From an uncultured virus (IMG/VR IMGVR_UViG_3300008113_000126) (Duplodnaviria > Heunggongvirae > Uroviricota > Caudoviricetes), in IMG/VR virus record IMGVR_UViG_3300008113_000126: a DNA stretch of 64,000 bases, one strand, 5' to 3'. The notes under the pieces are model-generated. The model saw nothing but the letters and a program-made list of their open reading frames with translations, was not told the origin of the DNA and did not search any database. A program made the position numbers and the translations under genes. This document shows positions 1 to 64,000 of this stretch, piece by piece; the first letter of the stretch is position 1, and every line of letters starts with the position of its first letter.

Positions 1-612
1 ACCAGCTGCAATGGCGGCTACCTGTATTGCTTCTAAAAATCCAGAGACGCTTAAGGGCTCGTGAACTTCAAAACTAATTTTAGTAGCCATTGCAAGATTG
101 GTTGTTTTACTAAAGGCCATTAACGTTTCAATTTCAACATTGTTTAAGTACAGGTCAAATCTACCGGGACTTAATTTATTAAAATCTTTAACTAATTCAG
201 AAGCCTTTGTTAACTCCGTAGTTATAGCAAAGGGATTGGTGTCAGGTTTGTTTGAGCCTTTACCTGCAGATTTAGCAACAACAAACTTTTCAGTTGATTG
301 TCTTATAGATTTGGGATTTTTTAGTGCGCCTTCTTGTACTGCTGCCAAGGTAAACAAATAGTTAAAAGTCCTAAACTCGTGTAATGGATTTCTGTCTCCA
401 TTCCAGGCATACGGCGGAATTCCAACGTCAGTCTGTTTAACTGCAGAATTGTTTTGAGTTCCTATTCTTTCTGCGCTGTTTTCAGTTTTTCTATTAACAT
501 CGCCGCTTGTTGTTCCGTTATTTGAGCTAGAACTTTGAGTATTGGATTTTTGTCCGTCAGTATTACCTGTAGCTACGTCTACGGATGCAGTTTTTCGAGT
601 AACTGTGCCCAT
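1..612 (-). CDS. Partial CDS running off the left edge; probable baseplate/hub-region structural protein
   Basis: Hand-translated from ATG at 612: MGTVTRKTAS...NPLHEFRTFNYLFTL...FDLYLNNVEI...FEVHEPLSVSGFLEAIQVAA, open to position 1; follows the gp53-like gene. Function inferred from context only. Confidence 0.6.
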   Translation of the reverse strand, partial: MGTVTRKTASVDVATGNTDGQKSNTQSSSSNNGTTSGDVNRKTENSAERIGTQNNSAVKQTDVGIPPYAWNGDRNPLHEFRTFNYLFTLAAVQEGALKNPKSIRQSTEKFVVAKSAGKGSNKPDTNPFAITTELTKASELVKDFNKLSPGRFDLYLNNVEIETLMAFSKTTNLAMATKISFEVHEPLSVSGFLEAIQVAAIAAG

Positions 613-613
613 T

Positions 614-910
614 TTATAAACCTAACGAACGTTGAAGTGTTTCCATAAGAGGTATTCTTATTTTTTGACCTGCGAACATGTCAAATACTGGATCTTTAAT
701 AACATCTTTATTTCTTACAGCAAACACCCACCATAAATTAACATCGTCATATAAGTCAAATGCCAATAAATCAGGCCTATATTCATATTGAGGAAGAATT
801 TCATATTCAACATCTTCTGAAAGAGCAGGTATGTTTCTCATAGTCATAATATCAAGGTACGACCCGTTAAATGGAGTTTGATAGTAAGGGCTAGTATTTT
901 TAAAAGACAT
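614..910 (-). CDS. Baseplate wedge protein, T4 gp53-like
   Basis: 98 aa with YEYRPDLLAFDLY..LWWVFA.RN motif and G..I.IP ending, typical of gp53/LysM-like wedge proteins. Confidence 0.75.
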   Translation of the reverse strand: MSFKNTSPYYQTPFNGSYLDIMTMRNIPALSEDVEYEILPQYEYRPDLLAFDLYDDVNLWWVFAVRNKDVIKDPVFDMFAGQKIRIPLMETLQRSLGL

Positions 911-1758
911 TATAGGAATCCTTGAGTTTTACTTGACTTTGATTTAGTTGAATCTAATCCTGCCATATAATCATCAACGTGCGCTAGATTAAGCAATTCT
1001 GCTCTACTATACATAGGTAATAGATTAATAGTTATAGTAGACAACGTTGGCACCATTGTTCCGGAGACAGGTTTATCTTTATCTAATCTATCTTGATTTA
1101 TGTCTGCGGCATAATAATCTACGCCATCAGGTAGGTCAACTCTTACAGATTGGACTACAACTGGGACATTGTTATATTGCAGTTCTCCGTAAGCAAAAAA
1201 TCTACATACTGGCGGTGGAAGGCCTTTATTAGTATCTTTACCAAAATGCATTTTGGTAAGAGCACGGAGAGAGTGTACAGTTTGTAACCACGTAACTGCA
1301 TCCAGTTTATTTTGAACTGCAAATTTTCCACTCACACTTATTGGGCCTACAGAGCTGTGTTTATAAAAATGCAAAGAATAGTTAGAATGAGTAGGATTTA
1401 ATGTTGAGTAGTTTGCACTCCATTCCTGTGTAATTACTGGAGTAAAAGGAAAAGTAATACCTTTTTTAAACGGATAGGGCGAGCCTGCCGGCCATTGAAA
1501 ATCTTGACTGAACATATAGTTCACCGGAACTACTAATCGTGTCCTAAAATCTTTTTCTTCTTGATATAGCACATCAAAACTAGGTAGCGGTTGCTTTCCT
1601 CCCTTTTCAAGTTTTCCTAACCTTGTAAGGCCTATTTTGTCAGAAAGGGTGCCAACAGCCTTTGCTAATCTGCCTAGTTGGGTTTTTTGTAAAAGATCTT
1701 TACCTACTGCTTCGAGAAAGTTTTTTGGTTTTGTTTTGTCAAATTCGTCATTTAGCAT
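910..1758 (-). CDS. Putative baseplate/tail-tube junction protein
   Basis: 282 aa; FPFTP, PTHSNY, G.PPPVCRF, VPVVV..V.VDLPDGVDY motifs resemble tube-fold baseplate proteins; GGAG RBS and minus-strand TAAATA at 1780-1785. Confidence 0.5.
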   Translation of the reverse strand: MLNDEFDKTKPKNFLEAVGKDLLQKTQLGRLAKAVGTLSDKIGLTRLGKLEKGGKQPLPSFDVLYQEEKDFRTRLVVPVNYMFSQDFQWPAGSPYPFKKGITFPFTPVITQEWSANYSTLNPTHSNYSLHFYKHSSVGPISVSGKFAVQNKLDAVTWLQTVHSLRALTKMHFGKDTNKGLPPPVCRFFAYGELQYNNVPVVVQSVRVDLPDGVDYYAADINQDRLDKDKPVSGTMVPTLSTITINLLPMYSRAELLNLAHVDDYMAGLDSTKSKSSKTQGFL

Positions 1759-1819
1759 TCTTAAACGCTCCTAGTATTATATTTACCCAATAAATAATAG
1801 CTATAGTTAACTATTTCGG

Positions 1820-1848
1820 TTGACAAACTTTTTCCGTTCCACTACACT
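1820..1848 (+). promoter_or_regulatory. Sigma70-type promoter upstream of the late sigma factor
   Basis: TTGACA (1820-25), 17-nt spacer, TACACT (1843-48); AAGGAGG RBS follows. Confidence 0.7.
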
Positions 1849-1871
1849 AGCTAAAAGGAGGTCGCATCAAG

Positions 1872-2783
1872 ATGACCATAACAACATCCCTGACTACGGG
1901 GCGTAAAGTAAAATATCTCAATAACAGAGATTTATTAGCAGAAATACATAAAAGCAAATGTTCATTTAGTAGTTTTACCAAGCCAGAATATAGTCAACAT
2001 GATATTATTTTGCCAAGTATAGATAAAATTAATATAAGAACAATAGCAGAAGCAAAAAGAAACAAGGCAAAACGACTAGGATTAGAAGCATTTGTTGCAG
2101 CCAGATTATCGGGTGATAAAAAAATTAAATTACTCGAAGTGACTCCGGATTACAAAACTATAGCTAAAACAGATATTGTAATTCGAATAATGACATTTGA
2201 TCATATTCCGCTTGCTCCAGGACGAAAGAAAACTGTTAAAAGCACAGCCGACGGGCATGATAGAGTAAATTTTCCTCCTTTCCAACATTTTAAATTTGAC
2301 GAGACCGACAATTTAATATGTATAGGTAAAAGTCACTGGAAAGGAACTGTTGAAAAGGGACATTTTAGTAAGGATCATGGAAGAATTACTGAAAATTTAG
2401 GTAAAATGTATATTAAATTAAGTGAAAGATATGCACAACGTAGTAACTGGCGCGGCTATACCTATGTCGAAGAAATGCGGGGGCAGGCCGTATTACAGTT
2501 AAGTCAAATTGGGCTTCAATTTGACGAATCCAAGTCAGAAAATCCCTTTGCCTACTATACTGCGGCAGTCACAAATAGCTTCACTCGTGTGTTAAATTTG
2601 GAAAAAAAGAACCAAAATATTCGTGATGACTTATTAGAAATTGCTGGATTAACTCCTAGTTTGACTAGACAAACCCAAGCAGAATTTGCTGAAGAAACTG
2701 CAAGGCAGGCCGAGCTGTATAAGAACGTTCGATTACCTAAATCTGAAGAAACTAGTATAGAAGATGAAGAGGAAGAAGCTTGA
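1872..2783 (+). CDS. Late-transcription sigma factor, T4 gp55-like
   Basis: Y.NN.DLL.EI N-terminus; SNWRGYTYVEEM, FDESKSENPFAYYT motifs; acidic tail; directly upstream of gp47/gp46 as in T4-like phages. Confidence 0.85.
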   Translation: MTITTSLTTGRKVKYLNNRDLLAEIHKSKCSFSSFTKPEYSQHDIILPSIDKINIRTIAEAKRNKAKRLGLEAFVAARLSGDKKIKLLEVTPDYKTIAKTDIVIRIMTFDHIPLAPGRKKTVKSTADGHDRVNFPPFQHFKFDETDNLICIGKSHWKGTVEKGHFSKDHGRITENLGKMYIKLSERYAQRSNWRGYTYVEEMRGQAVLQLSQIGLQFDESKSENPFAYYTAAVTNSFTRVLNLEKKNQNIRDDLLEIAGLTPSLTRQTQAEFAEETARQAELYKNVRLPKSEETSIEDEEEEA

Positions 2784-2809
2784 CTTTTACTCCTACAGTT
2801 TGTTATATT
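2780..2809 (+). promoter_or_regulatory. Sigma70-type promoter (extended -10) for gp47/gp46
   Basis: TTGACT (2780-85), 18 nt, TGnTATATT; AGGAG RBS before ATG 2832. Confidence 0.5.
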
Positions 2810-2831
2810 ATACGTAGGAGAATAATAATCG

Positions 2832-3845
2832 ATGCCTTTGTTTAAAAAAGTTGCTTGTTTTACAGATATACATTTTGGATTAAAATCAAATAGCGTTACT
2901 CACAATCAAGATTGTGAAGAATTTGTTGACTGGTTTATTTTAGAAGCTAAAAAAGAAGGGTGTGATACCTGTATCTTTTTAGGAGATTGGCATCACAATC
3001 GTAATTCGATTAACCTAATTACGTTAGATACCAGTCTACGATGTTTAGAAAAACTAGGAGCGGCTTTTGAGCAGTTCTTTTGGTTTCCGGGCAATCACGA
3101 TCTATTTTATAAAGACAAGCGTGACATTCATTCTAGTGCCTTTGGTCGGCACATTCCAGGAGTTACCGTCGTAGACGGTATTACAACTCTTGATGGTGTC
3201 ACCCTAGTTCCGTGGTTAGTAGGTGATGAGTGGAAAACCATGAAAGAGATCCAAAGCAAATATGTGTTCGGTCACTTTGAACTTCCTAGTTTCTACATGA
3301 ACGCCATGGTACAAATGCCGGATCACGGCGAGCTACAACGAGCAGATCTTACAAAACCAGAGTATGTATTCAGCGGACATTTCCACAAGCGTCAACATAA
3401 TGGAAATATTGTATATATAGGAAATGCGTTTCCACACAACTATGCAGACACGTGGGATGACGATCGCGGCATGATGATATTAGAGTGGGGCGGCAAGCCT
3501 GAATACAAATCATGGCCGGACGCTCCAAAATATAGAACAATAACTTTAAGTAAATTGATTGACGGGAAAGATCAAATTATGAAAAGTAAGATGTATCTTA
3601 AAGTGCATCTTGATATTGACATTACCTACGAAGAAGCAAACTTTGTTAAAGAAACTTATATGCAGGAACATGATATTCGAGATATAAGTTTAATACAAGA
3701 AAAAAACAATATTGAATTGACTACAGACGACAATCCTGATAGTACTTTTGAAAGTGTTGATCAAATTGTTACAGAGCAAATACTTAATATCGAATCTGAT
3801 AGTATTAATGCAACCACCTTATTAGAAATTTATAACAATCTATAA
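2832..3845 (+). CDS. Recombination endonuclease subunit gp47 (Mre11/SbcD family)
   Basis: Metallophosphoesterase motifs DIHFG, GDWHH, GNHD, GHFE, SGHFH. Confidence 0.92.
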   Translation: MPLFKKVACFTDIHFGLKSNSVTHNQDCEEFVDWFILEAKKEGCDTCIFLGDWHHNRNSINLITLDTSLRCLEKLGAAFEQFFWFPGNHDLFYKDKRDIHSSAFGRHIPGVTVVDGITTLDGVTLVPWLVGDEWKTMKEIQSKYVFGHFELPSFYMNAMVQMPDHGELQRADLTKPEYVFSGHFHKRQHNGNIVYIGNAFPHNYADTWDDDRGMMILEWGGKPEYKSWPDAPKYRTITLSKLIDGKDQIMKSKMYLKVHLDIDITYEEANFVKETYMQEHDIRDISLIQEKNNIELTTDDNPDSTFESVDQIVTEQILNIESDSINATTLLEIYNNL

Positions 3846-5626
3846 TGTTTAAAGTAAAAAATATTACGGTAAAAAACTTTTTATCTGTCGGAAATCAAAC
3901 TCAAGCCGTAGACTTTGATAAAGAACAACTTACCCTTGTACTAGGTGAAAACCTAGATCTAGGCGGAGATGACAGCGGAAGTCGTAACGGTACTGGCAAA
4001 ACTACTATTGTAAATGCTCTGTCTTATGCACTATATGGACAGGCGTTAACTAACATTAAAAAAGAAAACTTAATTAATAAAACTAACGGGAAGCACATGT
4101 TAGTCACAGTTGAGTTTGAGAATAACGGAAGTCTTTATAGAATTGAGCGGGGACGAAAACCCAATGTAATGCGGCTATTTGTCAATGACACTGAACAAAA
4201 ATCTGCAAACGACGATGACGAGAGTCAAGGAGATAGTCGAGAAACGCAAAAGGTAATTGAAACAATGCTTGAGATGTCTCATACTATGTTCAAACATCTT
4301 GTTGCGTTGAATACTTATACTGAACCATTTTTAAGTATGCGAGCCGCTGATCAAAGAGAAGTAATCGAACAATTATTAGGCATTACTATCTTAAGTGAAA
4401 AAGCTGAAAAATTAAAAGTCGAAGTTAAAGAAACTAAAGATAACATACAAGTAGAAACATTTAAAATTGAAAGTATTAAAACAGCCAATGAAAATATTCA
4501 AAAGAGCATCAACAGTTTAGAAATTAAAAGTTCTGCATGGAATAATAAGAAAGAAGCAGATATTACTAAAATGCTTAATGCAATTTTAGCATTACAGAAT
4601 GTTGATATTGCAACTGAATTACAATTACATATTGATTTGAAAGCATGGTTAGAGCATTCTAATAAAGTTCGAGAACTTAATAAACAGAAATCAACTCTTG
4701 AAAGTGCATTAATACAGGCAGAAAAGTCTCTTAAAAAATACGAAAAAGAATTAGAAAGTCTTTCAGACAAAAAATGTCACGCTTGCGAGCAAGAATTGCA
4801 CGATCATAAACATGAAGAAATGACTGCTGTTGCAACTGCTAATCTAACAGATGCACAAAAATATTTTGACAAGGTTGCAGGAGACTGCAAAAAAATCATA
4901 GAAGAGATAGGAACCGGGGACTTGCCAACTAGACCGGAACCTTATTATGAAACAGAGGCAGAAGCATTAGGACATCAAAATAATCTTGCAAATTTAGAAA
5001 ATACGCTTGAAGAAAAGATTTCTGAAATTAATCCGTATGATGAACAAATTGAAGAATTAAGAAATAGTGCTATTCAAGCAATTGACTGGACTCAGGTTAA
5101 CACTCTTGTAAAACTTAAAGACCATCAAGAGTTTCTTCTTAAACTATTAACTAACAAAGATTCATTTGTTCGTAAAAAAATTATCGATCAAAATCTTTCA
5201 TATCTTAATAAACGATTAGGATATTATATTGATAAACTAGGATTACCACATCAGGTAAAATTCCTTAATGACCTTAACGTTGAAATTACCCAACTAGGAC
5301 AAGATTTAGATTTTGATAATTTGTCACGCGGTGAACGAAATAGACTTATTTTAAGTTTAAGTTTTGCGTTTAGAGATGTTTGGGAAAACTTATATCAACA
5401 TATTAATTTATTGTTCATAGACGAGCTTATCGATGCAGGTATGGATGCCGCAGGGGTAGAAGCTGGGTTAGCCGTATTGAAAAAAATGGGCAGAGAAAGA
5501 AATAAAAATATATATCTTATTTCTCACAAAGATGAATTAATTGGACGAGTTAATAATGTATTAAGGGTAACAAAAGAAAATGGGTTTACTAGTTACTCAA
5601 ATGATGTGGACTACATCGAGGCGTAA
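3845..5626 (+). CDS. Recombination ATPase gp46 (Rad50/SbcC family)
   Basis: Walker A NGTGKTT, coiled coil with CHAC zinc hook, LSRGE signature, LFIDE Walker B, ISH. Confidence 0.93.
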   Translation: MFKVKNITVKNFLSVGNQTQAVDFDKEQLTLVLGENLDLGGDDSGSRNGTGKTTIVNALSYALYGQALTNIKKENLINKTNGKHMLVTVEFENNGSLYRIERGRKPNVMRLFVNDTEQKSANDDDESQGDSRETQKVIETMLEMSHTMFKHLVALNTYTEPFLSMRAADQREVIEQLLGITILSEKAEKLKVEVKETKDNIQVETFKIESIKTANENIQKSINSLEIKSSAWNNKKEADITKMLNAILALQNVDIATELQLHIDLKAWLEHSNKVRELNKQKSTLESALIQAEKSLKKYEKELESLSDKKCHACEQELHDHKHEEMTAVATANLTDAQKYFDKVAGDCKKIIEEIGTGDLPTRPEPYYETEAEALGHQNNLANLENTLEEKISEINPYDEQIEELRNSAIQAIDWTQVNTLVKLKDHQEFLLKLLTNKDSFVRKKIIDQNLSYLNKRLGYYIDKLGLPHQVKFLNDLNVEITQLGQDLDFDNLSRGERNRLILSLSFAFRDVWENLYQHINLLFIDELIDAGMDAAGVEAGLAVLKKMGRERNKNIYLISHKDELIGRVNNVLRVTKENGFTSYSNDVDYIEA

Positions 5627-5632
5627 GGATAA

Positions 5633-5950
5633 ATGTCAGAGTTAGAGAAGTATAGAGAACTCTACAATCAATTTGTGAGCTTATTAGTTGAGTTACATAA
5701 TTTGAGTGTATCGTTTAATGTTGCACCGACTGAACGAGATGGATTTAAAGTTCGTAAAGTGTATCGTTCTATACGAGTAATAGAAAAAAAGTTATGGAGA
5801 TCCTCGAAGTTAGTTTCTAAAGAACATCGCGTGTTAACTAGACTTAAAACACAACAAGAAAAACAGCGTAAAGCTGAAGAAAGAAAATTAAACCCTAAAA
5901 AACCAGGGCCAAAACCAAAGAAGGAAAAACAAAATGACAACAACAGTTGA
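5633..5950 (+). CDS. Hypothetical basic helical protein
   Basis: 105 aa, Lys/Arg-rich C-terminus, AAGGA RBS. Confidence 0.6.
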   Translation: MSELEKYRELYNQFVSLLVELHNLSVSFNVAPTERDGFKVRKVYRSIRVIEKKLWRSSKLVSKEHRVLTRLKTQQEKQRKAEERKLNPKKPGPKPKKEKQNDNNS

Positions 5951-6131
5951 ACAGATTAAAGCAGAATTTGAAGCATTCCTAGCAGAAGATGCAAAGTTTT
6001 CAGCAGGTAACAGCGCCGCAGGAACTCGTGCTCGTAAGGCGTTAGGTGAAGTTGGCAAATTAGTTAAGGCACGCCGCAACGAAATTACTGCTGAGAAAAA
6101 TGCTCGCAAGGAAGCCAAGACGGCAAAGTAA
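5934..6131 (+). CDS. Small basic histone H1-like (Hc1 family) protein
   Basis: 65 aa; F..GNSAAGTRARKAL.E..K..K.RR.EI..EKN matches the recalled Hc1-family pattern; AAGGA RBS. Confidence 0.7.
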   Translation: MTTTVEQIKAEFEAFLAEDAKFSAGNSAAGTRARKALGEVGKLVKARRNEITAEKNARKEAKTAK

Positions 6132-6134
6132 CCA

Positions 6135-6563
6135 ATGACTTGGTACTATAAAGGTTCTATAGTTACAGAATTACCTGAAGATTGCGTGGGATTTGTATAT
6201 CTTATCTCATGTAATACTTCTGGCAGGCTTTATGTTGGCAAAAAATTAGCGAAGTTTAGTAAAACGACCTACAAGACTGTAAAGTTAAAGAACGGCGCCA
6301 AGAAGAAAAAGAAGATCAGAAGCAAAATAGAAAGCGACTGGCAAGATTATTATGGCTCAAATATAGAACTTAACAAAGACGTTGAGTTATACGGCAAAGA
6401 AAACTTCACAAGAGAAATATTACACTACTGTAAAAGTAAAGCAGAAACATCTTACATTGAGGCCCGTGAACAATTCGACCGCAAAGTATTAGAATCAAAT
6501 GAATATTATAACGGACAGATATCTGTTCGTGTACATGGCTCACATATAATTAAAAAATCTTAA
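6135..6563 (+). CDS. Stand-alone GIY-YIG-like (Seg-like) nuclease domain protein
   Basis: GFVYLI...LYVGKK, YYGS, F.REIL, YIE, YYN motifs; basic insertion KNGAKKKKKIRSK; no C-terminal DNA-binding extension. Confidence 0.75.
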   Translation: MTWYYKGSIVTELPEDCVGFVYLISCNTSGRLYVGKKLAKFSKTTYKTVKLKNGAKKKKKIRSKIESDWQDYYGSNIELNKDVELYGKENFTREILHYCKSKAETSYIEAREQFDRKVLESNEYYNGQISVRVHGSHIIKKS

Positions 6564-7012
6564 GGCTCATTATACGGTATTAAGCTCGCACCTGCTAATT
6601 TCTGGTGCCCTAAACCTGGATCTCGGATCACAGGGATGGAAATCTCTCGCCGTTAAGAGTACTCAACTACTACCCGAAAGGATGAAGATTGCTAATAAAA
6701 CCTGCGATTTAGTTGTTTGAAGATAGATGAATAGGTAAAATGAGGGGATAGAGACACCCCACGTAAGTAAGTATGTTAGCGTATATTTGCTTACCGCCGC
6801 TGGAATAAGACTGAGCTCGTGGTACCGGCCAACCGCCACTGTAATGCTCTAACGCTAGGTGACACATGTTCGACTCGGATAATGTTGTTTTACTTTGCCC
6901 TCTCTGGGCAAAGTGTGACTGAACGATCTGGATAATATTAAAATGCTTCGCATTAATCATAATAAAAAATTGCTTCGAGCGTAAGCGATGAAGCAAGTGA
7001 GCTACTGCTCAC
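6564..7012 (+). ncRNA. Candidate large structured non-coding RNA (family not recognised)
   Basis: ~450 nt without a credible ORF, more GC-rich than flanks, with many stems (GCACC/GGTGC 6588-6608, CCTG-GATC/GATC-CAGG 6615-6634, CAACTA/TAGTTG, long hairpin 6763-6794, ACTTTGCCC/GGGCAAAGT 6892-6914, AGTGAGC/GCTCACT 6996-7013); G-U pairs favour the + strand. Confidence 0.55.
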
Positions 7013-7020
7013 TATAAATA
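7013..7020 (+). promoter_or_regulatory. T4-type late promoter TATAAATA
   Basis: Exact T4 late consensus 22 nt before ATG 7043, with AGGA RBS. Confidence 0.75.
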
Positions 7021-7042
7021 CAACACAATTTTAGGAACTATC

Positions 7043-8017
7043 ATGAGATATAACGATGTTTTAAATGAAGAACAACTTGATGAGTTAGGTATCTTTAAAG
7101 ACATTAAGGCAGGCTTTAAAGGTGCTATGGACAACGGAGTTCGAGGTGCAGTAAGTGGGTTTAAAGCTAGTCAATCTAGTAGGCAAGGTGAAGAACATTC
7201 GTCTAAAATTGTTGCAAATCTCAAAGCTGAATACATGAAGACTGTAGGTGGCGGAAATAATGCAACATACTCTAGTCTCATAGATTTTCTTGGTAGTCAC
7301 GGATTACAAGATTTAGATAGTATTACTGATCCTACTACAGCACCTGCTCAATCAGCATCTCCTGCAACTACAGCAACCGCACCAAGTTCTACACCAACAG
7401 CTACTCCGGCAGCACCGACAAGTACTCCGACTACTCCAACTAAAATTGACCCAAAAAAAGCCGCTGAATTAAAGGGCAGATTAAAAGGTGGTGCAGGCAT
7501 AGCAGGTAAAACTGGAACAGGATTTAAAACTTCAAGAGTGGGTGTTCCAGTACAAAAACTAGTAGGAAAGAATCCAGACGGTTCTCCAAAATTTGCTACA
7601 GTTCGAGAAGATGTAGAAGGAGCCGCTACTCTTAATAACTCACAAATAGATACTATTATTAAAACAGCCGTAGAAAAGAATTATTCTGCTATTGTTGCGG
7701 CACAGAGAGGTCGTAGTCTCCCTTCTCGTGGAGGCAGTGGTGTTTCTTTAGGACGATCACAATCTACTGCGGCAGAACCTGCGTCACCAGTAGCTACAGA
7801 TAATCCATTTAACAATCCAGGTAAACTTTTAGCACAGTGGCAAGAATATTTAGATAACGGTGGCCAAGTTACTAGAAAACTACGTAAAGCAATAGAAACA
7901 TTAAATTCTGCACTGCCTCAAAAAGCAGTTGCACAACAGGCTGCTCCGGTAGCGCCTCCTCAACCGGGGGTTACTGAAAGTATAGAGTATAGTCGTTTTT
8001 TAAATATGAAACTTTAA
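7043..8017 (+). CDS. Hypothetical late protein, possibly a processed internal head protein
   Basis: 324 aa; late promoter; N-terminal LNEEQLDE; Pro/Thr/Ala linker. Confidence 0.6.
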   Translation: MRYNDVLNEEQLDELGIFKDIKAGFKGAMDNGVRGAVSGFKASQSSRQGEEHSSKIVANLKAEYMKTVGGGNNATYSSLIDFLGSHGLQDLDSITDPTTAPAQSASPATTATAPSSTPTATPAAPTSTPTTPTKIDPKKAAELKGRLKGGAGIAGKTGTGFKTSRVGVPVQKLVGKNPDGSPKFATVREDVEGAATLNNSQIDTIIKTAVEKNYSAIVAAQRGRSLPSRGGSGVSLGRSQSTAAEPASPVATDNPFNNPGKLLAQWQEYLDNGGQVTRKLRKAIETLNSALPQKAVAQQAAPVAPPQPGVTESIEYSRFLNMKL

Positions 8018-8226
8018 AAGAATGGCAGACCACTCTTTTTAGTAGTGTCTAAATTCTCTTTTATAAGTTCTACTATAGTTTCTCGATCTTGAAAATCAGT
8101 ATCATAGGCCTGCTCTATAGTCAGACCTCCCCTCATAAACCAACATAATTTAAACAATTCTGACTTAAAGGCTTTTATCTCTTTTTCCATTTTTTCCGCT
8201 AACTGGTCAATTTCAGCGAAAGTCAT
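8014..8226 (-). CDS. Baseplate hub assembly protein, gp51-like
   Basis: 70 aa, CWFMRGG...DRE motif, directly downstream of the gp26-like gene. Confidence 0.5.
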   Translation of the reverse strand: MTFAEIDQLAEKMEKEIKAFKSELFKLCWFMRGGLTIEQAYDTDFQDRETIVELIKENLDTTKKSGLPFF

Positions 8227-8237
8227 AGATAAAAGCC

Positions 8238-9095
8238 TCAGTCGAAAAAATTTGCGGCGTCAAATACCAAGGGAACTTCGATTTCATCTTCACTTCCATT
8301 TGCAATCATTTCAGGAGTTGCCCGTACCTTGATCGCTTTAAGAGTGTTATGTTGTCTTAAGGTATCTAGTCTGTTTTTAACTGCTTCAAAAATTTCTCTA
8401 TCACAGTTAGAAAGAAAATCTGCAATATGTACCGGATCATCAGTGGTGCCTGCTACACTTTCAATTTTGTAAACTGATTGAGAAATAATAGCTAGGGTAA
8501 TATTAGTAATAGCTTCAAAACTTTTCTTAAAGTGTGCTATTTTTTCTTCTTCAGTTAATTCACTATCATTAACAATGCCTAATAATTTTTGAGTTTCAAA
8601 ATTCTTTATGTTTGTTTGACTCATAGCGGCATAGTTAATAGGACGTACATACAATGCCATTTGATTACCTATTTCAATCTTTTCGTCCCAGGTAATTGTG
8701 TTCATAAGATTTTCTAATAGTTGTCGTAGGTCAACATTATAAGACATGTCTTCTTTACCTACAGTAAGAGTAGTCTCCATTTTTTGTCCGTAGGTAGCAA
8801 GACGAATAGCAATAAGGATAACATCTAAATCTATATTAGGAGTATGCCATGCATCAAGTATATTAGGAACACAGCTTTGGATAACATCAACAACTGCCTG
8901 TCCGTTCATCAGTGCATCAGGAGTTTTAAGTAATAATTCATCTCGAGCAGTCATAGAGAATACAGGATATTCATCGTTCATAGTGGGATTAATACTACCT
9001 TCAGGCCAGTATTTTCCACTACTGGGAAGTCTAATATAGATTTTTGGCTGTCTCATAAGACTTGCTAGTGGATTTGACTTGTGCTCTTGTTCCAT
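8238..9095 (-). CDS. Baseplate hub subunit, gp26-like
   Basis: NPL...RQPKIYIRLPS.G, MTARDE, D.D.ILIAIR.ATYG motifs; start moved to ATG 9095 (GGAG RBS). Confidence 0.75.
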   Translation of the reverse strand: MEQEHKSNPLASLMRQPKIYIRLPSSGKYWPEGSINPTMNDEYPVFSMTARDELLLKTPDALMNGQAVVDVIQSCVPNILDAWHTPNIDLDVILIAIRLATYGQKMETTLTVGKEDMSYNVDLRQLLENLMNTITWDEKIEIGNQMALYVRPINYAAMSQTNIKNFETQKLLGIVNDSELTEEEKIAHFKKSFEAITNITLAIISQSVYKIESVAGTTDDPVHIADFLSNCDREIFEAVKNRLDTLRQHNTLKAIKVRATPEMIANGSEDEIEVPLVFDAANFFD

Positions 9096-9169
9096 GGGTT
9101 TAACTCCGATAAATAAAATAAGGTACTTTGGTATCATATTTATGTACGCATTTAACTAGGGAAATAACA

Positions 9170-11239
9170 ATGGCTGGTATGGACACGGCAGCAATGGAAG
9201 TTCTGCTTACTGATCTTCTCAAAGAAGCAAGAGCTCAAGGTAAGCAATCAACAGCAATGTTTATAAGGCTGGCCAAAGCCGCGGGTCTTGATCCAAAAAT
9301 TATTAAAGAAGCTGAAGCTCGACTCAAAGATCTAGGCGATTCAGCAGAAACGGCCGCAACGGCACAGAATAAACTTGGTAAGGTAGGCAGTGTTGTAGGT
9401 AGTCTTTTATCTGATCTAGTAGGCGGACTTACAGCTACAGTTGGAAATTTAGTTAAGTTTGCTGCCAGTACTCTATCTGGTAAAGCACAGATGAGTGGCC
9501 TGTTTGACGCATTCAAAGACCTTCCTATTATTGGTACAGTTGCTTCTTTATTTGGAGCAATAGTAAAATTACAAGAAGAAAATTTACAAGTATACAGAGA
9601 TCTCAATTCAAGCGGTGTTAACTTTGGTACATCATTAAGTCAACTACGAGTTGATTTTTTAGAAATGGGACTTACTGCTGAATCGTTTACTCGTCTTATG
9701 AAAGATGCAGGAGAGACTCTAGTTACAATGGGAGTAACTGCTACCGCAGGAGCAAAACAACTTAAAGCTGTCAATAAAGAATTACTTGCCAATCATAAAG
9801 GCCTATTAAGTTTGGGGTTTAGTTACGAACAACTTAATCATCTTACTTTAGATTATGCCAAAGCAATGGGAGGTTTATCTGAACAACAACAAAGAGATTC
9901 AAAATACACAGCTAAACTGGTTGCAGAATACGGAAAAGAATTAGACCTACTATCTAAAATTACAGGTAAGAGTAGAGAGCAGATACAGAAAGATCTAGAA
10001 AAACAAACTCAAGAATCTAACTGGAAAGCATTTATGGCATCAAAAGATGAAAAAACAAGATTAAAATTAGAAAAAGTTCTTAAAGATGTTACTGCGGTCT
10101 ACGGAGAAGCTGGAGGAGATATTGCCAAGGCAAGGGCTATGGGGTTTGCTGTTCAAAGTGAAGCGGGCCAGATGCTATATTCTCTAGCAACAAACGCAGG
10201 ACGGTCTATTGATCAAATGATTGACAGCGCCAGCAATGGATCTGTATCAGTAAAACAAATTGAAGAAGAGTCGTCAAGACGACAGGCCAAATTACAAATG
10301 GAATTAGCCAAAGCATACCCTCAACTGGCAAGTGTATTTCAGGCATTAGCATTACAAGGTGATCAAACATATGCAAAAATTTCAGTAATGCCAGAAGTAT
10401 ACGCAAGATTAACAAATGCAAATATAACCAGTGAAGAACAACTGTATCGAGTAATTGAAGCAGAAAAAATAAGACTTAAAAGTATTGAAGATGCAACTGC
10501 GGCTAATCAAGCAGAATTACAAGCACAATTAGCGTCAGAAGAACAATTAAGGAAATTGGCAATAACATTAGGTCAAGCATTAAGTCCATTAATTGCTGGA
10601 ATTGTTATACCGACTCTTAATTATTTAAACGAAAATCTTGGTAAAGTCATTGTTACGTTACGAGATTGGGTTCCAAAAATTATACAATTTATAAATGATC
10701 TGTTTTCTCCTTCAGGGCGAGAAAAAATAATGACCGACATTGCAGAATTTTTAAAAGGTCTATTTGGAAAAATATGGGAAATGGTTAAACCTAGTTGGGC
10801 AGATACTGCTGGCAAGGTAGCGTCAACTGCCGGATATACACTGGCAGGAGCAGGGGCAGGAGCAGTTACTGGTGCAACAATAGGCATGCTAGGAGGTCCA
10901 GGCGGCGCAGCCGTAGGCGCTCTTGCAGGAGCAATAACTGGTCTGATTGCTGGCATGTTCCAAAATTTTGTCTCAAGGGATGATGGTAGTTTAGGAGCAA
11001 CAGGACAACCATTTGAAGATTTTGGCAAAGGAACTCCTGCAATGCTACACGGTACAGAAGGTGTTTTCAAACCGGAACAAATAGCCGGTCTAATGTCTGC
11101 CAACACCGCAGAAACTTTAAGAACCGTTGCACAGAACTTAAATACAGCAGAGATGGTTGCACAACTAAAGATCATTGCCGAAAACTCACGTAGAACTTAT
11201 GATGCAGTATTAGGCATATCTGGCGATGCATTTGCATAA
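9170..11239 (+). CDS. Putative tape measure protein
   Basis: Long Ala/Leu/Gln-rich helical protein with hydrophobic Gly-rich C-terminal segment and terminal G..AMLHGTE.V motif; divergent from hub genes; start taken at ATG 9170. Confidence 0.6.
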   Translation: MAGMDTAAMEVLLTDLLKEARAQGKQSTAMFIRLAKAAGLDPKIIKEAEARLKDLGDSAETAATAQNKLGKVGSVVGSLLSDLVGGLTATVGNLVKFAASTLSGKAQMSGLFDAFKDLPIIGTVASLFGAIVKLQEENLQVYRDLNSSGVNFGTSLSQLRVDFLEMGLTAESFTRLMKDAGETLVTMGVTATAGAKQLKAVNKELLANHKGLLSLGFSYEQLNHLTLDYAKAMGGLSEQQQRDSKYTAKLVAEYGKELDLLSKITGKSREQIQKDLEKQTQESNWKAFMASKDEKTRLKLEKVLKDVTAVYGEAGGDIAKARAMGFAVQSEAGQMLYSLATNAGRSIDQMIDSASNGSVSVKQIEEESSRRQAKLQMELAKAYPQLASVFQALALQGDQTYAKISVMPEVYARLTNANITSEEQLYRVIEAEKIRLKSIEDATAANQAELQAQLASEEQLRKLAITLGQALSPLIAGIVIPTLNYLNENLGKVIVTLRDWVPKIIQFINDLFSPSGREKIMTDIAEFLKGLFGKIWEMVKPSWADTAGKVASTAGYTLAGAGAGAVTGATIGMLGGPGGAAVGALAGAITGLIAGMFQNFVSRDDGSLGATGQPFEDFGKGTPAMLHGTEGVFKPEQIAGLMSANTAETLRTVAQNLNTAEMVAQLKIIAENSRRTYDAVLGISGDAFA

Positions 11240-11253
11240 TTTGGAGTCAAATT

Positions 11254-12966
11254 TTGAGTTGGAAAAAATATTTTACACCAGTTGATACTACTGGACAGAT
11301 GAGTGTTATATCATCTGGAGCCTCGAGACCTAATATGTCTCGTACTAATTACAGCAGTTATCTCCCTGATGTATACAGCGGGCATCCTAATCGTTTAGAA
11401 CGTTACGGTCAATATGATTCAATGGATACTGACAGCGAAGTTAATGCCGCTTTTGATATTCTTGCTGAATTCTGCACACAGATGAACGATGAGAACGGAA
11501 CACCGTTTCAAGTATTTTTTAAAGAACAGGCAACTAGTACTGAAGTTAAAATTATTAAAAAGTATCTACAGCAGTGGACTAAACTTAATAAATTTCAAAC
11601 ACGAATTTTTAAAATGGTGCGTAATGCCTTTAAGTATGGAGACGTATTCTTTATTCGTGACCCTGAAACACAAGCATGGTTTTATGTAGACCCACAAAAA
11701 GTTGATAAAGTTATTGTTAACGAAAGTGAAGGTAAAAAACCTGAACAATATGTATTGCGTGATCTTAATGTAAATTTTCAAAACTTAACTGTTACTGCAA
11801 TTAATCCTACTAATCAAAACGTTACTCCGGGCGGAACTGCGTACCTCACAGGTGGCGCCCAACAAAAAGGCATGGTTGGCGGCTTTGGTGGACAAGCAGG
11901 CGCCGGCGGACGATTTTCAAATAACATACAACAATGGGCAATTGATGCAAAGCACGTTATTCACTTGTCAATGAGTGAAGGTTTAGACAATAACTTTCCG
12001 TTTGGTAACAGCCTAATGGAGACTATTTTTAAAGTCTACAAACAAAAAGAATTACTTGAAGATGCCATCATCATCTATCGTGTACAACGTGCGCCAGAGC
12101 GTAGAGTATTCTATATTGACGTAGGTAACATGCCTAGTCACTTGGCCATGGGCTTTGTGGAACGTGTTAAAAATGAAGTAAATCAACGCAGAATACCAAG
12201 TGCCGCAGGTGGCGGCCAAAGTGTTATCGACAGTAGTTACAATCCGTTAAGCATTAATGAAGACTATTTCTTCCCACAAACCGCAGAAGGCCGAGGATCT
12301 AAAGTTGAAATTTTGCCAGGCGGTACTAATCTAGGTGAAATTGACGATTTACGCTATTTTACTAATAAGCTATTTAGGGCTTTGCGTATTCCTAGCAGTT
12401 ACTTACCTACCGGTCCTGATGACGGGGGATCATCATTTAATGATGGTCGAGTAGGAACTGCTTACATACAAGAATTACGCTTTAACAAGTATTGTGAACG
12501 CTTACAATCTTTAATTAACGAACAATTTGATACAGAATTTAAACTGTATCTATACAATAAAGGCATTAACGTAGACAACAATTTGTTTGATCTTAAGTTT
12601 AATCCTCCCCAAAATTTTGCCGCTTACCGTCAAGCAGAAATGGATACTGCTCGTGTAGGCACATTTGCTTCTATCGTTGAGATTCCTTTTGTAAGTAAAC
12701 GCTTTGCTCTTAAGAGATTCTTGGGTATGACACAAGAAGAAATTGCAGAAAACGAAAAACTTTGGAGAGAAGAAAATATCGATCAAGGTACTAATTTAAG
12801 TGCCCAAGCAGAATTACGTAGTGCAGGTATTACTGCAAGCGGAATTCAAGGGGATATTGACAGTCTCGAAGGAGCAACTGAGCCTCCGGAAGATATGGAA
12901 GACGGTGAAACAGGTATGGCTCCAATGCCAAGCACTCCAGAAACTACACCGACTCCTGCGGTATAA
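11254..12966 (+). CDS. Portal vertex protein gp20
   Basis: LLEDAIIIYRVQRAPERRVFYIDVGNMP, EDYFFP, GRGSKVEILPGG.NLGEIDD motifs; TTG start with GGAG RBS. Confidence 0.95.
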   Translation: MSWKKYFTPVDTTGQMSVISSGASRPNMSRTNYSSYLPDVYSGHPNRLERYGQYDSMDTDSEVNAAFDILAEFCTQMNDENGTPFQVFFKEQATSTEVKIIKKYLQQWTKLNKFQTRIFKMVRNAFKYGDVFFIRDPETQAWFYVDPQKVDKVIVNESEGKKPEQYVLRDLNVNFQNLTVTAINPTNQNVTPGGTAYLTGGAQQKGMVGGFGGQAGAGGRFSNNIQQWAIDAKHVIHLSMSEGLDNNFPFGNSLMETIFKVYKQKELLEDAIIIYRVQRAPERRVFYIDVGNMPSHLAMGFVERVKNEVNQRRIPSAAGGGQSVIDSSYNPLSINEDYFFPQTAEGRGSKVEILPGGTNLGEIDDLRYFTNKLFRALRIPSSYLPTGPDDGGSSFNDGRVGTAYIQELRFNKYCERLQSLINEQFDTEFKLYLYNKGINVDNNLFDLKFNPPQNFAAYRQAEMDTARVGTFASIVEIPFVSKRFALKRFLGMTQEEIAENEKLWREENIDQGTNLSAQAELRSAGITASGIQGDIDSLEGATEPPEDMEDGETGMAPMPSTPETTPTPAV

Positions 12967-12982
12967 TTAGGTAAATATTAAC

Positions 12983-13225
12983 ATGTTATTACAAGAATTT
13001 ATTTACTTTGAAAAAGATTCTGGAGACCTAAAGTCTAATAATCGCTATGACTCTGATAGAGACACCAGTGTTATTATTAATAAAGACACAAGAAAAATGC
13101 GTCTTACTCTTGAAATGTTAAACAGTTTACGCAAAGCAGGCGATGCTCGAGAACAAGAGACGAAAGAAGATCTTGAATTAGTAAGAATAATGTATGCAAT
13201 TCCCGAAGAAGAACCGACGGAATAA
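12983..13225 (+). CDS. Small head-region protein
   Basis: 80 aa; DTRKMRLTL..LN.LRK motif; TAAATA promoter 5 nt upstream. Confidence 0.65.
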   Translation: MLLQEFIYFEKDSGDLKSNNRYDSDRDTSVIINKDTRKMRLTLEMLNSLRKAGDAREQETKEDLELVRIMYAIPEEEPTE

Positions 13226-13408
13226 TATTGTACTTTAACATTATTGACGTCAAACTAAATATTTTGACAGAAAAAAACCTCAAAATGGGTTATAAATTTC
13301 CTGACTGTTGTCAAAAACGACCGTTTTTGGCCTATTTCGCATAAGTAAATCATCTTGGCTGTAAATAACATTGACAGCCTTGCCAGTCTAATATAGGAGA
13401 AACCCGCA

Positions 13409-14434
13409 ATGTCTAAAAAGTTTGAACAACTTCTAGATTATCTTGTCAACGAGGAAATGGACAAGGCAAACGAATTATTCCATGAGATCGTTGTAGAAAA
13501 ATCTAGAGAAATTTATGAAAATATGATAGCTGAAGAAGCAGAAGAAGAATCTGTTGACGAAGCTGATAATGCAGATGATGCAGATGAGTCTGTTGAAGAA
13601 GCAGATGAAGATGTAGAAGAAGATGAGTCAATTGAAGAAGGCTTTGGTGCTGACGACGATGCACCTGCCGATGATGAGACATCTATGTCTATTGGCGGTG
13701 ATGGTGATGCCAGTGACGATTTTTCTGCAGATGTAGCAGCCCCAGATGATGATAATCAAGCAGCTGGTGGAGATATGAGCGCAGGTGAAGAACAAATCAT
13801 CGACATTCTTACTCAACTAAAACAAGAATTCCAAGACATCGTTCAAAGCCACGGCAGTGAAGACGAACCAGCAGAACCAACTTTTGGTGATGATGATTCT
13901 GCTCCTGCAGATGATGACAGCCAAGACGATGATGAAGACAAACCAGATGCAGAAAGCATGGGACAACCAATGCGTGAGTATGTAGAAACTGTCGGTAACG
14001 ATTGGCATAAAAACAGCATGAAGTCACCTGGCCCAGTTGGTTCTGGTCGCGGCGACAAAGCTGGTCAAGCTACTGAAACAAATACAAAGAGTCCTGGATT
14101 ACAAAATCCAAAAGGACGTCCTACAACAACTGCTAGTGCAAAAAATATTGCACAAGGCGGTACTGGCGTAGGAGAAATGAGTGGTACAAGCCCAAATGCA
14201 GACAAAGGTTCACGTGGCCTAGTTGGCAGTACAAAGGGTGAGTTTACAAAAGGTGTTGAAAAGAACCTATCTAGCAGTTCAAAATCTAGCTTTGGTAACG
14301 GATCTTCACTAAACAAAGTTCCACAAGGCAACAAGACAGGTGAAGGTGCTCCAGTTGGTTCTGGTTCCGGCGACAAAGCTGGCCAAACAGGCGGAAACAC
14401 AAATACACGTTCACCAGTTGATAGAAAGTTTTAA
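13409..14434 (+). CDS. Acidic prohead core/scaffold-associated protein
   Basis: Very Asp/Glu-rich N-half, Gly/Ser/Lys-rich C-half, between portal and protease; TAAATA at 13362 and AGGAG RBS. Confidence 0.65.
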   Translation: MSKKFEQLLDYLVNEEMDKANELFHEIVVEKSREIYENMIAEEAEEESVDEADNADDADESVEEADEDVEEDESIEEGFGADDDAPADDETSMSIGGDGDASDDFSADVAAPDDDNQAAGGDMSAGEEQIIDILTQLKQEFQDIVQSHGSEDEPAEPTFGDDDSAPADDDSQDDDEDKPDAESMGQPMREYVETVGNDWHKNSMKSPGPVGSGRGDKAGQATETNTKSPGLQNPKGRPTTTASAKNIAQGGTGVGEMSGTSPNADKGSRGLVGSTKGEFTKGVEKNLSSSSKSSFGNGSSLNKVPQGNKTGEGAPVGSGSGDKAGQTGGNTNTRSPVDRKF

Positions 14435-14447
14435 TTAGAGATCGTTA

Positions 14448-15077
14448 ATGAAACTATCTTATCTACGAGAACATTTAAGTTTTGATCAGGCAGGGGTTGT
14501 ATTAGAGTCTGACGACAAGGAAGGCAAAAATCTTTATCTTAAAGGTATTGCTATTCAAGGCGGCATTCGTAATCAAAACCAGCGGGTTTATCCAGTTCGA
14601 GAAATCGAGAATGCTGTTAAGACTCTCAACGACCAAATTCAAAATGGTTACAGTGTATTAGGTGAGGTAGATCATCCTGATGATCTTAAAGTTAATTTGG
14701 ACCGAGTAAGCCATATGATCACAAACATGTGGATGGAAGGTCCTAACGGATATGGCAAAATGAAGATTTTGCCAACTCCAATGGGTAATTTAATTCGTAC
14801 TATGCTTGAAAGCGGCGTAAAACTTGGTGTAAGTTCTAGAGGAAGCGGAAACGTTGATGAGAGAACTGGCGAAGTAGCCGAATTTGAAATTATTACAGTA
14901 GACGTAGTTGCCCAGCCTTCAGCGCCAGGAGCTTATCCTACACCGGTTTATGAACATCTTTTAAATGCAAGAGGTGGTAGTAGAGCGTTTAGGGTGGCGC
15001 AAGAAGTACAACAAGACCCAAAAAAAGACAAGTATCTCCGCGAGGCGATGCTTAACATAATCAACGGTTTGAAATAA
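14448..15077 (+). CDS. Prohead protease gp21
   Basis: N.N.RVYP, LGEVDHP, RVSH, LGVSSRGSG, D.VAQPSAP.AY motifs. Confidence 0.93.
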   Translation: MKLSYLREHLSFDQAGVVLESDDKEGKNLYLKGIAIQGGIRNQNQRVYPVREIENAVKTLNDQIQNGYSVLGEVDHPDDLKVNLDRVSHMITNMWMEGPNGYGKMKILPTPMGNLIRTMLESGVKLGVSSRGSGNVDERTGEVAEFEIITVDVVAQPSAPGAYPTPVYEHLLNARGGSRAFRVAQEVQQDPKKDKYLREAMLNIINGLK

Positions 15078-15090
15078 CCGGAAGGAGAAC

Positions 15091-16182
15091 GTGATGTTGG
15101 ACGCATTCAAACAACTAGTTGAGTCAGGCGTGATGACCGTGGAAACACAATCCGTTATCGAGTCTGCCTTCGCTAAAAAAATTCAAGAGAATCGCGACCA
15201 AGTCACCGCTGAACTTCGTGAAGAATTTGCACACAAGTATGAACACGATAAAGGTGTCATGGTTGAAGCAATCGACAAGATGTTGAGCGAGAGATTGGCC
15301 GCAGAAATGGCTGAACTTGCAGAAGATAAGAAATCTTTAGTAGAAGCTAAAGTTGCTTATCAACATAAAATGAAATCTGATGCGAAAGTATTAGAATCGT
15401 TTGTGCTAGGTCAGCTAGGAAAAGAATTGGTAGAATTCCAAAATGATCGTCAGAAAGTTTCGGAAAACTTCCAGAAACTCGAGCAGTTCGTGGTTCACGC
15501 ACTTGCAAGAGAAATCAGTGAATTCGCAGCCGATAAGCGTGATTTAGCAGAGACCAAGGTTAAACTTGTTCGCGAAGCTAAAACACAATTTGAAGCTATT
15601 AAGAAGCAGTTCATTCAACGTAGCGCCGCAGTAGTTCAAGAAGCAGTCACTACCAAATTAACTTCTGAGATGAAACAACTCAAAGAAGATATTGATAGTG
15701 CCCGCGAGAACAGCTTTGGTCGCCGCCTGTTTGAAGCATTTGCCCAAGAATATTCTACATCTTACCTTAACGAAAAATCCGAAACAAGTAAATTGTTACA
15801 GATTATCCAAAAGAAAGATCAAGAATTAGCTGAAGCAAAGCAAGTCGTAGCAGAAAAAAGCACTATCGTAGAATCTAAAGACCGCGAAATTCGCATTACT
15901 AAAGATTTGATGGAGCGCAAAGCTGTAATGGCAGAAATGCTAGCACCTTTAAGTGCCGACAAAAAAGAAGTTATGCAATCGTTGTTAGAAAGTGTAAAAA
16001 CTTCCAGACTTCGTGATGCATATGACAAATACCTACCAGCAGTAATTGAAGGCGAGAAGAAGAAGACAACTCAAAAAGTTGCTTTAACAGAGAGCACCGA
16101 AATCACAGGCGATAAAGAGAGCAAGCCAGAGGTAGGCTTCGATAACATTTTAGATATCCGCAAGTTAGCGGGACTAAAATAA
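15091..16182 (+). CDS. Prohead core scaffold protein gp22-like
   Basis: Coiled-coil protein between protease and MCP; FGRRLFEAF motif; AAGGAG RBS. Confidence 0.8.
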   Translation: MMLDAFKQLVESGVMTVETQSVIESAFAKKIQENRDQVTAELREEFAHKYEHDKGVMVEAIDKMLSERLAAEMAELAEDKKSLVEAKVAYQHKMKSDAKVLESFVLGQLGKELVEFQNDRQKVSENFQKLEQFVVHALAREISEFAADKRDLAETKVKLVREAKTQFEAIKKQFIQRSAAVVQEAVTTKLTSEMKQLKEDIDSARENSFGRRLFEAFAQEYSTSYLNEKSETSKLLQIIQKKDQELAEAKQVVAEKSTIVESKDREIRITKDLMERKAVMAEMLAPLSADKKEVMQSLLESVKTSRLRDAYDKYLPAVIEGEKKKTTQKVALTESTEITGDKESKPEVGFDNILDIRKLAGLK

Positions 16183-16204
16183 TTAATATTCAAGGAGACA
16201 GAAA

Positions 16205-17386
16205 ATGTCACAACTATTAAATGAAAGATGGTCAGAGACCAAAGACGCTCTACTTGAAGGCCTATCCGGTACCCGCAAGTCGAGCATGAGTGTTTGTTTA
16301 GAAAACACACGTAGATATCTAGCAGAAAGTGCAACTACTGGTGCAACAAGCTCCGGTAACATTGCAACACTTAACCGTGTTATTCTTCCAGTTATCCGTC
16401 GTGTTATGCCAACAGTTATTGCCAACGAAATCATCGGCGTTCAGCCAATGACTGGCCCTGTTGGACAAATCCACACTCTACGTGTACGTTACGCAGATAC
16501 ATCATCTGGTGACAGCGTAGTTGCGGGTGATGAGGCATTAAGCCCATTCAAGATTGCTGCCGCTTATTCTGGTAACAACGTTGATGGAACACCAAAGGCT
16601 AACACCACTGCTGTTCTAGAAGGTCAACCAGGCAAGCGTATGAGCATTCAAATCTTGAAAGCTCCAGTTGAAGCGAAAAGCCGCAAGCTATCCGCTCGTT
16701 GGACTTTTGAGGCTGCACAAGATGCACAAGCCATGCAAGGTATTGACATCGAAGCAGAAATCATGGCTGCTCTAGCACAAGAAATCACTGCTGAAATTGA
16801 CCAAGAGATTCTACAATCTCTACGTACTCTAGCTTCAGTTGAGCAAACATATGACCAGTCACTAGTTTCTGGTACAGCTACGTTCGTAGGTGATGAGCAT
16901 GCCGCTCTAGCTATCCAAATCAACCGTGTTGCTAACTTAATTGCTCAGCGTACACGTCGTGGTGCGGCTAACTGGGCTGTTGTTTCTAACCAAGCTCTTA
17001 CAATTCTACAAAGTGCTACAACTTCTGCGTTCGCAAGAACAACAGAAGGTACATTCGAAGCTCCTACAAACACCAAGTTTGTTGGTACATTGAATGGCGC
17101 AATGAGAATTTATGTTGACGCATATAAGACAGACAGCGATGACAACAACCAAGTATTAGTTGGATACAAAGGTACTAGCGAAGCAGATGCTGCCGCGTTC
17201 TATTGCCCATACATTCCTCTAATGTCTTCTGGTGTTGTTCTTGACCCAGCAACATTCGAGCCAGTAGTTGGCTTCCTAACACGTTACGGTTATGTAGAGT
17301 TGAACAATACTGCTTCTTCTCTAGGTAATGCCGCTGACTACCTAGGTAAAGTTGCTATCACTAGCGCAACAGTAAGCTTCAAGTAA
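16205..17386 (+). CDS. Major capsid protein gp23
   Basis: IIGVQPMTGPVGQI, VEAKSRKLSARWTFEAAQD, EITAEIDQE, YCPYIPL, FEPVVGFLTRYG; strongly biased codon use. Confidence 0.97.
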   Translation: MSQLLNERWSETKDALLEGLSGTRKSSMSVCLENTRRYLAESATTGATSSGNIATLNRVILPVIRRVMPTVIANEIIGVQPMTGPVGQIHTLRVRYADTSSGDSVVAGDEALSPFKIAAAYSGNNVDGTPKANTTAVLEGQPGKRMSIQILKAPVEAKSRKLSARWTFEAAQDAQAMQGIDIEAEIMAALAQEITAEIDQEILQSLRTLASVEQTYDQSLVSGTATFVGDEHAALAIQINRVANLIAQRTRRGAANWAVVSNQALTILQSATTSAFARTTEGTFEAPTNTKFVGTLNGAMRIYVDAYKTDSDDNNQVLVGYKGTSEADAAAFYCPYIPLMSSGVVLDPATFEPVVGFLTRYGYVELNNTASSLGNAADYLGKVAITSATVSFK

Positions 17387-17403
17387 TTTGAAATTACTCA
17401 AAA

Positions 17404-17430
17404 CAAAAGGACTCTTCGGAGTCCTTTTTG
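17404..17430 (+). terminator. Rho-independent terminator after MCP
   Basis: AAAAGGACTC-TTCG-GAGTCCTTTTT. Confidence 0.9.
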
Positions 17431-17514
17431 TTTACACAATAAATAACAATGTTCAAATGAACTTATAGCGGTCGCCACCGCGTAGGCCCAGAACGCTAAT
17501 CAAGGAGAAATAAA

Positions 17515-18012
17515 ATGGCAAAAGGTATGAAAATCGCAAAAGGTAGTTCACCACAAATTGATGTGTCAATTACCCCAGAGCAAATAAATGTTCCAATTAC
17601 TACAACAACTAACGAAACAGTTTACTTCGGTGGTGTTGGTGGTAATCCAGATGTAGTTAATACGTTAACTATCAAAGTATGGTATAAAGATTCCGACGGT
17701 GTTGCATATTCCGACGGTTATATCGATTCACAAAAAGGTCGAAAACAATTTGTAATAAAGAGTCCTAGCACTTCTACAGTTACAAGGGCTACTCTTACAG
17801 CCGTAACTGCAACGACAGCACTTACCACCGGTCAAATGGCAATTAAGGCTATTAGTAATACTGGTGTTGCTTTTTGGGCCAGTAGAATTACTAACAAATA
17901 TGTTTGGAACGGCGATAACCGTTATCGTTATGCAACAGTAAGTAGTGGTACTATAACTGCGGTTGACACTGCAAATGCTACTCTAACTTATGCAGTAGTT
18001 CAAGGTGTTTAA
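17515..18012 (+). CDS. Probable virion structural (head decoration-like) protein
   Basis: 165 aa Thr-rich; own TAAATA promoter (17440), AAGGAG RBS and terminator. Confidence 0.6.
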   Translation: MAKGMKIAKGSSPQIDVSITPEQINVPITTTTNETVYFGGVGGNPDVVNTLTIKVWYKDSDGVAYSDGYIDSQKGRKQFVIKSPSTSTVTRATLTAVTATTALTTGQMAIKAISNTGVAFWASRITNKYVWNGDNRYRYATVSSGTITAVDTANATLTYAVVQGV

Positions 18013-18031
18013 TTAATTTAACCTAGATAAG

Positions 18032-18054
18032 AAACGCCCGCAAGGGCGTTTTTT
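18032..18054 (+). terminator. Rho-independent terminator
   Basis: AAACGCCC-GCAA-GGGCGTTTTTT. Confidence 0.9.
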
Positions 18055-18071
18055 ATTGAATAAATATTGAT

Positions 18072-18780
18072 ATGGCCAAACCTTTAAATCGCCGCCTGTT
18101 CGGCAATGACACAATTAATGTCCACAAGTGGACTGCATATCGAAGAAATACTACTGCCACTGACAATTTTATAGGTGGGGAAGGTGTATGGGATATTAAA
18201 GTTGTAAGTACTGGTTCTGGATATATGGACTGGTATCCAGCATGGCAAATACAAACAGGTAGGACTTTAACTGGAACACTAACAGTGTATTGGGAAGCAT
18301 CGACTCCAGAGTTACCTGGTGGAGTAGCAGCTTATGGACAGATGGGTATCAGTATGCGTAACGGCGGCGTTGATCCAGACTCAGTATATTGGTTTGACAA
18401 GGGATCAGGTTATATACAACCGCCTACAATAAATTTAGCTTGGGATTATGTAAATCAACCAGTTCAACAACGTGCAGTATTTGAAACACAATTAAGAAAT
18501 ATTACTCCAAACGCAATAGGAGTATATGCTATTCCGCCTGAACCATTAATATCTGGTCAACCTATAACCAATGTTTCGTATCCTGCTGATATAGTTAAAC
18601 AGATAAGTGATAAGAAATTTCACTTAACAATTACATAATGTAACACTTTATAGAAAACAATTGTCTGGCCTAGGTCCTTTTATCTACAACACAAATGACA
18701 GAGCCAAATGGACTTTTGTAGAAGCTAATGGAACAGACACTAGTCTAACAACTACTGTTGTTAAATTATTAAATTGGTAA
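18072..18780 (+). pseudogene. Structural-protein gene apparently broken by a frameshift near 18634 (ORF 18072-18638 plus a +1-frame continuation to 18780)
   Basis: ORF stops at 18638; the +1 frame 18634-18780 is open for 48 codons (HNVTLYRK...RAKWTF...KLLNW*) and ends 7 nt before the next gene. Confidence 0.5.
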
Positions 18781-18787
18781 AAAAATA

Positions 18788-19888
18788 ATGCGTATAGACA
18801 TATCTGGATATGAATTTAATGGTACAGGATGGTGCCTTCCTACGGTAGTTACACAGGTAGCTGAAGATCCAGCACACATACCATGGGATAACACAGGAGA
18901 TTTTTGGCTTATTAAATCTTACGATAAAGGACATGTTAAAACTATGTCGCCGGTAGCACATGTAGTAAATTCGTTTACCGGTCCAAGATTAAACAAAACA
19001 AATTATTTGTATTGCACTGGATTTAATTTTAATATTCCGAGATTGTTATACGGCATAGAAGTTAAGATAGTAATGAATACCGGTGGTCGCGTAATGGAAG
19101 ATACTATTCAATTAAGATGGAATAACAAGTGGATAGGTTTAAACAAAGCCAGTGATAATATGGATTCCATTAAACGTGTAAACAAACTTTCACAATGGAT
19201 TACTGACGAAACTCCATATTGGGGGATAACAATTCAAGATCTTAACACATCCACTGCAAATTTAAGTTGGCTTAAATCGTGTATTTCTGACCCATCTTTC
19301 GGAATAGGATTAAGATTTAAAAGTAATAATACAATTCCACATTCTACTACTCCAATGATTGAATATGTTGCTATTCGATTAATCGATGAGTTTTTTAAAG
19401 GAGACCTAGCTATTGGTTACATAGATGGGGAGGAGGTGTTATCGGGACAAGACAGTTCGGGCACTCAAGACACTGGTGCCGGTCCCAGAAACACCGCACC
19501 GCCAAAATGGGGTGAAGACGGTGATACTGGATTTGGTCCTAAAGAACCAATTCCCCCCGCAGATATCGGACAGTATCTTGGATCAACAGGAATTTTTACC
19601 ATTTTTGATAATACAAGTACCCGTGTTGTTTCTACCTCAACAAATACTGTTATAAATGACTCGTCTGCTACAGCAACTACATCTACATTCTGGCCTGGAG
19701 TCCAAATTATTACAATAACAAAATTGTTAGGAGTGGTCGATACTCCTGACCAACTACCTCTGGATGTTCGATTTAATCCCAATGCATCTTATTCTATGGG
19801 GTCTGCTTATGCTGTTAGATCTACACAAACATTTTGGGCGTGGGACGGATACCGGTTTAGTAATACTGGATCTGCAATACTACAATAA
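18788..19888 (+). CDS. Hypothetical structural protein
   Basis: 366-aa ORF in the late structural cluster. Confidence 0.6.
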   Translation: MRIDISGYEFNGTGWCLPTVVTQVAEDPAHIPWDNTGDFWLIKSYDKGHVKTMSPVAHVVNSFTGPRLNKTNYLYCTGFNFNIPRLLYGIEVKIVMNTGGRVMEDTIQLRWNNKWIGLNKASDNMDSIKRVNKLSQWITDETPYWGITIQDLNTSTANLSWLKSCISDPSFGIGLRFKSNNTIPHSTTPMIEYVAIRLIDEFFKGDLAIGYIDGEEVLSGQDSSGTQDTGAGPRNTAPPKWGEDGDTGFGPKEPIPPADIGQYLGSTGIFTIFDNTSTRVVSTSTNTVINDSSATATTSTFWPGVQIITITKLLGVVDTPDQLPLDVRFNPNASYSMGSAYAVRSTQTFWAWDGYRFSNTGSAILQ

Positions 19889-19913
19889 TCGATAAATATT
19901 AAAAAGGAAGAAT

Positions 19914-20936
19914 ATGGGAACTACTAGTGTTGTCCGCGTACCCGGCGATTATCAAATAGTTGCAAGGTCAGGTGGAGTTGTTATTGATGTGACAACTACA
20001 TCTACCTTGCGTGCCGCCAATACCGGAACTGTTACAATTTATGGCGATCTCAACGTCATTGGTTCAACCACCTATATTAATAGCACTAATACTAATATTC
20101 TTGATAATATCTTAATTCTTAATAGCGGAGAAACAAACGATTATGTAACACTAGGAACAGCTGGTATCGCAGTTTCTAGAGGATCAATTTCTACACTTAC
20201 CAATGCGGCAACATTGTTGTACGACGACACAGTGTATTGGAGCTATGATAACAATACATCTTTTAGAGGAATATGGGAAGCCGCAGTCGGTAGTGGAAAT
20301 TTAGAACGATCGCCAACCGCTGTTAGAATGGCCGCAATTCGAGTTGGTGCAAATTCTAATTCTTTTAATATATTTGGTCAAGACAATCCTTTAGCAGTTA
20401 TTAATGTAAAGGGAACAACAGATTACGAACAACATGTATTAGACGATGATGATATTCCAAATAAAAAATATGTCGATGATAGATTTTTTAACGGAAATGA
20501 ATTAGCAAGAAAATTAAAAGTAGGCGAAACTCAAATTGAATTAAGGTCAAACGTTGTTGTTCCTTCAGATCCCTACTATAATGTGTCTGATAAAGTTGTT
20601 GTATCTTTAGGAACTACTACCAATGTAGTTTTACAATTAGAAGGCCAAGAGGCTATTTTCAACGGACTTACACTTAACGACACTGAAATAAGAACTAATC
20701 AATACAGCGGAAGTGTTAATATTTCTGTAACTCCAAATTCTACAGGTACGTTTATAGTTAATTCTGTATTAAGTTTGACAAACAGCACTCCGGGAGATGC
20801 AGTTCAAGGAAAGACGCAAGTTTATTCTACGGCAACTATAGGTGGTGGCGGAACTGGATTATATTTTGTAAATACAGAACAAGCCGACGAATTAGTAAGC
20901 AGAAAACGTGCAATAATTTACGGAATAATTTTTTAA
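19914..20936 (+). CDS. Virion structural protein (fibre/appendage-associated)
   Basis: GDLNVIGSTTYINST..I.DNILILNSGE motif (shared with 33126 ORF), IPNKKYVD, C-terminal ELVSRKRAIIYGIIF; TAAATA at 19893. Confidence 0.65.
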   Translation: MGTTSVVRVPGDYQIVARSGGVVIDVTTTSTLRAANTGTVTIYGDLNVIGSTTYINSTNTNILDNILILNSGETNDYVTLGTAGIAVSRGSISTLTNAATLLYDDTVYWSYDNNTSFRGIWEAAVGSGNLERSPTAVRMAAIRVGANSNSFNIFGQDNPLAVINVKGTTDYEQHVLDDDDIPNKKYVDDRFFNGNELARKLKVGETQIELRSNVVVPSDPYYNVSDKVVVSLGTTTNVVLQLEGQEAIFNGLTLNDTEIRTNQYSGSVNISVTPNSTGTFIVNSVLSLTNSTPGDAVQGKTQVYSTATIGGGGTGLYFVNTEQADELVSRKRAIIYGIIF

Positions 20937-20947
20937 GGTTTTAACAA

Positions 20948-21277
20948 ATGGCTATTTCAACAACACTTTTAAGTTCTGCCGCAACTACTCCTATTTTTAT
21001 AGCTAACACCGGTACAGAATATGCAATTACAACAATAATATTCTGTAATACAGATGAACTTGCTGATGCTGAACTTAATTTGTTTGCAGTACCTAACGGT
21101 GGTGTTCCATCTCAAGCTACACAAATTCTTAAATCTGTAAAAATTCCAGCAGGCGAAACGTTTGTAATGGATTCTGAAAAATTAATTTTAGGCGGTGGTG
21201 ATAAAATATTTGCTAAAGTAGATCCACTAGCAGTCGGCGATATAGTGTGTGCAACGGTAAGTTCGGTACAAATTTAA
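20948..21277 (+). CDS. Small structural protein (paralogue of 28997-29380)
   Basis: 109 aa; T.I...I.CN...IPA.ET....K.IL..GD.I pattern shared with the 127-aa ORF. Confidence 0.6.
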   Translation: MAISTTLLSSAATTPIFIANTGTEYAITTIIFCNTDELADAELNLFAVPNGGVPSQATQILKSVKIPAGETFVMDSEKLILGGGDKIFAKVDPLAVGDIVCATVSSVQI

Positions 21278-21278
21278 T

Positions 21279-21806
21279 ATGAAATTCATTAAAAGATTAC
21301 CACTAGATAATAATAATGTAATGAGCAATCGCTGGGCAGTTCTAGCGGACGATAGGATTGTTACTGATACAAATGTAGGACTTACTTTGCCAGTCGGCGG
21401 TGACGGGTCACGACCAATAATAAATGAAAATGGTACTATTCGTTATAATAGTGATATTAATGAATATGAAGTATATAACGGAACTAGCCCTGGTAGGGGA
21501 TGGGAAAAGATAAGAACTGTAAGACCTGCTCCTATTACTGTGCAAAATTTAGGAGATGGAGATTACACAAAAACTGTCTTCGGACCATTGAACTATTCTA
21601 CCGGTGATCAGTATACTAATTTCAGTGATCCTCAAAATATTTTAGTCTTTGTTGAAAACGTTTATCAAATACCTGTTCTTAATTATACTCTAGTGCAAGG
21701 CACTGGGGGAACAGTTTCAATTGTATTTTCAAGCGCACCACCAAATAAGCGTGTAACTGCCCTGTTAGGATTTGACGGTTATTTCCCTCCGTTCCCGACT
21801 CCTTAA
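21279..21806 (+). CDS. Structural protein
   Basis: LP.G...RP...NG.IRYN.....E.Y and ILVFVENVYQIP..NYT...I.FSSAPP modules typical of T4-like fibre/baseplate proteins. Confidence 0.65.
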   Translation: MKFIKRLPLDNNNVMSNRWAVLADDRIVTDTNVGLTLPVGGDGSRPIINENGTIRYNSDINEYEVYNGTSPGRGWEKIRTVRPAPITVQNLGDGDYTKTVFGPLNYSTGDQYTNFSDPQNILVFVENVYQIPVLNYTLVQGTGGTVSIVFSSAPPNKRVTALLGFDGYFPPFPTP

Positions 21807-21827
21807 TCCGCATAAAATTTACTTTGG

Positions 21828-21835
21828 TATAAATA
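21828..21835 (+). promoter_or_regulatory. Late promoter TATAAATA for the giant structural gene
   Basis: Exact consensus, followed by a ~90-nt leader with hairpins and GAGGAG RBS. Confidence 0.7.
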
Positions 21836-21926
21836 AGTTCGATGCCTAATGATTGGCAGAAATAACTGTGGTAAACCCGCAATGTAAGGTGGTTCTAGGG
21901 TGAAATACCCTTGTTGAGGAGCACAA

Positions 21927-24900
21927 ATGGCTGTAGGTCGCATATCAGGTCCGTTATTGGCAAGGAACTTATTCCGTGATAATGTCCCATTAGCATTTTA
22001 TAATATCAATAGTACTGAAGAACCAGTTTTATATCTTGATGTTACAAATACCCGTGTAGGTATAAGAAAAGATACACCATTATTTCCTTTAGATGTTAAA
22101 GGAACAATCAACGGGGATGTTTTACGCATTGTTCAAACCAATAATGATAGTGGTACCGGTGTTGGTACTATTGGTAAGATCTTTATCTCAACAAACACTA
22201 TTTCTAGTGTAACAGGTCCAGTAAATATTGCCCCAGTAGGCGGCGATGATATTAATTTATTTGCAGATACAACAGTCTACGGTAGCTTACATGCAACTGG
22301 AAATATTTCGGCAGATGGAAACATTGAATTAGGTAACGTTCCTACTGATAAACTTCGTGTACTTGCCGAAGTTGATAGTGATATAATTCCTGCAATTGAT
22401 AAAAGATATAACCTTGGCGGACCAGATGCAAATTGGGCCAAAGCCTACGTTGATACTCTAGTAAGTAACGCATTGACCAGTACTTCTGGAAATATAGAAA
22501 TTAATCCAGCAGGCGGCCTATTAGAAATTAACGGTCAAATAAGAGTTAACAGTCCTAACAAACCATTAGGAACTGCACCAATTGTTACAAATATTTTATA
22601 TGTAACAATGGATGGTAGTGATACAAACGATGGCTCTGCTATGGATCCAACTCGTGCTTGTCGCACAGTAAGTGGAGCAACAAAGAGTCCGCTGTATGCA
22701 CCTGGCACTAGTATTAAGGTTGCTCCAGGCAGGTTCTACGAAAACAATCCAGTATTAATGTTACCTAACACTAGTATTATTGGAAGCGACTTACGTACTA
22801 CATTTATTGAACCTCTAAATAAAACACAAGATTTATTTCACGTACAGTCTGGTTGCTATATTGCCCAGCTACAAATGAGTAACGGACGTAGTGGTCTATT
22901 ACCTATTGAAAATTCTAGTGGTTATAATAGAGGGGCATATGCAACAGCATTCCCTCCATTAGTTGACGGAAAAAAGATTGATGTATTCCACTCACCATAT
23001 ATTCAGAACTGTACTAATCAATCAGGTCCGTGGTTAAAAGATGGTACAATGTTTGCTCCTAATCAAACAGTGCAGATTCCAAGCGGCGTAGGTATTGGTT
23101 CTTGGCCAGCTGGTGCAACATCTCTTACTATAAGCATGACTACTGGAACTATTTCAGTAGGTGATAGTATCAATGCAGGCCCACAAAATCTTGGATTTTT
23201 TGATGCTAGAACACTTATTTTAGCAAACAAATCTTTTATTCAAGATCAAGTAATTAATTATATTACGTATCAAATTGTAAACTCAACTGCAACATCTTAT
23301 TGGTATGATTTCAAATACAGTAGAGCAAAATGTCATAGAGACGTAGGAATTATTTTAGAAAATATATCATACGACACAACATTTGGCGGCAATGAAAAAT
23401 CTGTTGAGAGTGGATTAGCGTACTATCAAGGTGTTATCAGTCTTATTGCTGGACAAGAAAGACAAACTCTTGAAGCAATTAATTATATAAACAGTCTTAC
23501 ACAACGAGTTATAGTTAATTCTTCTGCAACAATTTATGGTCCAGCTACTATTCCTCAAGTTTATAATTACAACCTAAAAGGTGGTGCTATTGCAGGCCCT
23601 GCGTTTGCTAGAAATATTAATATAGTTACTAATATTATTCTTAACGGCCCCGCAGTTGCACCGGCAATTTATAAGAGTTCTGGCCCAGACCAACAAACTA
23701 TAAGTGCAGAAACGTTATTACAAGACAACAGGTCGTTTATTCAAAATGAAGTAACTGCATGGACAGACTATAATTATTCTAATATTAATTATTCTACAGC
23801 AAAATGTAAAAGAGATTTAGGAATTATTATTGACAGTATTGGAATTGATTTAACATATCCCGACAATACTTACAAGTCTCAAAGTACATTTGCCGGTTTG
23901 CAATATTGGAATCAATCTAGTTATACTGGAGAAATTGCTAACGAGCTGAGTACAACAACAAATGCTATCAAATATGTAAGTTTGTTGGCACAGGAAATTG
24001 TACAAAATGTTACAACAGGTGTCCGTTACCAAGGAGTGGCAACTCAAACAGCTCGAACAACACACCCTGGATCGTATGTAGAAGCTGATTTTATTAAATC
24101 AGAATTTACTACAATTCTTGACATTATTATCAATGGAACAACTGGAGTTACTGATAGAGTTATACCAAATAGTGCCACAACTAGTTCTAGGGTAAGCGTA
24201 TGGAATGCATATAATTTACTTGTTGCAAATAGATCTTACATTCAAACAGAAGCTATTGCATTCGTTGAACAAAATAAAACAACAGGATTTGCTTACGATA
24301 CAGCAAAATGCGAACGTGACGTTGGATTCATGATTGATTCAGTATGTTTTGATTTGTTACACGGCGGCAATAGAATGGCTATTCAAAGTGGTGTATACTA
24401 TTACGACTTTAACGGAAGCGACAGTGCAATTAAAAACGAAATTCCGCAAACGTTAGATGCTTACAGTACACTAACAAATATTGTAAGTAATATTATACAA
24501 AATATCCCTGTAGTAAGAACACAAACTATTGTTGCACAAGACACATCGTTACCTGCCGCATCTGCTACAGAAGCTACAGCATTGACTAGTTATATTAACA
24601 ATATCATTAATATTATTACTAACGGTCCAGCGGCAGCTCCTGCAAAACGTCCAGTACCGCTTACCGCTTCGACTAATCCTCTTACTTTTAGAGCCTGGAA
24701 TATCTTACAGGCAAACAGAGAATTTATTAAAGAAGAAGTTGTTTCTAGAATTAATCAAAAGTATTTTAGACAATATGCTTACAACGAAGAAAAATGTTTT
24801 AGAGATTCTGGGCTAATTGTTGACGCAATTGTACAAGATTTAATGTTTGACTCAACAAGTCAAAGTACATTTAGTGGTTTGCAATATTGGAATCAGAACA

Positions 24901-27900
24901 ATGTATACACTGGACAGATTGCTGGCCAAGTAAGCACAACCACAGCGGCTATTTCTTTTGCAAAAGAGATAGCAGGCAAAGTTGTAATGCTTAATACATC
25001 TGTTCCTAGATTCTCAACAGGTACACAGATTGTAAACATGCCAATGGCAACACAAAGTCAAGTTGCTGCCATCTATGAAAAATTTGACACTATTATTGAT
25101 ATAATTACAAACGGTATTGTTGGCGTAACTGATAAAATTATACCTAACAGATTAGAACCATCATTTAAAAATGATGATCTAGACGCATTTAATCTATTAC
25201 AGGCTAATAGAACATACATTCAGCAAGAAGTTGTTCGCTGGGTAGAATATTGGAAAGCTAATAACGATCCGGGGTATACTTACGATCAAGAACTTTGTTT
25301 TAGAGATATCGGATACATTGTAGACAGCGTGTCGTTTGACTTATTATACGGTGGCAATCGTCAATCTATTCAATCAGGTGTTTATTATTACGGCTATAGT
25401 GCAAGTAGTAGCGCAATATATGGTCAAACTACTGGTACTATTGCAGCCTTTAATCGTATAAGAAGTATTGTACCTAATATTATTAGGGGAGTACCAGTAG
25501 AGAGATATCAGAGCGATGTATTACAAGTATTTGACATGAATACAAATGATACTTCTACTATTGCTACAGCCGTTGGTAAAGTCGATATAATTACAAATAT
25601 TATAGAAAATGGACCAAGCGTTGCTGGTGCAAAAACACCTATTAATGTTACTCGATCAACATCTACTAATAAAATTAATGCAGGATTTATTTTGTCAGCT
25701 AATCGTGAATTTATTCAAGCTGAAACAGTTGCCTACGTAAATCAATTTTATGCTTTCAAATATAATAGAGAAAAATGTAGCAGAGATGCAGGACTAATCA
25801 TTGATGCAGTATCTCAAGATTTAATTCTAGGAGGTACTACTAAATCAATTGAAGCAGGTGTAACGTACTGGAAAGGTGCTAGAAGTTATATTGAAGGTCA
25901 AATTCCACAGACAGTTGCATCAGTAGAACATGCAAAAGAAGTTGCTCTAACTGTAGTAAGAAATCTTACCTATACACCAACTTCAGGCAACGGAACTAAA
26001 CAACGTATTAACACATATTATCAAGGTGGTGGGTTTGCCGCAGAGGGTATAATAAGAAGTTTTGATATTATTACCAAAATAATGCGAGACGGCCCCGAAG
26101 CCGCACCTCAATCATATGTAGGATCAGGGTTATTTGCTGATACAGGAATAAGCAATAACGATACAAAACTTGCTCCAAAAGTTACTGCTATTAGTGCTTT
26201 TACCTACGATGAAAATTTATGTAGACGCGACGCCAGCTATATAGTTGACGGAGTTTATTATGATGCGGTATTAGGGACAAATTATAATGCCGTACTCAAT
26301 GGTCTAGCGTATCAAAGAGGTACAGCCTCAATAGCGTTGTTAAGGGCAACAGAATTAAGTCAAACTATCACGGCATTTACCTATCTTAAAGATCAGGCAG
26401 CAACGTTAATGTCTACCAGCCCACTTGCGGCAGCAAGAGCTGATAATTCTTTTGCGGAATTATTAAGAATAGTAGATGGAAATACTGCTCCTGTAATTAT
26501 TTTTGCTAATCCGACCGGCGGAGTTGCAGGAAAAATAGCAGCCAAAAATCAATTAGTTGCAAATAAAGAATTCCTTAAGGCAGAAACAATTGCATGGATA
26601 GAAAATCAAATTGAATATAATATTGCACCTTTTAGTAGTAACTTTGTTTTTAATAAAACAAGGTATGCTAGAGATGTTGGATTTATCGTTGATGCATTAT
26701 GTTATGATATTTTATACGGTGGAAATAGCGGTAGCAGATTTAATGCGATGTTATTATTTACTGACACAGGTGCAAGTGTAATTGCAGGCGAAACATCTCA
26801 AGTAGTTGCGGCGTTTAATCATCTGTCTAATGTAGCACAGTCAGTTATACAAGGTATAAATGTAATTCCTACTTATGGAAATGAGTTAGGTCAACGTGCA
26901 GACGGAGAAGATGCAACAGCCACTGAAGCCACAACATTATCAGCGTTGGTAGATATTATTACAGGAGCTATTACTGACGGTAATTTATCTAATCTTCCTG
27001 CTAAAGAAGATCCAGGTACTAATTGGGTGCCAGCAGGAATTGTAAATGCAGCCGGTGCATTTAGTAGTGTAAAAGCTACGCTAATTAACGAAATGATTGC
27101 CTATATCAATTCGTTCCCAGCTGGACAATATCTAATTGAATTAGACAAACCAACAATTGGACCTGCTGTAAATGCTACATTATATTTCGGTCAAACATTA
27201 GTATTTCCAAAACTTGATGCAGAGTTTACGCCACAACAGGCAATAGATTGGGGTCAGCGTATGGTTGATCCAACAGGCTCTATGGGCGGATCATTAGTAG
27301 ACGGCGCAGTAGTAAGTGAGCGAAGTCCTATTAACTCGTTTGTTTACGATGCCTTCACTCAAGTTAATCAAGGTGGCCGAGGCATTCACATCATCAACAA
27401 CGGCTATGCACAGCTAGTTTCTGTGTTCACCGTATTCTGCTCGATTGCTGTTGAAGTTGGCAATGGAGGCATTGCATCTATTACTAACAGTAATAGTAAC
27501 TTTGGTGACTTCTGTTTAGTAGCAAAAGGTAAAGGAAAATTAGATTTCCAAGGAACAGTTTATAATCCTTCATACCCAACACTTGCACAATCAGGCGGTC
27601 TTACAGAAAACGGACAATATTATCCAAACGGATTTTGGCCACAAAATGCAGAAATGCTTGCATTTATTCCAGATACTACATATAGACCTCACATTGGTTT
27701 AGTGATGGAAGTTGTTCCACCTAAATATTATTTGCAAGATACTACTGGTGCTGGAAATTTTGTAGAAACTTTATATACAAATGATCAAGGGTTGCCAGGA
27801 TTTTTAACTGCTGCCGCTAACATGGCAACACTAACAACTGGATCAATCAAGATTACAAACATTGTAACAGACGGAGTTGCAATTGGCCAAACAGTATACA

Positions 27901-28985
27901 TTCGAGATCAATTTGGTAGTTTTGTTGATACTAATGGTGTTATGTATGCTACTACAGGAACTTTAGTTACTGATGTTAATTATCAAAGCATTACATTAAG
28001 TGTAGCCCTTACATCCGGTGGTGGGGAAGTTGATAATCCTAACTTTTTTACAATATTAACTTGCGGAAATGCATACTATAATGTATTAAGTAGTTCTATT
28101 ACTTCGAACCCAATTACTGTTGGTAACTCTATGTTACCTGATGTTCCTGGAGCACTACATAAACTAGCTGAAAAAGAAGCACTTGAGTTTATGACTCAAC
28201 TAGTAATTAATGTAGTTGCAAACAATACTATTATTGCAGGCAACACAGTAGGCGTAATACAGAACAAAGTTAATGACTCTGGCGCAGCCGCAAACTCTTT
28301 TATCAGTGACAGATTTAATGATATATTAACAATCTTTAATGACGGTGTAGGTTCAGCTCCTACGATACGAAAAACAGGACAAAGTCCTCCTCAAGCATCA
28401 CAAGCTATTGCACAACTACGTGCCAATAAAGAGTTTATTGTTGCAGAAGTTACCCACTATGCTGTAAGTAGAAATACTTATACTATGACTGTAAGCCAAA
28501 CTTACAAATGTAAGAGAGACACTGCGCTAATTATTGATAGACTAATCCTAGATCTTACAAATGGCGGAAATTATAACGCAGTAATGAGCGGATTAAGTTA
28601 TTGGAGTAGGGCAGGTACATATCATAAGATTAGTTTAGAAGATCAAGTACGTAATCCATTGTTATTCCCAGATGGTTCAACAATTAATTTCTATCAAAGA
28701 AGTTACATGAGTGCGTTGGGTTATACATTTGAATATGTTGGTGCTGGTACAAACTATGGTAGTTTACCTCAAGTTGGTAGAGCAGATCCTATCCAAAGTC
28801 GAGAAGTAGTACAAATAGATAACGGTAAAGTATTCTTTACATCAACTGATCAGAACGGCGATTTCCGTATTGGTCCGGGATTAGTTATTAGTCAGGCAAC
28901 CGGAGTGTTGTCAGGAAGAACATTTACGAAGTCGTTGTTTGCCCAAATGACTCCGTTTATATTAGCCGTTGAGGCAGGTGGATAA
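21927..28985 (+). CDS. Giant (2352 aa) virion structural protein: beta-helix-like framework with tandem helical C-x-R-D repeat domains
   Basis: GRISGPLL N-terminus; YVTMDGSDTNDG..I.V.PG.F.E..P, SPYIQNCT and DAFTQVNQGG pectin-lyase-like segments; nine Y...KC.RD.G.I.D....D...GGN repeats. Confidence 0.75.
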   Translation: MAVGRISGPLLARNLFRDNVPLAFYNINSTEEPVLYLDVTNTRVGIRKDTPLFPLDVKGTINGDVLRIVQTNNDSGTGVGTIGKIFISTNTISSVTGPVNIAPVGGDDINLFADTTVYGSLHATGNISADGNIELGNVPTDKLRVLAEVDSDIIPAIDKRYNLGGPDANWAKAYVDTLVSNALTSTSGNIEINPAGGLLEINGQIRVNSPNKPLGTAPIVTNILYVTMDGSDTNDGSAMDPTRACRTVSGATKSPLYAPGTSIKVAPGRFYENNPVLMLPNTSIIGSDLRTTFIEPLNKTQDLFHVQSGCYIAQLQMSNGRSGLLPIENSSGYNRGAYATAFPPLVDGKKIDVFHSPYIQNCTNQSGPWLKDGTMFAPNQTVQIPSGVGIGSWPAGATSLTISMTTGTISVGDSINAGPQNLGFFDARTLILANKSFIQDQVINYITYQIVNSTATSYWYDFKYSRAKCHRDVGIILENISYDTTFGGNEKSVESGLAYYQGVISLIAGQERQTLEAINYINSLTQRVIVNSSATIYGPATIPQVYNYNLKGGAIAGPAFARNINIVTNIILNGPAVAPAIYKSSGPDQQTISAETLLQDNRSFIQNEVTAWTDYNYSNINYSTAKCKRDLGIIIDSIGIDLTYPDNTYKSQSTFAGLQYWNQSSYTGEIANELSTTTNAIKYVSLLAQEIVQNVTTGVRYQGVATQTARTTHPGSYVEADFIKSEFTTILDIIINGTTGVTDRVIPNSATTSSRVSVWNAYNLLVANRSYIQTEAIAFVEQNKTTGFAYDTAKCERDVGFMIDSVCFDLLHGGNRMAIQSGVYYYDFNGSDSAIKNEIPQTLDAYSTLTNIVSNIIQNIPVVRTQTIVAQDTSLPAASATEATALTSYINNIINIITNGPAAAPAKRPVPLTASTNPLTFRAWNILQANREFIKEEVVSRINQKYFRQYAYNEEKCFRDSGLIVDAIVQDLMFDSTSQSTFSGLQYWNQNNVYTGQIAGQVSTTTAAISFAKEIAGKVVMLNTSVPRFSTGTQIVNMPMATQSQVAAIYEKFDTIIDIITNGIVGVTDKIIPNRLEPSFKNDDLDAFNLLQANRTYIQQEVVRWVEYWKANNDPGYTYDQELCFRDIGYIVDSVSFDLLYGGNRQSIQSGVYYYGYSASSSAIYGQTTGTIAAFNRIRSIVPNIIRGVPVERYQSDVLQVFDMNTNDTSTIATAVGKVDIITNIIENGPSVAGAKTPINVTRSTSTNKINAGFILSANREFIQAETVAYVNQFYAFKYNREKCSRDAGLIIDAVSQDLILGGTTKSIEAGVTYWKGARSYIEGQIPQTVASVEHAKEVALTVVRNLTYTPTSGNGTKQRINTYYQGGGFAAEGIIRSFDIITKIMRDGPEAAPQSYVGSGLFADTGISNNDTKLAPKVTAISAFTYDENLCRRDASYIVDGVYYDAVLGTNYNAVLNGLAYQRGTASIALLRATELSQTITAFTYLKDQAATLMSTSPLAAARADNSFAELLRIVDGNTAPVIIFANPTGGVAGKIAAKNQLVANKEFLKAETIAWIENQIEYNIAPFSSNFVFNKTRYARDVGFIVDALCYDILYGGNSGSRFNAMLLFTDTGASVIAGETSQVVAAFNHLSNVAQSVIQGINVIPTYGNELGQRADGEDATATEATTLSALVDIITGAITDGNLSNLPAKEDPGTNWVPAGIVNAAGAFSSVKATLINEMIAYINSFPAGQYLIELDKPTIGPAVNATLYFGQTLVFPKLDAEFTPQQAIDWGQRMVDPTGSMGGSLVDGAVVSERSPINSFVYDAFTQVNQGGRGIHIINNGYAQLVSVFTVFCSIAVEVGNGGIASITNSNSNFGDFCLVAKGKGKLDFQGTVYNPSYPTLAQSGGLTENGQYYPNGFWPQNAEMLAFIPDTTYRPHIGLVMEVVPPKYYLQDTTGAGNFVETLYTNDQGLPGFLTAAANMATLTTGSIKITNIVTDGVAIGQTVYIRDQFGSFVDTNGVMYATTGTLVTDVNYQSITLSVALTSGGGEVDNPNFFTILTCGNAYYNVLSSSITSNPITVGNSMLPDVPGALHKLAEKEALEFMTQLVINVVANNTIIAGNTVGVIQNKVNDSGAAANSFISDRFNDILTIFNDGVGSAPTIRKTGQSPPQASQAIAQLRANKEFIVAEVTHYAVSRNTYTMTVSQTYKCKRDTALIIDRLILDLTNGGNYNAVMSGLSYWSRAGTYHKISLEDQVRNPLLFPDGSTINFYQRSYMSALGYTFEYVGAGTNYGSLPQVGRADPIQSREVVQIDNGKVFFTSTDQNGDFRIGPGLVISQATGVLSGRTFTKSLFAQMTPFILAVEAGG

Positions 28986-28996
28986 AAGGAAATATC

Positions 28997-29380
28997 ATGG
29001 CATTAATACCATTAAATACATTTAAGACAAAGACACAGGTACTTACAACAAGTACAACTGCAACAATTTATACTGCCCCAATCGGTACAACTGCTATTAT
29101 TCTTATGACACAAATTGCAAACGTTACTAACGCAACACAATATGTATCATTTGGGCACTACAGAAGATTACAAGTATTACCTGACGCACAAGGTAACGGA
29201 GGACAGCCGGGAAATACATTTACTCCCCTAGTATCTAATTTTGCTATTCCAAAAAATAATGCGTCTAGTGTTGTTACTGGAAAAGTAATTGTTGAAAGTC
29301 TTGATAGTGTACGTGCGTGGACTACTAATCCTGATGCCTGCAGAATAACTTTAAGTGTCTTGGAGACAGCAAATGCTTAA
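28997..29380 (+). CDS. Small structural protein
   Basis: 127 aa; IYTAP.G.TAIIL..QIANV pattern; AAGGA RBS. Confidence 0.65.
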   Translation: MALIPLNTFKTKTQVLTTSTTATIYTAPIGTTAIILMTQIANVTNATQYVSFGHYRRLQVLPDAQGNGGQPGNTFTPLVSNFAIPKNNASSVVTGKVIVESLDSVRAWTTNPDACRITLSVLETANA

Positions 29381-32300
29381 GACTCTCGACGACTCAGTTG
29401 AACGTGACGGGGGATCGGGTGATTTTATTAACCTGTCCGGCGCTCAACCGGCGTTGGGACCTTCTCCTTCAACTAGTACTGGTTTTACATTAATTACTGA
29501 CGAGCTTTCTCGTACAAGATATGCTAGTAGTTTAGGAAATTTAGAATTTTCTACAGGTACAGTTCTTGCTCAGCCTGGCATTAATATTACACTTAAAGCT
29601 GATGTTAACGGAGTCATTTTTGTAGACTCGACTGCAACAATCTTCTTACAAGGACTCACGGTTCCAGATACTCAGCCAATTAATCATGGTGGTCGTCCTA
29701 GTTATCGCATTCCTAATTTTTATAGAGGACCTAATCCACCTGGTCCTTCAATCGCTAGAGAAGGCGATGTTTGGTATGATTACAATTCTGATGTAATGTA
29801 TGAATACACAAACGACAACACCCAATTAGTCTGGATTGATGTAACTGGACCATTCTTTTCAACAACTGTTGCTCAATTTGGTTTTACTGGTAGTAGTTCT
29901 GGATTTACTGGTTCGCAAGGCGCAAAAGGTGACCCGGGTATTCCAGGGGGATACACCGGTAGCAAAGGATATACAGGTAGTTTTGGCTACACAGGTAGTA
30001 GAGGTTATACAGGTAGTCAAGGATACACAGGTAGTTTTGGATATACAGGTAGCAAAGGGGATCAGGGTTATTACGGAAGTCAGGGTACTTCTGGATTTGC
30101 AGGTAGTCAAGGCCTTGACGGTTTTACTGGATCATTTGGCTACACAGGTAGTATTGGATATACTGGCAGTACCGGAGCAGGGTTTGTTGGTAGTACAGGC
30201 TACGATGGTAGTAGAGGATATACAGGTAGTGAAGGTCCTCAAGGCTATACAGGGAGCAAAGGATTTATTGGTAGCTTTGGTTACACTGGTAGTGCTGGTT
30301 ATTCAGGAAGTTTTGGTTCAACTGGTTTTACAGGTAGTCGAGGCGTAGAAGGATTTGTAGGCAGTCAAGGCTATACTGGTAGTCAAGGATATGTCGGTAG
30401 TCAAGGAATTCAAGGCTATACTGGCAGTCAAGGTGAATTAGGCTACGGCGGCTCTGCAGGTGATAAAGGTTTCACTGGTAGTAAAGGTTTCACTGGTAGC
30501 CTAGGCGGACCTGGTTATACAGGATCTATAGGATTTAGAGGCAGCATCGGTTTTGCAGGTAGCCAAGGACCAAAAGGAGATACTGGTTTTACTGGATCTG
30601 ACGGTTTCCAAGGTAGTGCGGGTTTTGCAGGTAGTATCGGTTTTACTGGCAGTCGTGGATTTGGAGGTAGCCAGGGTTTTGCTGGTTCTCAAGGTAATGA
30701 TGGATTTACAGGTAGCCAAGGTAACGTAGGCTATACTGGTAGTATTGGCTATGTAGGTAGTAAAGGTGAAAAAGGTTTTACTGGATCTCTGGGCTATGTT
30801 GGTAGCTTCGGTTACACTGGTAGTCGAGGCTATGTTGGTAGCTTCGGTTATACTGGTAGTGCTAGTGATATTCCCGGTTATAGCGGGTCAATGGGATACA
30901 CCGGATCTAGTTCAGGATTTACTGGCAGTCGTGGATTGGTAGGATTCGACGGTAGTCAGGGAGATATAGGCTATACTGGTAGTAGTTCTGGATTTACAGG
31001 TAGTAAAGGATTTATTGGTTCTGTAGGTTATACAGGTAGTCTTGGATTTACTGGATCTATCGGTATTGGATTTGCAGGCAGTTACGGATTTGTAGGTAGT
31101 GTTGGCTTTACTGGTAGTGCTGGCGCTGGATTTACTGGTAGTGCTGGCGGCCAGGGAGAAACCGGTTATCTAGGTAGTAGGGGATATACAGGTTTCCAAG
31201 GAAGTAAAGGCGATCAAGGTTATAGAGGTTCAGCAGGTTATGTCGGTAGTCAAGGCCGTCCAGGAGTTCAAGGTCCGGTAGGAGAAGTTGGATTTCAAGG
31301 ATCAGAAGGTTATTATGGTAGTGCTGGATATGCCGGTAGTAGAGGCGACTCTGGGTATGTAGGATCTGAAGGTTACTTTGGTAGTGCTGGATTTACAGGT
31401 AGCTCTGGCGAAGGTTTCCAAGGGTCTGCTGGTTATTACGGTAGTGCTGGATATTGGGGTAGTGCTGGTTATGTAGGTAGCCGAGGAGTTGGCGGCTATT
31501 GGGGTAGCACAGGCTATCAAGGTAGCGAAGGTGTGGGTTACCAAGGATCAGAAGGCTATCAAGGTAGTAAAGGTAGAGATGGATTTACTGGATCAGAAGG
31601 CGTAGGATACCGGGGTTCTGCTGGTTACCAAGGTAGCGAAGGTTATTACGGCAGTGCTGGATTTAGAGGTAGTGCTGGCTTCCTAGGTAGTGCTGGATAT
31701 GCCGGTAGTATTGGCGATGTAGGTTATAAAGGATCTACAGGTTATAGAGGAACAGAAGGATTCCGCGGCAGTGTAGGATTCCAAGGTAGCTCAGGTATTG
31801 GATATCAAGGATCTGAAGGATTTAGGGGCAGTACTGGTTATAGAGGAACAGAAGGATTCCGAGGTAGTACTGGATATTGGGGCAGTGCAGGATTCCAAGG
31901 TAGTTCAGGTGTAGGTTATAGAGGATCTGAAGGTTTCAAAGGTAGTATTGGATATTGGGGCAGCGCTGGATATATCGGAAGTGCTGGTTATTACGGCAGT
32001 GCTGGATATCGAGGATCCGAAGGTTACGTTGGTAGTCGCGGCCTAACAGGATATACTGGCTCACAAGTTGTAGGATACCGAGGTAGTGAAGGTTTCCAAG
32101 GTAGTATCGGTCCTATTGGTAGTATTGGTCCTGTTGGAAGTCGTGGTGCAGTAGGTTATAGAGGATCTGAAGGTTTCCAAGGTAGTATTGGACAAGTTGG
32201 TTATACAGGCTCAGCCGGTTATCTAGGTAGTAGAGGCGGCACTGGTTACATTGGTAGTCAAGGTATTCCTGGTTATCAAGGTAGCAGGGGAGTAGTAGGA

Positions 32301-33110
32301 TACCAAGGAAGTATAGGTGCAGTAGGCTATCGTGGAAGTATAGGTGGTGTAGGATTTCAAGGTAGTGCTGGTGCTATAGGACCAACTGGATTTACAGGTA
32401 GTATCGGTCCTATTGGTAGTATCGGTCCTATTGGTAGTATAGGTCGTGTAGGCTACCAAGGTTCCGCTGGTAATCTTGCAGGTGTTGGTAACAATAATGA
32501 AATTCTATATAAGAATAGTATAGGACTTCTTGCCACAAGTAGCAGACAAACCTTTGACGGTACTCAGACTAAACTTCATGATCTTAAAGTACAAAATGAT
32601 GGATCTGTTTCAACTGGTAGAGTATATCTAGGCAATTCAAATACAAAATATCTCGAGTTTAACGGCGCTAGTTATCAAATGCCAAACGCTGACCTGTATT
32701 TGTCTTCATCATCTAACGATGTATATGCAAGATATTTCCGAGGTACTGCAATACAGGCATTCTACGCTGACGTTGCTGAAAAATATCTAACAGATAAAGA
32801 ATATGCAGTTGGTACGTTAGTTAAAGTTGGAGGAGTATGTGAAGTAACAATGGTTACTGATAGTGATTGCTATGTATTAGGAGTTATTTCTGACAAACCA
32901 GCTATGCTAATGAACAGCCATGCAGAAGGGCAAGCAGTTGCTTTATTAGGGCGTGTTCCTGTTAAGATCATAGGCACAGTAAGAAAAGGTGATCCTATTT
33001 GGCCAGCAACAAACGGTTGTGGCAGTACAGTAAGCAACGGTAAAGAACCATTTGCGTTTGCACTTGCTGACGGCGAAAATAGTTTAGTTGAATGTATTGT
33101 AAGAAGATAA
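29373..33110 (+). CDS. Collagen-like fibre protein with C-terminal autoproteolytic chaperone-like (peptidase G2-type) domain
   Basis: ~860 aa of Gly-X-Y; C-terminal YADVAEKY...GVISDKPA.LMN...VALLGRVPVK; start at ATG 29373 (GGAG RBS). Confidence 0.8.
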   Translation: MLKTLDDSVERDGGSGDFINLSGAQPALGPSPSTSTGFTLITDELSRTRYASSLGNLEFSTGTVLAQPGINITLKADVNGVIFVDSTATIFLQGLTVPDTQPINHGGRPSYRIPNFYRGPNPPGPSIAREGDVWYDYNSDVMYEYTNDNTQLVWIDVTGPFFSTTVAQFGFTGSSSGFTGSQGAKGDPGIPGGYTGSKGYTGSFGYTGSRGYTGSQGYTGSFGYTGSKGDQGYYGSQGTSGFAGSQGLDGFTGSFGYTGSIGYTGSTGAGFVGSTGYDGSRGYTGSEGPQGYTGSKGFIGSFGYTGSAGYSGSFGSTGFTGSRGVEGFVGSQGYTGSQGYVGSQGIQGYTGSQGELGYGGSAGDKGFTGSKGFTGSLGGPGYTGSIGFRGSIGFAGSQGPKGDTGFTGSDGFQGSAGFAGSIGFTGSRGFGGSQGFAGSQGNDGFTGSQGNVGYTGSIGYVGSKGEKGFTGSLGYVGSFGYTGSRGYVGSFGYTGSASDIPGYSGSMGYTGSSSGFTGSRGLVGFDGSQGDIGYTGSSSGFTGSKGFIGSVGYTGSLGFTGSIGIGFAGSYGFVGSVGFTGSAGAGFTGSAGGQGETGYLGSRGYTGFQGSKGDQGYRGSAGYVGSQGRPGVQGPVGEVGFQGSEGYYGSAGYAGSRGDSGYVGSEGYFGSAGFTGSSGEGFQGSAGYYGSAGYWGSAGYVGSRGVGGYWGSTGYQGSEGVGYQGSEGYQGSKGRDGFTGSEGVGYRGSAGYQGSEGYYGSAGFRGSAGFLGSAGYAGSIGDVGYKGSTGYRGTEGFRGSVGFQGSSGIGYQGSEGFRGSTGYRGTEGFRGSTGYWGSAGFQGSSGVGYRGSEGFKGSIGYWGSAGYIGSAGYYGSAGYRGSEGYVGSRGLTGYTGSQVVGYRGSEGFQGSIGPIGSIGPVGSRGAVGYRGSEGFQGSIGQVGYTGSAGYLGSRGGTGYIGSQGIPGYQGSRGVVGYQGSIGAVGYRGSIGGVGFQGSAGAIGPTGFTGSIGPIGSIGPIGSIGRVGYQGSAGNLAGVGNNNEILYKNSIGLLATSSRQTFDGTQTKLHDLKVQNDGSVSTGRVYLGNSNTKYLEFNGASYQMPNADLYLSSSSNDVYARYFRGTAIQAFYADVAEKYLTDKEYAVGTLVKVGGVCEVTMVTDSDCYVLGVISDKPAMLMNSHAEGQAVALLGRVPVKIIGTVRKGDPIWPATNGCGSTVSNGKEPFAFALADGENSLVECIVRR
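29880..32470 (+). repeat. 18-nt-period coding repeat, G-(F/Y)-x-G-S-x
   Basis: Long run of degenerate GGn-TWY-nnn-GGT-AGT-nnn units. Confidence 0.9.
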
Positions 33111-33125
33111 TAGGAACATAAGAAC

Positions 33126-35936
33126 ATGTCATTTCCATTAACCCCAGCTAACGGCGATTTTGCAATAGTCAACGGCATCAAATATCAATATTATTTTGCA
33201 ACAAATAGTTGGCGGAGAGATTTTAATAACGTACTAGATAGATTATTTTTAGTCGGTTATAATCAGGCAACCAATACTGGAACAGGTGATCTTGTTGTAT
33301 TTGGTGGCGGCTCATTTGGTAAAAATCTATGGGTTGGAGAAGATCTACATGTTCTTGGTAATATCTACGGAAATCTTATCGGTCTAATTACAACTGCCAG
33401 CCTAGCTATTTCGGTAAAAGGCGGTGCTCCTGGATCTATTCTATATCAAACTAATACCTCTACTACTGGATTTGTTTCTATTGGTAATACTGGATCATTG
33501 TTGGTAAGCAACGGTGTTATTCCAATATGGACTACTACTGCGGCCATTAGCGTAAACTATGCTAATTCTGCAACTAACCTAGTAGGCGGCGGCCCGTGGC
33601 AAATTCCTTTCCAATCAAATACCGGAACAACTACATTTAATCCGTTATTTCAATACGATAATACCAAACTAATAATTTCTAATACTACAACTTCGGTAAA
33701 TTCGTCTACTGGAGCATTGGTTGTATTGGGCGGTGCGGGATTTGTTACCGACGTAAACATTGGACGAAATTTAACTGTTGGCGGAGACTTTACTGTTAAC
33801 GGAACAACTACATGGGTTAACTCTACAAATTTAGATGTAACTGATAAGAATATTACTATTGCTAAAGGTGCTACAACTGCAACTATGGCAGACGGTGCTG
33901 GATTAACTATTGAAGGCCCAACAGTTCCAGTTCAATGGGTTTACAACGCAGGAACAGATCGTTGGATATCCAATAGATTAGTTGAAATTCCTAGCGGATA
34001 TGTAAATTCTGGAGTGAATTCTACGGCAACAACAAATGGCGCCCTTGTTGTTCGAGGCGGCATTGGAGTAAGTGCCAATGTGGTTGCAGATGAATTCTTT
34101 GGAAGATTTACAGGACCAATCGGCCTTGCTACTAAAAATGGAGGAAACTTTACCGGATTATCAGCAAATGATATAGTTAATTTTACTTCTAATCAAAATG
34201 CAGTAAGCACAGCATCGGGTGCAGTAAGAATTGTAGGTGGAGTAGGTATTGGTCAAGATTTGTATGTTGGCGGACAAATCTACGGATATGTAACTACAGC
34301 AACTTTTGCAACAACCGCAGGAGTTGCAAATACCGCAACTACAGCAGACTATGCTACTACTGCATCATTTATTGGCGGCGGCCTTGCTGGCGAAATTCCT
34401 TATCAGTTTGCTCCGGGAATTACAACATTTTCTGCAAACCTTAAATTTATAAGTGCTTCTAACGAGTTTCAAACAGTAAACATTAAAGCAAATAAAATAA
34501 GAGTTGAAGTAACTAGCACGGCTTATACAGAAGGATTAGAGTTAATCAATACCAATACTCTAGGTAATAAATCTCCTTTGTTTAGGCTGTCTACTGCATC
34601 TAATAGTATTATTTTTGTAAATGATGCAAGCACTCTTAAAATTTACGATAATACTACTACTGATTCTTTATTTTCTCTTAACTCTACTTCTCTTACCATA
34701 GCTCCAAGAACATTAATTAATAACACTCTTACTGTACGTGGAGATATATTACCCAATTTCTTTGACGTATACGACATAGGCAAACAAGATAATGCTTGGA
34801 GAAATGTGTACGCTAATACCGCAACTATTGATTATGAAGTAAGAGTAGGAGATGTGTCAGTTGACAACTATAGTAGATTTATTCACTATAGAAATCCAAC
34901 AGGAAACTTTACTGTTTATGGTATACCTGTTGAATACGGCCAAGCAACAATTATTACTAACGAAGAATCTACTTGGAATCAAGCAATGGTTCTTGGAGAT
35001 ACCGGGTCATCTAGTGCAACACATAGTCTATTTGGTATAGCAACCGCAGACAATACACTCGGTGCATACACTACTCCGAGTACTGGATTAGAATCAACTT
35101 GGCAACAACGACTTATACTATTTGGAAATGGTATACTTAAAGTTCCAACTGGCGGAATTCAACTTAACGGTAATCTTACTCCGCTTACTAATAATTTGTA
35201 CGACATAGGTTTTTCAACAGCAACCTGGAGAAATTTATTTGTAAGTAGTGCTACCATTACAACTGCTAATATTACAACTGCTAATATTACAACTGCTACT
35301 GCTATTACATTAAGAAGTACAACTGCTACTATTACAACAGTTAATGCTACGTCTGCTACAGTTATTACACTAGAAAGTACAACTGCTACCATTACAAAAT
35401 TAACAAGTGAAATAGGGGCTGTTACTACACTAGAAAGTACAACTGCTACCATTACGACAGTTAATGCTACATCTGCCACCGTTACTACGATAGAAAGTAC
35501 AACTGCTACTATTACAACAGTTAATGCTACAACAGCTACAATTGACACAATCAATGCTAATATTGGTATAATTAAGACAAGTGTTAATAATGCTCAACTT
35601 AAAACTGCTTCAACTGGGACAGTTAATCATGATTTAGCTCTTGGTACAACATTCTTTCATGCATTAATAGCGGACAATTTTACTGCTAATTTTACAAATA
35701 TGCCAGCAATAGATTCAGGAACAGTTGTTGTAGATTTATACCTACAACAAGACGGAGTTAACAGTCGATTTGCATCTAATGTTACAATCAATGGCACAGC
35801 AGTTACAGGAGTAATTTTTGGATCTACTGCTCAACATGGAATATACACTACCGGAGTTCATCGTCAAAGAATTACACTTCTAATAAGTGGAGTCTCCAAA
35901 TACGCATTAATTGATTACGAAGCGTATCCGCCCTAA
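33126..35936 (+). CDS. Tail fibre-like protein
   Basis: MSFP..P.NG..(Y.Y....W) N-terminus; repeated S..TGAL.V.GG.G motifs; two P....YDIG....WRN modules; Thr-rich repeats. Confidence 0.75.
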   Translation: MSFPLTPANGDFAIVNGIKYQYYFATNSWRRDFNNVLDRLFLVGYNQATNTGTGDLVVFGGGSFGKNLWVGEDLHVLGNIYGNLIGLITTASLAISVKGGAPGSILYQTNTSTTGFVSIGNTGSLLVSNGVIPIWTTTAAISVNYANSATNLVGGGPWQIPFQSNTGTTTFNPLFQYDNTKLIISNTTTSVNSSTGALVVLGGAGFVTDVNIGRNLTVGGDFTVNGTTTWVNSTNLDVTDKNITIAKGATTATMADGAGLTIEGPTVPVQWVYNAGTDRWISNRLVEIPSGYVNSGVNSTATTNGALVVRGGIGVSANVVADEFFGRFTGPIGLATKNGGNFTGLSANDIVNFTSNQNAVSTASGAVRIVGGVGIGQDLYVGGQIYGYVTTATFATTAGVANTATTADYATTASFIGGGLAGEIPYQFAPGITTFSANLKFISASNEFQTVNIKANKIRVEVTSTAYTEGLELINTNTLGNKSPLFRLSTASNSIIFVNDASTLKIYDNTTTDSLFSLNSTSLTIAPRTLINNTLTVRGDILPNFFDVYDIGKQDNAWRNVYANTATIDYEVRVGDVSVDNYSRFIHYRNPTGNFTVYGIPVEYGQATIITNEESTWNQAMVLGDTGSSSATHSLFGIATADNTLGAYTTPSTGLESTWQQRLILFGNGILKVPTGGIQLNGNLTPLTNNLYDIGFSTATWRNLFVSSATITTANITTANITTATAITLRSTTATITTVNATSATVITLESTTATITKLTSEIGAVTTLESTTATITTVNATSATVTTIESTTATITTVNATTATIDTINANIGIIKTSVNNAQLKTASTGTVNHDLALGTTFFHALIADNFTANFTNMPAIDSGTVVVDLYLQQDGVNSRFASNVTINGTAVTGVIFGSTAQHGIYTTGVHRQRITLLISGVSKYALIDYEAYPP
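35250..35553 (+). repeat. 15-nt/5-aa tandem repeats (TANIT/TATIT/TLEST)
   Basis: ATTACAACTGCTAAT tandem copies and recurring AGTACAACTGCTACYATTAC blocks. Confidence 0.85.
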
Positions 35937-35939
35937 AAG

Positions 35940-35968
35940 TTGACGGGTTGGCATCAATTGTATATAAT
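35940..35968 (+). promoter_or_regulatory. Sigma70-type promoter for rmlC
   Basis: TTGACG-17 nt-TATAAT; ATG 35975 lies 6 nt downstream with no RBS. Confidence 0.75.
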
Positions 35969-35974
35969 TAATTG

Positions 35975-36544
35975 ATGCTAACAAATTTACCACTATCGGG
36001 CGCAAAAGTAATCTCTTCAAAAAAAATTAATGACAGCAGGGGTTGGTTTTTAGAAGCCTTCAAAGAAAACTGGCTTGAAGAATACGGAATTGATCATCGT
36101 CTAATATTTGATTGTTGTAGTTTTAACAAATATGCAGGGACTTTGCGAGGATTGCATTCACAACTAGGGGATAGTGTTCCTGGAAAATTACTTCGAGTAT
36201 TATCAGGAAGTGTGCAAGATGTGTTAGTAGATGCAAGAAAAGACAGTCCTACTTACGGACGGCATGTTACTCTTAATCTTTCTGCAGAAAACGCCGATAT
36301 TGTATATATTCCTCGAGGATTTTATCATGGGTTTCTTACATTAGAACCCAATACTCTTGTATATTATAAAGTCGATAGTTACTACGATCCTAAAACTGAC
36401 TGCGGTATAGCGTGGAACGATCCGACGCTTAATATAAATTGGGATTTAGATGCGCTTTCTTTTGATAGAGTAAAAAAAATTAATTTAACAATAAGCGATC
36501 GTGACCAAAAAAATCCTTCATGGGACGATTGCTATAAATTCTAA
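35975..36544 (+). CDS. rmlC: dTDP-4-dehydrorhamnose 3,5-epimerase family
   Basis: DSRGWFLE, GTLRGLH.Q, GSVQDVLVDARKDSPTYG, IPRGFYHGF, YKVD.YY, WNDP, S.RD motifs. Confidence 0.9.
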   Translation: MLTNLPLSGAKVISSKKINDSRGWFLEAFKENWLEEYGIDHRLIFDCCSFNKYAGTLRGLHSQLGDSVPGKLLRVLSGSVQDVLVDARKDSPTYGRHVTLNLSAENADIVYIPRGFYHGFLTLEPNTLVYYKVDSYYDPKTDCGIAWNDPTLNINWDLDALSFDRVKKINLTISDRDQKNPSWDDCYKF

Positions 36545-36545
36545 T

Positions 36546-37343
36546 ATGAACGTTTTAATTACTGGCGGCAATGGAACAATTGGCAAATTTTTAAAAGAAA
36601 CTCTTTCTTATAATATATTTGCACCGTCAAGGAACGAATTAGATCTTGCATCGGCTGATGCTGTTTCTAAATATTTTGACGAAAATAAAATAGATACTGT
36701 AATACATTGTGCTCTTACAGGAAGAAATGATTTGTTTAGTAAAGATCCTGCCTTTACAACTGATAGCTTATGGATGTTTAGAAATTTATGGAATAATCGA
36801 CATAAATTTAATAAGTTAATCAATCTCGGAACTGCTTATGAGTTAGACCTTGAGCAGAACAACGAGAACATTATTGAAACAGAATTTCTAAATCATCTAC
36901 CGTCAACTAGTTACGGATATGCTAAAAATATAATAACAAGAATAATCCATGAAACTGACAAGTTTTATAATTTACGATTGTTTGGAGTATTTCATGAACA
37001 TGAAGCAGATAATAGATTTTTTAAAAAATTATACCTTAATAAAGGCATAGAAATTAACAATGACATTTACCTAGACTACATTTACCTCGGTGATGTTGTT
37101 CCTGTCATTAATGAAATTATAGAAAATAAAGTTATATACAAAGACATAAACATGGTGTACTCTCACAAATTTAAATTAAGTGAACTAGCCAATGTATTTT
37201 GTATTATCAATAATATAGATCCGACTAATGTAGTAATATCTGGTTCTAAAGGAAATAATCTTACAGGTAACAGCTCTAGACTAGAAGCACTTAATTTAAG
37301 AATGCTGGGACTACGGCGAGCATTGGCTTTATATCAACGTTAA
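36546..37343 (+). CDS. NAD-dependent epimerase/reductase (extended SDR)
   Basis: VLITGGNGTIG, R.ELDL, VIHCA, YGYAK, LRLFGVF. Confidence 0.85.
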   Translation: MNVLITGGNGTIGKFLKETLSYNIFAPSRNELDLASADAVSKYFDENKIDTVIHCALTGRNDLFSKDPAFTTDSLWMFRNLWNNRHKFNKLINLGTAYELDLEQNNENIIETEFLNHLPSTSYGYAKNIITRIIHETDKFYNLRLFGVFHEHEADNRFFKKLYLNKGIEINNDIYLDYIYLGDVVPVINEIIENKVIYKDINMVYSHKFKLSELANVFCIINNIDPTNVVISGSKGNNLTGNSSRLEALNLRMLGLRRALALYQR

Positions 37344-37754
37344 AATTATTTCTAACTTATCTTTAATATATTTGTTGTTAAGACTAGACTTAACACCTTG
37401 ATGCAATGGTTTAGGAAATCCTTCGTAACTGCACCAAGCATACCCGGAATGCTCATTGTTGAGCTGTGGAATAAATTCGTTATCTATTAACAATACATAG
37501 GTATTGTAACTAAAATGTTGATCGTTACTTACGTATTGTTCCAACGGAATAACTTTTTTAATAACTGGAGTTTTTCCAACCTCTTCGTTTATTTCTCTAG
37601 TAAGGGTATCATACGGAGTAAGATCAATAGGTTCTTTTTTCCCTCCAACAAATCCCCAAGTACCAGCAGTTTTTCCCTTATCTCTTAACAAAAATAAGAA
37701 TCTTTTAGTACTTTTTGAAAGAAATAATCCTCCGCTACATGTGATTAATTTCAT
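37329..37754 (-). CDS. NUDIX hydrolase
   Basis: WGFVGGKKE.....TLTREINEEVG Nudix box; LN.EHSGYAW, PKPLH. Confidence 0.85.
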   Translation of the reverse strand: MKLITCSGGLFLSKSTKRFLFLLRDKGKTAGTWGFVGGKKEPIDLTPYDTLTREINEEVGKTPVIKKVIPLEQYVSNDQHFSYNTYVLLIDNEFIPQLNNEHSGYAWCSYEGFPKPLHQGVKSSLNNKYIKDKLEIILTLI

Positions 37755-39166
37755 AAAACTAACCGCCACGCTCCTGACTCATATATACCTTCAAAACTCT
37801 TTGACCACTGCCATGCACCGTTAGAATTATCCCATTTATATTGAATACCTGTATATGTATTATTCACATAGGTAACGGTTTTAGTATTTGCACTGTTGAA
37901 TAATACAGACCAAACTGCTCCGTCCCATTCAATAATATCGTTAGCATATGCTTGGAAATCTGTACCATCAAGATTTTTCCATGCCTCGGGTCCTGAATAT
38001 CCTGATATATTAAACAGTTCTGCATTTATATCTTCTAAAATAAGATACCTTGTGCCTGCAGGTTTATCTTTTGGATTTAACTTTCCTGGGTCTATAATTG
38101 CATCAACAGTTCCTCTTCCGCCTATAAGCGTGTTGAGCGGAACAGTGTCGGCGTCAAATGACAGAATCATTGAAAAATCGTCAAGGGGATTAAGACTGAT
38201 GTATGCAATTATTTCTGAATTATTTTCTTTTAACAATCGTATCTGACTCAAACCTGCTTTAAATTTTCCCGGGTATAAATCTAGGATAGTTAACCAATTT
38301 GCTTTAGATTGAAGATCGTTTGTTGAAGTTAACAGATTGTCTGTATTATGCGGAACTAACGATGCTGAGTTGTTTAACACAACTAACGAAAAGTTACCGG
38401 GAGTTACTACGCTTCTTCCTGCCGGAGTTTGGCCAACAAATAAATCAGCAAGCGCATCGTCTTTATAATCGTGTCTACTTTCAAGAGTTGCAATAGATTG
38501 ACTAATAAACACATTAGAAATAATTTTAGTAATAATGCCTAATTTTTTAATCTTTGCAGGAGGATTAATCCATATAGGGCAACTAAATTGTAAGTTACAT
38601 ATACTGATATCTGATTCTAACCCTTGCGGTATTGTTCTTGTTTCAAATGTTTGAGAAGTAAGTTCTACTACACTTAAACTAGACCAATCAATATAATTGT
38701 CTGTACTCTGTAATTCTAAACTAGGATTAAAAAATACAGTAATTTGTTCCCATAATTGTAATTTTTGATCAGTGTTGGTTGTCCATAAGTCTGCTGAGAA
38801 AGTAGCAAGATATGGAGTAGGCATAAGCCTTTCTACAGTGTAGTTGCCGCCTTGACCCCTACCGTAAATTTCAGTACTATCGTCAAAACTTCGTTCTCTA
38901 ATATTAACTTTACTTACAAACGTTGGATCCTGCACACGACTTCTATCATATTGTAAATCTTTAATGTAACAAGCAATAAAAGGAGCACTTTGTATAATGT
39001 TTTCACTATTTTTGTTTATGATTTGAGATACTTGTCGACTTACATCTCCATACCTTACAGGTACTTCAACTAGTTGACCTTTTGCATCCTTGTAACTAAA
39101 GTTACTCATTAATCTCATAAATTGTGTGAGGTATCGTTTAACCTGCCCGTCATAGAAATAATCCAT
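37751..39166 (-). CDS. Tail completion / sheath stabiliser gp15-like with C-terminal extension
   Basis: YFYD.Q.KRY..QF, VPVRYG, MPTPY, DQKLQLWEQI...FNP motifs. Confidence 0.8.
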   Translation of the reverse strand: MDYFYDGQVKRYLTQFMRLMSNFSYKDAKGQLVEVPVRYGDVSRQVSQIINKNSENIIQSAPFIACYIKDLQYDRSRVQDPTFVSKVNIRERSFDDSTEIYGRGQGGNYTVERLMPTPYLATFSADLWTTNTDQKLQLWEQITVFFNPSLELQSTDNYIDWSSLSVVELTSQTFETRTIPQGLESDISICNLQFSCPIWINPPAKIKKLGIITKIISNVFISQSIATLESRHDYKDDALADLFVGQTPAGRSVVTPGNFSLVVLNNSASLVPHNTDNLLTSTNDLQSKANWLTILDLYPGKFKAGLSQIRLLKENNSEIIAYISLNPLDDFSMILSFDADTVPLNTLIGGRGTVDAIIDPGKLNPKDKPAGTRYLILEDINAELFNISGYSGPEAWKNLDGTDFQAYANDIIEWDGAVWSVLFNSANTKTVTYVNNTYTGIQYKWDNSNGAWQWSKSFEGIYESGAWRLVL

Positions 39167-39372
39167 CAATTATCCTTTATAGGTTTTTCACCTGTTAGAT
39201 AAGGTAAGCTGAACCATAGTTGGAACCATGCCGGCGTGCCTGGTTTAATATTATATTTTTTCATAAGCTCGCCTTTTTCGTTACCAGTGATACTTATGTT
39301 ACTACCTTCGTAAGGCTGGTAGCCTTTGAATTCTGTTATTCCGGCAAGACGTTTTAATTCCGTTAGTTCCAT
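39166..39372 (-). CDS. Small hypothetical protein
   Basis: 68 aa; ELKRLAGI, IKPGTPAWF.LWF motifs; translationally coupled to both neighbours. Confidence 0.65.
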   Translation of the reverse strand: MELTELKRLAGITEFKGYQPYEGSNISITGNEKGELMKKYNIKPGTPAWFQLWFSLPYLTGEKPIKDN

Positions 39373-40574
39373 TAATTATCTGCCCTTGGTTTTAATGCTT
39401 TACTGAGTGCTTGTTTTTGTTGAATAACTCTTCCGTCAATTGTTGCAGTATTATTATTATTAACAAATGTGCCTCGTTGTGTTAGCTTAACATCTTTGCC
39501 TTGATACGGTGCTCCTATTGCGGTATCTTCTGTACCGTGATTAGTGAGCGTCATTCTTACATTATCTTCGTACTTGACCCAACGCTTACCGTCATATCTA
39601 AATAATCGATTTGGAAAATAGTCAGTACGTAAATGAAATTGCCCTTTACTGGCACCAGCTGGAAAATTAAGACCAAAGGAATACGGTGCACCGTTTGCAG
39701 GAGTAATATCCTCAGTCATATAACCAACATAAAAATCCTTTGAAGGATTAGCTAATGTGGTAGTTACATTAAGTCCTAATTGATCAATAGTTACATCTGT
39801 TTCTGAAGCATCAAGATAATCAACTAGCCCGTTTTCATCTAACGGAATTGTAAATAGATTTTTAGTTTCATATCCACTTAATTTAACATCTTCTTCTGCT
39901 TGAGCAAGAATAGCACGATTAATTTCGATACTCTTATTGTAAGTTGACATTATGTCTCTTAATGTAGATCCATCGCCTGCTCCTGCATCTGCATCAAGAA
40001 TTTCTTTAAATTCTTGACTGTCAACTAATGGTTGACATTTTGCTCTTATCAAGTGAGGATACCATGTTTGACTAAAACCTGCGGCTGCTCTTGTTACATC
40101 AGTGATAACATAATAACGTTTTAAGGCAACGGCCGCATCATCTAGAGCATATTCGTCTTTTAAGTGTGGTAATTCTAATACATCACCGGCCATAAGTTTT
40201 CTACCTAAATTACCAACAGTAGAACTCAAATGGAACGTTACCATAATATTATCATTTTGCAAAAATAATCCAAACTGACTTAAATTAAAGTCAATATCTT
40301 GCATAGTGTAAATTCCACGCAATTGATATACATCTGGATCGTATCGCCTATCTCTGTTTTCTAAAAATATAAGATCTTGTATTCCTAATTCACCTATAGG
40401 ATTTGTATTAACAGGAACACCGGGAGTAGAGTTTCCAGCATCCGGATTAACGGGACCTAGATATTTGTGAACAAACACATCAGTACCGCCCACTTGAAAC
40501 TGTTCGTTTATTGTGCGGTCTAAAAATTTAAAATCATTGCCCTTTTCAGGACGGTACAGAGATAAACGTGGCAT
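39372..40574 (-). CDS. Neck protein gp14-like
   Basis: IQDLIFLENRDRRYD, LSQFGLF, GRKLMAGDVLELPH motifs; divergent from gp13. Confidence 0.7.
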   Translation of the reverse strand: MPRLSLYRPEKGNDFKFLDRTINEQFQVGGTDVFVHKYLGPVNPDAGNSTPGVPVNTNPIGELGIQDLIFLENRDRRYDPDVYQLRGIYTMQDIDFNLSQFGLFLQNDNIMVTFHLSSTVGNLGRKLMAGDVLELPHLKDEYALDDAAVALKRYYVITDVTRAAAGFSQTWYPHLIRAKCQPLVDSQEFKEILDADAGAGDGSTLRDIMSTYNKSIEINRAILAQAEEDVKLSGYETKNLFTIPLDENGLVDYLDASETDVTIDQLGLNVTTTLANPSKDFYVGYMTEDITPANGAPYSFGLNFPAGASKGQFHLRTDYFPNRLFRYDGKRWVKYEDNVRMTLTNHGTEDTAIGAPYQGKDVKLTQRGTFVNNNNTATIDGRVIQQKQALSKALKPRADN

Positions 40575-40582
40575 AGTGACAG

Positions 40583-40598
40583 TATTTATAGCTAAATA
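40583..40598. promoter_or_regulatory. Back-to-back late promoters for gp14 (-) and gp13 (+)
   Basis: TATAAATA on - at 40583-90; TAAATA on + at 40593-98. Confidence 0.7.
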
Positions 40599-40603
40599 TT
40601 CGT

Positions 40604-41362
40604 ATGAACGATTCTACAATTTCCCGACAACAAGTAATCGACTACGTTAAACCCTTGCTAGGTGAAGGGATGATCGATGTTGAGTTAGAACCCCAGCATT
40701 ATAATGTTGCAATTGACAGGGCTTTAGCAAAATTTCGTCAACGAAGTAGTAACGCCAGCGAAGAAAGTTATGCATTTTTAACTTTGCATACAGATATAAA
40801 CGAGTATATACTTACTTCTGAAGTAACGGAAGTAAGACAAATATTCCGCAGAAGCGTTGGAAGTAGAAGTGGTGGGGGCGATGGTGGAACAATGTTTGAA
40901 CCATTTAACCTAGCTTATACAAATGCTTATCTTTTAAGCTCTAGCAACATGGGCGGACTTGCTACATATTATGCTTTTGCTAGTTATCAAAAGCAGGTAG
41001 GTAAAATGTTTGGTAGTGAAATCAATTTTTCGTGGAATCCTACTTCCAAGAAGCTTACACTAATGCAACGACCACGCGGCGAAGAACAAATTTTATTATG
41101 GTTGTATAACCAACGTCCAGATTTTGTATTATTTCAAGACCCGTATGCTGGTATTTGGCTTAAAGATTATGCGTTAGCAACCTGTAAAATTATCTTGGGA
41201 GAAGCCCGAGAAAAATTTCAAACGATTGCTAGTCCTCAAGGTGGAACAACCCTAAACGGCACTGCCCTCAAAACTGAAGGTAAGGCAGAAATTGAGCAAC
41301 TTGAAATGGATCTTATCAACTACAAAGATGGTGGAAAACCATTGACTTTTGTCATAGGATAA
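40604..41362 (+). CDS. Neck protein gp13-like
   Basis: LG..MIDVEL, WLKDYALA..K..LGE.R.KF, GGTTLNG..L..EG..E motifs. Confidence 0.85.
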   Translation: MNDSTISRQQVIDYVKPLLGEGMIDVELEPQHYNVAIDRALAKFRQRSSNASEESYAFLTLHTDINEYILTSEVTEVRQIFRRSVGSRSGGGDGGTMFEPFNLAYTNAYLLSSSNMGGLATYYAFASYQKQVGKMFGSEINFSWNPTSKKLTLMQRPRGEEQILLWLYNQRPDFVLFQDPYAGIWLKDYALATCKIILGEAREKFQTIASPQGGTTLNGTALKTEGKAEIEQLEMDLINYKDGGKPLTFVIG

Positions 41363-41390
41363 TGTAAATTATAGTATCTCTGGAGATACT

Positions 41391-42047
41391 ATGATTATAG
41401 GCTTTGTTGGTTTTATTGGGTCGGGCAAAGATACTGCCGCAGACTACCTAGTTAACTTTCACGGATTTAGACGTGATTCATTTGCAAACACATTAAAAGA
41501 CGCGGTTGCGGCTGTATTTGGCTGGGACCGCGTTCTGCTGGAGGGTAGAACTGCGGAAGCCCGGGCGTGGCGAGAAGAAGTCGATATTTGGTGGGCAGAG
41601 CGATTAAAAATGCCCAAACTTACTCCTCGATGGGTATTACAATACTGGGGTACAGAAGTTTGCCGTCAAGGGTTTCACGACGATATCTGGATTGCTAGCG
41701 TAGAAAATAAGATGCGTAAAACTACCGATAATATTGTTATAAGCGATGTGCGATTTCCTAATGAAATCAAAGCAATTCATAATGCAGGCGGAAAAGTTAT
41801 ACGAGTAAAACGCGGCGAAGATCCTGAATGGTACGAGGCTGCTATTAGTGCTAATAAAGGTCCTGATGCAAATTCTACTTGGTCATTAAGTAAGGCTAAA
41901 TTAGCACAGCTTAAAATTCATGCTAGCGAAACAGCTTGGGTAGGCGGCGACATAGACGTAACAATTTCTAATGATAGTACAATTGATGAATTGTTTTTAT
42001 CGATCAGAAATCAGGTGATAGATCTCCCTGTCTCCATGGCAAATTGA
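41391..42047 (+). CDS. Deoxynucleoside monophosphate kinase (gp1-like)
   Basis: GFIGSGKDT P-loop, FA..LKD, PR.VLQ.WGTE, ISDVRFPNE, H.SE. Confidence 0.9.
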   Translation: MIIGFVGFIGSGKDTAADYLVNFHGFRRDSFANTLKDAVAAVFGWDRVLLEGRTAEARAWREEVDIWWAERLKMPKLTPRWVLQYWGTEVCRQGFHDDIWIASVENKMRKTTDNIVISDVRFPNEIKAIHNAGGKVIRVKRGEDPEWYEAAISANKGPDANSTWSLSKAKLAQLKIHASETAWVGGDIDVTISNDSTIDELFLSIRNQVIDLPVSMAN

Positions 42048-42339
42048 GATCGTGCAGTATGCGCTGGCAGTTAGCACATACTGTTTTTAGATTGGTAATT
42101 TTACAATTATCTAAATCACCGTCTACATGATAAACATTAAATTGTACCATATGTTTACTGCTATGTCCACACTTATCGCATTTATTCTTTAAACGATATC
42201 CTGCACGATACCATTTAGGTAATCCATCTTTAGCTCCACGGGCGCAGTGGTCACATTTACTTCTATAAAACGGTTTTTTTTCTTTGTAATAGTTTATGGC
42301 CACCGGTCTTTTGCCGCAGGTTTTACATAATTTTCTCAT
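42004..42339 (-). CDS. Zn-binding HNH-like protein
   Basis: CKTC, CDHC, CDKC, VYHVDGDLDN...NL..VCANC; start may alternatively be 42354. Confidence 0.7.
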   Translation of the reverse strand: MRKLCKTCGKRPVAINYYKEKKPFYRSKCDHCARGAKDGLPKWYRAGYRLKNKCDKCGHSSKHMVQFNVYHVDGDLDNCKITNLKTVCANCQRILHDLNLPWRQGDLSPDF

Positions 42340-42437
42340 CAGCGCCCTTTTCATGCCCTTTTCGTTGTATTTAAGTCGGTAAAATTTGAGGCCTTCCGCT
42401 AAATATAACAAATGATAATCCATTAAGGAGATACCAA

Positions 42438-45400
42438 ATGGCAATGAGTTCAGCAGGCGTACAAGTAAACGTCATTGATGAAAGTTTTTACACTTCGGCA
42501 GCACCGGGGACTACTCCCCTTATTATTGTTGCATCAAAAACAAATAAGACTAACAGTTCCGGTACTGGAATAGCACCGGGAACTTTGGCTTCAAATGCAG
42601 GCAAAGTTTATACCATTACAAGTCAGAGAGATCTTTCTGATACGTTTGGTACTCCATATTTTTACACTGATTCAAACAGTAATCCTATTCATGGCGGAGA
42701 ACTTAATGAATATGGTCTACAAGCGGCCTACAGTACGCTAGGTGTTACCTCTAGAGCCTACGTAGTAAGAGCTGATGTTAACTTATCCGAGTTGGTTCCA
42801 AAAACATCTGAACCAACAGGATTACCTGCCGCTGGAACTTATTGGATCGATACTACAAGTTCAAAATTTGGCATAAGCGAGTGGAACGCAACTACAAAGG
42901 TGTTTATTAATAAAACTCCTCGAGTAATTAACGATGTTACATTATCTTTATATGCTGATGCAAATAGAGTGCCGCTTGATAGTTTTGGAAATCAAGGCGA
43001 TTACGCTGTTGTAGTTACCAATGATAATCGTTATACAATGTATTTTAAAAACGTTGACAACGTTTGGGTTAGATTAGGTAGCAACATTCAAACTACATTC
43101 GGCAACCCAATTGTTGATTCAAGATTTGTAAGCAACTGCTGGCAAACTAGCTGGCCTATTGTAAAAGGTACTCCGACACAACCGTCTAGCGGAAGTAGAT
43201 TTGCTATTAACGATATAGAAATTACAATTACTGATCCAACAGTAGACGGAATTGCAAGAAGTATCAATGCCCTTACTCCTCAAGCAGGTGTAGGTGCAAA
43301 ATCAGACGGTACTAACTTGTATCTATATGCTGATGCATCAGCACAATCAGATCAAGCAGCCGGCCCAAATGGAAAAATTGCATTAGTTAATAGAGGCGGC
43401 TCTGCAACTCTTGCTAGTTTAGGCCTTGAAGTTGGCGTTTTTGGACCATTAAAATTAACACTTGCTCCGCATTATCAATTCCCACAATATGCATCTCAGG
43501 GTGTTGCTACAGGTAGTGTTTATGTTAAAACAACAAGTCCTAATAGCGGTGCTAATTGGGTTGTAAAATATTTTAACGGAACTGAATCTATTTGGGAAAC
43601 AGTAAATGCTCCGGTGTTTAAGAATTCTAGAGAAGCTATTAAATCACTTGATTCTTCCGGCGGTACAAACATTGCGGCAGGTAAGTTGTTTATTCAGAGC
43701 GATTACAACGAAGGTAACGGAACTGCGGCACAGGCAACTATTGCTAACTTTAAATTATATCGAAGAGTTACTTCGGCCCCTACAGTTGTAACAACAGTTA
43801 TACCTAATACTTCGGCATTTGCTATAGGTGCAACATTTATAATTTCTGAAACAGAACCGAACAGTACTACATTAGGCAATCCAAAAACTGTAGTAATTAC
43901 AACAAGTAGCGTTGCAGGGTTTGCAACTGCTGTAAGTGCAGTTGGTCTAAAATATGTTACTTCTACATACGATCCTGTATCAGGAGTATTAAGACTAGAA
44001 CACTCATTAGGCGGTGAAATTTTCATGAGTGACGGGATAGATGTTCCGTTATTCCAAGCAGGTTTTTATGATTCTGCAACCAATACCTATGCTTCAAATG
44101 TGTATCCTACAGGGTTGTATGATGGATTTGCATTAAAAGCAAGTAACTGGAAACCAGTTGAGTTACTAACTTCTGTAGTAAAATCATCTGCAACCGCTTT
44201 AACTACAGCTCCAGCAGATGGAACATTGTGGTATTCTGCTATTCAAGACGAAGTTGATATTCTTGTACATAATGGCACAACCTGGGCAGGATATCATTCA
44301 GTATACCCATTGACTAGTCCTAATGGACCTATTATTAAAGCAACAGCCCCAGGCAAAGATGACGGTCAAAGTGACGGTACTCCATTAGTAGACGGCGATT
44401 TATGGATCGATAGTAGCGACCCAGAAAAATATGGTCAAAATGTTTATGTATGGAGCGCAAGTTTAATCAAATGGGTTAAACAAGATCTTACAGACAATAC
44501 AAGTCCAACAGGATGGTTGTTTGCTGATGCTCGATGGGGTGCTAGCGGAACTGCTACAACGCCGGCAACTATCAAGGCATTATTAACAAGTTTATATCTT
44601 GATCCAGATGCTCCTGATCCTACAATATATCCACAGGGTATGCGCCTATGGAATACTCGTCGTAGCGGAAACAATGTAAAACAATACAAAGCAACCGCAA
44701 TTGATATCACTGCCGACAACGGTACTAATCAGCGTTTTAACGACGAAGTTATGGACGGATCTACTAATTCTCCTAAATATGCAACTGCTCGTTGGGTAAG
44801 TGCATCTGGCAATAATGAAGACGGATCTGGTAAATTTGGTCGACACTCACAACGTGGGTTTGTTGTCAAAAGTCTTAAATCTTTAATTGACACTAGTCTA
44901 TCAATTAGAGATACTGATACAATGGTAGTTAATTTACTAGCATGTCCTGGGTATCCAGAGGCAATTACTAATCTAGTAGGCCTAAACGTAGCTAGAGGAT
45001 TAACTGGATTTGTTATTGGTGACACACCGTTTAGATTACCTGCTACAGGTACTGCTCTACGTGAATGGGGCGCAAGCAATACAGCACTTGACAACGGAGA
45101 AACTGGATCTGTAACGTACGATGAATACATGGGAATGTTCTATCCAAGCGGATTTACCACAGACAACAGCGGTAACAGCATTGTTGTTCCGCCAAGTCAT
45201 ATGGTATTGCGTACTATGGCGTTGAGTGATCAAAAGAGCTACCCATGGTTTGCTCCAGCTGGTACACGCCGCGGTGGTGTTGATAACGCAACAGCAGTTG
45301 GTTACCTTAAAAACGGCGAATTCCAACAGGCTCCACTACCACAGAGCTTACGAGATGTTCTACAAGATGTTAAGATTAATCCAATTGCAACATTGCCTGG

Positions 45401-45776
45401 AGCAGGAATTGTATTGTTTGGTCAAAAGACAAGGGCTAGAAATTCAAGCTCTTTAGATAGAATTAACGTATCTCGTTTAGTTGCGTACCTACGTAGACAA
45501 CTTGACTTGTTAGCTCGTCCATTCTTGTTTGAGCCAAACGACAGAACTACACGTAACGAACTCAAGCAATCGGCAGAAAGTTTATTACTAGAACTTGTAG
45601 GACAAAGAGCACTTTACGACTTTATTGTTGTATGCGATGAATCTAACAATACTCCTGCAAGAGTTGATAGAAACGAACTATATCTTGACATTGCTATTGA
45701 ACCGGTAAAAGCAGTGGAATTCATTTACATTCCATTACGCTTGAAAAATACTGGTGATATTGCAGCCGGAAGATAA
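42438..45776 (+). CDS. Tail sheath protein gp18 with large internal insertion domains
   Basis: S.GVQV.VIDES, FG.P, PPSH, YPWFAPAG.RRG, INPI, FGQKT, LDRINV.RL, FEPND, PVKAVEFIYI. Confidence 0.93.
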   Translation: MAMSSAGVQVNVIDESFYTSAAPGTTPLIIVASKTNKTNSSGTGIAPGTLASNAGKVYTITSQRDLSDTFGTPYFYTDSNSNPIHGGELNEYGLQAAYSTLGVTSRAYVVRADVNLSELVPKTSEPTGLPAAGTYWIDTTSSKFGISEWNATTKVFINKTPRVINDVTLSLYADANRVPLDSFGNQGDYAVVVTNDNRYTMYFKNVDNVWVRLGSNIQTTFGNPIVDSRFVSNCWQTSWPIVKGTPTQPSSGSRFAINDIEITITDPTVDGIARSINALTPQAGVGAKSDGTNLYLYADASAQSDQAAGPNGKIALVNRGGSATLASLGLEVGVFGPLKLTLAPHYQFPQYASQGVATGSVYVKTTSPNSGANWVVKYFNGTESIWETVNAPVFKNSREAIKSLDSSGGTNIAAGKLFIQSDYNEGNGTAAQATIANFKLYRRVTSAPTVVTTVIPNTSAFAIGATFIISETEPNSTTLGNPKTVVITTSSVAGFATAVSAVGLKYVTSTYDPVSGVLRLEHSLGGEIFMSDGIDVPLFQAGFYDSATNTYASNVYPTGLYDGFALKASNWKPVELLTSVVKSSATALTTAPADGTLWYSAIQDEVDILVHNGTTWAGYHSVYPLTSPNGPIIKATAPGKDDGQSDGTPLVDGDLWIDSSDPEKYGQNVYVWSASLIKWVKQDLTDNTSPTGWLFADARWGASGTATTPATIKALLTSLYLDPDAPDPTIYPQGMRLWNTRRSGNNVKQYKATAIDITADNGTNQRFNDEVMDGSTNSPKYATARWVSASGNNEDGSGKFGRHSQRGFVVKSLKSLIDTSLSIRDTDTMVVNLLACPGYPEAITNLVGLNVARGLTGFVIGDTPFRLPATGTALREWGASNTALDNGETGSVTYDEYMGMFYPSGFTTDNSGNSIVVPPSHMVLRTMALSDQKSYPWFAPAGTRRGGVDNATAVGYLKNGEFQQAPLPQSLRDVLQDVKINPIATLPGAGIVLFGQKTRARNSSSLDRINVSRLVAYLRRQLDLLARPFLFEPNDRTTRNELKQSAESLLLELVGQRALYDFIVVCDESNNTPARVDRNELYLDIAIEPVKAVEFIYIPLRLKNTGDIAAGR

Positions 45777-45807
45777 TGGGTAAATACATAGAACAAGGAA
45801 CCCTACG

Positions 45808-46422
45808 ATGATCACTTTAAACAAATTTTCAGTTCCAATTCCGGGGCAAGGAAATCAGACGTTACTGATGCCAAAACTAAAATACCGCTTCAGGGTATCT
45901 TTAGAAGGTTTTGGCGCATCTGGCGGAAGCACTGAATTAACAAAGCAGGTAATGAACATTACTCGCCCAGGAGTACAATTCGACAATATCGAATTAAACA
46001 TTTACAACAGTAAACTTAACTATGCTGGTCGTTACACATGGGCAGATATTACCCTTGTTGTAAGGGATGATGTAAGCGGAGATACAAGTAGAATTGTTGG
46101 AGAACAAATTCAGAAACAATTTGACTTCTTCGAACAAAGTTCTGCGGCAGCAGGTATCGATTACAAGTTTACAACTAGAATTGAAATCCTAGACGGCGGT
46201 AACGGATCCAACGAACCAGGCATTTTAGAAACGTTTGAACTATACGGATGCTATCTACAAAATACAGTTTATTCTAACACAGATTATTCATCTAGTGATC
46301 CTGTAGATATTACTATGACAATTAAATATGATAACGCTATTCAAATGAAGGGCACTACACGCAGTGGTATTGGTTCTGAAATTGGAAGAGCAGTAGGCCA
46401 GGCAGCAACTGGTTTAGGTTAA
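45808..46422 (+). CDS. Tail tube protein gp19
   Basis: PKLKYRFRV, YAGR.TW..IT...RDD, ITMTIKYD; follows the sheath; TAAATA at 45781. Confidence 0.85.
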   Translation: MITLNKFSVPIPGQGNQTLLMPKLKYRFRVSLEGFGASGGSTELTKQVMNITRPGVQFDNIELNIYNSKLNYAGRYTWADITLVVRDDVSGDTSRIVGEQIQKQFDFFEQSSAAAGIDYKFTTRIEILDGGNGSNEPGILETFELYGCYLQNTVYSNTDYSSSDPVDITMTIKYDNAIQMKGTTRSGIGSEIGRAVGQAATGLG

Positions 46423-46437
46423 TCAACATAACCCAAT

Positions 46438-46466
46438 AAAAACGGACCGTAAGGTCCGTTTTTTTT
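46438..46466. terminator. Bidirectional rho-independent terminator
   Basis: AAAAACGGACC-GTAA-GGTCCGTTTTTTTT between convergent genes. Confidence 0.9.
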
Positions 46467-47400
46467 AATCTAAAATCTGCATCTGTGCATTATGGGTCTT
46501 GCCCTTACCATTAAGTATTTCATTAAGATAAAAAGTAAGTTGATGTAGCTCTTCCCTACTGTAATGAAAATACCTGCAAGGAAATCCAATGACATGCATC
46601 AGATAACTATCACTTGGTCTATGACTTAAACTTAAGAATGCTTGATTAGGATTTGCTATATTTTCTCTTACATGAGAAAACATAAAAGGCCCGCTATTTT
46701 TTCCAACTATAAGCTCTGCTTTAGTTGATAAAAATCCTATCTCGTTAAGGTCACCTCCTTCTACTTCTGCAAATATATCATCTGTAAAATATATATTAGA
46801 TGTATAAGGAAACCACTCGGTACTAAATTTTGTAGTACACACAAATGAAACATCGGGATGAATCTGTGCTAGATTTTTTATAATCTCTCCCATGGTGCCT
46901 AATTGACTTTGAGAACTTTGTGCTATTCCATTACAAAATAAAGCTATACGTCCTTTACCTTCAAGCCATGCCAATGCAGGCGCAATATTAAATTTTGACC
47001 AATCTGTGGTAGGTATAAGTGCAAATAAGTTAGTAGTATGTTCAATTGGCCTATCTAGATACCATGCTACTCTGTCGTAGATATACATCCACATTCTATT
47101 GAGCATTGGGTAGTTTGCGTGTTCCTCATTAGGAAACATAAAATCTTTATACCCTCCAACCCAGGTGTTAATGTAGATGGTATCCTCTGATGCAGAAACT
47201 CTATGAGAATCTGTTACAGGTATTTGATCAATAGGTAAGTGCGTGAACGGCATATCTCCCATAGTTTTAATCTTATTAACCTGTGAATGTGAGAATTCAA
47301 TATCAGGTAGTTGTCGAATTAAATCTTGCATATAACCTTTACCGGAGAACACATCTCCGTTATGCCACCTATTATAAAAACAAATTTTATTGATAGTCAT
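46465..47400 (-). CDS. Putative glycosyltransferase (GT-B, GT9-like)
   Basis: N-terminal HNGDV and C-terminal A.LIVGKNSGP resemble the GT9 GD and G.DSGP motifs; last gene of the sugar operon. Confidence 0.45.
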   Translation of the reverse strand: MTINKICFYNRWHNGDVFSGKGYMQDLIRQLPDIEFSHSQVNKIKTMGDMPFTHLPIDQIPVTDSHRVSASEDTIYINTWVGGYKDFMFPNEEHANYPMLNRMWMYIYDRVAWYLDRPIEHTTNLFALIPTTDWSKFNIAPALAWLEGKGRIALFCNGIAQSSQSQLGTMGEIIKNLAQIHPDVSFVCTTKFSTEWFPYTSNIYFTDDIFAEVEGGDLNEIGFLSTKAELIVGKNSGPFMFSHVRENIANPNQAFLSLSHRPSDSYLMHVIGFPCRYFHYSREELHQLTFYLNEILNGKGKTHNAQMQILD

Positions 47401-47774
47401 TAGTATATTTTTTCCTCAACAATGTGGCTATTAGTAAGTTCATTAATTTGTCTTTTCACCACTGCTCGTTTATCATTATAAATGTAAACAGACCTAGCAA
47501 GGTCGATAAACTCCTGATCAAATAATTTTGATTTTTCTTTAATACGTATGTCGTCTTCAATTTGCCAAATAATTTCATTAATACATTTTAGTTCTAATGA
47601 CAAATTTCTAATTATTATTGTATCTAAATTAAGCAACTCTGAAAGTTCGTCGAGCTCTTTAGTAATGTTTTGTATTTTACCTGTGTCTGACGTGTGATCT
47701 AATTTTATCGATAAGATTGTAATTTTATCAATTAACTCTCCTACACTTATTGGAGCCAAAATGCGACTAGACAT
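47400..47774 (-). CDS. Conserved hypothetical (DUF6165-like)
   Basis: PISVGELIDKITILSIK, W.IEDDIR, ARSVY..ND.RA..KR.IN, EEK.Y. Confidence 0.7.
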   Translation of the reverse strand: MSSRILAPISVGELIDKITILSIKLDHTSDTGKIQNITKELDELSELLNLDTIIIRNLSLELKCINEIIWQIEDDIRIKEKSKLFDQEFIDLARSVYIYNDKRAVVKRQINELTNSHIVEEKIY

Positions 47775-48940
47775 TAAATTTCTCCTAGTGTTTTAGCTAG
47801 CCATTCTAAATCTTTTTTGGTAACAAAGTGACTATTACCTATATAGACACCATTGTCGTTTAGTAGATCTACATTTGCATTTTTACGGGGAGTACCAAAC
47901 TTGTAACCTTTAAGGAAGGGTTGACGTAGCAGGTTGCCTCCTACAATAGGACGATGTTCAACGCCGTTGTCATCAAACACTTTTTTCATTTTTTTAGTAA
48001 GTTCTGGATTTTTACAAATGAACGGAAATGCAAAATTACTGTTATGTATATTATGATCAACAGGATAAAATTTGTCTTTATGATCGTCCATGATTTTAAC
48101 AAATTCTTTAAAATTCTGTCGACGCTGGTCAATCATATCGTCAAGGCGAGTAAGTTGACTTAATCCTAATACTGCATTAAAGTCGCTACTGCGAAAATTA
48201 TATCCATCTGTCATGAACAAGAACTGTGGATGTATTTCTGGATACTGGTCAGCATACTTTTTCAAGTTGCCTGACTCACGTGCTAGTCCATGACTACGTT
48301 TCATACGCATGAGTTCGTATAGTTCGCTGTCATTTACGTTAACCATACCACCTTCAATTGTAGTCATATGGTGGCCAAAATAAAAGCTAAAACTTGCCGC
48401 AACACTATTTGCGCCAACTTTATAACCGTTAATATCTAAACATCCGTGAGACTCGCAAACGTCATCTAGGATAACTGCATCAGGAAATATCTCTTGATAT
48501 AGATTATTATCTGCAGGAAACCCTAACAGATGTGTTACAAACACAATTTTAATATCTGGGTGTTTTTCTTTAATTTCTTTCATGTGTTCAATATCAAAAC
48601 TAAAATTTTGTAAATTGACATCACAAAAAATTGGTTTGAAGCCTAACTGAAACACTGGACTAATGTTAGTGACCCAGGTACATGCCGGAACAAGCACCTT
48701 ATCACCATCTTTAAATCCGTATTTTTCTTTAACGGCCGCCATGATTAAACTATTAGCAGTGCTACCCGAACTAACCATTAACGCATGTTTGCTTCCTACC
48801 CATTGAGCCCATTGGTCTTCAAATTCTCGAACACGTGGTCCGTTTGTGTAGCGATCACTAGTAAGTAAAAACTTTATCATCTCATATTTGTCACCCCAGG
48901 TAACAGCATTTTTCATTAAAGGCCAGCGTGATTGTTTCAT
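47774..48940 (-). CDS. DegT/DnrJ-family PLP/PMP enzyme, ColD-like GDP-4-keto-6-deoxymannose 3-dehydratase
   Basis: SSGSTAN, DDVCESHG, SFYFGHHMTTIEGG (His at the usual Schiff-base Lys position), RSHG, GYNFR, RPIVGGNLLRQP. Confidence 0.75.
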   Translation of the reverse strand: MKQSRWPLMKNAVTWGDKYEMIKFLLTSDRYTNGPRVREFEDQWAQWVGSKHALMVSSGSTANSLIMAAVKEKYGFKDGDKVLVPACTWVTNISPVFQLGFKPIFCDVNLQNFSFDIEHMKEIKEKHPDIKIVFVTHLLGFPADNNLYQEIFPDAVILDDVCESHGCLDINGYKVGANSVAASFSFYFGHHMTTIEGGMVNVNDSELYELMRMKRSHGLARESGNLKKYADQYPEIHPQFLFMTDGYNFRSSDFNAVLGLSQLTRLDDMIDQRRQNFKEFVKIMDDHKDKFYPVDHNIHNSNFAFPFICKNPELTKKMKKVFDDNGVEHRPIVGGNLLRQPFLKGYKFGTPRKNANVDLLNDNGVYIGNSHFVTKKDLEWLAKTLGEI

Positions 48941-49722
48941 AGTTTTCTTTCGATGTCTTCTTCAGAACATTCTTCTCCGTATTGTATTTCTATTAGTTGT
49001 AATGGTTGATCTGTTTCATTACACAGGTGATGCCACTCATTAAGTCCTATCCAAATAGGTTCGTGTTGATTAAACGTGCCTATTAATTCTAGATCTGTAG
49101 TAATTGAACTTAAGGTGTAAACAGTTGCAATTCCTTCTGCAACAAACCAGAACTCTTTTCTTTTTGCATGTCGTTGCATACTTAAACTCTTACCAGGCAT
49201 GACTGTAAGTTCTTTAAGTTTAAGTTGAGTTTCTGTTTCCATGCCGCGTTCGTATAACAGTCTAAAATGCCCCCAAGGTCTGTCAGTCTGCGGATGTTTC
49301 CATTCGCTTAAAATCCAGCGGCTACTATTTTGTTTCCAGTCTCCACCTACACCAAATTGAAAAGACAAATTTGGATCACTAGCAAACATTTCTTGTTCAG
49401 GAACGTTAGCAGTGTTTCTATCACCGCCATTTGCAAATACAATGTGTGCGTCTGGATACATTGCTCTCACTTGTGTTATACCGTCAGCTCCAGTACCATC
49501 TTCGTCATTAAGATGTAACACTTGATAAACACATTCTAAATTTTCAATAATAGCAGAACGTTCTGAAAACGGCATAAACGCTCTACCTTTTTTCCTCTTT
49601 AACCAATCGTCTGAGTTAAGACCCACAATTAAAATATCTCCTAACTGCGAAGCAGAATTAAGATAAGATAAATGTCCAGAATGGACTGGGTCAAACCCGC
49701 CGGTACATACAACTATTTTCAT
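48937..49722 (-). CDS. Cytidylyltransferase-like domain fused to mannose-6-phosphate isomerase type II cupin
   Basis: [27 protein letters not shown]; then RPWG, SLSMQRH..R.E.W, IEIQYG..C.EEDIER. Confidence 0.8.
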
Positions 49723-50747
49723 AAAGATAATCCTTTTTTGCTATCATTAAAGCACATATCTGCTACAAGACCTTCTAACCCAAATACAGGGTTCCAACCT
49801 AATACAGTTCTTGCCTTGGTGCTGTCACCTAATAAGGTATTAACATCAGCAGGCCTATAAAATTCTTCGCTTACTGCAAATAAAACTTTACCCGTATCAA
49901 CATCTATACAGTGTTCATTTAATCCGCTGCCGCGCCACTCAACATTACATCCAAACCATTTAGCAGACATTGTACAAAATTCTCGTACAGTAGTTTGTAT
50001 ACCCGTTGCTAACACATAATCACCTGGAGTGTCTTGTTGTAACATTAACCACATGCCTTCTACAAAATCTTTTGCATGACCCCAATCACGTAAGGAATCA
50101 ATGTTGCCTAACTTTACAGGCTCTTGAGATTCACCTGATAAGATTTTAGCAAGCCCTTTAGTAATTTTGCGTGTGACAAAAGTTTCACCGCGCCGTGGAC
50201 TTTCGTGATTAAACAATATTCCGTTGCTGGCATGTAATCCGTAACTTTCTCTATAGTTTACGGTAATCCAATAACCATAGAGTTTTGCAACTCCGTAAGG
50301 ACTACGAGGATAGAACGGCGTAGTTTCTTTCTGCGGAACTTCTTGAACAGAACCGTACATCTCGCTTGTACTGGCCTGATAAAATTTTACTTTATGACCA
50401 GTATCATGTAATGCTCGAACTGCCTCTAACATATGGAGAACTCCGATGGCATTAGTTTCTGCTGTGAATTGCGGAACTTGGAAACTTACGTGTACATGAC
50501 TTTGTGCCGCCAAATTATAAACTTCGTCTGGTTTAATTTTTAGAAGAATATTCCGAAGATTTGTACTGTCTGTTAGATCACTATAATGTAATGTAACTCG
50601 ATTTCTAAATGTTGAAATATTTGGTATGTTTTCAAAATTTGAATTTCGTCTAACTAACCCGTGGACTTCGTAACCTTTGTCCAAAAGTAACTCAGCCAAA
50701 TAAGATCCATCTTGTCCAGTGATGCCAGTAATAAGTGCTATTTTCAT
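49719..50747 (-). CDS. gmd: GDP-mannose 4,6-dehydratase
   Basis: [66 protein letters not shown]. Confidence 0.95.
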
Positions 50748-50768
50748 GGTTGTTTAATTAAGTATGCA

Positions 50769-50774
50769 TATTTA
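50769..50774 (-). promoter_or_regulatory. Late promoter TAAATA upstream of the gmd operon
   Basis: TAAATA on the - strand 21 nt before the gmd start. Confidence 0.55.
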
Positions 50775-50832
50775 AGGCTTCTATAATGCAGGCAATACAA
50801 AACAGATTGGATCATTTTGGTAAAAAAAGTTC

Positions 50833-50861
50833 TTGTGTTCTGGATGGTTTTATCATATACT
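50833..50861 (+). promoter_or_regulatory. Possible sigma70-type promoter for the envelope-protein operon
   Basis: TTGTGT-17 nt-TATACT. Confidence 0.45.
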
Positions 50862-50890
50862 AATAACATGTTCAACACACAGAGGCTTAT

Positions 50891-51019
50891 ATGAAAGCAT
50901 TTATTTTAGGAACAATTTTTGGTTTGGTACTAGCAACCGTTGGGTTTAGCGGCATTGCTAAAATTCTTGATAACGGTGTCGAGAAAGTTAAAACACAGTC
51001 TGTGGAGATGTCAAAATGA
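50891..51019 (+). CDS. Small membrane peptide (42 aa; not in ORF track)
   Basis: MKAFILGTIFGLVLATVGFSGIAKILDNGVEKVKTQSVEMSK; GAGG RBS; ATGA overlap with the next gene. Confidence 0.7.
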   Translation: MKAFILGTIFGLVLATVGFSGIAKILDNGVEKVKTQSVEMSK

Positions 51020-51636
51020 AATACACACTTACCGCATTAGCTGTTGTTACGGCACTGGTTGGCTGTTCATCTAAACCTGTCACCAATGGCGACGACCCGA
51101 TTCGTAATCAAAAGTTGTCAACATCTTTTGTTTCTGAAGGTGTTAAGATTGAAACTAGTTGTGCATGGTACAAGCCATGGAAATCTGAGTGCGATGTTAT
51201 TGCAATTGAATCTATTGGAGTTGTTGCAACTAACGGTAATAGTGCTAACAATCTTCGTACAGGCCTCCTACGTGCAGAAATGCAGGCAAAGGCTAATGTA
51301 AGTCATTTTATTAGCGAAGAAATTACCAGTAATCGTGTAACTAGTACTATTGCCAAAAATATTGAAAAGGCACAAGATCGGATTAATAAAGGCGGCGCTG
51401 ATGGTAAAACAGTTGAAATGACTGACCAAGAAGCTAAAAGTCTATCGTTACGCGAAAACTCTAACGATACTGCTCATAACGTAACCAGCACTATTCGAGC
51501 AAATTCTAGATCTATCCTTCGAGGTTTTAAACTTGTCGGGCAAGAAGTATCTGGAGACCAAGAAGTAAAAGTAACGATTCGGTGGGATCTTGAATCTGAT
51601 CGAACTGCAATAGTTCTTCGTAAGAAATTCCAATGA
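51016..51636 (+). CDS. Lipoprotein (LPP20-like)
   Basis: Signal peptide with lipobox LVGC; A...A.A.V..FI helix and L.G....V.V ending. Confidence 0.7.
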   Translation: MKYTLTALAVVTALVGCSSKPVTNGDDPIRNQKLSTSFVSEGVKIETSCAWYKPWKSECDVIAIESIGVVATNGNSANNLRTGLLRAEMQAKANVSHFISEEITSNRVTSTIAKNIEKAQDRINKGGADGKTVEMTDQEAKSLSLRENSNDTAHNVTSTIRANSRSILRGFKLVGQEVSGDQEVKVTIRWDLESDRTAIVLRKKFQ

Positions 51637-52613
51637 AATTTTTAGCCTTAATGTTGACAGTCTGCATGGCTGTCAACGCCTATGGACAGGACCAACTGGT
51701 TCGTGTAGAGGGTATCGGCTCTACTAAAGAATCTGCAAAGCAGGATGGATTCCAGGCGGCAATTGAGTTAGTGTCTGGCAGTGTTATGTTGTCTGATAGG
51801 GAAACTAAACGTGACAAACTTACAAAAAATGAAATTTCTAATCATAGTGCAGGCTATGTTAGCAATTACGCAATTATTGATGTAAGGAAATCCGCAGGTA
51901 ACGTAATTGTAGAAATGGATGTTTGGGTTCGTCCGAGTAACATGGCTAACCATCATCTTAATTCTGGTAAATCAGAACAATATTTAGACGGCGAAAAAAT
52001 TTCTGATACCTATAAAAGTTCTCGGAAGGAAAGAGAGTCAGCTGACAAATTTTTAAATAAAATACTAGCAGACTATCCAACTAAAGCAATGGATATTGTT
52101 CAAGAAAATATTGAACATCAATTAGATGCCCGACGTAACTATGTATTGCTAATTCAATATAAATTAACATGGAATCAAAATTATCTTAAGTCATTAAATG
52201 AAGCTACAAACATAGTACAGACGGGCCCGGAATATTACGACTTATCTTGTTTCTGTTATAGGGCAAGGAATCAAGTTATGGTAGTTTCTACTCGACCGAA
52301 ATCTTTGTTTAATAATGTAGATAAATTTTATCTTAAAGATGACGAATTTACTAGACTAATTGCTGATAAACTTAATCAGGCTCCCCGAATTCGAGCAAGA
52401 TTACTTGACGAAAATGGAAAATCTATCTATTCCGTTTGCTATGAATCTGACACACTTTGGGCAGAACATCGTCCGGGTAGAAATTTTGTTATACATGGTG
52501 CTCACTCGGAACGAGATCGACTAATATTTGCAATTCCTTATCACTTACAAAGTTCTGTCAAGAATGCGGATAGGGTTGAACTATCTGTAGTAAGTAGTGT
52601 ACAATGTAAATGA
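51633..52613 (+). CDS. Exported protein with LPP20/FlgT-N-like N-terminal domain
   Basis: Signal peptide; V.VEG.G...E.A...F..AIE...G motif; ATGA coupling. Confidence 0.55.
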   Translation: MKFLALMLTVCMAVNAYGQDQLVRVEGIGSTKESAKQDGFQAAIELVSGSVMLSDRETKRDKLTKNEISNHSAGYVSNYAIIDVRKSAGNVIVEMDVWVRPSNMANHHLNSGKSEQYLDGEKISDTYKSSRKERESADKFLNKILADYPTKAMDIVQENIEHQLDARRNYVLLIQYKLTWNQNYLKSLNEATNIVQTGPEYYDLSCFCYRARNQVMVVSTRPKSLFNNVDKFYLKDDEFTRLIADKLNQAPRIRARLLDENGKSIYSVCYESDTLWAEHRPGRNFVIHGAHSERDRLIFAIPYHLQSSVKNADRVELSVVSSVQCK

Positions 52614-52614
52614 T

Positions 52615-53262
52615 ATGCCTCAACAACTATACTATTTTAAAGAAGAACTATACGGTCGTCCTGAAGTTTTAGCACATGTTGCAAAACTTAAAGATCATAA
52701 TCCCAAATTTACTCTGCTAGACGTTGGTGCTACGCACAATCCGTTCAATCGAGAGTTCCTTACACATACCTTTGATCTTAATCCGTCAGGAATGGAAGGA
52801 ATTCATGAGTTCAGCGGAGACATTAATTGTTCCGAAGATTGGGTACAAATCTTTGATTATGTACAAGAACACGGTAAGTTTGATTTTGTAAATTGCACCC
52901 ATACGTTAGAAGATATTGCCTATCCTCATACGGCATTAAAATATATGCCGCAAATAGCAAAAGAGGGTTTTATTGCAGTCCCGAGCAAATATTGGGAATT
53001 GCAAAGAAGAGATTCTTATCGAGGCGGCATTCATCATAGATGGATATTTGATAACAAGGATGGAATTCTTACCGCATATCCTAAAATAAATCTAATAGAA
53101 ACTCTTACTTGGTTTCCGCACGGTACAACAATTGAAGAACAAGCTCACACAGAATTGAGACTTTTTTGGAAAGATTCTATTGATTTTCGGGTAATAAACA
53201 ACGACTATCTAGGACCAACAGCTGAAGCAGTTGTAGAAATGTACAAAAATTTAATACCTTAA
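52615..53262 (+). CDS. SAM-dependent methyltransferase-like protein
   Basis: LLDVGA, FDFVNCTHTLEDI, G.IAVP, HHRW. Confidence 0.65.
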   Translation: MPQQLYYFKEELYGRPEVLAHVAKLKDHNPKFTLLDVGATHNPFNREFLTHTFDLNPSGMEGIHEFSGDINCSEDWVQIFDYVQEHGKFDFVNCTHTLEDIAYPHTALKYMPQIAKEGFIAVPSKYWELQRRDSYRGGIHHRWIFDNKDGILTAYPKINLIETLTWFPHGTTIEEQAHTELRLFWKDSIDFRVINNDYLGPTAEAVVEMYKNLIP

Positions 53263-53289
53263 AGCCCCAAATATTTGGGGCTTTTTTTT
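53261..53289 (+). terminator. Rho-independent terminator
   Basis: AAAGCCCCAAA-TA-TTTGGGGCTTTTTTTT. Confidence 0.8.
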
Positions 53290-53304
53290 GACATAAATAT
53301 CTTT

Positions 53305-54528
53305 ATGGCAAACATATTAAATAACTTCTTAAGCGATTTTGCAGGCGGTCTGTTCGGCGATACAGGATATCTCAAAGATTATAAACACGCCGCAAGATTA
53401 TATCAAGACAATTACTATGGAATGTCTCCAAAAGCAGGATGGAGCTATTTTGTTGAGATTGGACTAAATCCTGCCCTACCTGACAAAGCACAATTTCCAG
53501 AAGTAAATGCTGATTGGTACAATAGAAGCAAGGGAAAATTAGGGTTACTAGCAAAAACTGTAGATTTACCTAGAGTATCTATTTCTAACGAAGTTCTTAA
53601 TTCATATAATAAAAAAACTATAGTACAAAACAAAGTTACATATAATCCCGTATCAATAACTTTCCACGACGATATGAATAATTTTATCAGCAACCTGTGG
53701 AGTAATTATTATCAATATTACGTTGCTGATAGCAGATATACAGGAACATTGTCCGGATCAGTATATGGCAGGACTCTCGAACTTCCAGCATCATACAAAC
53801 CGGGAGCAGAATGGTCCGATCGAGCGTTTGCATACGGGCTTAATAACGGTCAAGACCTGCCGTTCCTATCTTTTGTAAGAATTTTTTTATTAAACAGAAA
53901 ACAGTACACATCAATATCTTTAATTAATCCTAAAATAGTTGACTATCAACCGGCCCAGCTAGATCAAAATAACGGGAACAAATTAATGGATTCAAAATTT
54001 ACGTTTGCGTACGAAACAGTTCATTATAATAATAACCATCTAGCTAATAAAGTTACTAAAACTAAACCTGGATTTAATGAAGAACATTACGATAACACTC
54101 CTAGTCCTTTGTCTATATATGGTAAAGGTAAAAAAGGTTTACTTGGTATGGTAGAGGGTTCAGCTGATATTTTTGAAACATTATCATCTCCTGAGCTATC
54201 TGTAGGAGATATAATTAAGGTTGCTGTAGGAACTAAAAATTTAGTTCAAAATGCAAAACAAATTACTGGAAAATCTGCGGCTAGCGAATTAAAAAGTATA
54301 TTAGTTGGAACTATTGCAGGTGCCGCTGTAGGAAAAGGGGCCGCAGGCGAATATGCAAAAGATGTAATGCGTTCTCCTGTAGATATTAAATTATTTACGG
54401 AGCCGGTGCCTTTAAATACAGTCGCCGCAAATGGAGTTAGTCGGCCTGGCGAATTTAATAGTAAAGGTGATGTTGTAGATTATCAAGGAAGAGTATTAAC
54501 TCCTGCTAAACAAAGTGATAAAAAATAA
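53305..54528 (+). CDS. Tail-tube-fold baseplate protein (gp54/gp48-like)
   Basis: KTVDLP, N.YN.K, Y.PVSITFHDD, L.NP.I, F.YE motifs parallel the tail tube family; start at ATG 53305. Confidence 0.6.
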   Translation: MANILNNFLSDFAGGLFGDTGYLKDYKHAARLYQDNYYGMSPKAGWSYFVEIGLNPALPDKAQFPEVNADWYNRSKGKLGLLAKTVDLPRVSISNEVLNSYNKKTIVQNKVTYNPVSITFHDDMNNFISNLWSNYYQYYVADSRYTGTLSGSVYGRTLELPASYKPGAEWSDRAFAYGLNNGQDLPFLSFVRIFLLNRKQYTSISLINPKIVDYQPAQLDQNNGNKLMDSKFTFAYETVHYNNNHLANKVTKTKPGFNEEHYDNTPSPLSIYGKGKKGLLGMVEGSADIFETLSSPELSVGDIIKVAVGTKNLVQNAKQITGKSAASELKSILVGTIAGAAVGKGAAGEYAKDVMRSPVDIKLFTEPVPLNTVAANGVSRPGEFNSKGDVVDYQGRVLTPAKQSDKK

Positions 54529-54908
54529 TGCCCAATAAAATTTATACCAATATTCCTATAGAGAAAAAAAGTGATAGTGCAAATTTCACTAAACAATATT
54601 TTGATGAATATTTTGATAAACCTATTCAAATTGATAACAATGCATTAATATTGTTTAAGGCCTATTTTGAAAAAAGAGGATTTGATAAAGCTAGTGCAGA
54701 AACTATTTCTGCAGTTATTAATGTTCAAGCAAAACAAGAAGACCTTAATCCTATGGTTATTTTAGATACATTATCAGGCCTTGATAATGTTGAAGTTAAT
54801 GGAATAGTTACACAAATTCTTAATTATAACAGATTTAAATCTAGCTCCTTGGGCATATATGTAGCTCCTACTAATTCGGATGAGGCACATCGAAATATTT
54901 TGCCATGA
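54528..54908 (+). CDS. Hypothetical protein
   Basis: 126 aa, FEKRGF...LN.NR..SS.LG; coupled to both neighbours. Confidence 0.6.
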   Translation: MPNKIYTNIPIEKKSDSANFTKQYFDEYFDKPIQIDNNALILFKAYFEKRGFDKASAETISAVINVQAKQEDLNPMVILDTLSGLDNVEVNGIVTQILNYNRFKSSSLGIYVAPTNSDEAHRNILP

Positions 54909-55348
54909 GTCTTAAATTTGCAAAAGATTTTTATACCGTTAAGAATCCGGAAAAATACATAGGGACTAAAACTCCTATGTATAGAAGTTCATGGGAATTA
55001 ACGTTTATGCAATTTTGCGACCACAATCCTAGCGTACATCAATGGTCGAGTGAGAGTGTTAAAATTCCTTACAAAGATCCGTTATCAGGAAGGAATACAG
55101 TTTATGTTCCTGATTTTTTGATTGTCTATTTAGATAAGCATCAAAAAAAACATGCAGAACTTATAGAAATAAAACCAGCCAATCAAACAATCCTTGAAAA
55201 AGTTGGGAAGAATCCTTACAATCAAGCCCAGTATGTTAAGAACATGGCCAAGTGGGCCGCAGCCAGTAATTGGTGTAAAAATAACGGGTTAAAGTTTAGA
55301 GTTATAAACGAGAGCGATATTTTTCATAACGGCAAGAAGAAAAAATAA
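54905..55348 (+). CDS. Head completion nuclease gp4-like (TnsA-like)
   Basis: NPEKY.G, YRSSWE..FM..CD, W.SE...IPY, YVPDF, IEIKP, N.AKW.AA, F.VINE. Confidence 0.88.
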   Translation: MSLKFAKDFYTVKNPEKYIGTKTPMYRSSWELTFMQFCDHNPSVHQWSSESVKIPYKDPLSGRNTVYVPDFLIVYLDKHQKKHAELIEIKPANQTILEKVGKNPYNQAQYVKNMAKWAAASNWCKNNGLKFRVINESDIFHNGKKKK

Positions 55349-55349
55349 T

Positions 55350-56525
55350 ATGTTGTTTATACATAAAACAGTTAGCCTTTGTGATCATTGTTATGCTCAC
55401 ATCCCTGGCAATGTAATTGAAAATAATAATTTAATCAAATTAATTAAACGTTGTCCGGAACACGGAGAAATGACTTCTATAATTGAAATAGATAAAGAAT
55501 TTTATTATTCTTTAAATCACGCTAAAATAGAATCTCGATTTAATAATATATTATTTGAAGCTAGCGATAAATGTCAACTTACGTGCCCACATTGTTATCA
55601 CTTACCGGACAATCAAACTCAAGACAGACCAGTAGAAGAAATATTAGCACAAGTTAGTACCTTTCCTAGGCAAGTTCTGCCCATGTTTGCAGGAGCTGAA
55701 TCAACACTACGATCTGATTTTGTTGAAGTTTGTCAAAAAATAAGTGCCATGGGATATTCTCTTGATATTCTTACAAACGGTATACGATTTGCTAATAAGG
55801 ATTTTGCACTTTCATCATGGAACGCAGGACTTCGTCATGCTTGTATAGGATTAAATCATTGGTCTTATCAAGGAACCACAATACATAATAAACAACTTGC
55901 AGGAATAAGGAACTTACTAGATATAGGGTATACTATAGGATATATTGGATATACCATGGAAACTTTAGATCATGTACCTGACATTCTTGAAGAAATTGAA
56001 ACTATACGACACTCCAATATCTGGCATTATAGAATTCGGTGCGGCAGTTTTATAGGTCGTAGTTCTGATCAAGAACGTAGTTACTTGAGCAACTTACTTA
56101 AACGAGTAGAAGAATATTACGGAAGCCCTGTAGAATATGTAGGGTCTGACGACAACCCTTACCATATTATGGTTAGGGCACCGACGGGCGCGATTCTACG
56201 ATTAATACAATGGCCTGATGTTACCAATATTGATATGGAAGAGCTTAATACCGGACCCTGGTGTCAATTTTATAACGGTCCAATTACCAATTTTGTACAT
56301 CAAGTTATAACAAGAGATGCGTATAAAAACATGAAACTGCCCCAAAAGGATACTGCCCCAAAACGATATCAATATAAACCTATCAACGAGACGGGTCACG
56401 ATTATTGGAAGCACGGCTGGACAGGGCCAATAGAAGTAACAGAATTAGATTGGTCTTATATTGACCTCCCTAAAAAACAATTTGACATTAAAATTGAATC
56501 AGAAAGAAGATTAATGGATAAGTAG
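55350..56525 (+). CDS. Radical SAM protein with Tes/GDGT-MAS-like rubredoxin N-terminus
   Basis: CQLTCPHC (CxxxCxxC), AGAESTLR, LTNGIR; N-terminal T.SLCDHC...K.CPEHG. Confidence 0.75.
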   Translation: MLFIHKTVSLCDHCYAHIPGNVIENNNLIKLIKRCPEHGEMTSIIEIDKEFYYSLNHAKIESRFNNILFEASDKCQLTCPHCYHLPDNQTQDRPVEEILAQVSTFPRQVLPMFAGAESTLRSDFVEVCQKISAMGYSLDILTNGIRFANKDFALSSWNAGLRHACIGLNHWSYQGTTIHNKQLAGIRNLLDIGYTIGYIGYTMETLDHVPDILEEIETIRHSNIWHYRIRCGSFIGRSSDQERSYLSNLLKRVEEYYGSPVEYVGSDDNPYHIMVRAPTGAILRLIQWPDVTNIDMEELNTGPWCQFYNGPITNFVHQVITRDAYKNMKLPQKDTAPKRYQYKPINETGHDYWKHGWTGPIEVTELDWSYIDLPKKQFDIKIESERRLMDK

Positions 56526-56529
56526 AAAT

Positions 56530-57009
56530 ATGACAAAACGACTTGAAGAAATCCTTAATATTGAACCTACTGAAAAAGACGAAGTCAGAGTAGATCCTGT
56601 GGAAGTAAGTGTTCCTACCATTGATTTACAAGAAAAACTAGAAGAATTTGACAAAATTAGCGCCGCACTTCCTAGGGTTAAGGGGCTCGGCGATCTCAGC
56701 GACTCTGAACTAGATCAACTTGCAGGAAAAGCAGAAAAAGCCTATGATGATCTTATGGATTTAGGTATGCAGGTAGAGGCACGTTACAGTACTCGTATGT
56801 TTGAAGTAGCTGGGCAGATGCTACAGGCGGCAATTACAGCTAAAACTAATAAAATTGATAAAAAACTTAAAATGGTCGATCTACAACTAAAGAAGCTGGC
56901 AATTGATAAAAAGCACGGTGCCGCAGGCGGCGAGCAAGTCGACGGTGAAGGTTACATACTTACAGATCGTAATAGTATTCTGGAAAAACTTAAAAATATG
57001 AATAAATAA
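56530..57009 (+). CDS. Putative terminase small subunit
   Basis: Helical 159 aa, DLMDLGMQVE.R...FEVA, DRN..L; upstream of the large terminase region. Confidence 0.5.
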   Translation: MTKRLEEILNIEPTEKDEVRVDPVEVSVPTIDLQEKLEEFDKISAALPRVKGLGDLSDSELDQLAGKAEKAYDDLMDLGMQVEARYSTRMFEVAGQMLQAAITAKTNKIDKKLKMVDLQLKKLAIDKKHGAAGGEQVDGEGYILTDRNSILEKLKNMNK

Positions 57010-57026
57010 TGCATCGGGAACCTATC

Positions 57027-57644
57027 ATGAAAACATTTAAAGAATATCTATCAGAGTCCAAAAAAACCTATAATTTTAGGATTAAGGTCGCTGATAACGA
57101 TTTTGGTAAAGATCGAGAAACCGCACTAGAAAATTCACTAGCTAGATTTGCAATATCTTCTTTTAAGAAAACAGGCAAAACACCTATCCAACAATTACCA
57201 TTAGATTTTCCACAGCTCAAGAATACAGAAGTTAATATCTACGAAGTAAACCTAGATTATCCAACAACACAATTTGAACTCAAAGAATATCTAGCTAGTG
57301 AACTTAAAGTTACTAGAGATCATATTGTAGTGCGTAGTCCAGATGAACCATACGAACAATACCAACAAGAAACTGAAAAGCGCGAGGGTGCGCTACTTTT
57401 AGATAACGAATATAAAGAAGCACCAGATGTAAATCCAGAAGATTACTACGGTGACAAATACAATTCAGGATTTGTGCAAGAATTAAATGCAATTCTTAAG
57501 TTACAAAGAAAAGAGCGAGGGGAAGTTATTCCTGAAGCATCTGATAGCAATACTGGCGCAACAGCAAAGGCCAAGTTTAACACGGACGCACCTCAAAATA
57601 ATAAGAGTCCTGTAGTTCAAGCAGCCGACTTAAGGAAGAAATAA
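57027..57644 (+). CDS. Hypothetical head-associated protein
   Basis: Starts MKTFKEYLSE; TPIQ..PLDFP motif; TAAATA at 57003. Confidence 0.6.
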   Translation: MKTFKEYLSESKKTYNFRIKVADNDFGKDRETALENSLARFAISSFKKTGKTPIQQLPLDFPQLKNTEVNIYEVNLDYPTTQFELKEYLASELKVTRDHIVVRSPDEPYEQYQQETEKREGALLLDNEYKEAPDVNPEDYYGDKYNSGFVQELNAILKLQRKERGEVIPEASDSNTGATAKAKFNTDAPQNNKSPVVQAADLRKK

Positions 57645-57646
57645 TT

Positions 57647-58680
57647 ATGCAAATGATCAATGTATTACAGCGTCTAGCTGAATTAGATGGACAGAATCCA
57701 AACGTGGTTCCGGCCAAACCAAAAGTAAGTGCAGATGCTGCCGTCGAAGCAGTACAACGCACACTATCAGAAGAGTTAAGTGTAGAAAGTCTACGTTATC
57801 TTTCTGGTGTTAAAAATACGTTAGAAGAATGTGGTATGATGCCTAGTATGGAAAATATGATGCCAAGTGCTCCTACTATTCCGGCAAGTTTTAGTATTAA
57901 TGCATCAGCATCCAGTGGCGACGAAGTTGCTAGTATGTTGACACAAATTATGAATCTAGCGGGTGTTAAGCCAGTTGGTTCTCAAGATATGCCTTTAGAA
58001 CCAGGTGCACCTGATACGGGGGATGCATTAGCGTCTCGCGGTAACGGTAATGACGAAATGAAAAGAATGATTGACGTCATGAATGAGCCAAGAGGCCCAG
58101 GTGACAATGCTCCACCAGATATGGATGGTCCAGAAGATGAAGGCATGTTAGGTACTATGGCAGGTGCTGGCATTGGTGCCGCGTTAGGTGGTCCTTTAGG
58201 TGCGGCAGTTGGCGGTGCAGCCGGTGATAGTATCACAGACCCAGAAGAAGAAAGTCTAGGTGAAGAGCCTCCCGTTGATATTGCAGGCGTGGGTGGTGGT
58301 TTAGCTGCCGCAGCCTTGTCTGGTGGCGATCCCGAAGAAATTGCCGCAGGTGTTGAAGCAGGACAAGAAGCAACTGAAGGCGATCAAGTGTTAGTACCTG
58401 ATGCAAAAGAAGACATGCGTAGATTGATGGATATGATCGGCGGTGGTCTTGACAATGCTCCAAACGATCCTAACAATATCCCAGATTTTGATTCGAACAA
58501 AATGGCATATCAACCAAATGATGCTAACGTGGGTGACAGAATGGATGGTACTATGCCAAAAGGTTTTGCTGAAGATACAATGACTCAAAAATTGTTTAAT
58601 GATTATCAACAGTTTATGACTGAAGGCAGCAAAGTAGATCAAAACAAAGATGGCAAGAATGACTGGGAAGATGTAAAAAT
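57647..58680 (+). CDS. Acidic low-complexity protein, truncated by the assembly gap
   Basis: Open from ATG 57647 to the gap; acidic, Gly-zipper segments. Confidence 0.65.
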
Positions 58681-58735
58681 NNNNNNNNNNNNNNNNNNNN
58701 NNNNNNNNNNNNNNNNNNNNNNNNNNNNNNNNNNN
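58681..58735. other. Assembly gap (55 N)
   Basis: Run of N. Confidence 1.
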
Positions 58736-60298
58736 CTTGTTAAAAGAGCACATCAGACACAAAAGTGGACTGAGGATGATATTGCACATCTTCTTAAATG
58801 TCAAGATTTTGATACTGGACCAGATTACTTTATAAGAAACTTCTTTTATATACAACATCCAACCCAAGGTAAAATACAATACGATCCGTTTAGCTATCAA
58901 GAAAATTTATTAGACAGTTATCACACTCATCGTTTTAGTGTAAACATGTTAGGACGACAAATGGGTAAAACTACCACTGCGGTAGGCTATTTGTTGTGGT
59001 ATGCTATGTTTGTTCCTAACAGCACAATTCTTATTGCCGCCCACAAATATACAGGCGCACAGGAAATTATGCAACGTTTACGTTATGCTTACGAACTTTG
59101 CCCTGATAGTATACGATGTGGAGTTACAAGTTACAACAAGCAAAGTATTGAATTTGATAACGGTTCTCGTATTATGGCGCAGACAACTACAGAAACAACC
59201 GGTCGAGGTATGTCTGTATCTTTATTATACTGCGACGAGTTTGCCTATGTAGAGCCTAACATTGCTACAGAATTTTGGACTTCTATTGCCCCTACATTAT
59301 CCACAGGCGGTAAGGCAATTATTACAAGCACACCTAACAGTGACGAAGACCAATTTGCGTTAATTTGGAGTGAAGCTAGTAAACGATTTGATGAATACGG
59401 TAATCAAACAGAACTAGGCCGTAACGGGTTTTATCCTTACATGGCAATCTGGAGCGAGCACCCAGACCGCGATGAAGTATGGGCTAACGAGATGAAGTCT
59501 CAGTTGGGCATTGAACGGTTTGAACGAGAACACGAATGTAAGTTCTTAATTTTTGACGAAACATTAATTAACTCTATTAGCCTTGCAAATTTAGAAGGAA
59601 TCGAACCAAAAATGAAAATGGGGCAAGCCCGTTGGTATAAAAAAATTGATACATCCTGTACCTATATTGTTGCACTAGATCCCAGTTTAGGTACAGGGGG
59701 TGACCCGGCTGCTATTGAAATTATAGAATTGCCTAGTATGATACAAGTCTGTGAGTGGCAACATAATTCAACTCCTGTACAGGCACAGGCAAGAATTTTA
59801 AGAGATTTATGTAAACATATAGACGAACAATTTGTCGCCGACGGGCTTAATACTTCTTTATATTATAGTGTTGAAAATAACACCGTCGGTGAAAGTGCCC
59901 TAGTTTCAATTAACGAATTAGGAGAAGAAACAATCCCTGGGTTATTTTTAAGCGAGCCAATAAAGAAAGGGCATGTTCGTAGATTCCGCAAAGGATTTAA
60001 TACAACACACTCTGCTAAATTGTCCGCCTGCGCCAAGTTAAAACAACTTGTAGAAACTAAAAAAATAGAAATTAATAGCAAACCGTTAATAAGTGAACTT
60101 AAAACATTTATTGCAAACGGAATAACATTTAAAGCAAAAACTGGGCAACACGACGATATGGTTTCTGCATTATTACTAGCAATTCGCATGATTATGATGC
60201 TACAAGACTGGGATCCGCATATCTATGATAAAATGCGAGATCATAGCGGCCTAGAAGAATACGATATGCCCTTGCCAATCTACATTAATAGTTTTTAA
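58736..60298 (+). CDS. Terminase large subunit gp17 (start lost in the gap)
   Basis: GRQMGKTT Walker A, LLYCDEFA Walker B, ITSTPN, ALDPS and HDDMV nuclease motifs. Confidence 0.92.
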   Translation, partial: LVKRAHQTQKWTEDDIAHLLKCQDFDTGPDYFIRNFFYIQHPTQGKIQYDPFSYQENLLDSYHTHRFSVNMLGRQMGKTTTAVGYLLWYAMFVPNSTILIAAHKYTGAQEIMQRLRYAYELCPDSIRCGVTSYNKQSIEFDNGSRIMAQTTTETTGRGMSVSLLYCDEFAYVEPNIATEFWTSIAPTLSTGGKAIITSTPNSDEDQFALIWSEASKRFDEYGNQTELGRNGFYPYMAIWSEHPDRDEVWANEMKSQLGIERFEREHECKFLIFDETLINSISLANLEGIEPKMKMGQARWYKKIDTSCTYIVALDPSLGTGGDPAAIEIIELPSMIQVCEWQHNSTPVQAQARILRDLCKHIDEQFVADGLNTSLYYSVENNTVGESALVSINELGEETIPGLFLSEPIKKGHVRRFRKGFNTTHSAKLSACAKLKQLVETKKIEINSKPLISELKTFIANGITFKAKTGQHDDMVSALLLAIRMIMMLQDWDPHIYDKMRDHSGLEEYDMPLPIYINSF

Positions 60299-60309
60299 TA
60301 AATAACACT

Positions 60310-62628
60310 ATGAATACTCACATCATCAGCCAGGACGTTTTTGACAAAATTCGTAGCCGTTTTAGAAATCTTGAAATGGGCGATCCTCAAGGAGAAGTTA
60401 CCGCTAACCCTAAAGAAGCACACTTTTTTGATTTTGATTTTGTAGTTGAAGATAAAAATTTAGGCAGAGTTAGTATAAGCATTAATGAAATCGGTTGTTT
60501 AAAAGTATTTTACAGTCAAAATATTTTAGAAGATGCTGACGATTTTACAAAAGATATTTGGTATGACTTCTTAAGAGAAATGAGAATGTTTGCTAAACGT
60601 AGACTTTTACGATTTGACACACGAGATATTACCAAGAAAAATCTCGACAAAGATGATTTTCAACACTTGGCATCATCTAGTATAGGAAATATGGATATGA
60701 ATGAATCGATTAAATTTGAAGGAACTAAAAAGACAAGTAGACGAGTTTTAGAAAAAACTACCCTTGTTGTTCGACATAAAAATAGCATCGAAAATGAACA
60801 AGCAGGTGCTAGAAGTCGACGAAATAATATTAAAGCATTGTTTATTGAAAATTCTGAAGGCGAACGTTTCAAATATCCTTTTATTCATGTAGCAGGAGCA
60901 AAGGCAATGCAACGGCATGTTGCCAACGGTGGACGCCCATATGATGAGTTTGGCAATGCTATCATAAGAATGAGTGAGCAGATCAGCCAGCTTTCAGAAT
61001 TTAAACGCAAAGTGAGTCATGATAATCTAAATCAATCAGTTAACGAAATTACAAACAGAGCTAATACAAAATTAGAATCTCTCCGTAGACAAGTTGAAGG
61101 ATTAGGCGGACAAAACTACTACGAAAAGTGGAAAGAAGGTTTTGTTCCGAATGCCGGATCAGATCTAGTTATGGACCAAGCTACTCTCGAAGACTATAAA
61201 CATAAATTTACAGTTTCAAGTTTTAAAGAAGAATTAGCACAATATTTTCCTTTAATTCACAGTATTATGCAAGAAGCAAATACTGTAGATTTAGAAGATG
61301 TTGTAAGCGAGGGCAATGAAGCCGAGCAGTGTGATGTATGTGATCGTCCAAAAGATGATTGTGTATGTGACGATGTTAAAGAACATGCAAGTTTTAGAGA
61401 TTTTGTAGAGTGGGCAAATAGAGTAGAAGAAGGCAAATTAGGCATGGATCAACTTGGGGATCTACATGACCTGTTAGAAAAAGGATTACCTTTAGGTGTA
61501 GACGGAGTAAGCGCCATTGAAGCACTAGAAGGCATCGGCATACACGATGAAGAACTATTTGCAAAACTTGAAGCAATGGCTGATCCTGAACAAGGCGGCA
61601 ATCCGGAAACAGATGTAAAAGACACAGTGTTATCTTGGTTAAGTGCAAGCGATCCGGAAGCGGCACAAGAATTTGGATATGAACCAACTGATGAAAGCAA
61701 TGAAGAAGAGATGAAAGAAGTAGCATCTCCTAGGGTTATTGCAGAATTGGTTTATTCTATGTATAACAAAAACCATAAAGAAGAAAATTTAGGACCGTTC
61801 CCTAAAGGAAAACACGGTGTATTAACCGCTGTAAAAAAACAGTTTGGAGATGAAGGTATGAAAATGGCAGAAGTATTGGTCAACTATTTAGACCCACAAG
61901 AAAATGAAGGTATGTCCGGTGCGGCATTAGGTGGAGTTGCCGGAGCTATAGCAACCAAAACACCAGGTGGCGCAATGGCTGGTGCTGATATCGGAAGTGC
62001 AATCCAAGACAAATTGGGAGAAGCTGTAGAAGACCGAACATCTTATAAAGTAGCAAAATTTTTATTCGATAAAGGGTTGAGATATAATCCTCAAAATGAA
62101 AAACAGATCATTAATAAAATGGATGATGCAATGATTGCTATGAATATGCCTGCAAAAACTATTCAGTATCTATTAAGACACGACGAAGATTTTATCGGAG
62201 ACACACTAGGCGAACTCCGACACATGGAAGATGCAGTAGCCGAGTTAGCCATGGCTTCGGTCGCGGCAGAGGGTATCAAAGATATTGCCAAAAAAGTAGG
62301 CGGCGCAGTTAAAGCTGGTGCTAAAGCAGTTGGTAAGGCCATTGTTGGCCCAGATGACGAAGAATTGCTACAGAGATTAGAAAAAGAAACTGGTGGGAAA
62401 CGTCCAAATGCTTACAATAAGCCAAAGAATGAAGCCACTGACGACAAAAAGTTTGATCCATTAAAACATATTAAAAATCCTACCCAGGGAGAAAAAGACG
62501 CTGCCAAAGATGTCAAACGTGGAAGTTATTCGGATCGTGCCGCAATGTTAAAATCAGCAGAAACTGACGGCAGATTAAAAAATGAAGACGTTAATATTAT
62601 TTTAAAATTAGCCGGTTTGGCAAAATAA
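60310..62628 (+). CDS. Large hypothetical late protein, probable internal head protein
   Basis: GERFKYPF.H..GA.AM.RHV.NGG.P.D motif; acidic modular C-half; ends KLAGLAK; TAAATA promoter. Confidence 0.6.
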   Translation: MNTHIISQDVFDKIRSRFRNLEMGDPQGEVTANPKEAHFFDFDFVVEDKNLGRVSISINEIGCLKVFYSQNILEDADDFTKDIWYDFLREMRMFAKRRLLRFDTRDITKKNLDKDDFQHLASSSIGNMDMNESIKFEGTKKTSRRVLEKTTLVVRHKNSIENEQAGARSRRNNIKALFIENSEGERFKYPFIHVAGAKAMQRHVANGGRPYDEFGNAIIRMSEQISQLSEFKRKVSHDNLNQSVNEITNRANTKLESLRRQVEGLGGQNYYEKWKEGFVPNAGSDLVMDQATLEDYKHKFTVSSFKEELAQYFPLIHSIMQEANTVDLEDVVSEGNEAEQCDVCDRPKDDCVCDDVKEHASFRDFVEWANRVEEGKLGMDQLGDLHDLLEKGLPLGVDGVSAIEALEGIGIHDEELFAKLEAMADPEQGGNPETDVKDTVLSWLSASDPEAAQEFGYEPTDESNEEEMKEVASPRVIAELVYSMYNKNHKEENLGPFPKGKHGVLTAVKKQFGDEGMKMAEVLVNYLDPQENEGMSGAALGGVAGAIATKTPGGAMAGADIGSAIQDKLGEAVEDRTSYKVAKFLFDKGLRYNPQNEKQIINKMDDAMIAMNMPAKTIQYLLRHDEDFIGDTLGELRHMEDAVAELAMASVAAEGIKDIAKKVGGAVKAGAKAVGKAIVGPDDEELLQRLEKETGGKRPNAYNKPKNEATDDKKFDPLKHIKNPTQGEKDAAKDVKRGSYSDRAAMLKSAETDGRLKNEDVNIILKLAGLAK

Positions 62629-62651
62629 ACCTATTTCAGTAACCATTTAGG

Positions 62652-62680
62652 TTGCGATGATAAATAGATGTGTGTATACT
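62652..62680 (+). promoter_or_regulatory. Sigma70-type promoter with a nested late TAAATA box, upstream of gp32
   Basis: TTGCGA-17 nt-TATACT; TAAATA at 62661-66. Confidence 0.6.
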
Positions 62681-62764
62681 TAATCGTATGCACACATTTT
62701 TCTTTTTAGTCAGTTGGCTTTAAAGAAGAGGCATAATATAAAACATTTATTAAGGAAAAACATT

Positions 62765-63745
62765 ATGGCAACTTTAGCAGAAATCCGCGCAAAACTTCAA
62801 GCATCATCTCAACAAAACACCGGCAGCGCAAGCGGTGGAGACAACGCAATTTATCCCCATTGGAACATTCAAGAAGGCACTAGTGCAACAGTACGATTCC
62901 TTCCAGATGGCGATCCAAATAACACTTTTTTCTGGATCGAACGTGCAATGATCAAATTGCCATTCGCTGGCATTAAAGGTGAAACAAATTCCAAACCCGT
63001 TACTGTACAAGTTCCTTGTATGGAAATGTGGGGCGAAACTTGTCCAGTTCTTACTGAAGTGCGTCCTTGGTTTAAGGATAAGTCTTTGGAAGATATGGGT
63101 CGTAAGTACTGGAAGAAAAAGTCATACCTGTTCCAAGGCTTTGTTGTTGACAGCAAGCTTCAAGAAGAAGGTAAAACTCCAGAAAATCCAATCCGTAGAT
63201 TCATTATTGGTAGCCAAATTTTTAACATTGTTAAGAATGCGCTGTTGGATCCTGAGATCGAAGAAACACCAACAGACTATGTCCGTGGTTTAGACTTTAA
63301 GATCACAAAAACAAGTAAAGGTGGTTATGCTGACTACAGTACTTCTAACTGGGCTCGTCGTGAGCGTTCGTTAGGTGCTGAAGAAGCAGCCGCGATTGAA
63401 CAGTATGGATTGTTTAGTCTAAAAGACTTCCTGCCTAAAAAGCCAGGCGAAGTTGAACTCAAAGTTATTGCAGAAATGTTTGCGGCATCAGTAGACGGCG
63501 AAGCATATGATCCAGAACGTTGGGGACAATATTTCAAGCCAGCAGGCTTTAATTCTGGTAATTCTAATGCATCGTCAGAAAGCAAATCTGCTCCAGCAAA
63601 AGCTGTTAGCAAGCCCGTAGAAACTGATGCTGAAGAAGATGCTCCGTTTGACACAACTCCTGCAGAGGCTGCACCAGCAACTTCTGAAGCAAGTGGACGT
63701 GCGGCAGACATCCTTGCGATGATTCGTAACCGTCAAAAATCTTAA
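62765..63745 (+). CDS. Single-stranded DNA-binding protein gp32
   Basis: MATLAEIRAKL, VRFLP, C.E...CPV, YW.K.SY, G.DF.I.K...GGYADY..S; start at ATG 62765 (AAGGA RBS). Confidence 0.88.
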   Translation: MATLAEIRAKLQASSQQNTGSASGGDNAIYPHWNIQEGTSATVRFLPDGDPNNTFFWIERAMIKLPFAGIKGETNSKPVTVQVPCMEMWGETCPVLTEVRPWFKDKSLEDMGRKYWKKKSYLFQGFVVDSKLQEEGKTPENPIRRFIIGSQIFNIVKNALLDPEIEETPTDYVRGLDFKITKTSKGGYADYSTSNWARRERSLGAEEAAAIEQYGLFSLKDFLPKKPGEVELKVIAEMFAASVDGEAYDPERWGQYFKPAGFNSGNSNASSESKSAPAKAVSKPVETDAEEDAPFDTTPAEAAPATSEASGRAADILAMIRNRQKS

Positions 63746-63758
63746 TTAGGAGATAGAC

Positions 63759-64000
63759 ATGGGAAAGGCCTTCGATATTTCGAAGTTCCGCAAGTCTATC
63801 ACTAAAAGTATTGATGGCTTGGGAATTGGTTTCAATGATCCAACAGACTGGATCAGCACTGGCAACTATGCCCTTAACTATCTTATCTCAGGGGACTTCT
63901 TTAAGGGAGTTCCCCTTGGTAAGGTAACGGTATTTGCTGGAGAATCTGGTGCAGGTAAATCATATATCTGTTCCGGTAACATTATTAAAGCCGCACAAGA
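63759..64000 (+). CDS. uvsX: RecA-like recombinase UvsX (partial; runs off the right edge)
   Basis: Hand-translated MGKAFDISKFRKSITK...WISTGNYALNYLISG...GVPLGKVTVFAGESGAGKS; AGGAG RBS. Confidence 0.88.
   Translation, partial: MGKAFDISKFRKSITKSIDGLGIGFNDPTDWISTGNYALNYLISGDFFKGVPLGKVTVFAGESGAGKSYICSGNIIKAAQ

Follow-up and report, generated by a model that had tools for sequence, protein, structure and literature searches.

The window, a 64,000-nucleotide stretch of an uncultured caudoviricete genome (IMG/VR record IMGVR_UViG_3300008113_000126), comes from a GAP32-like jumbo phage whose capsid matches those of GAP32, CBB, and Vibrio 2.275.O at 68–70%. The ORF at 21927–28985 translates into a giant protein of 2352 amino acids, P0001. 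Its features are listed below, where a denotes helices A/B, b helices E/F', c helix G, and d helix H.

21828..21835, +, T4-type late promoter word TATAAATA, 92 nt 5' of the start codon, in the gap preceding the gene
21917..21922, +, GAGGAG ribosome site ahead of the 21927 start
21927..28985, +, giant fibre-type protein P0001, 2352 aa; PHROGs 5342, 4527 (tail fibre), 701, 18802 (virion structural)
21927..22577, +, variable N-terminal region, aa 1–217; no family found; matched in 37 of 76 locus ORFs
22578..23186, +, scaffold first half, DUF1565-like, aa 218–420; contiguous with the second half in 63 insert-free homologues
23193..23651, +, domain 1, aa 423–575, Cys469; complete globin in native order A-B-E-F'-G-H; Z 13.5
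23691..26096, +, nested five-domain block, aa 589–1390, Cys627, 795, 957, 1124, and 1284; from covariation and pLDDT contrast
26118..26198, +, short conserved non-repeat linker, aa 1398–1424
26199..27116, +, domains 7 and 8, aa 1425–1730, insert b7c7d7a8 b8c8d8a'; Cys1432, Tyr1580
27159..27551, +, scaffold second half, DUF1565-like, aa 1745–1875; 68 of 76 locus ORFs
27552..28151, +, conserved non-repeat middle domain, aa 1876–2075; no family found; 60 of 76 locus ORFs
28164..28607, +, domain 9, aa 2080–2227, Cys2195; circularly permuted G-H-A-B-E-F'
28629..28982, +, strongly conserved C-terminal domain, aa 2235–2352; PHROGs 3442, 17885; 61 of 76 locus ORFs, 125 of 151 proteins; common to cyanomyophage fibre/virion proteins

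The word TATAAATA, which we take to be a T4-type late promoter, occurs three times in the window, each time directly 5' of an ORF; this count is below the shuffled mean of 8.9. Judged by PHROGs, Pfam, and the promoter word, P0001 is encoded by a late gene in a morphogenesis module and is homologous to annotated fibre proteins. From gene position and database labels we infer that it would be a late-made, fibre-type outer appendage of the virion. A trimer prediction for aa 2074–2352 scored 0.00, which speaks neither for nor against.

P0001 contains nine repeats, eight carrying C-x-R-D and one Y-x-R-D. The initial annotation located the Cys codons (23331, 23805, 24309, 24795, 25296, 25776, 26220, and 28509) and the Tyr codon (26664) exactly, and the segments it quoted from repeat 1 are found in the protein. 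The first eight motifs are 158, 168, 162, 167, 160, 148, and 148 residues apart, in agreement with the 148–168 originally given. In 2000 shuffles C-x-R-D appeared on average 0.028 times and at most twice, compared with the eight occurrences observed; pairwise identity among the repeats is 17–43%. The four segments said to follow phycocyanin order do so in repeats 1–6 and 8 and fail to do so in repeats 7 and 9. Repeat 7 is missing its own A/B helix in front, and a degenerate A/B helix follows repeat 8 (aa 1705–1730); in repeat 9 the G-H half (aa 2080–2142) precedes the A-B-E half.

What are the repeats related to? Pfam PF00502 matches the whole protein at E 3.4e-4 and 21.0 bits, short of the gathering cut-off of 22.2, and it matches two of the nine single repeats (17.5 and 12.7 bits; E 0.004 for repeat 1 alone). 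Phycocyanin 6jpr is matched at E 0.001, and in sequence register the motif region aligns ungapped with phycocyanin alpha and phycoerythrocyanin beta; C-x-R-D-[IV]-G and Y-x-L-x-x-G-G also fall in register with phycobiliproteins. The fold comparison suggested in the initial annotation predicts a globin-like repeat 1 whose best matches are phycobiliproteins: residues 1–150 of the model (VIA-align) superpose on phycoerythrin residues 34–184 (Z 13.5, rmsd 2.9, 140 residues aligned), and ranks 1–7 are all phycobiliproteins (Z 11.6–13.5), followed by heme-type sensor globins (Z 11.2–11.4). Similarly, phycobiliproteins are eight of the top ten matches of the predicted E-H part of repeat 4 (Z 9.2). 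These two models display the globin-type core A-B-E-F'-F-G-H, and in eight of nine repeats C-x-R-D at the start of helix E aligns with the Cys-84 site of phycocyanin. On sequence and predicted fold, the repeats are remote phycobiliprotein relatives, as first suggested. The X/Y dimerisation helices are absent: structural matches begin at subunit residue 34–36, and the inter-repeat linkers are too short. Neither the E-F' module (1457 domains) nor the repeat consensus has a conserved His column that could supply a proximal His.

Several searches were less informative. Foldseek against the PDB gave no match at E<=0.001 for either of two models, with phycoerythrins at E 0.1–0.2 and probability 1.00 for one of them. 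ESM Atlas with repeat 1 returned no usable match, NCBIfam with three repeats nothing useful, and GTDB genomes no relative in a single-repeat search that detects close relatives only. The sole PDB sequence match of the whole protein is a thioester domain (E 0.038, aa 1401–1470), a weak match at one repeat junction.

How are the domains arranged? The initial annotation described them as concatenated; this part of its interpretation is not supported as worded, while phycobiliprotein homology and a ligand-binding Cys are supported. Only repeat 1 follows sequence order. Covariation and predicted models show the others to be circularly permuted and nested, the array being inserted in a DUF1565-like scaffold as a branched brush and not a string. 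We infer for the five-domain block a parse with a2 and b6c6d6 outermost, enclosing b2[c2d2a3b3]c3d3a4 and b4[c4d4a5b5]c5d5a6; it also draws on the ranges of two weak globin-like structural matches. The swap hinge of the nested pairs lies at the F-G loop, beside the pocket. The bcd-O-a insert type of domains 7 and 8 recurs in homologues, and in the alignment of domain 9 the C, R, and D are invariant in 14 of 14 rows. Three other arrangements were rejected: beads in sequence order for the whole array, since A/B-to-G coupling within a repeat reaches z 2.7 at best, compared with z 13.5 between a repeat and its successor; six swapped domains closed into a ring, since repeat 1 models as a self-contained globin and copy number varies; and a single uniform b-c-d-a register, which was abandoned after further covariation analysis. 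The scaffold is presumably a parallel beta-helix. Its split halves have no Pfam match; the contiguous scaffold of homologue L042 matches DUF1565 clusters at 0.97–0.98, and 21–78% of the members of these clusters carry DUF1565. Between the scaffold halves, homologues hold 0 to 18 domains.

Of 1593 homologous domains chosen with the motif columns left aside, 1496 retain the C-R-D triad, against a Cys background of 0.7% in these proteins, so the Cys is not poorly conserved, the finding that the initial annotation had said would count against it. It is lost in 4% of domains, including repeat 8 of P0001, which probably binds non-covalently or is empty (Tyr1580, no rescue Cys). There is no second conserved Cys, the next commonest occurring in 99 of 1631 domains, and a second Asp and a Tyr are conserved as strongly as the triad. 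Among domains that read S-x-R-D, 13 of 14 have a new Cys at the start of helix G, 47 residues after the original site, a position that is Cys in one of 1631 canonical and none of 55 other non-Cys domains. Arg-Asp is retained in all 13 relocated domains vs 22 of 56 other Cys-less ones. A quick tree (121 rows, 72 columns) requires eight relocation changes, four of them forced, hence at least four origins. This relocation of the Cys in S-x-R-D domains is what is new here. A Cys-to-Ser change matched by a new helix-G Cys is as expected for a covalently bound ligand, and together with Cys conservation it supports the ligand-binding role first suggested.

Where might a bilin come from? As originally reported, the window holds no bilin synthesis or lyase genes; a Pfam scan of 51 window ORFs, which left shorter ORFs aside, detected none of the families of heme oxygenases, bilin reductases, or lyases. 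The closest near-complete relative (G030; capsid 92% identical, 19 domain matches) encodes a heme oxygenase and PcyX about 150 kb away from the fibre gene, so bilin and fibre genes do not cluster there. The same pair occurs in G044, G002, G004, and G005, and, by eye, in G031; the G002 reductase, adjoining the heme oxygenase, is PcyX-type (E 2e-44 to PDB 5OWG vs 1e-13 to cyanobacterial PcyA). These results come from 57 distinct viral records, eight at least 90% complete, selected by different queries. Among jumbo relatives, most of them incomplete records, CpeT was found in none of 29 records, nor in any of three further jumbo records, and CpcS in none of 13; with its phage fibre context and no lyase found, P0001 fits neither phycobilisome membership nor lyase-dependent maturation. 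CpeT adjacency is not general: in S-PM2 the gene precedes the fibre gene by 1.4 kb, and in P-HM2 more than 30 kb separate the two.

We propose, with modest confidence, that P0001 is a bilin-carrying fibre protein of a GAP32-like jumbo phage, the pigment being most likely a passive cofactor. This reading rests on the fold match, triad retention, Cys relocation, hemO-pcyX in relatives, and lyase-free binding by other CXRD globins; on sequence and models, virions of this phage probably bear a bile pigment. First, a conserved scaffold would bear a variable number of X/Y-less globin domains, inserted in scaffold loops and in each other. Second, each domain would retain the alpha-84 pocket, in which Asp and Arg may hold a linear tetrapyrrole while Cys forms the thioether. 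The pigment could be made from heme by the lineage's hemO-pcyX cassette in the infected cell, or be taken from the host, and its attachment would need no lyase, which is also the case for BBAG-1/3 and ApcE. It would then most likely stabilise the fold, absorb light, or quench oxidants on the exposed particle; covalent bilin is described as stabilising the apoprotein in the excerpt of PMC2327270. The best reading is a self-chromophorylating biliprotein fibre; among the putative roles of its pigment, light-gated adsorption would be the boldest option.

Some observations count against the biliprotein reading: the subthreshold Pfam score, the Foldseek result, heme sensor globins at Z 11.4, the lack of window bilin genes and of a lyase, and two features of the cassette's distribution. 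G003 (93% complete, 17 domains) has no heme oxygenase, reductase, or neighbouring cassette gene that we could find. Conversely, G048, G056, G058, and pelagiphage Mosig carry the cassette without the fibre domain; the cassette therefore has other uses, and the fibre cannot explain every hemO-pcyX cassette.

Known systems offer partial parallels. Phycobiliproteins (CpcA/B, ApcA/B, CpeA/B, PecB; PF00502) share with repeat 1 the A-B-E-F'-G-H core and the motif register, whereas the phage domains lack X/Y helices, are fused, permuted, and nested within 2352 residues at 11–19% identity, and have no lyase found in close relatives. The bilin domain of ApcE (LCM, 4xxi; Z 12.6) is likewise fused into a larger protein; Ser occupies its canonical position, and its Cys lies in the F-G region. 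Its non-canonical Cys parallels the relocated Cys of phage domains; the phage rescue Cys, in contrast, is found where helix G starts and has several independent origins, and P0001 itself uses the canonical Cys. ApcE binds PCB autocatalytically via Cys196 instead of Cys81 (PMC5578081, excerpt). BBAG-1 and BBAG-3 are CXRD globins of non-photosynthetic bacteria, linked to heme oxygenase and pre-PcyA, that bind bilin without a lyase and are photoinert or weakly fluorescent (PMC10151467, excerpt). Set beside this published description, the phage repeats are CXRD globins too; the BBAGs are single-domain, cellular, and beside their enzymes, whereas the phage protein is multi-domain, virion-type, and far from the cassette. 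The cassette itself (PDB 5OWG), present in many phages without the fibre domain, is of speculative purpose in phages of non-phototrophs, and a phage-encoded acceptor is not among the proposals in the excerpt of PMC11480375.

The family comprises 1435 clusters at 50% identity. No match to the domain was found in cultured relatives of the window phage, and it is frequent in cyanomyophages (172 records). Their giant virion/fibre proteins (PHROGs 701, 4527, 5342, 3442; S-PM2 T4-GC 734, 830) share repeat, scaffold, C-terminal domain, and C-x-R-D with P0001, differ in coming from 170–245 kb Kyanoviridae, and carry no annotation beyond tail fibre, structural, or hypothetical, the last for T4-GC 734 and 830 in the excerpt of PMC3037559. 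In the literature covered, which excluded subscription journals and bioRxiv supplements, we found no publication that describes this domain.

Could the fibre sense light? A bilin that photoisomerises or shifts nested-pair packing might gate adsorption or fibre deployment in daylight, an alternative we consider unlikely. S-PM2 has nine domains over two giant proteins and P-HM2 four, and none was found in P-SSM2; in the excerpt of PMC6628666, darkness prevents adsorption of P-HM2, P-SSM2 still adsorbs in the dark although less than in light, and the light-dependent adsorption of S-PM2 is independent of host photosynthesis, with light-sensitive tail fibres named as a possible cause. The position of the swap hinge beside the pocket also fits. 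The comparison spans only three phages, however, the search behind the P-SSM2 blank was loose, and cyanomyophages commonly carry the domain. Moreover, tested BBAG holoproteins are photoinactive (PMC10151467, excerpt), such adsorption traits are not known for phages of heterotrophs according to the same excerpt of PMC6628666, and the window lineage lacks psbA (0 of 10 genomes) and has a PcyX-type reductase.

We think it quite improbable that pocket and thiol serve another ligand or reaction, such as heme, a different tetrapyrrole from the host, a metal, a disulfide, or the covalent trapping of a group on the host surface. The relocation pattern reveals a need for a thiol near Arg-Asp and not which ligand it meets, and the close heme sensor globins, G003, and the thioester match could be read this way; against it, a disulfide has no second conserved Cys, the helix F proximal His of heme-binding globins is missing, Cys-x-Arg-Asp falls in the same register as the phycobiliprotein bilin site, and the thioester match is weak. 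Least credible is a repurposed apo-globin scaffold of spacers or receptor-binding modules with the triad kept for folding only, which would suit the variable copy number, the occasional Cys loss, and the equally conserved second Asp and Tyr, yet leaves unexplained both the repeated exchange of Cys for Ser plus a new Cys and 96% Cys retention across domains just 20–45% identical.

Returning to the bilin-carrying fibre, covalent attachment would give the phycobiliprotein fold a new use and add a new branch to the question of phycobiliprotein origin. The domain offers a testable acceptor for phage-made bilins and phage CpeT, whose roles are not settled in the excerpts of PMC11480375 and PMC3037559. 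More tentatively, and with doubt, we suggest that aquatic myophages pigment their virions, with their own hemO-pcyX/pcyA/pebS (and CpeT in cyanophages) loading dozens of fibre sites into a photoreceptor for light-dependent adsorption; if true, such virions would be the first virus particles known to sense light, and bilin 'auxiliary' genes would gain a purpose on the phage side. The fibre is a concrete candidate for light-dependent cyanophage adsorption that can be tested in cultured S-PM2 and P-HM2. Finally, a globin that nature has circularly permuted at several loops, and nested, is of interest to protein design and to work on lyase-free fluorescent biliproteins.

All nine motif positions claimed for the fibre-type protein in the initial annotation are correct on the open reading frame (21927-28985, 2352 aa): eight are C-x-R-D and one is Y-A-R-D, the first eight are spaced 148-168 aa apart, and shuffled versions of the protein contain C-x-R-D only 0.028 times on average. 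Pairwise identity among the repeats is 17-43%. The gene is flanked by the major capsid gene (PF07068, 16205-17386) on one side and by collagen-like, neck and tail-sheath genes on the other, and TATAAATA, which we take to be the T4 late promoter word, is located 92 nt upstream. We propose that the protein resides in the virion. The capsid protein is 68-70% identical to those of the jumbo phages GAP32, CBB, BF, Vibrio 2.275.O and Phosso, and the record closest to the window is a fragment of 40 kb from this region.

What are these repeats? Profile searches and predicted structures show that they are homologous to phycobiliproteins and that repeat 1 has a predicted globin fold. When the whole protein is compared with Pfam, PF00502 alone reaches an E under 0.05 (E 3.4e-4), its score of 21.0 bits lying under the cut-off of 22.2. 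The top match of a seven-repeat profile among 177,635 PDB sequences is phycocyanin (E 0.001), and phycobiliproteins make up 16 of the 33 matches listed; a broader repeat profile aligns with phycoerythrocyanin beta over 66 ungapped columns, from helix E into helix G, at an E of only 0.38. When repeats 1-6 are modelled with AlphaFold (pLDDT 83.6), repeat 1 is matched over its full length to phycoerythrin (Z 13.5 and rmsd 2.9 over 140 residues), allophycocyanin (Z 13.3 and rmsd 1.9 over 116 residues) and the ApcE bilin domain (Z 12.6); among 48,161 chains, phycobiliproteins occupy ranks 1-7, followed by heme sensor globins at Z 11.4, values that by themselves are merely moderate for helical proteins. 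Foldseek, suggested in the initial annotation as part of the fold check, returned no match at E<=0.001 with the repeat models. What settles the kinship is that fold and motif register agree. The structural match of repeat 1 begins at subunit residue 34-36, and therefore the X/Y helices, which build the alpha-beta dimers of light-harvesting phycobiliproteins, are missing. Below the Pfam cut-off, without X/Y helices and with no phycobilisome, the fibre-type protein stands outside the light-harvesting phycobiliproteins. Its domains most likely function as the phycobiliprotein pigment pocket does.

The family comprises 1435 clusters at 50% identity, and the domains analysed came from the best 150 of these and from 76 locus ORFs. 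The initial annotation had named conservation of the Cys across homologues as a test; with a profile omitting the motif columns, the Cys is kept in 1524 of 1593 non-redundant domains and the full C-x-R-D in 1496, in proteins with a Cys content of 0.7%. The exceptions are instructive. Helices E and G could be aligned in 1700 domains, and 69 of these are without the Cys; fourteen of the 69 have Ser and an intact Arg-Asp, and in 13 of the fourteen, among them domains of L013 and L056, a new Cys has arisen in the first turn of helix G. A Cys at this position is otherwise found in one of 1631 canonical domains and in none of the 55 remaining Cys-less domains. Arg-Asp is kept in every relocated-Cys domain (13/13), compared with 22 of the 56 other Cys-less domains. 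Several relocated-Cys domains have canonical domains as nearest neighbours, and a quick tree from a short alignment implies eight changes, four of them forced by well-supported branches. This pattern is predicted by a covalently bound ligand that needs one thiol per pocket, accessible from either side, together with Arg-Asp; a disulfide or folding role for the Cys does not predict it. ApcE offers a parallel: one report describes it as attaching PCB by itself through Cys196 rather than Cys81, and ApcF2, which has Tyr where the Cys would be, as binding PCB non-covalently (PMC5578081). By analogy with ApcF2, repeat 8, with its Tyr, may bind bilin non-covalently. We consider it probable that bilin is attached to the fibre domains.

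The architecture of the fibre-type protein is both permuted and nested. Let a stand for helices A/B, b for the Cys-bearing E/F', c for helix G and d for helix H; the module order is then c-d-a-b in repeat 9 and b-c-d-a-b-c-d-a across repeats 7-8. In 931 two-repeat windows, module a covaries with c solely when the two lie in successive repeats, as c(n)-a(n+1) (z 13.5, 8.3 and 5.4, against at most 2.7 within one repeat), and the same holds for its covariation with d. Covariation of the b module is mixed and was resolved once split by repeat subtype: where type 1 comes directly after type 2, the c-d modules of the type-2 repeat couple with the a-b modules of its type-1 successor (z 12-16). On this basis, b of the type-2 repeat was expected to pair with c-d of the type-1 repeat and with a of the repeat after that. 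Among the 30 strongest couplings from 196 three-repeat windows, the b(n)-a(n+2) class was the most frequent, with 6 (z up to 10.6); windows made of type-1 repeats only gave no clear register. From the subtype order 1,2,1,2,1,1,1,1,1 follows the parse in which domain 1 keeps the native order and b2[c2d2a3b3]c3d3a4 and b4[c4d4a5b5]c5d5a6 are both enclosed by a2...b6c6d6. The models agree with this parse, a3-b3 having pLDDT 56-66 in a model without repeat 2 and mostly 81-93 with it. Two weak globin-like matches, covering model residues 165-966 and 529-855, are suggestive as ranges only, their ends lying where the parse would put those of the outer domain and of b4-to-a6. The domain blocks are insertions into a conserved two-half scaffold, the uninterrupted form of which is similar to DUF1565 clusters: the gap between the halves is 6-284 aa with no domain (63 proteins) and about 2400 aa with fourteen, widening by about 160 aa per inserted domain. 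The protein is therefore a branched brush on a scaffold.

As the initial annotation stated, bilin genes are absent from the window (51 ORFs examined). They are present in close relatives. The closest large relative, G030, is a 328-kb record of 92% completeness whose capsid shares 92% identity; it carries 19 domain matches as well as adjacent heme oxygenase and reductase genes. Both genes are also present in G044 (322 kb, complete), G002, G004 and G005, the G002 reductase being PcyX-type; in G031, heme oxygenase has a reductase-like neighbour by eye. A bilin reductase was found in 3 of 28 records behind the first loci and heme oxygenase in 3 of 29, in a survey with only 3 records at least 90% complete. 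Other records speak against this source. No cassette gene was found in G003 (93% complete, with domains); this record also has no clpS-like gene, so the whole block may be absent from that assembly. The cassette occurs without a fibre domain in G048, G056, G058 and pelagiphage Mosig. None of 10 relatives carries psbA, so a cyanobacterial host for the window phage is probably without support. Bilin would be supplied by hemO-pcyX or by the host. CpeT and CpcS were not found in the jumbo relatives searched, and attachment would proceed without a lyase; in heterotrophs, CXRD globins are reported to need no lyase for bilin binding (PMC10151467).

Several smaller features of the cassette loci can be added. 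Heme oxygenase comes after a clpS-like gene in four jumbo relatives (L064, L223, L254, L255), and in three of these an hsp20-like gene and the reductase flank the pair; the two genes upstream of the cassette presumably are hsp20 and clpS relatives. At L223 2248-3626, two ORFs after pcyX appear similar to the curli secretion proteins CsgF and CsgG. Heme oxygenase matches at G042:22018-22413 and G054:7310-7705, next to PcyX-type genes, contain one in-frame TAA, either a split gene or decay.

A two-repeat query matched 172 of 50,697 phage records, 171 of them with Synechococcus, Prochlorococcus or Cyanophage in the name and one with 'Marine'; the proteins are labelled tail fibre, structural or hypothetical. 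Two giant proteins of S-PM2 together hold 9 domains and P-HM2 has 4; most of these domains retain C-x-R-D, and none was found in P-SSM2 or Mosig. An adsorption study (PMC6628666) describes P-HM2 as not adsorbing in the dark, P-SSM2 as adsorbing in the dark at a reduced level, and S-PM2 as adsorbing in a light-dependent manner independent of photosynthesis, and it names light-sensitive tail fibres among the possible explanations. The distribution of domains fits these data, as it should if the pigment were a photoreceptor; however, the comparison is based on three phages only, and we regard this role as unlikely. A passive one, as stabiliser, light screen or antioxidant, is somewhat favoured. 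Set beside the kinship to pigment-binding proteins, use of the pocket for another ligand or for thiol chemistry is improbable, and, set beside the one-thiol pattern, domains that are simply an apo scaffold are slightly more so. In the literature searched, with subscription journals outside its coverage, no account of phage proteins carrying these domains was found; new here are the relocated Cys, the nested parse in explicit form and the adsorption comparison.

Some S-PM2 and P-HM2 domains (L246, L250) read C-V-D-D or C-I-D-D, retaining Cys and Asp with Asp for Arg, which may tune or alter the ligand. The cpeT gene of P-HM2 is far from its fibre genes; the S-PM2 arrangement (locus L242) is as follows.

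6848-7375, cpeT, 1.4 kb upstream of the fibre gene
8824-20163, domain-bearing fibre gene, 3779 aa

The S-PM2 record lists 16 tRNA genes inside the 3779-aa CDS, probably an annotation offset. Many relatives (L006, L009, L013, L014, L029, L036, L045) have two adjacent paralogous giant fibre-family genes; no second ORF of the family was seen in the window, which also encodes the following.

57647-60298, + strand, large terminase, 883 aa, Pfam domains starting only at about residue 430
29355-33110, + strand, collagen-like protein, 1251 aa, G-Y/F-x-G-S repeats (PF01391, E 2e-103)
35972-37343 and 47774-50747, nucleotide-sugar genes: RmlC epimerase, NAD epimerase, DegT aminotransferase, cytidylyltransferase-cupin fusion, GDP-mannose dehydratase

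The N-terminal 430 aa of the terminase had no family match. Between the fibre gene and the collagen-like gene there is only a 127-aa gene (phrog_1276); the collagen-like product is probably another appendage. The nucleotide-sugar genes sit amid structural genes, and their products may glycosylate the virion.
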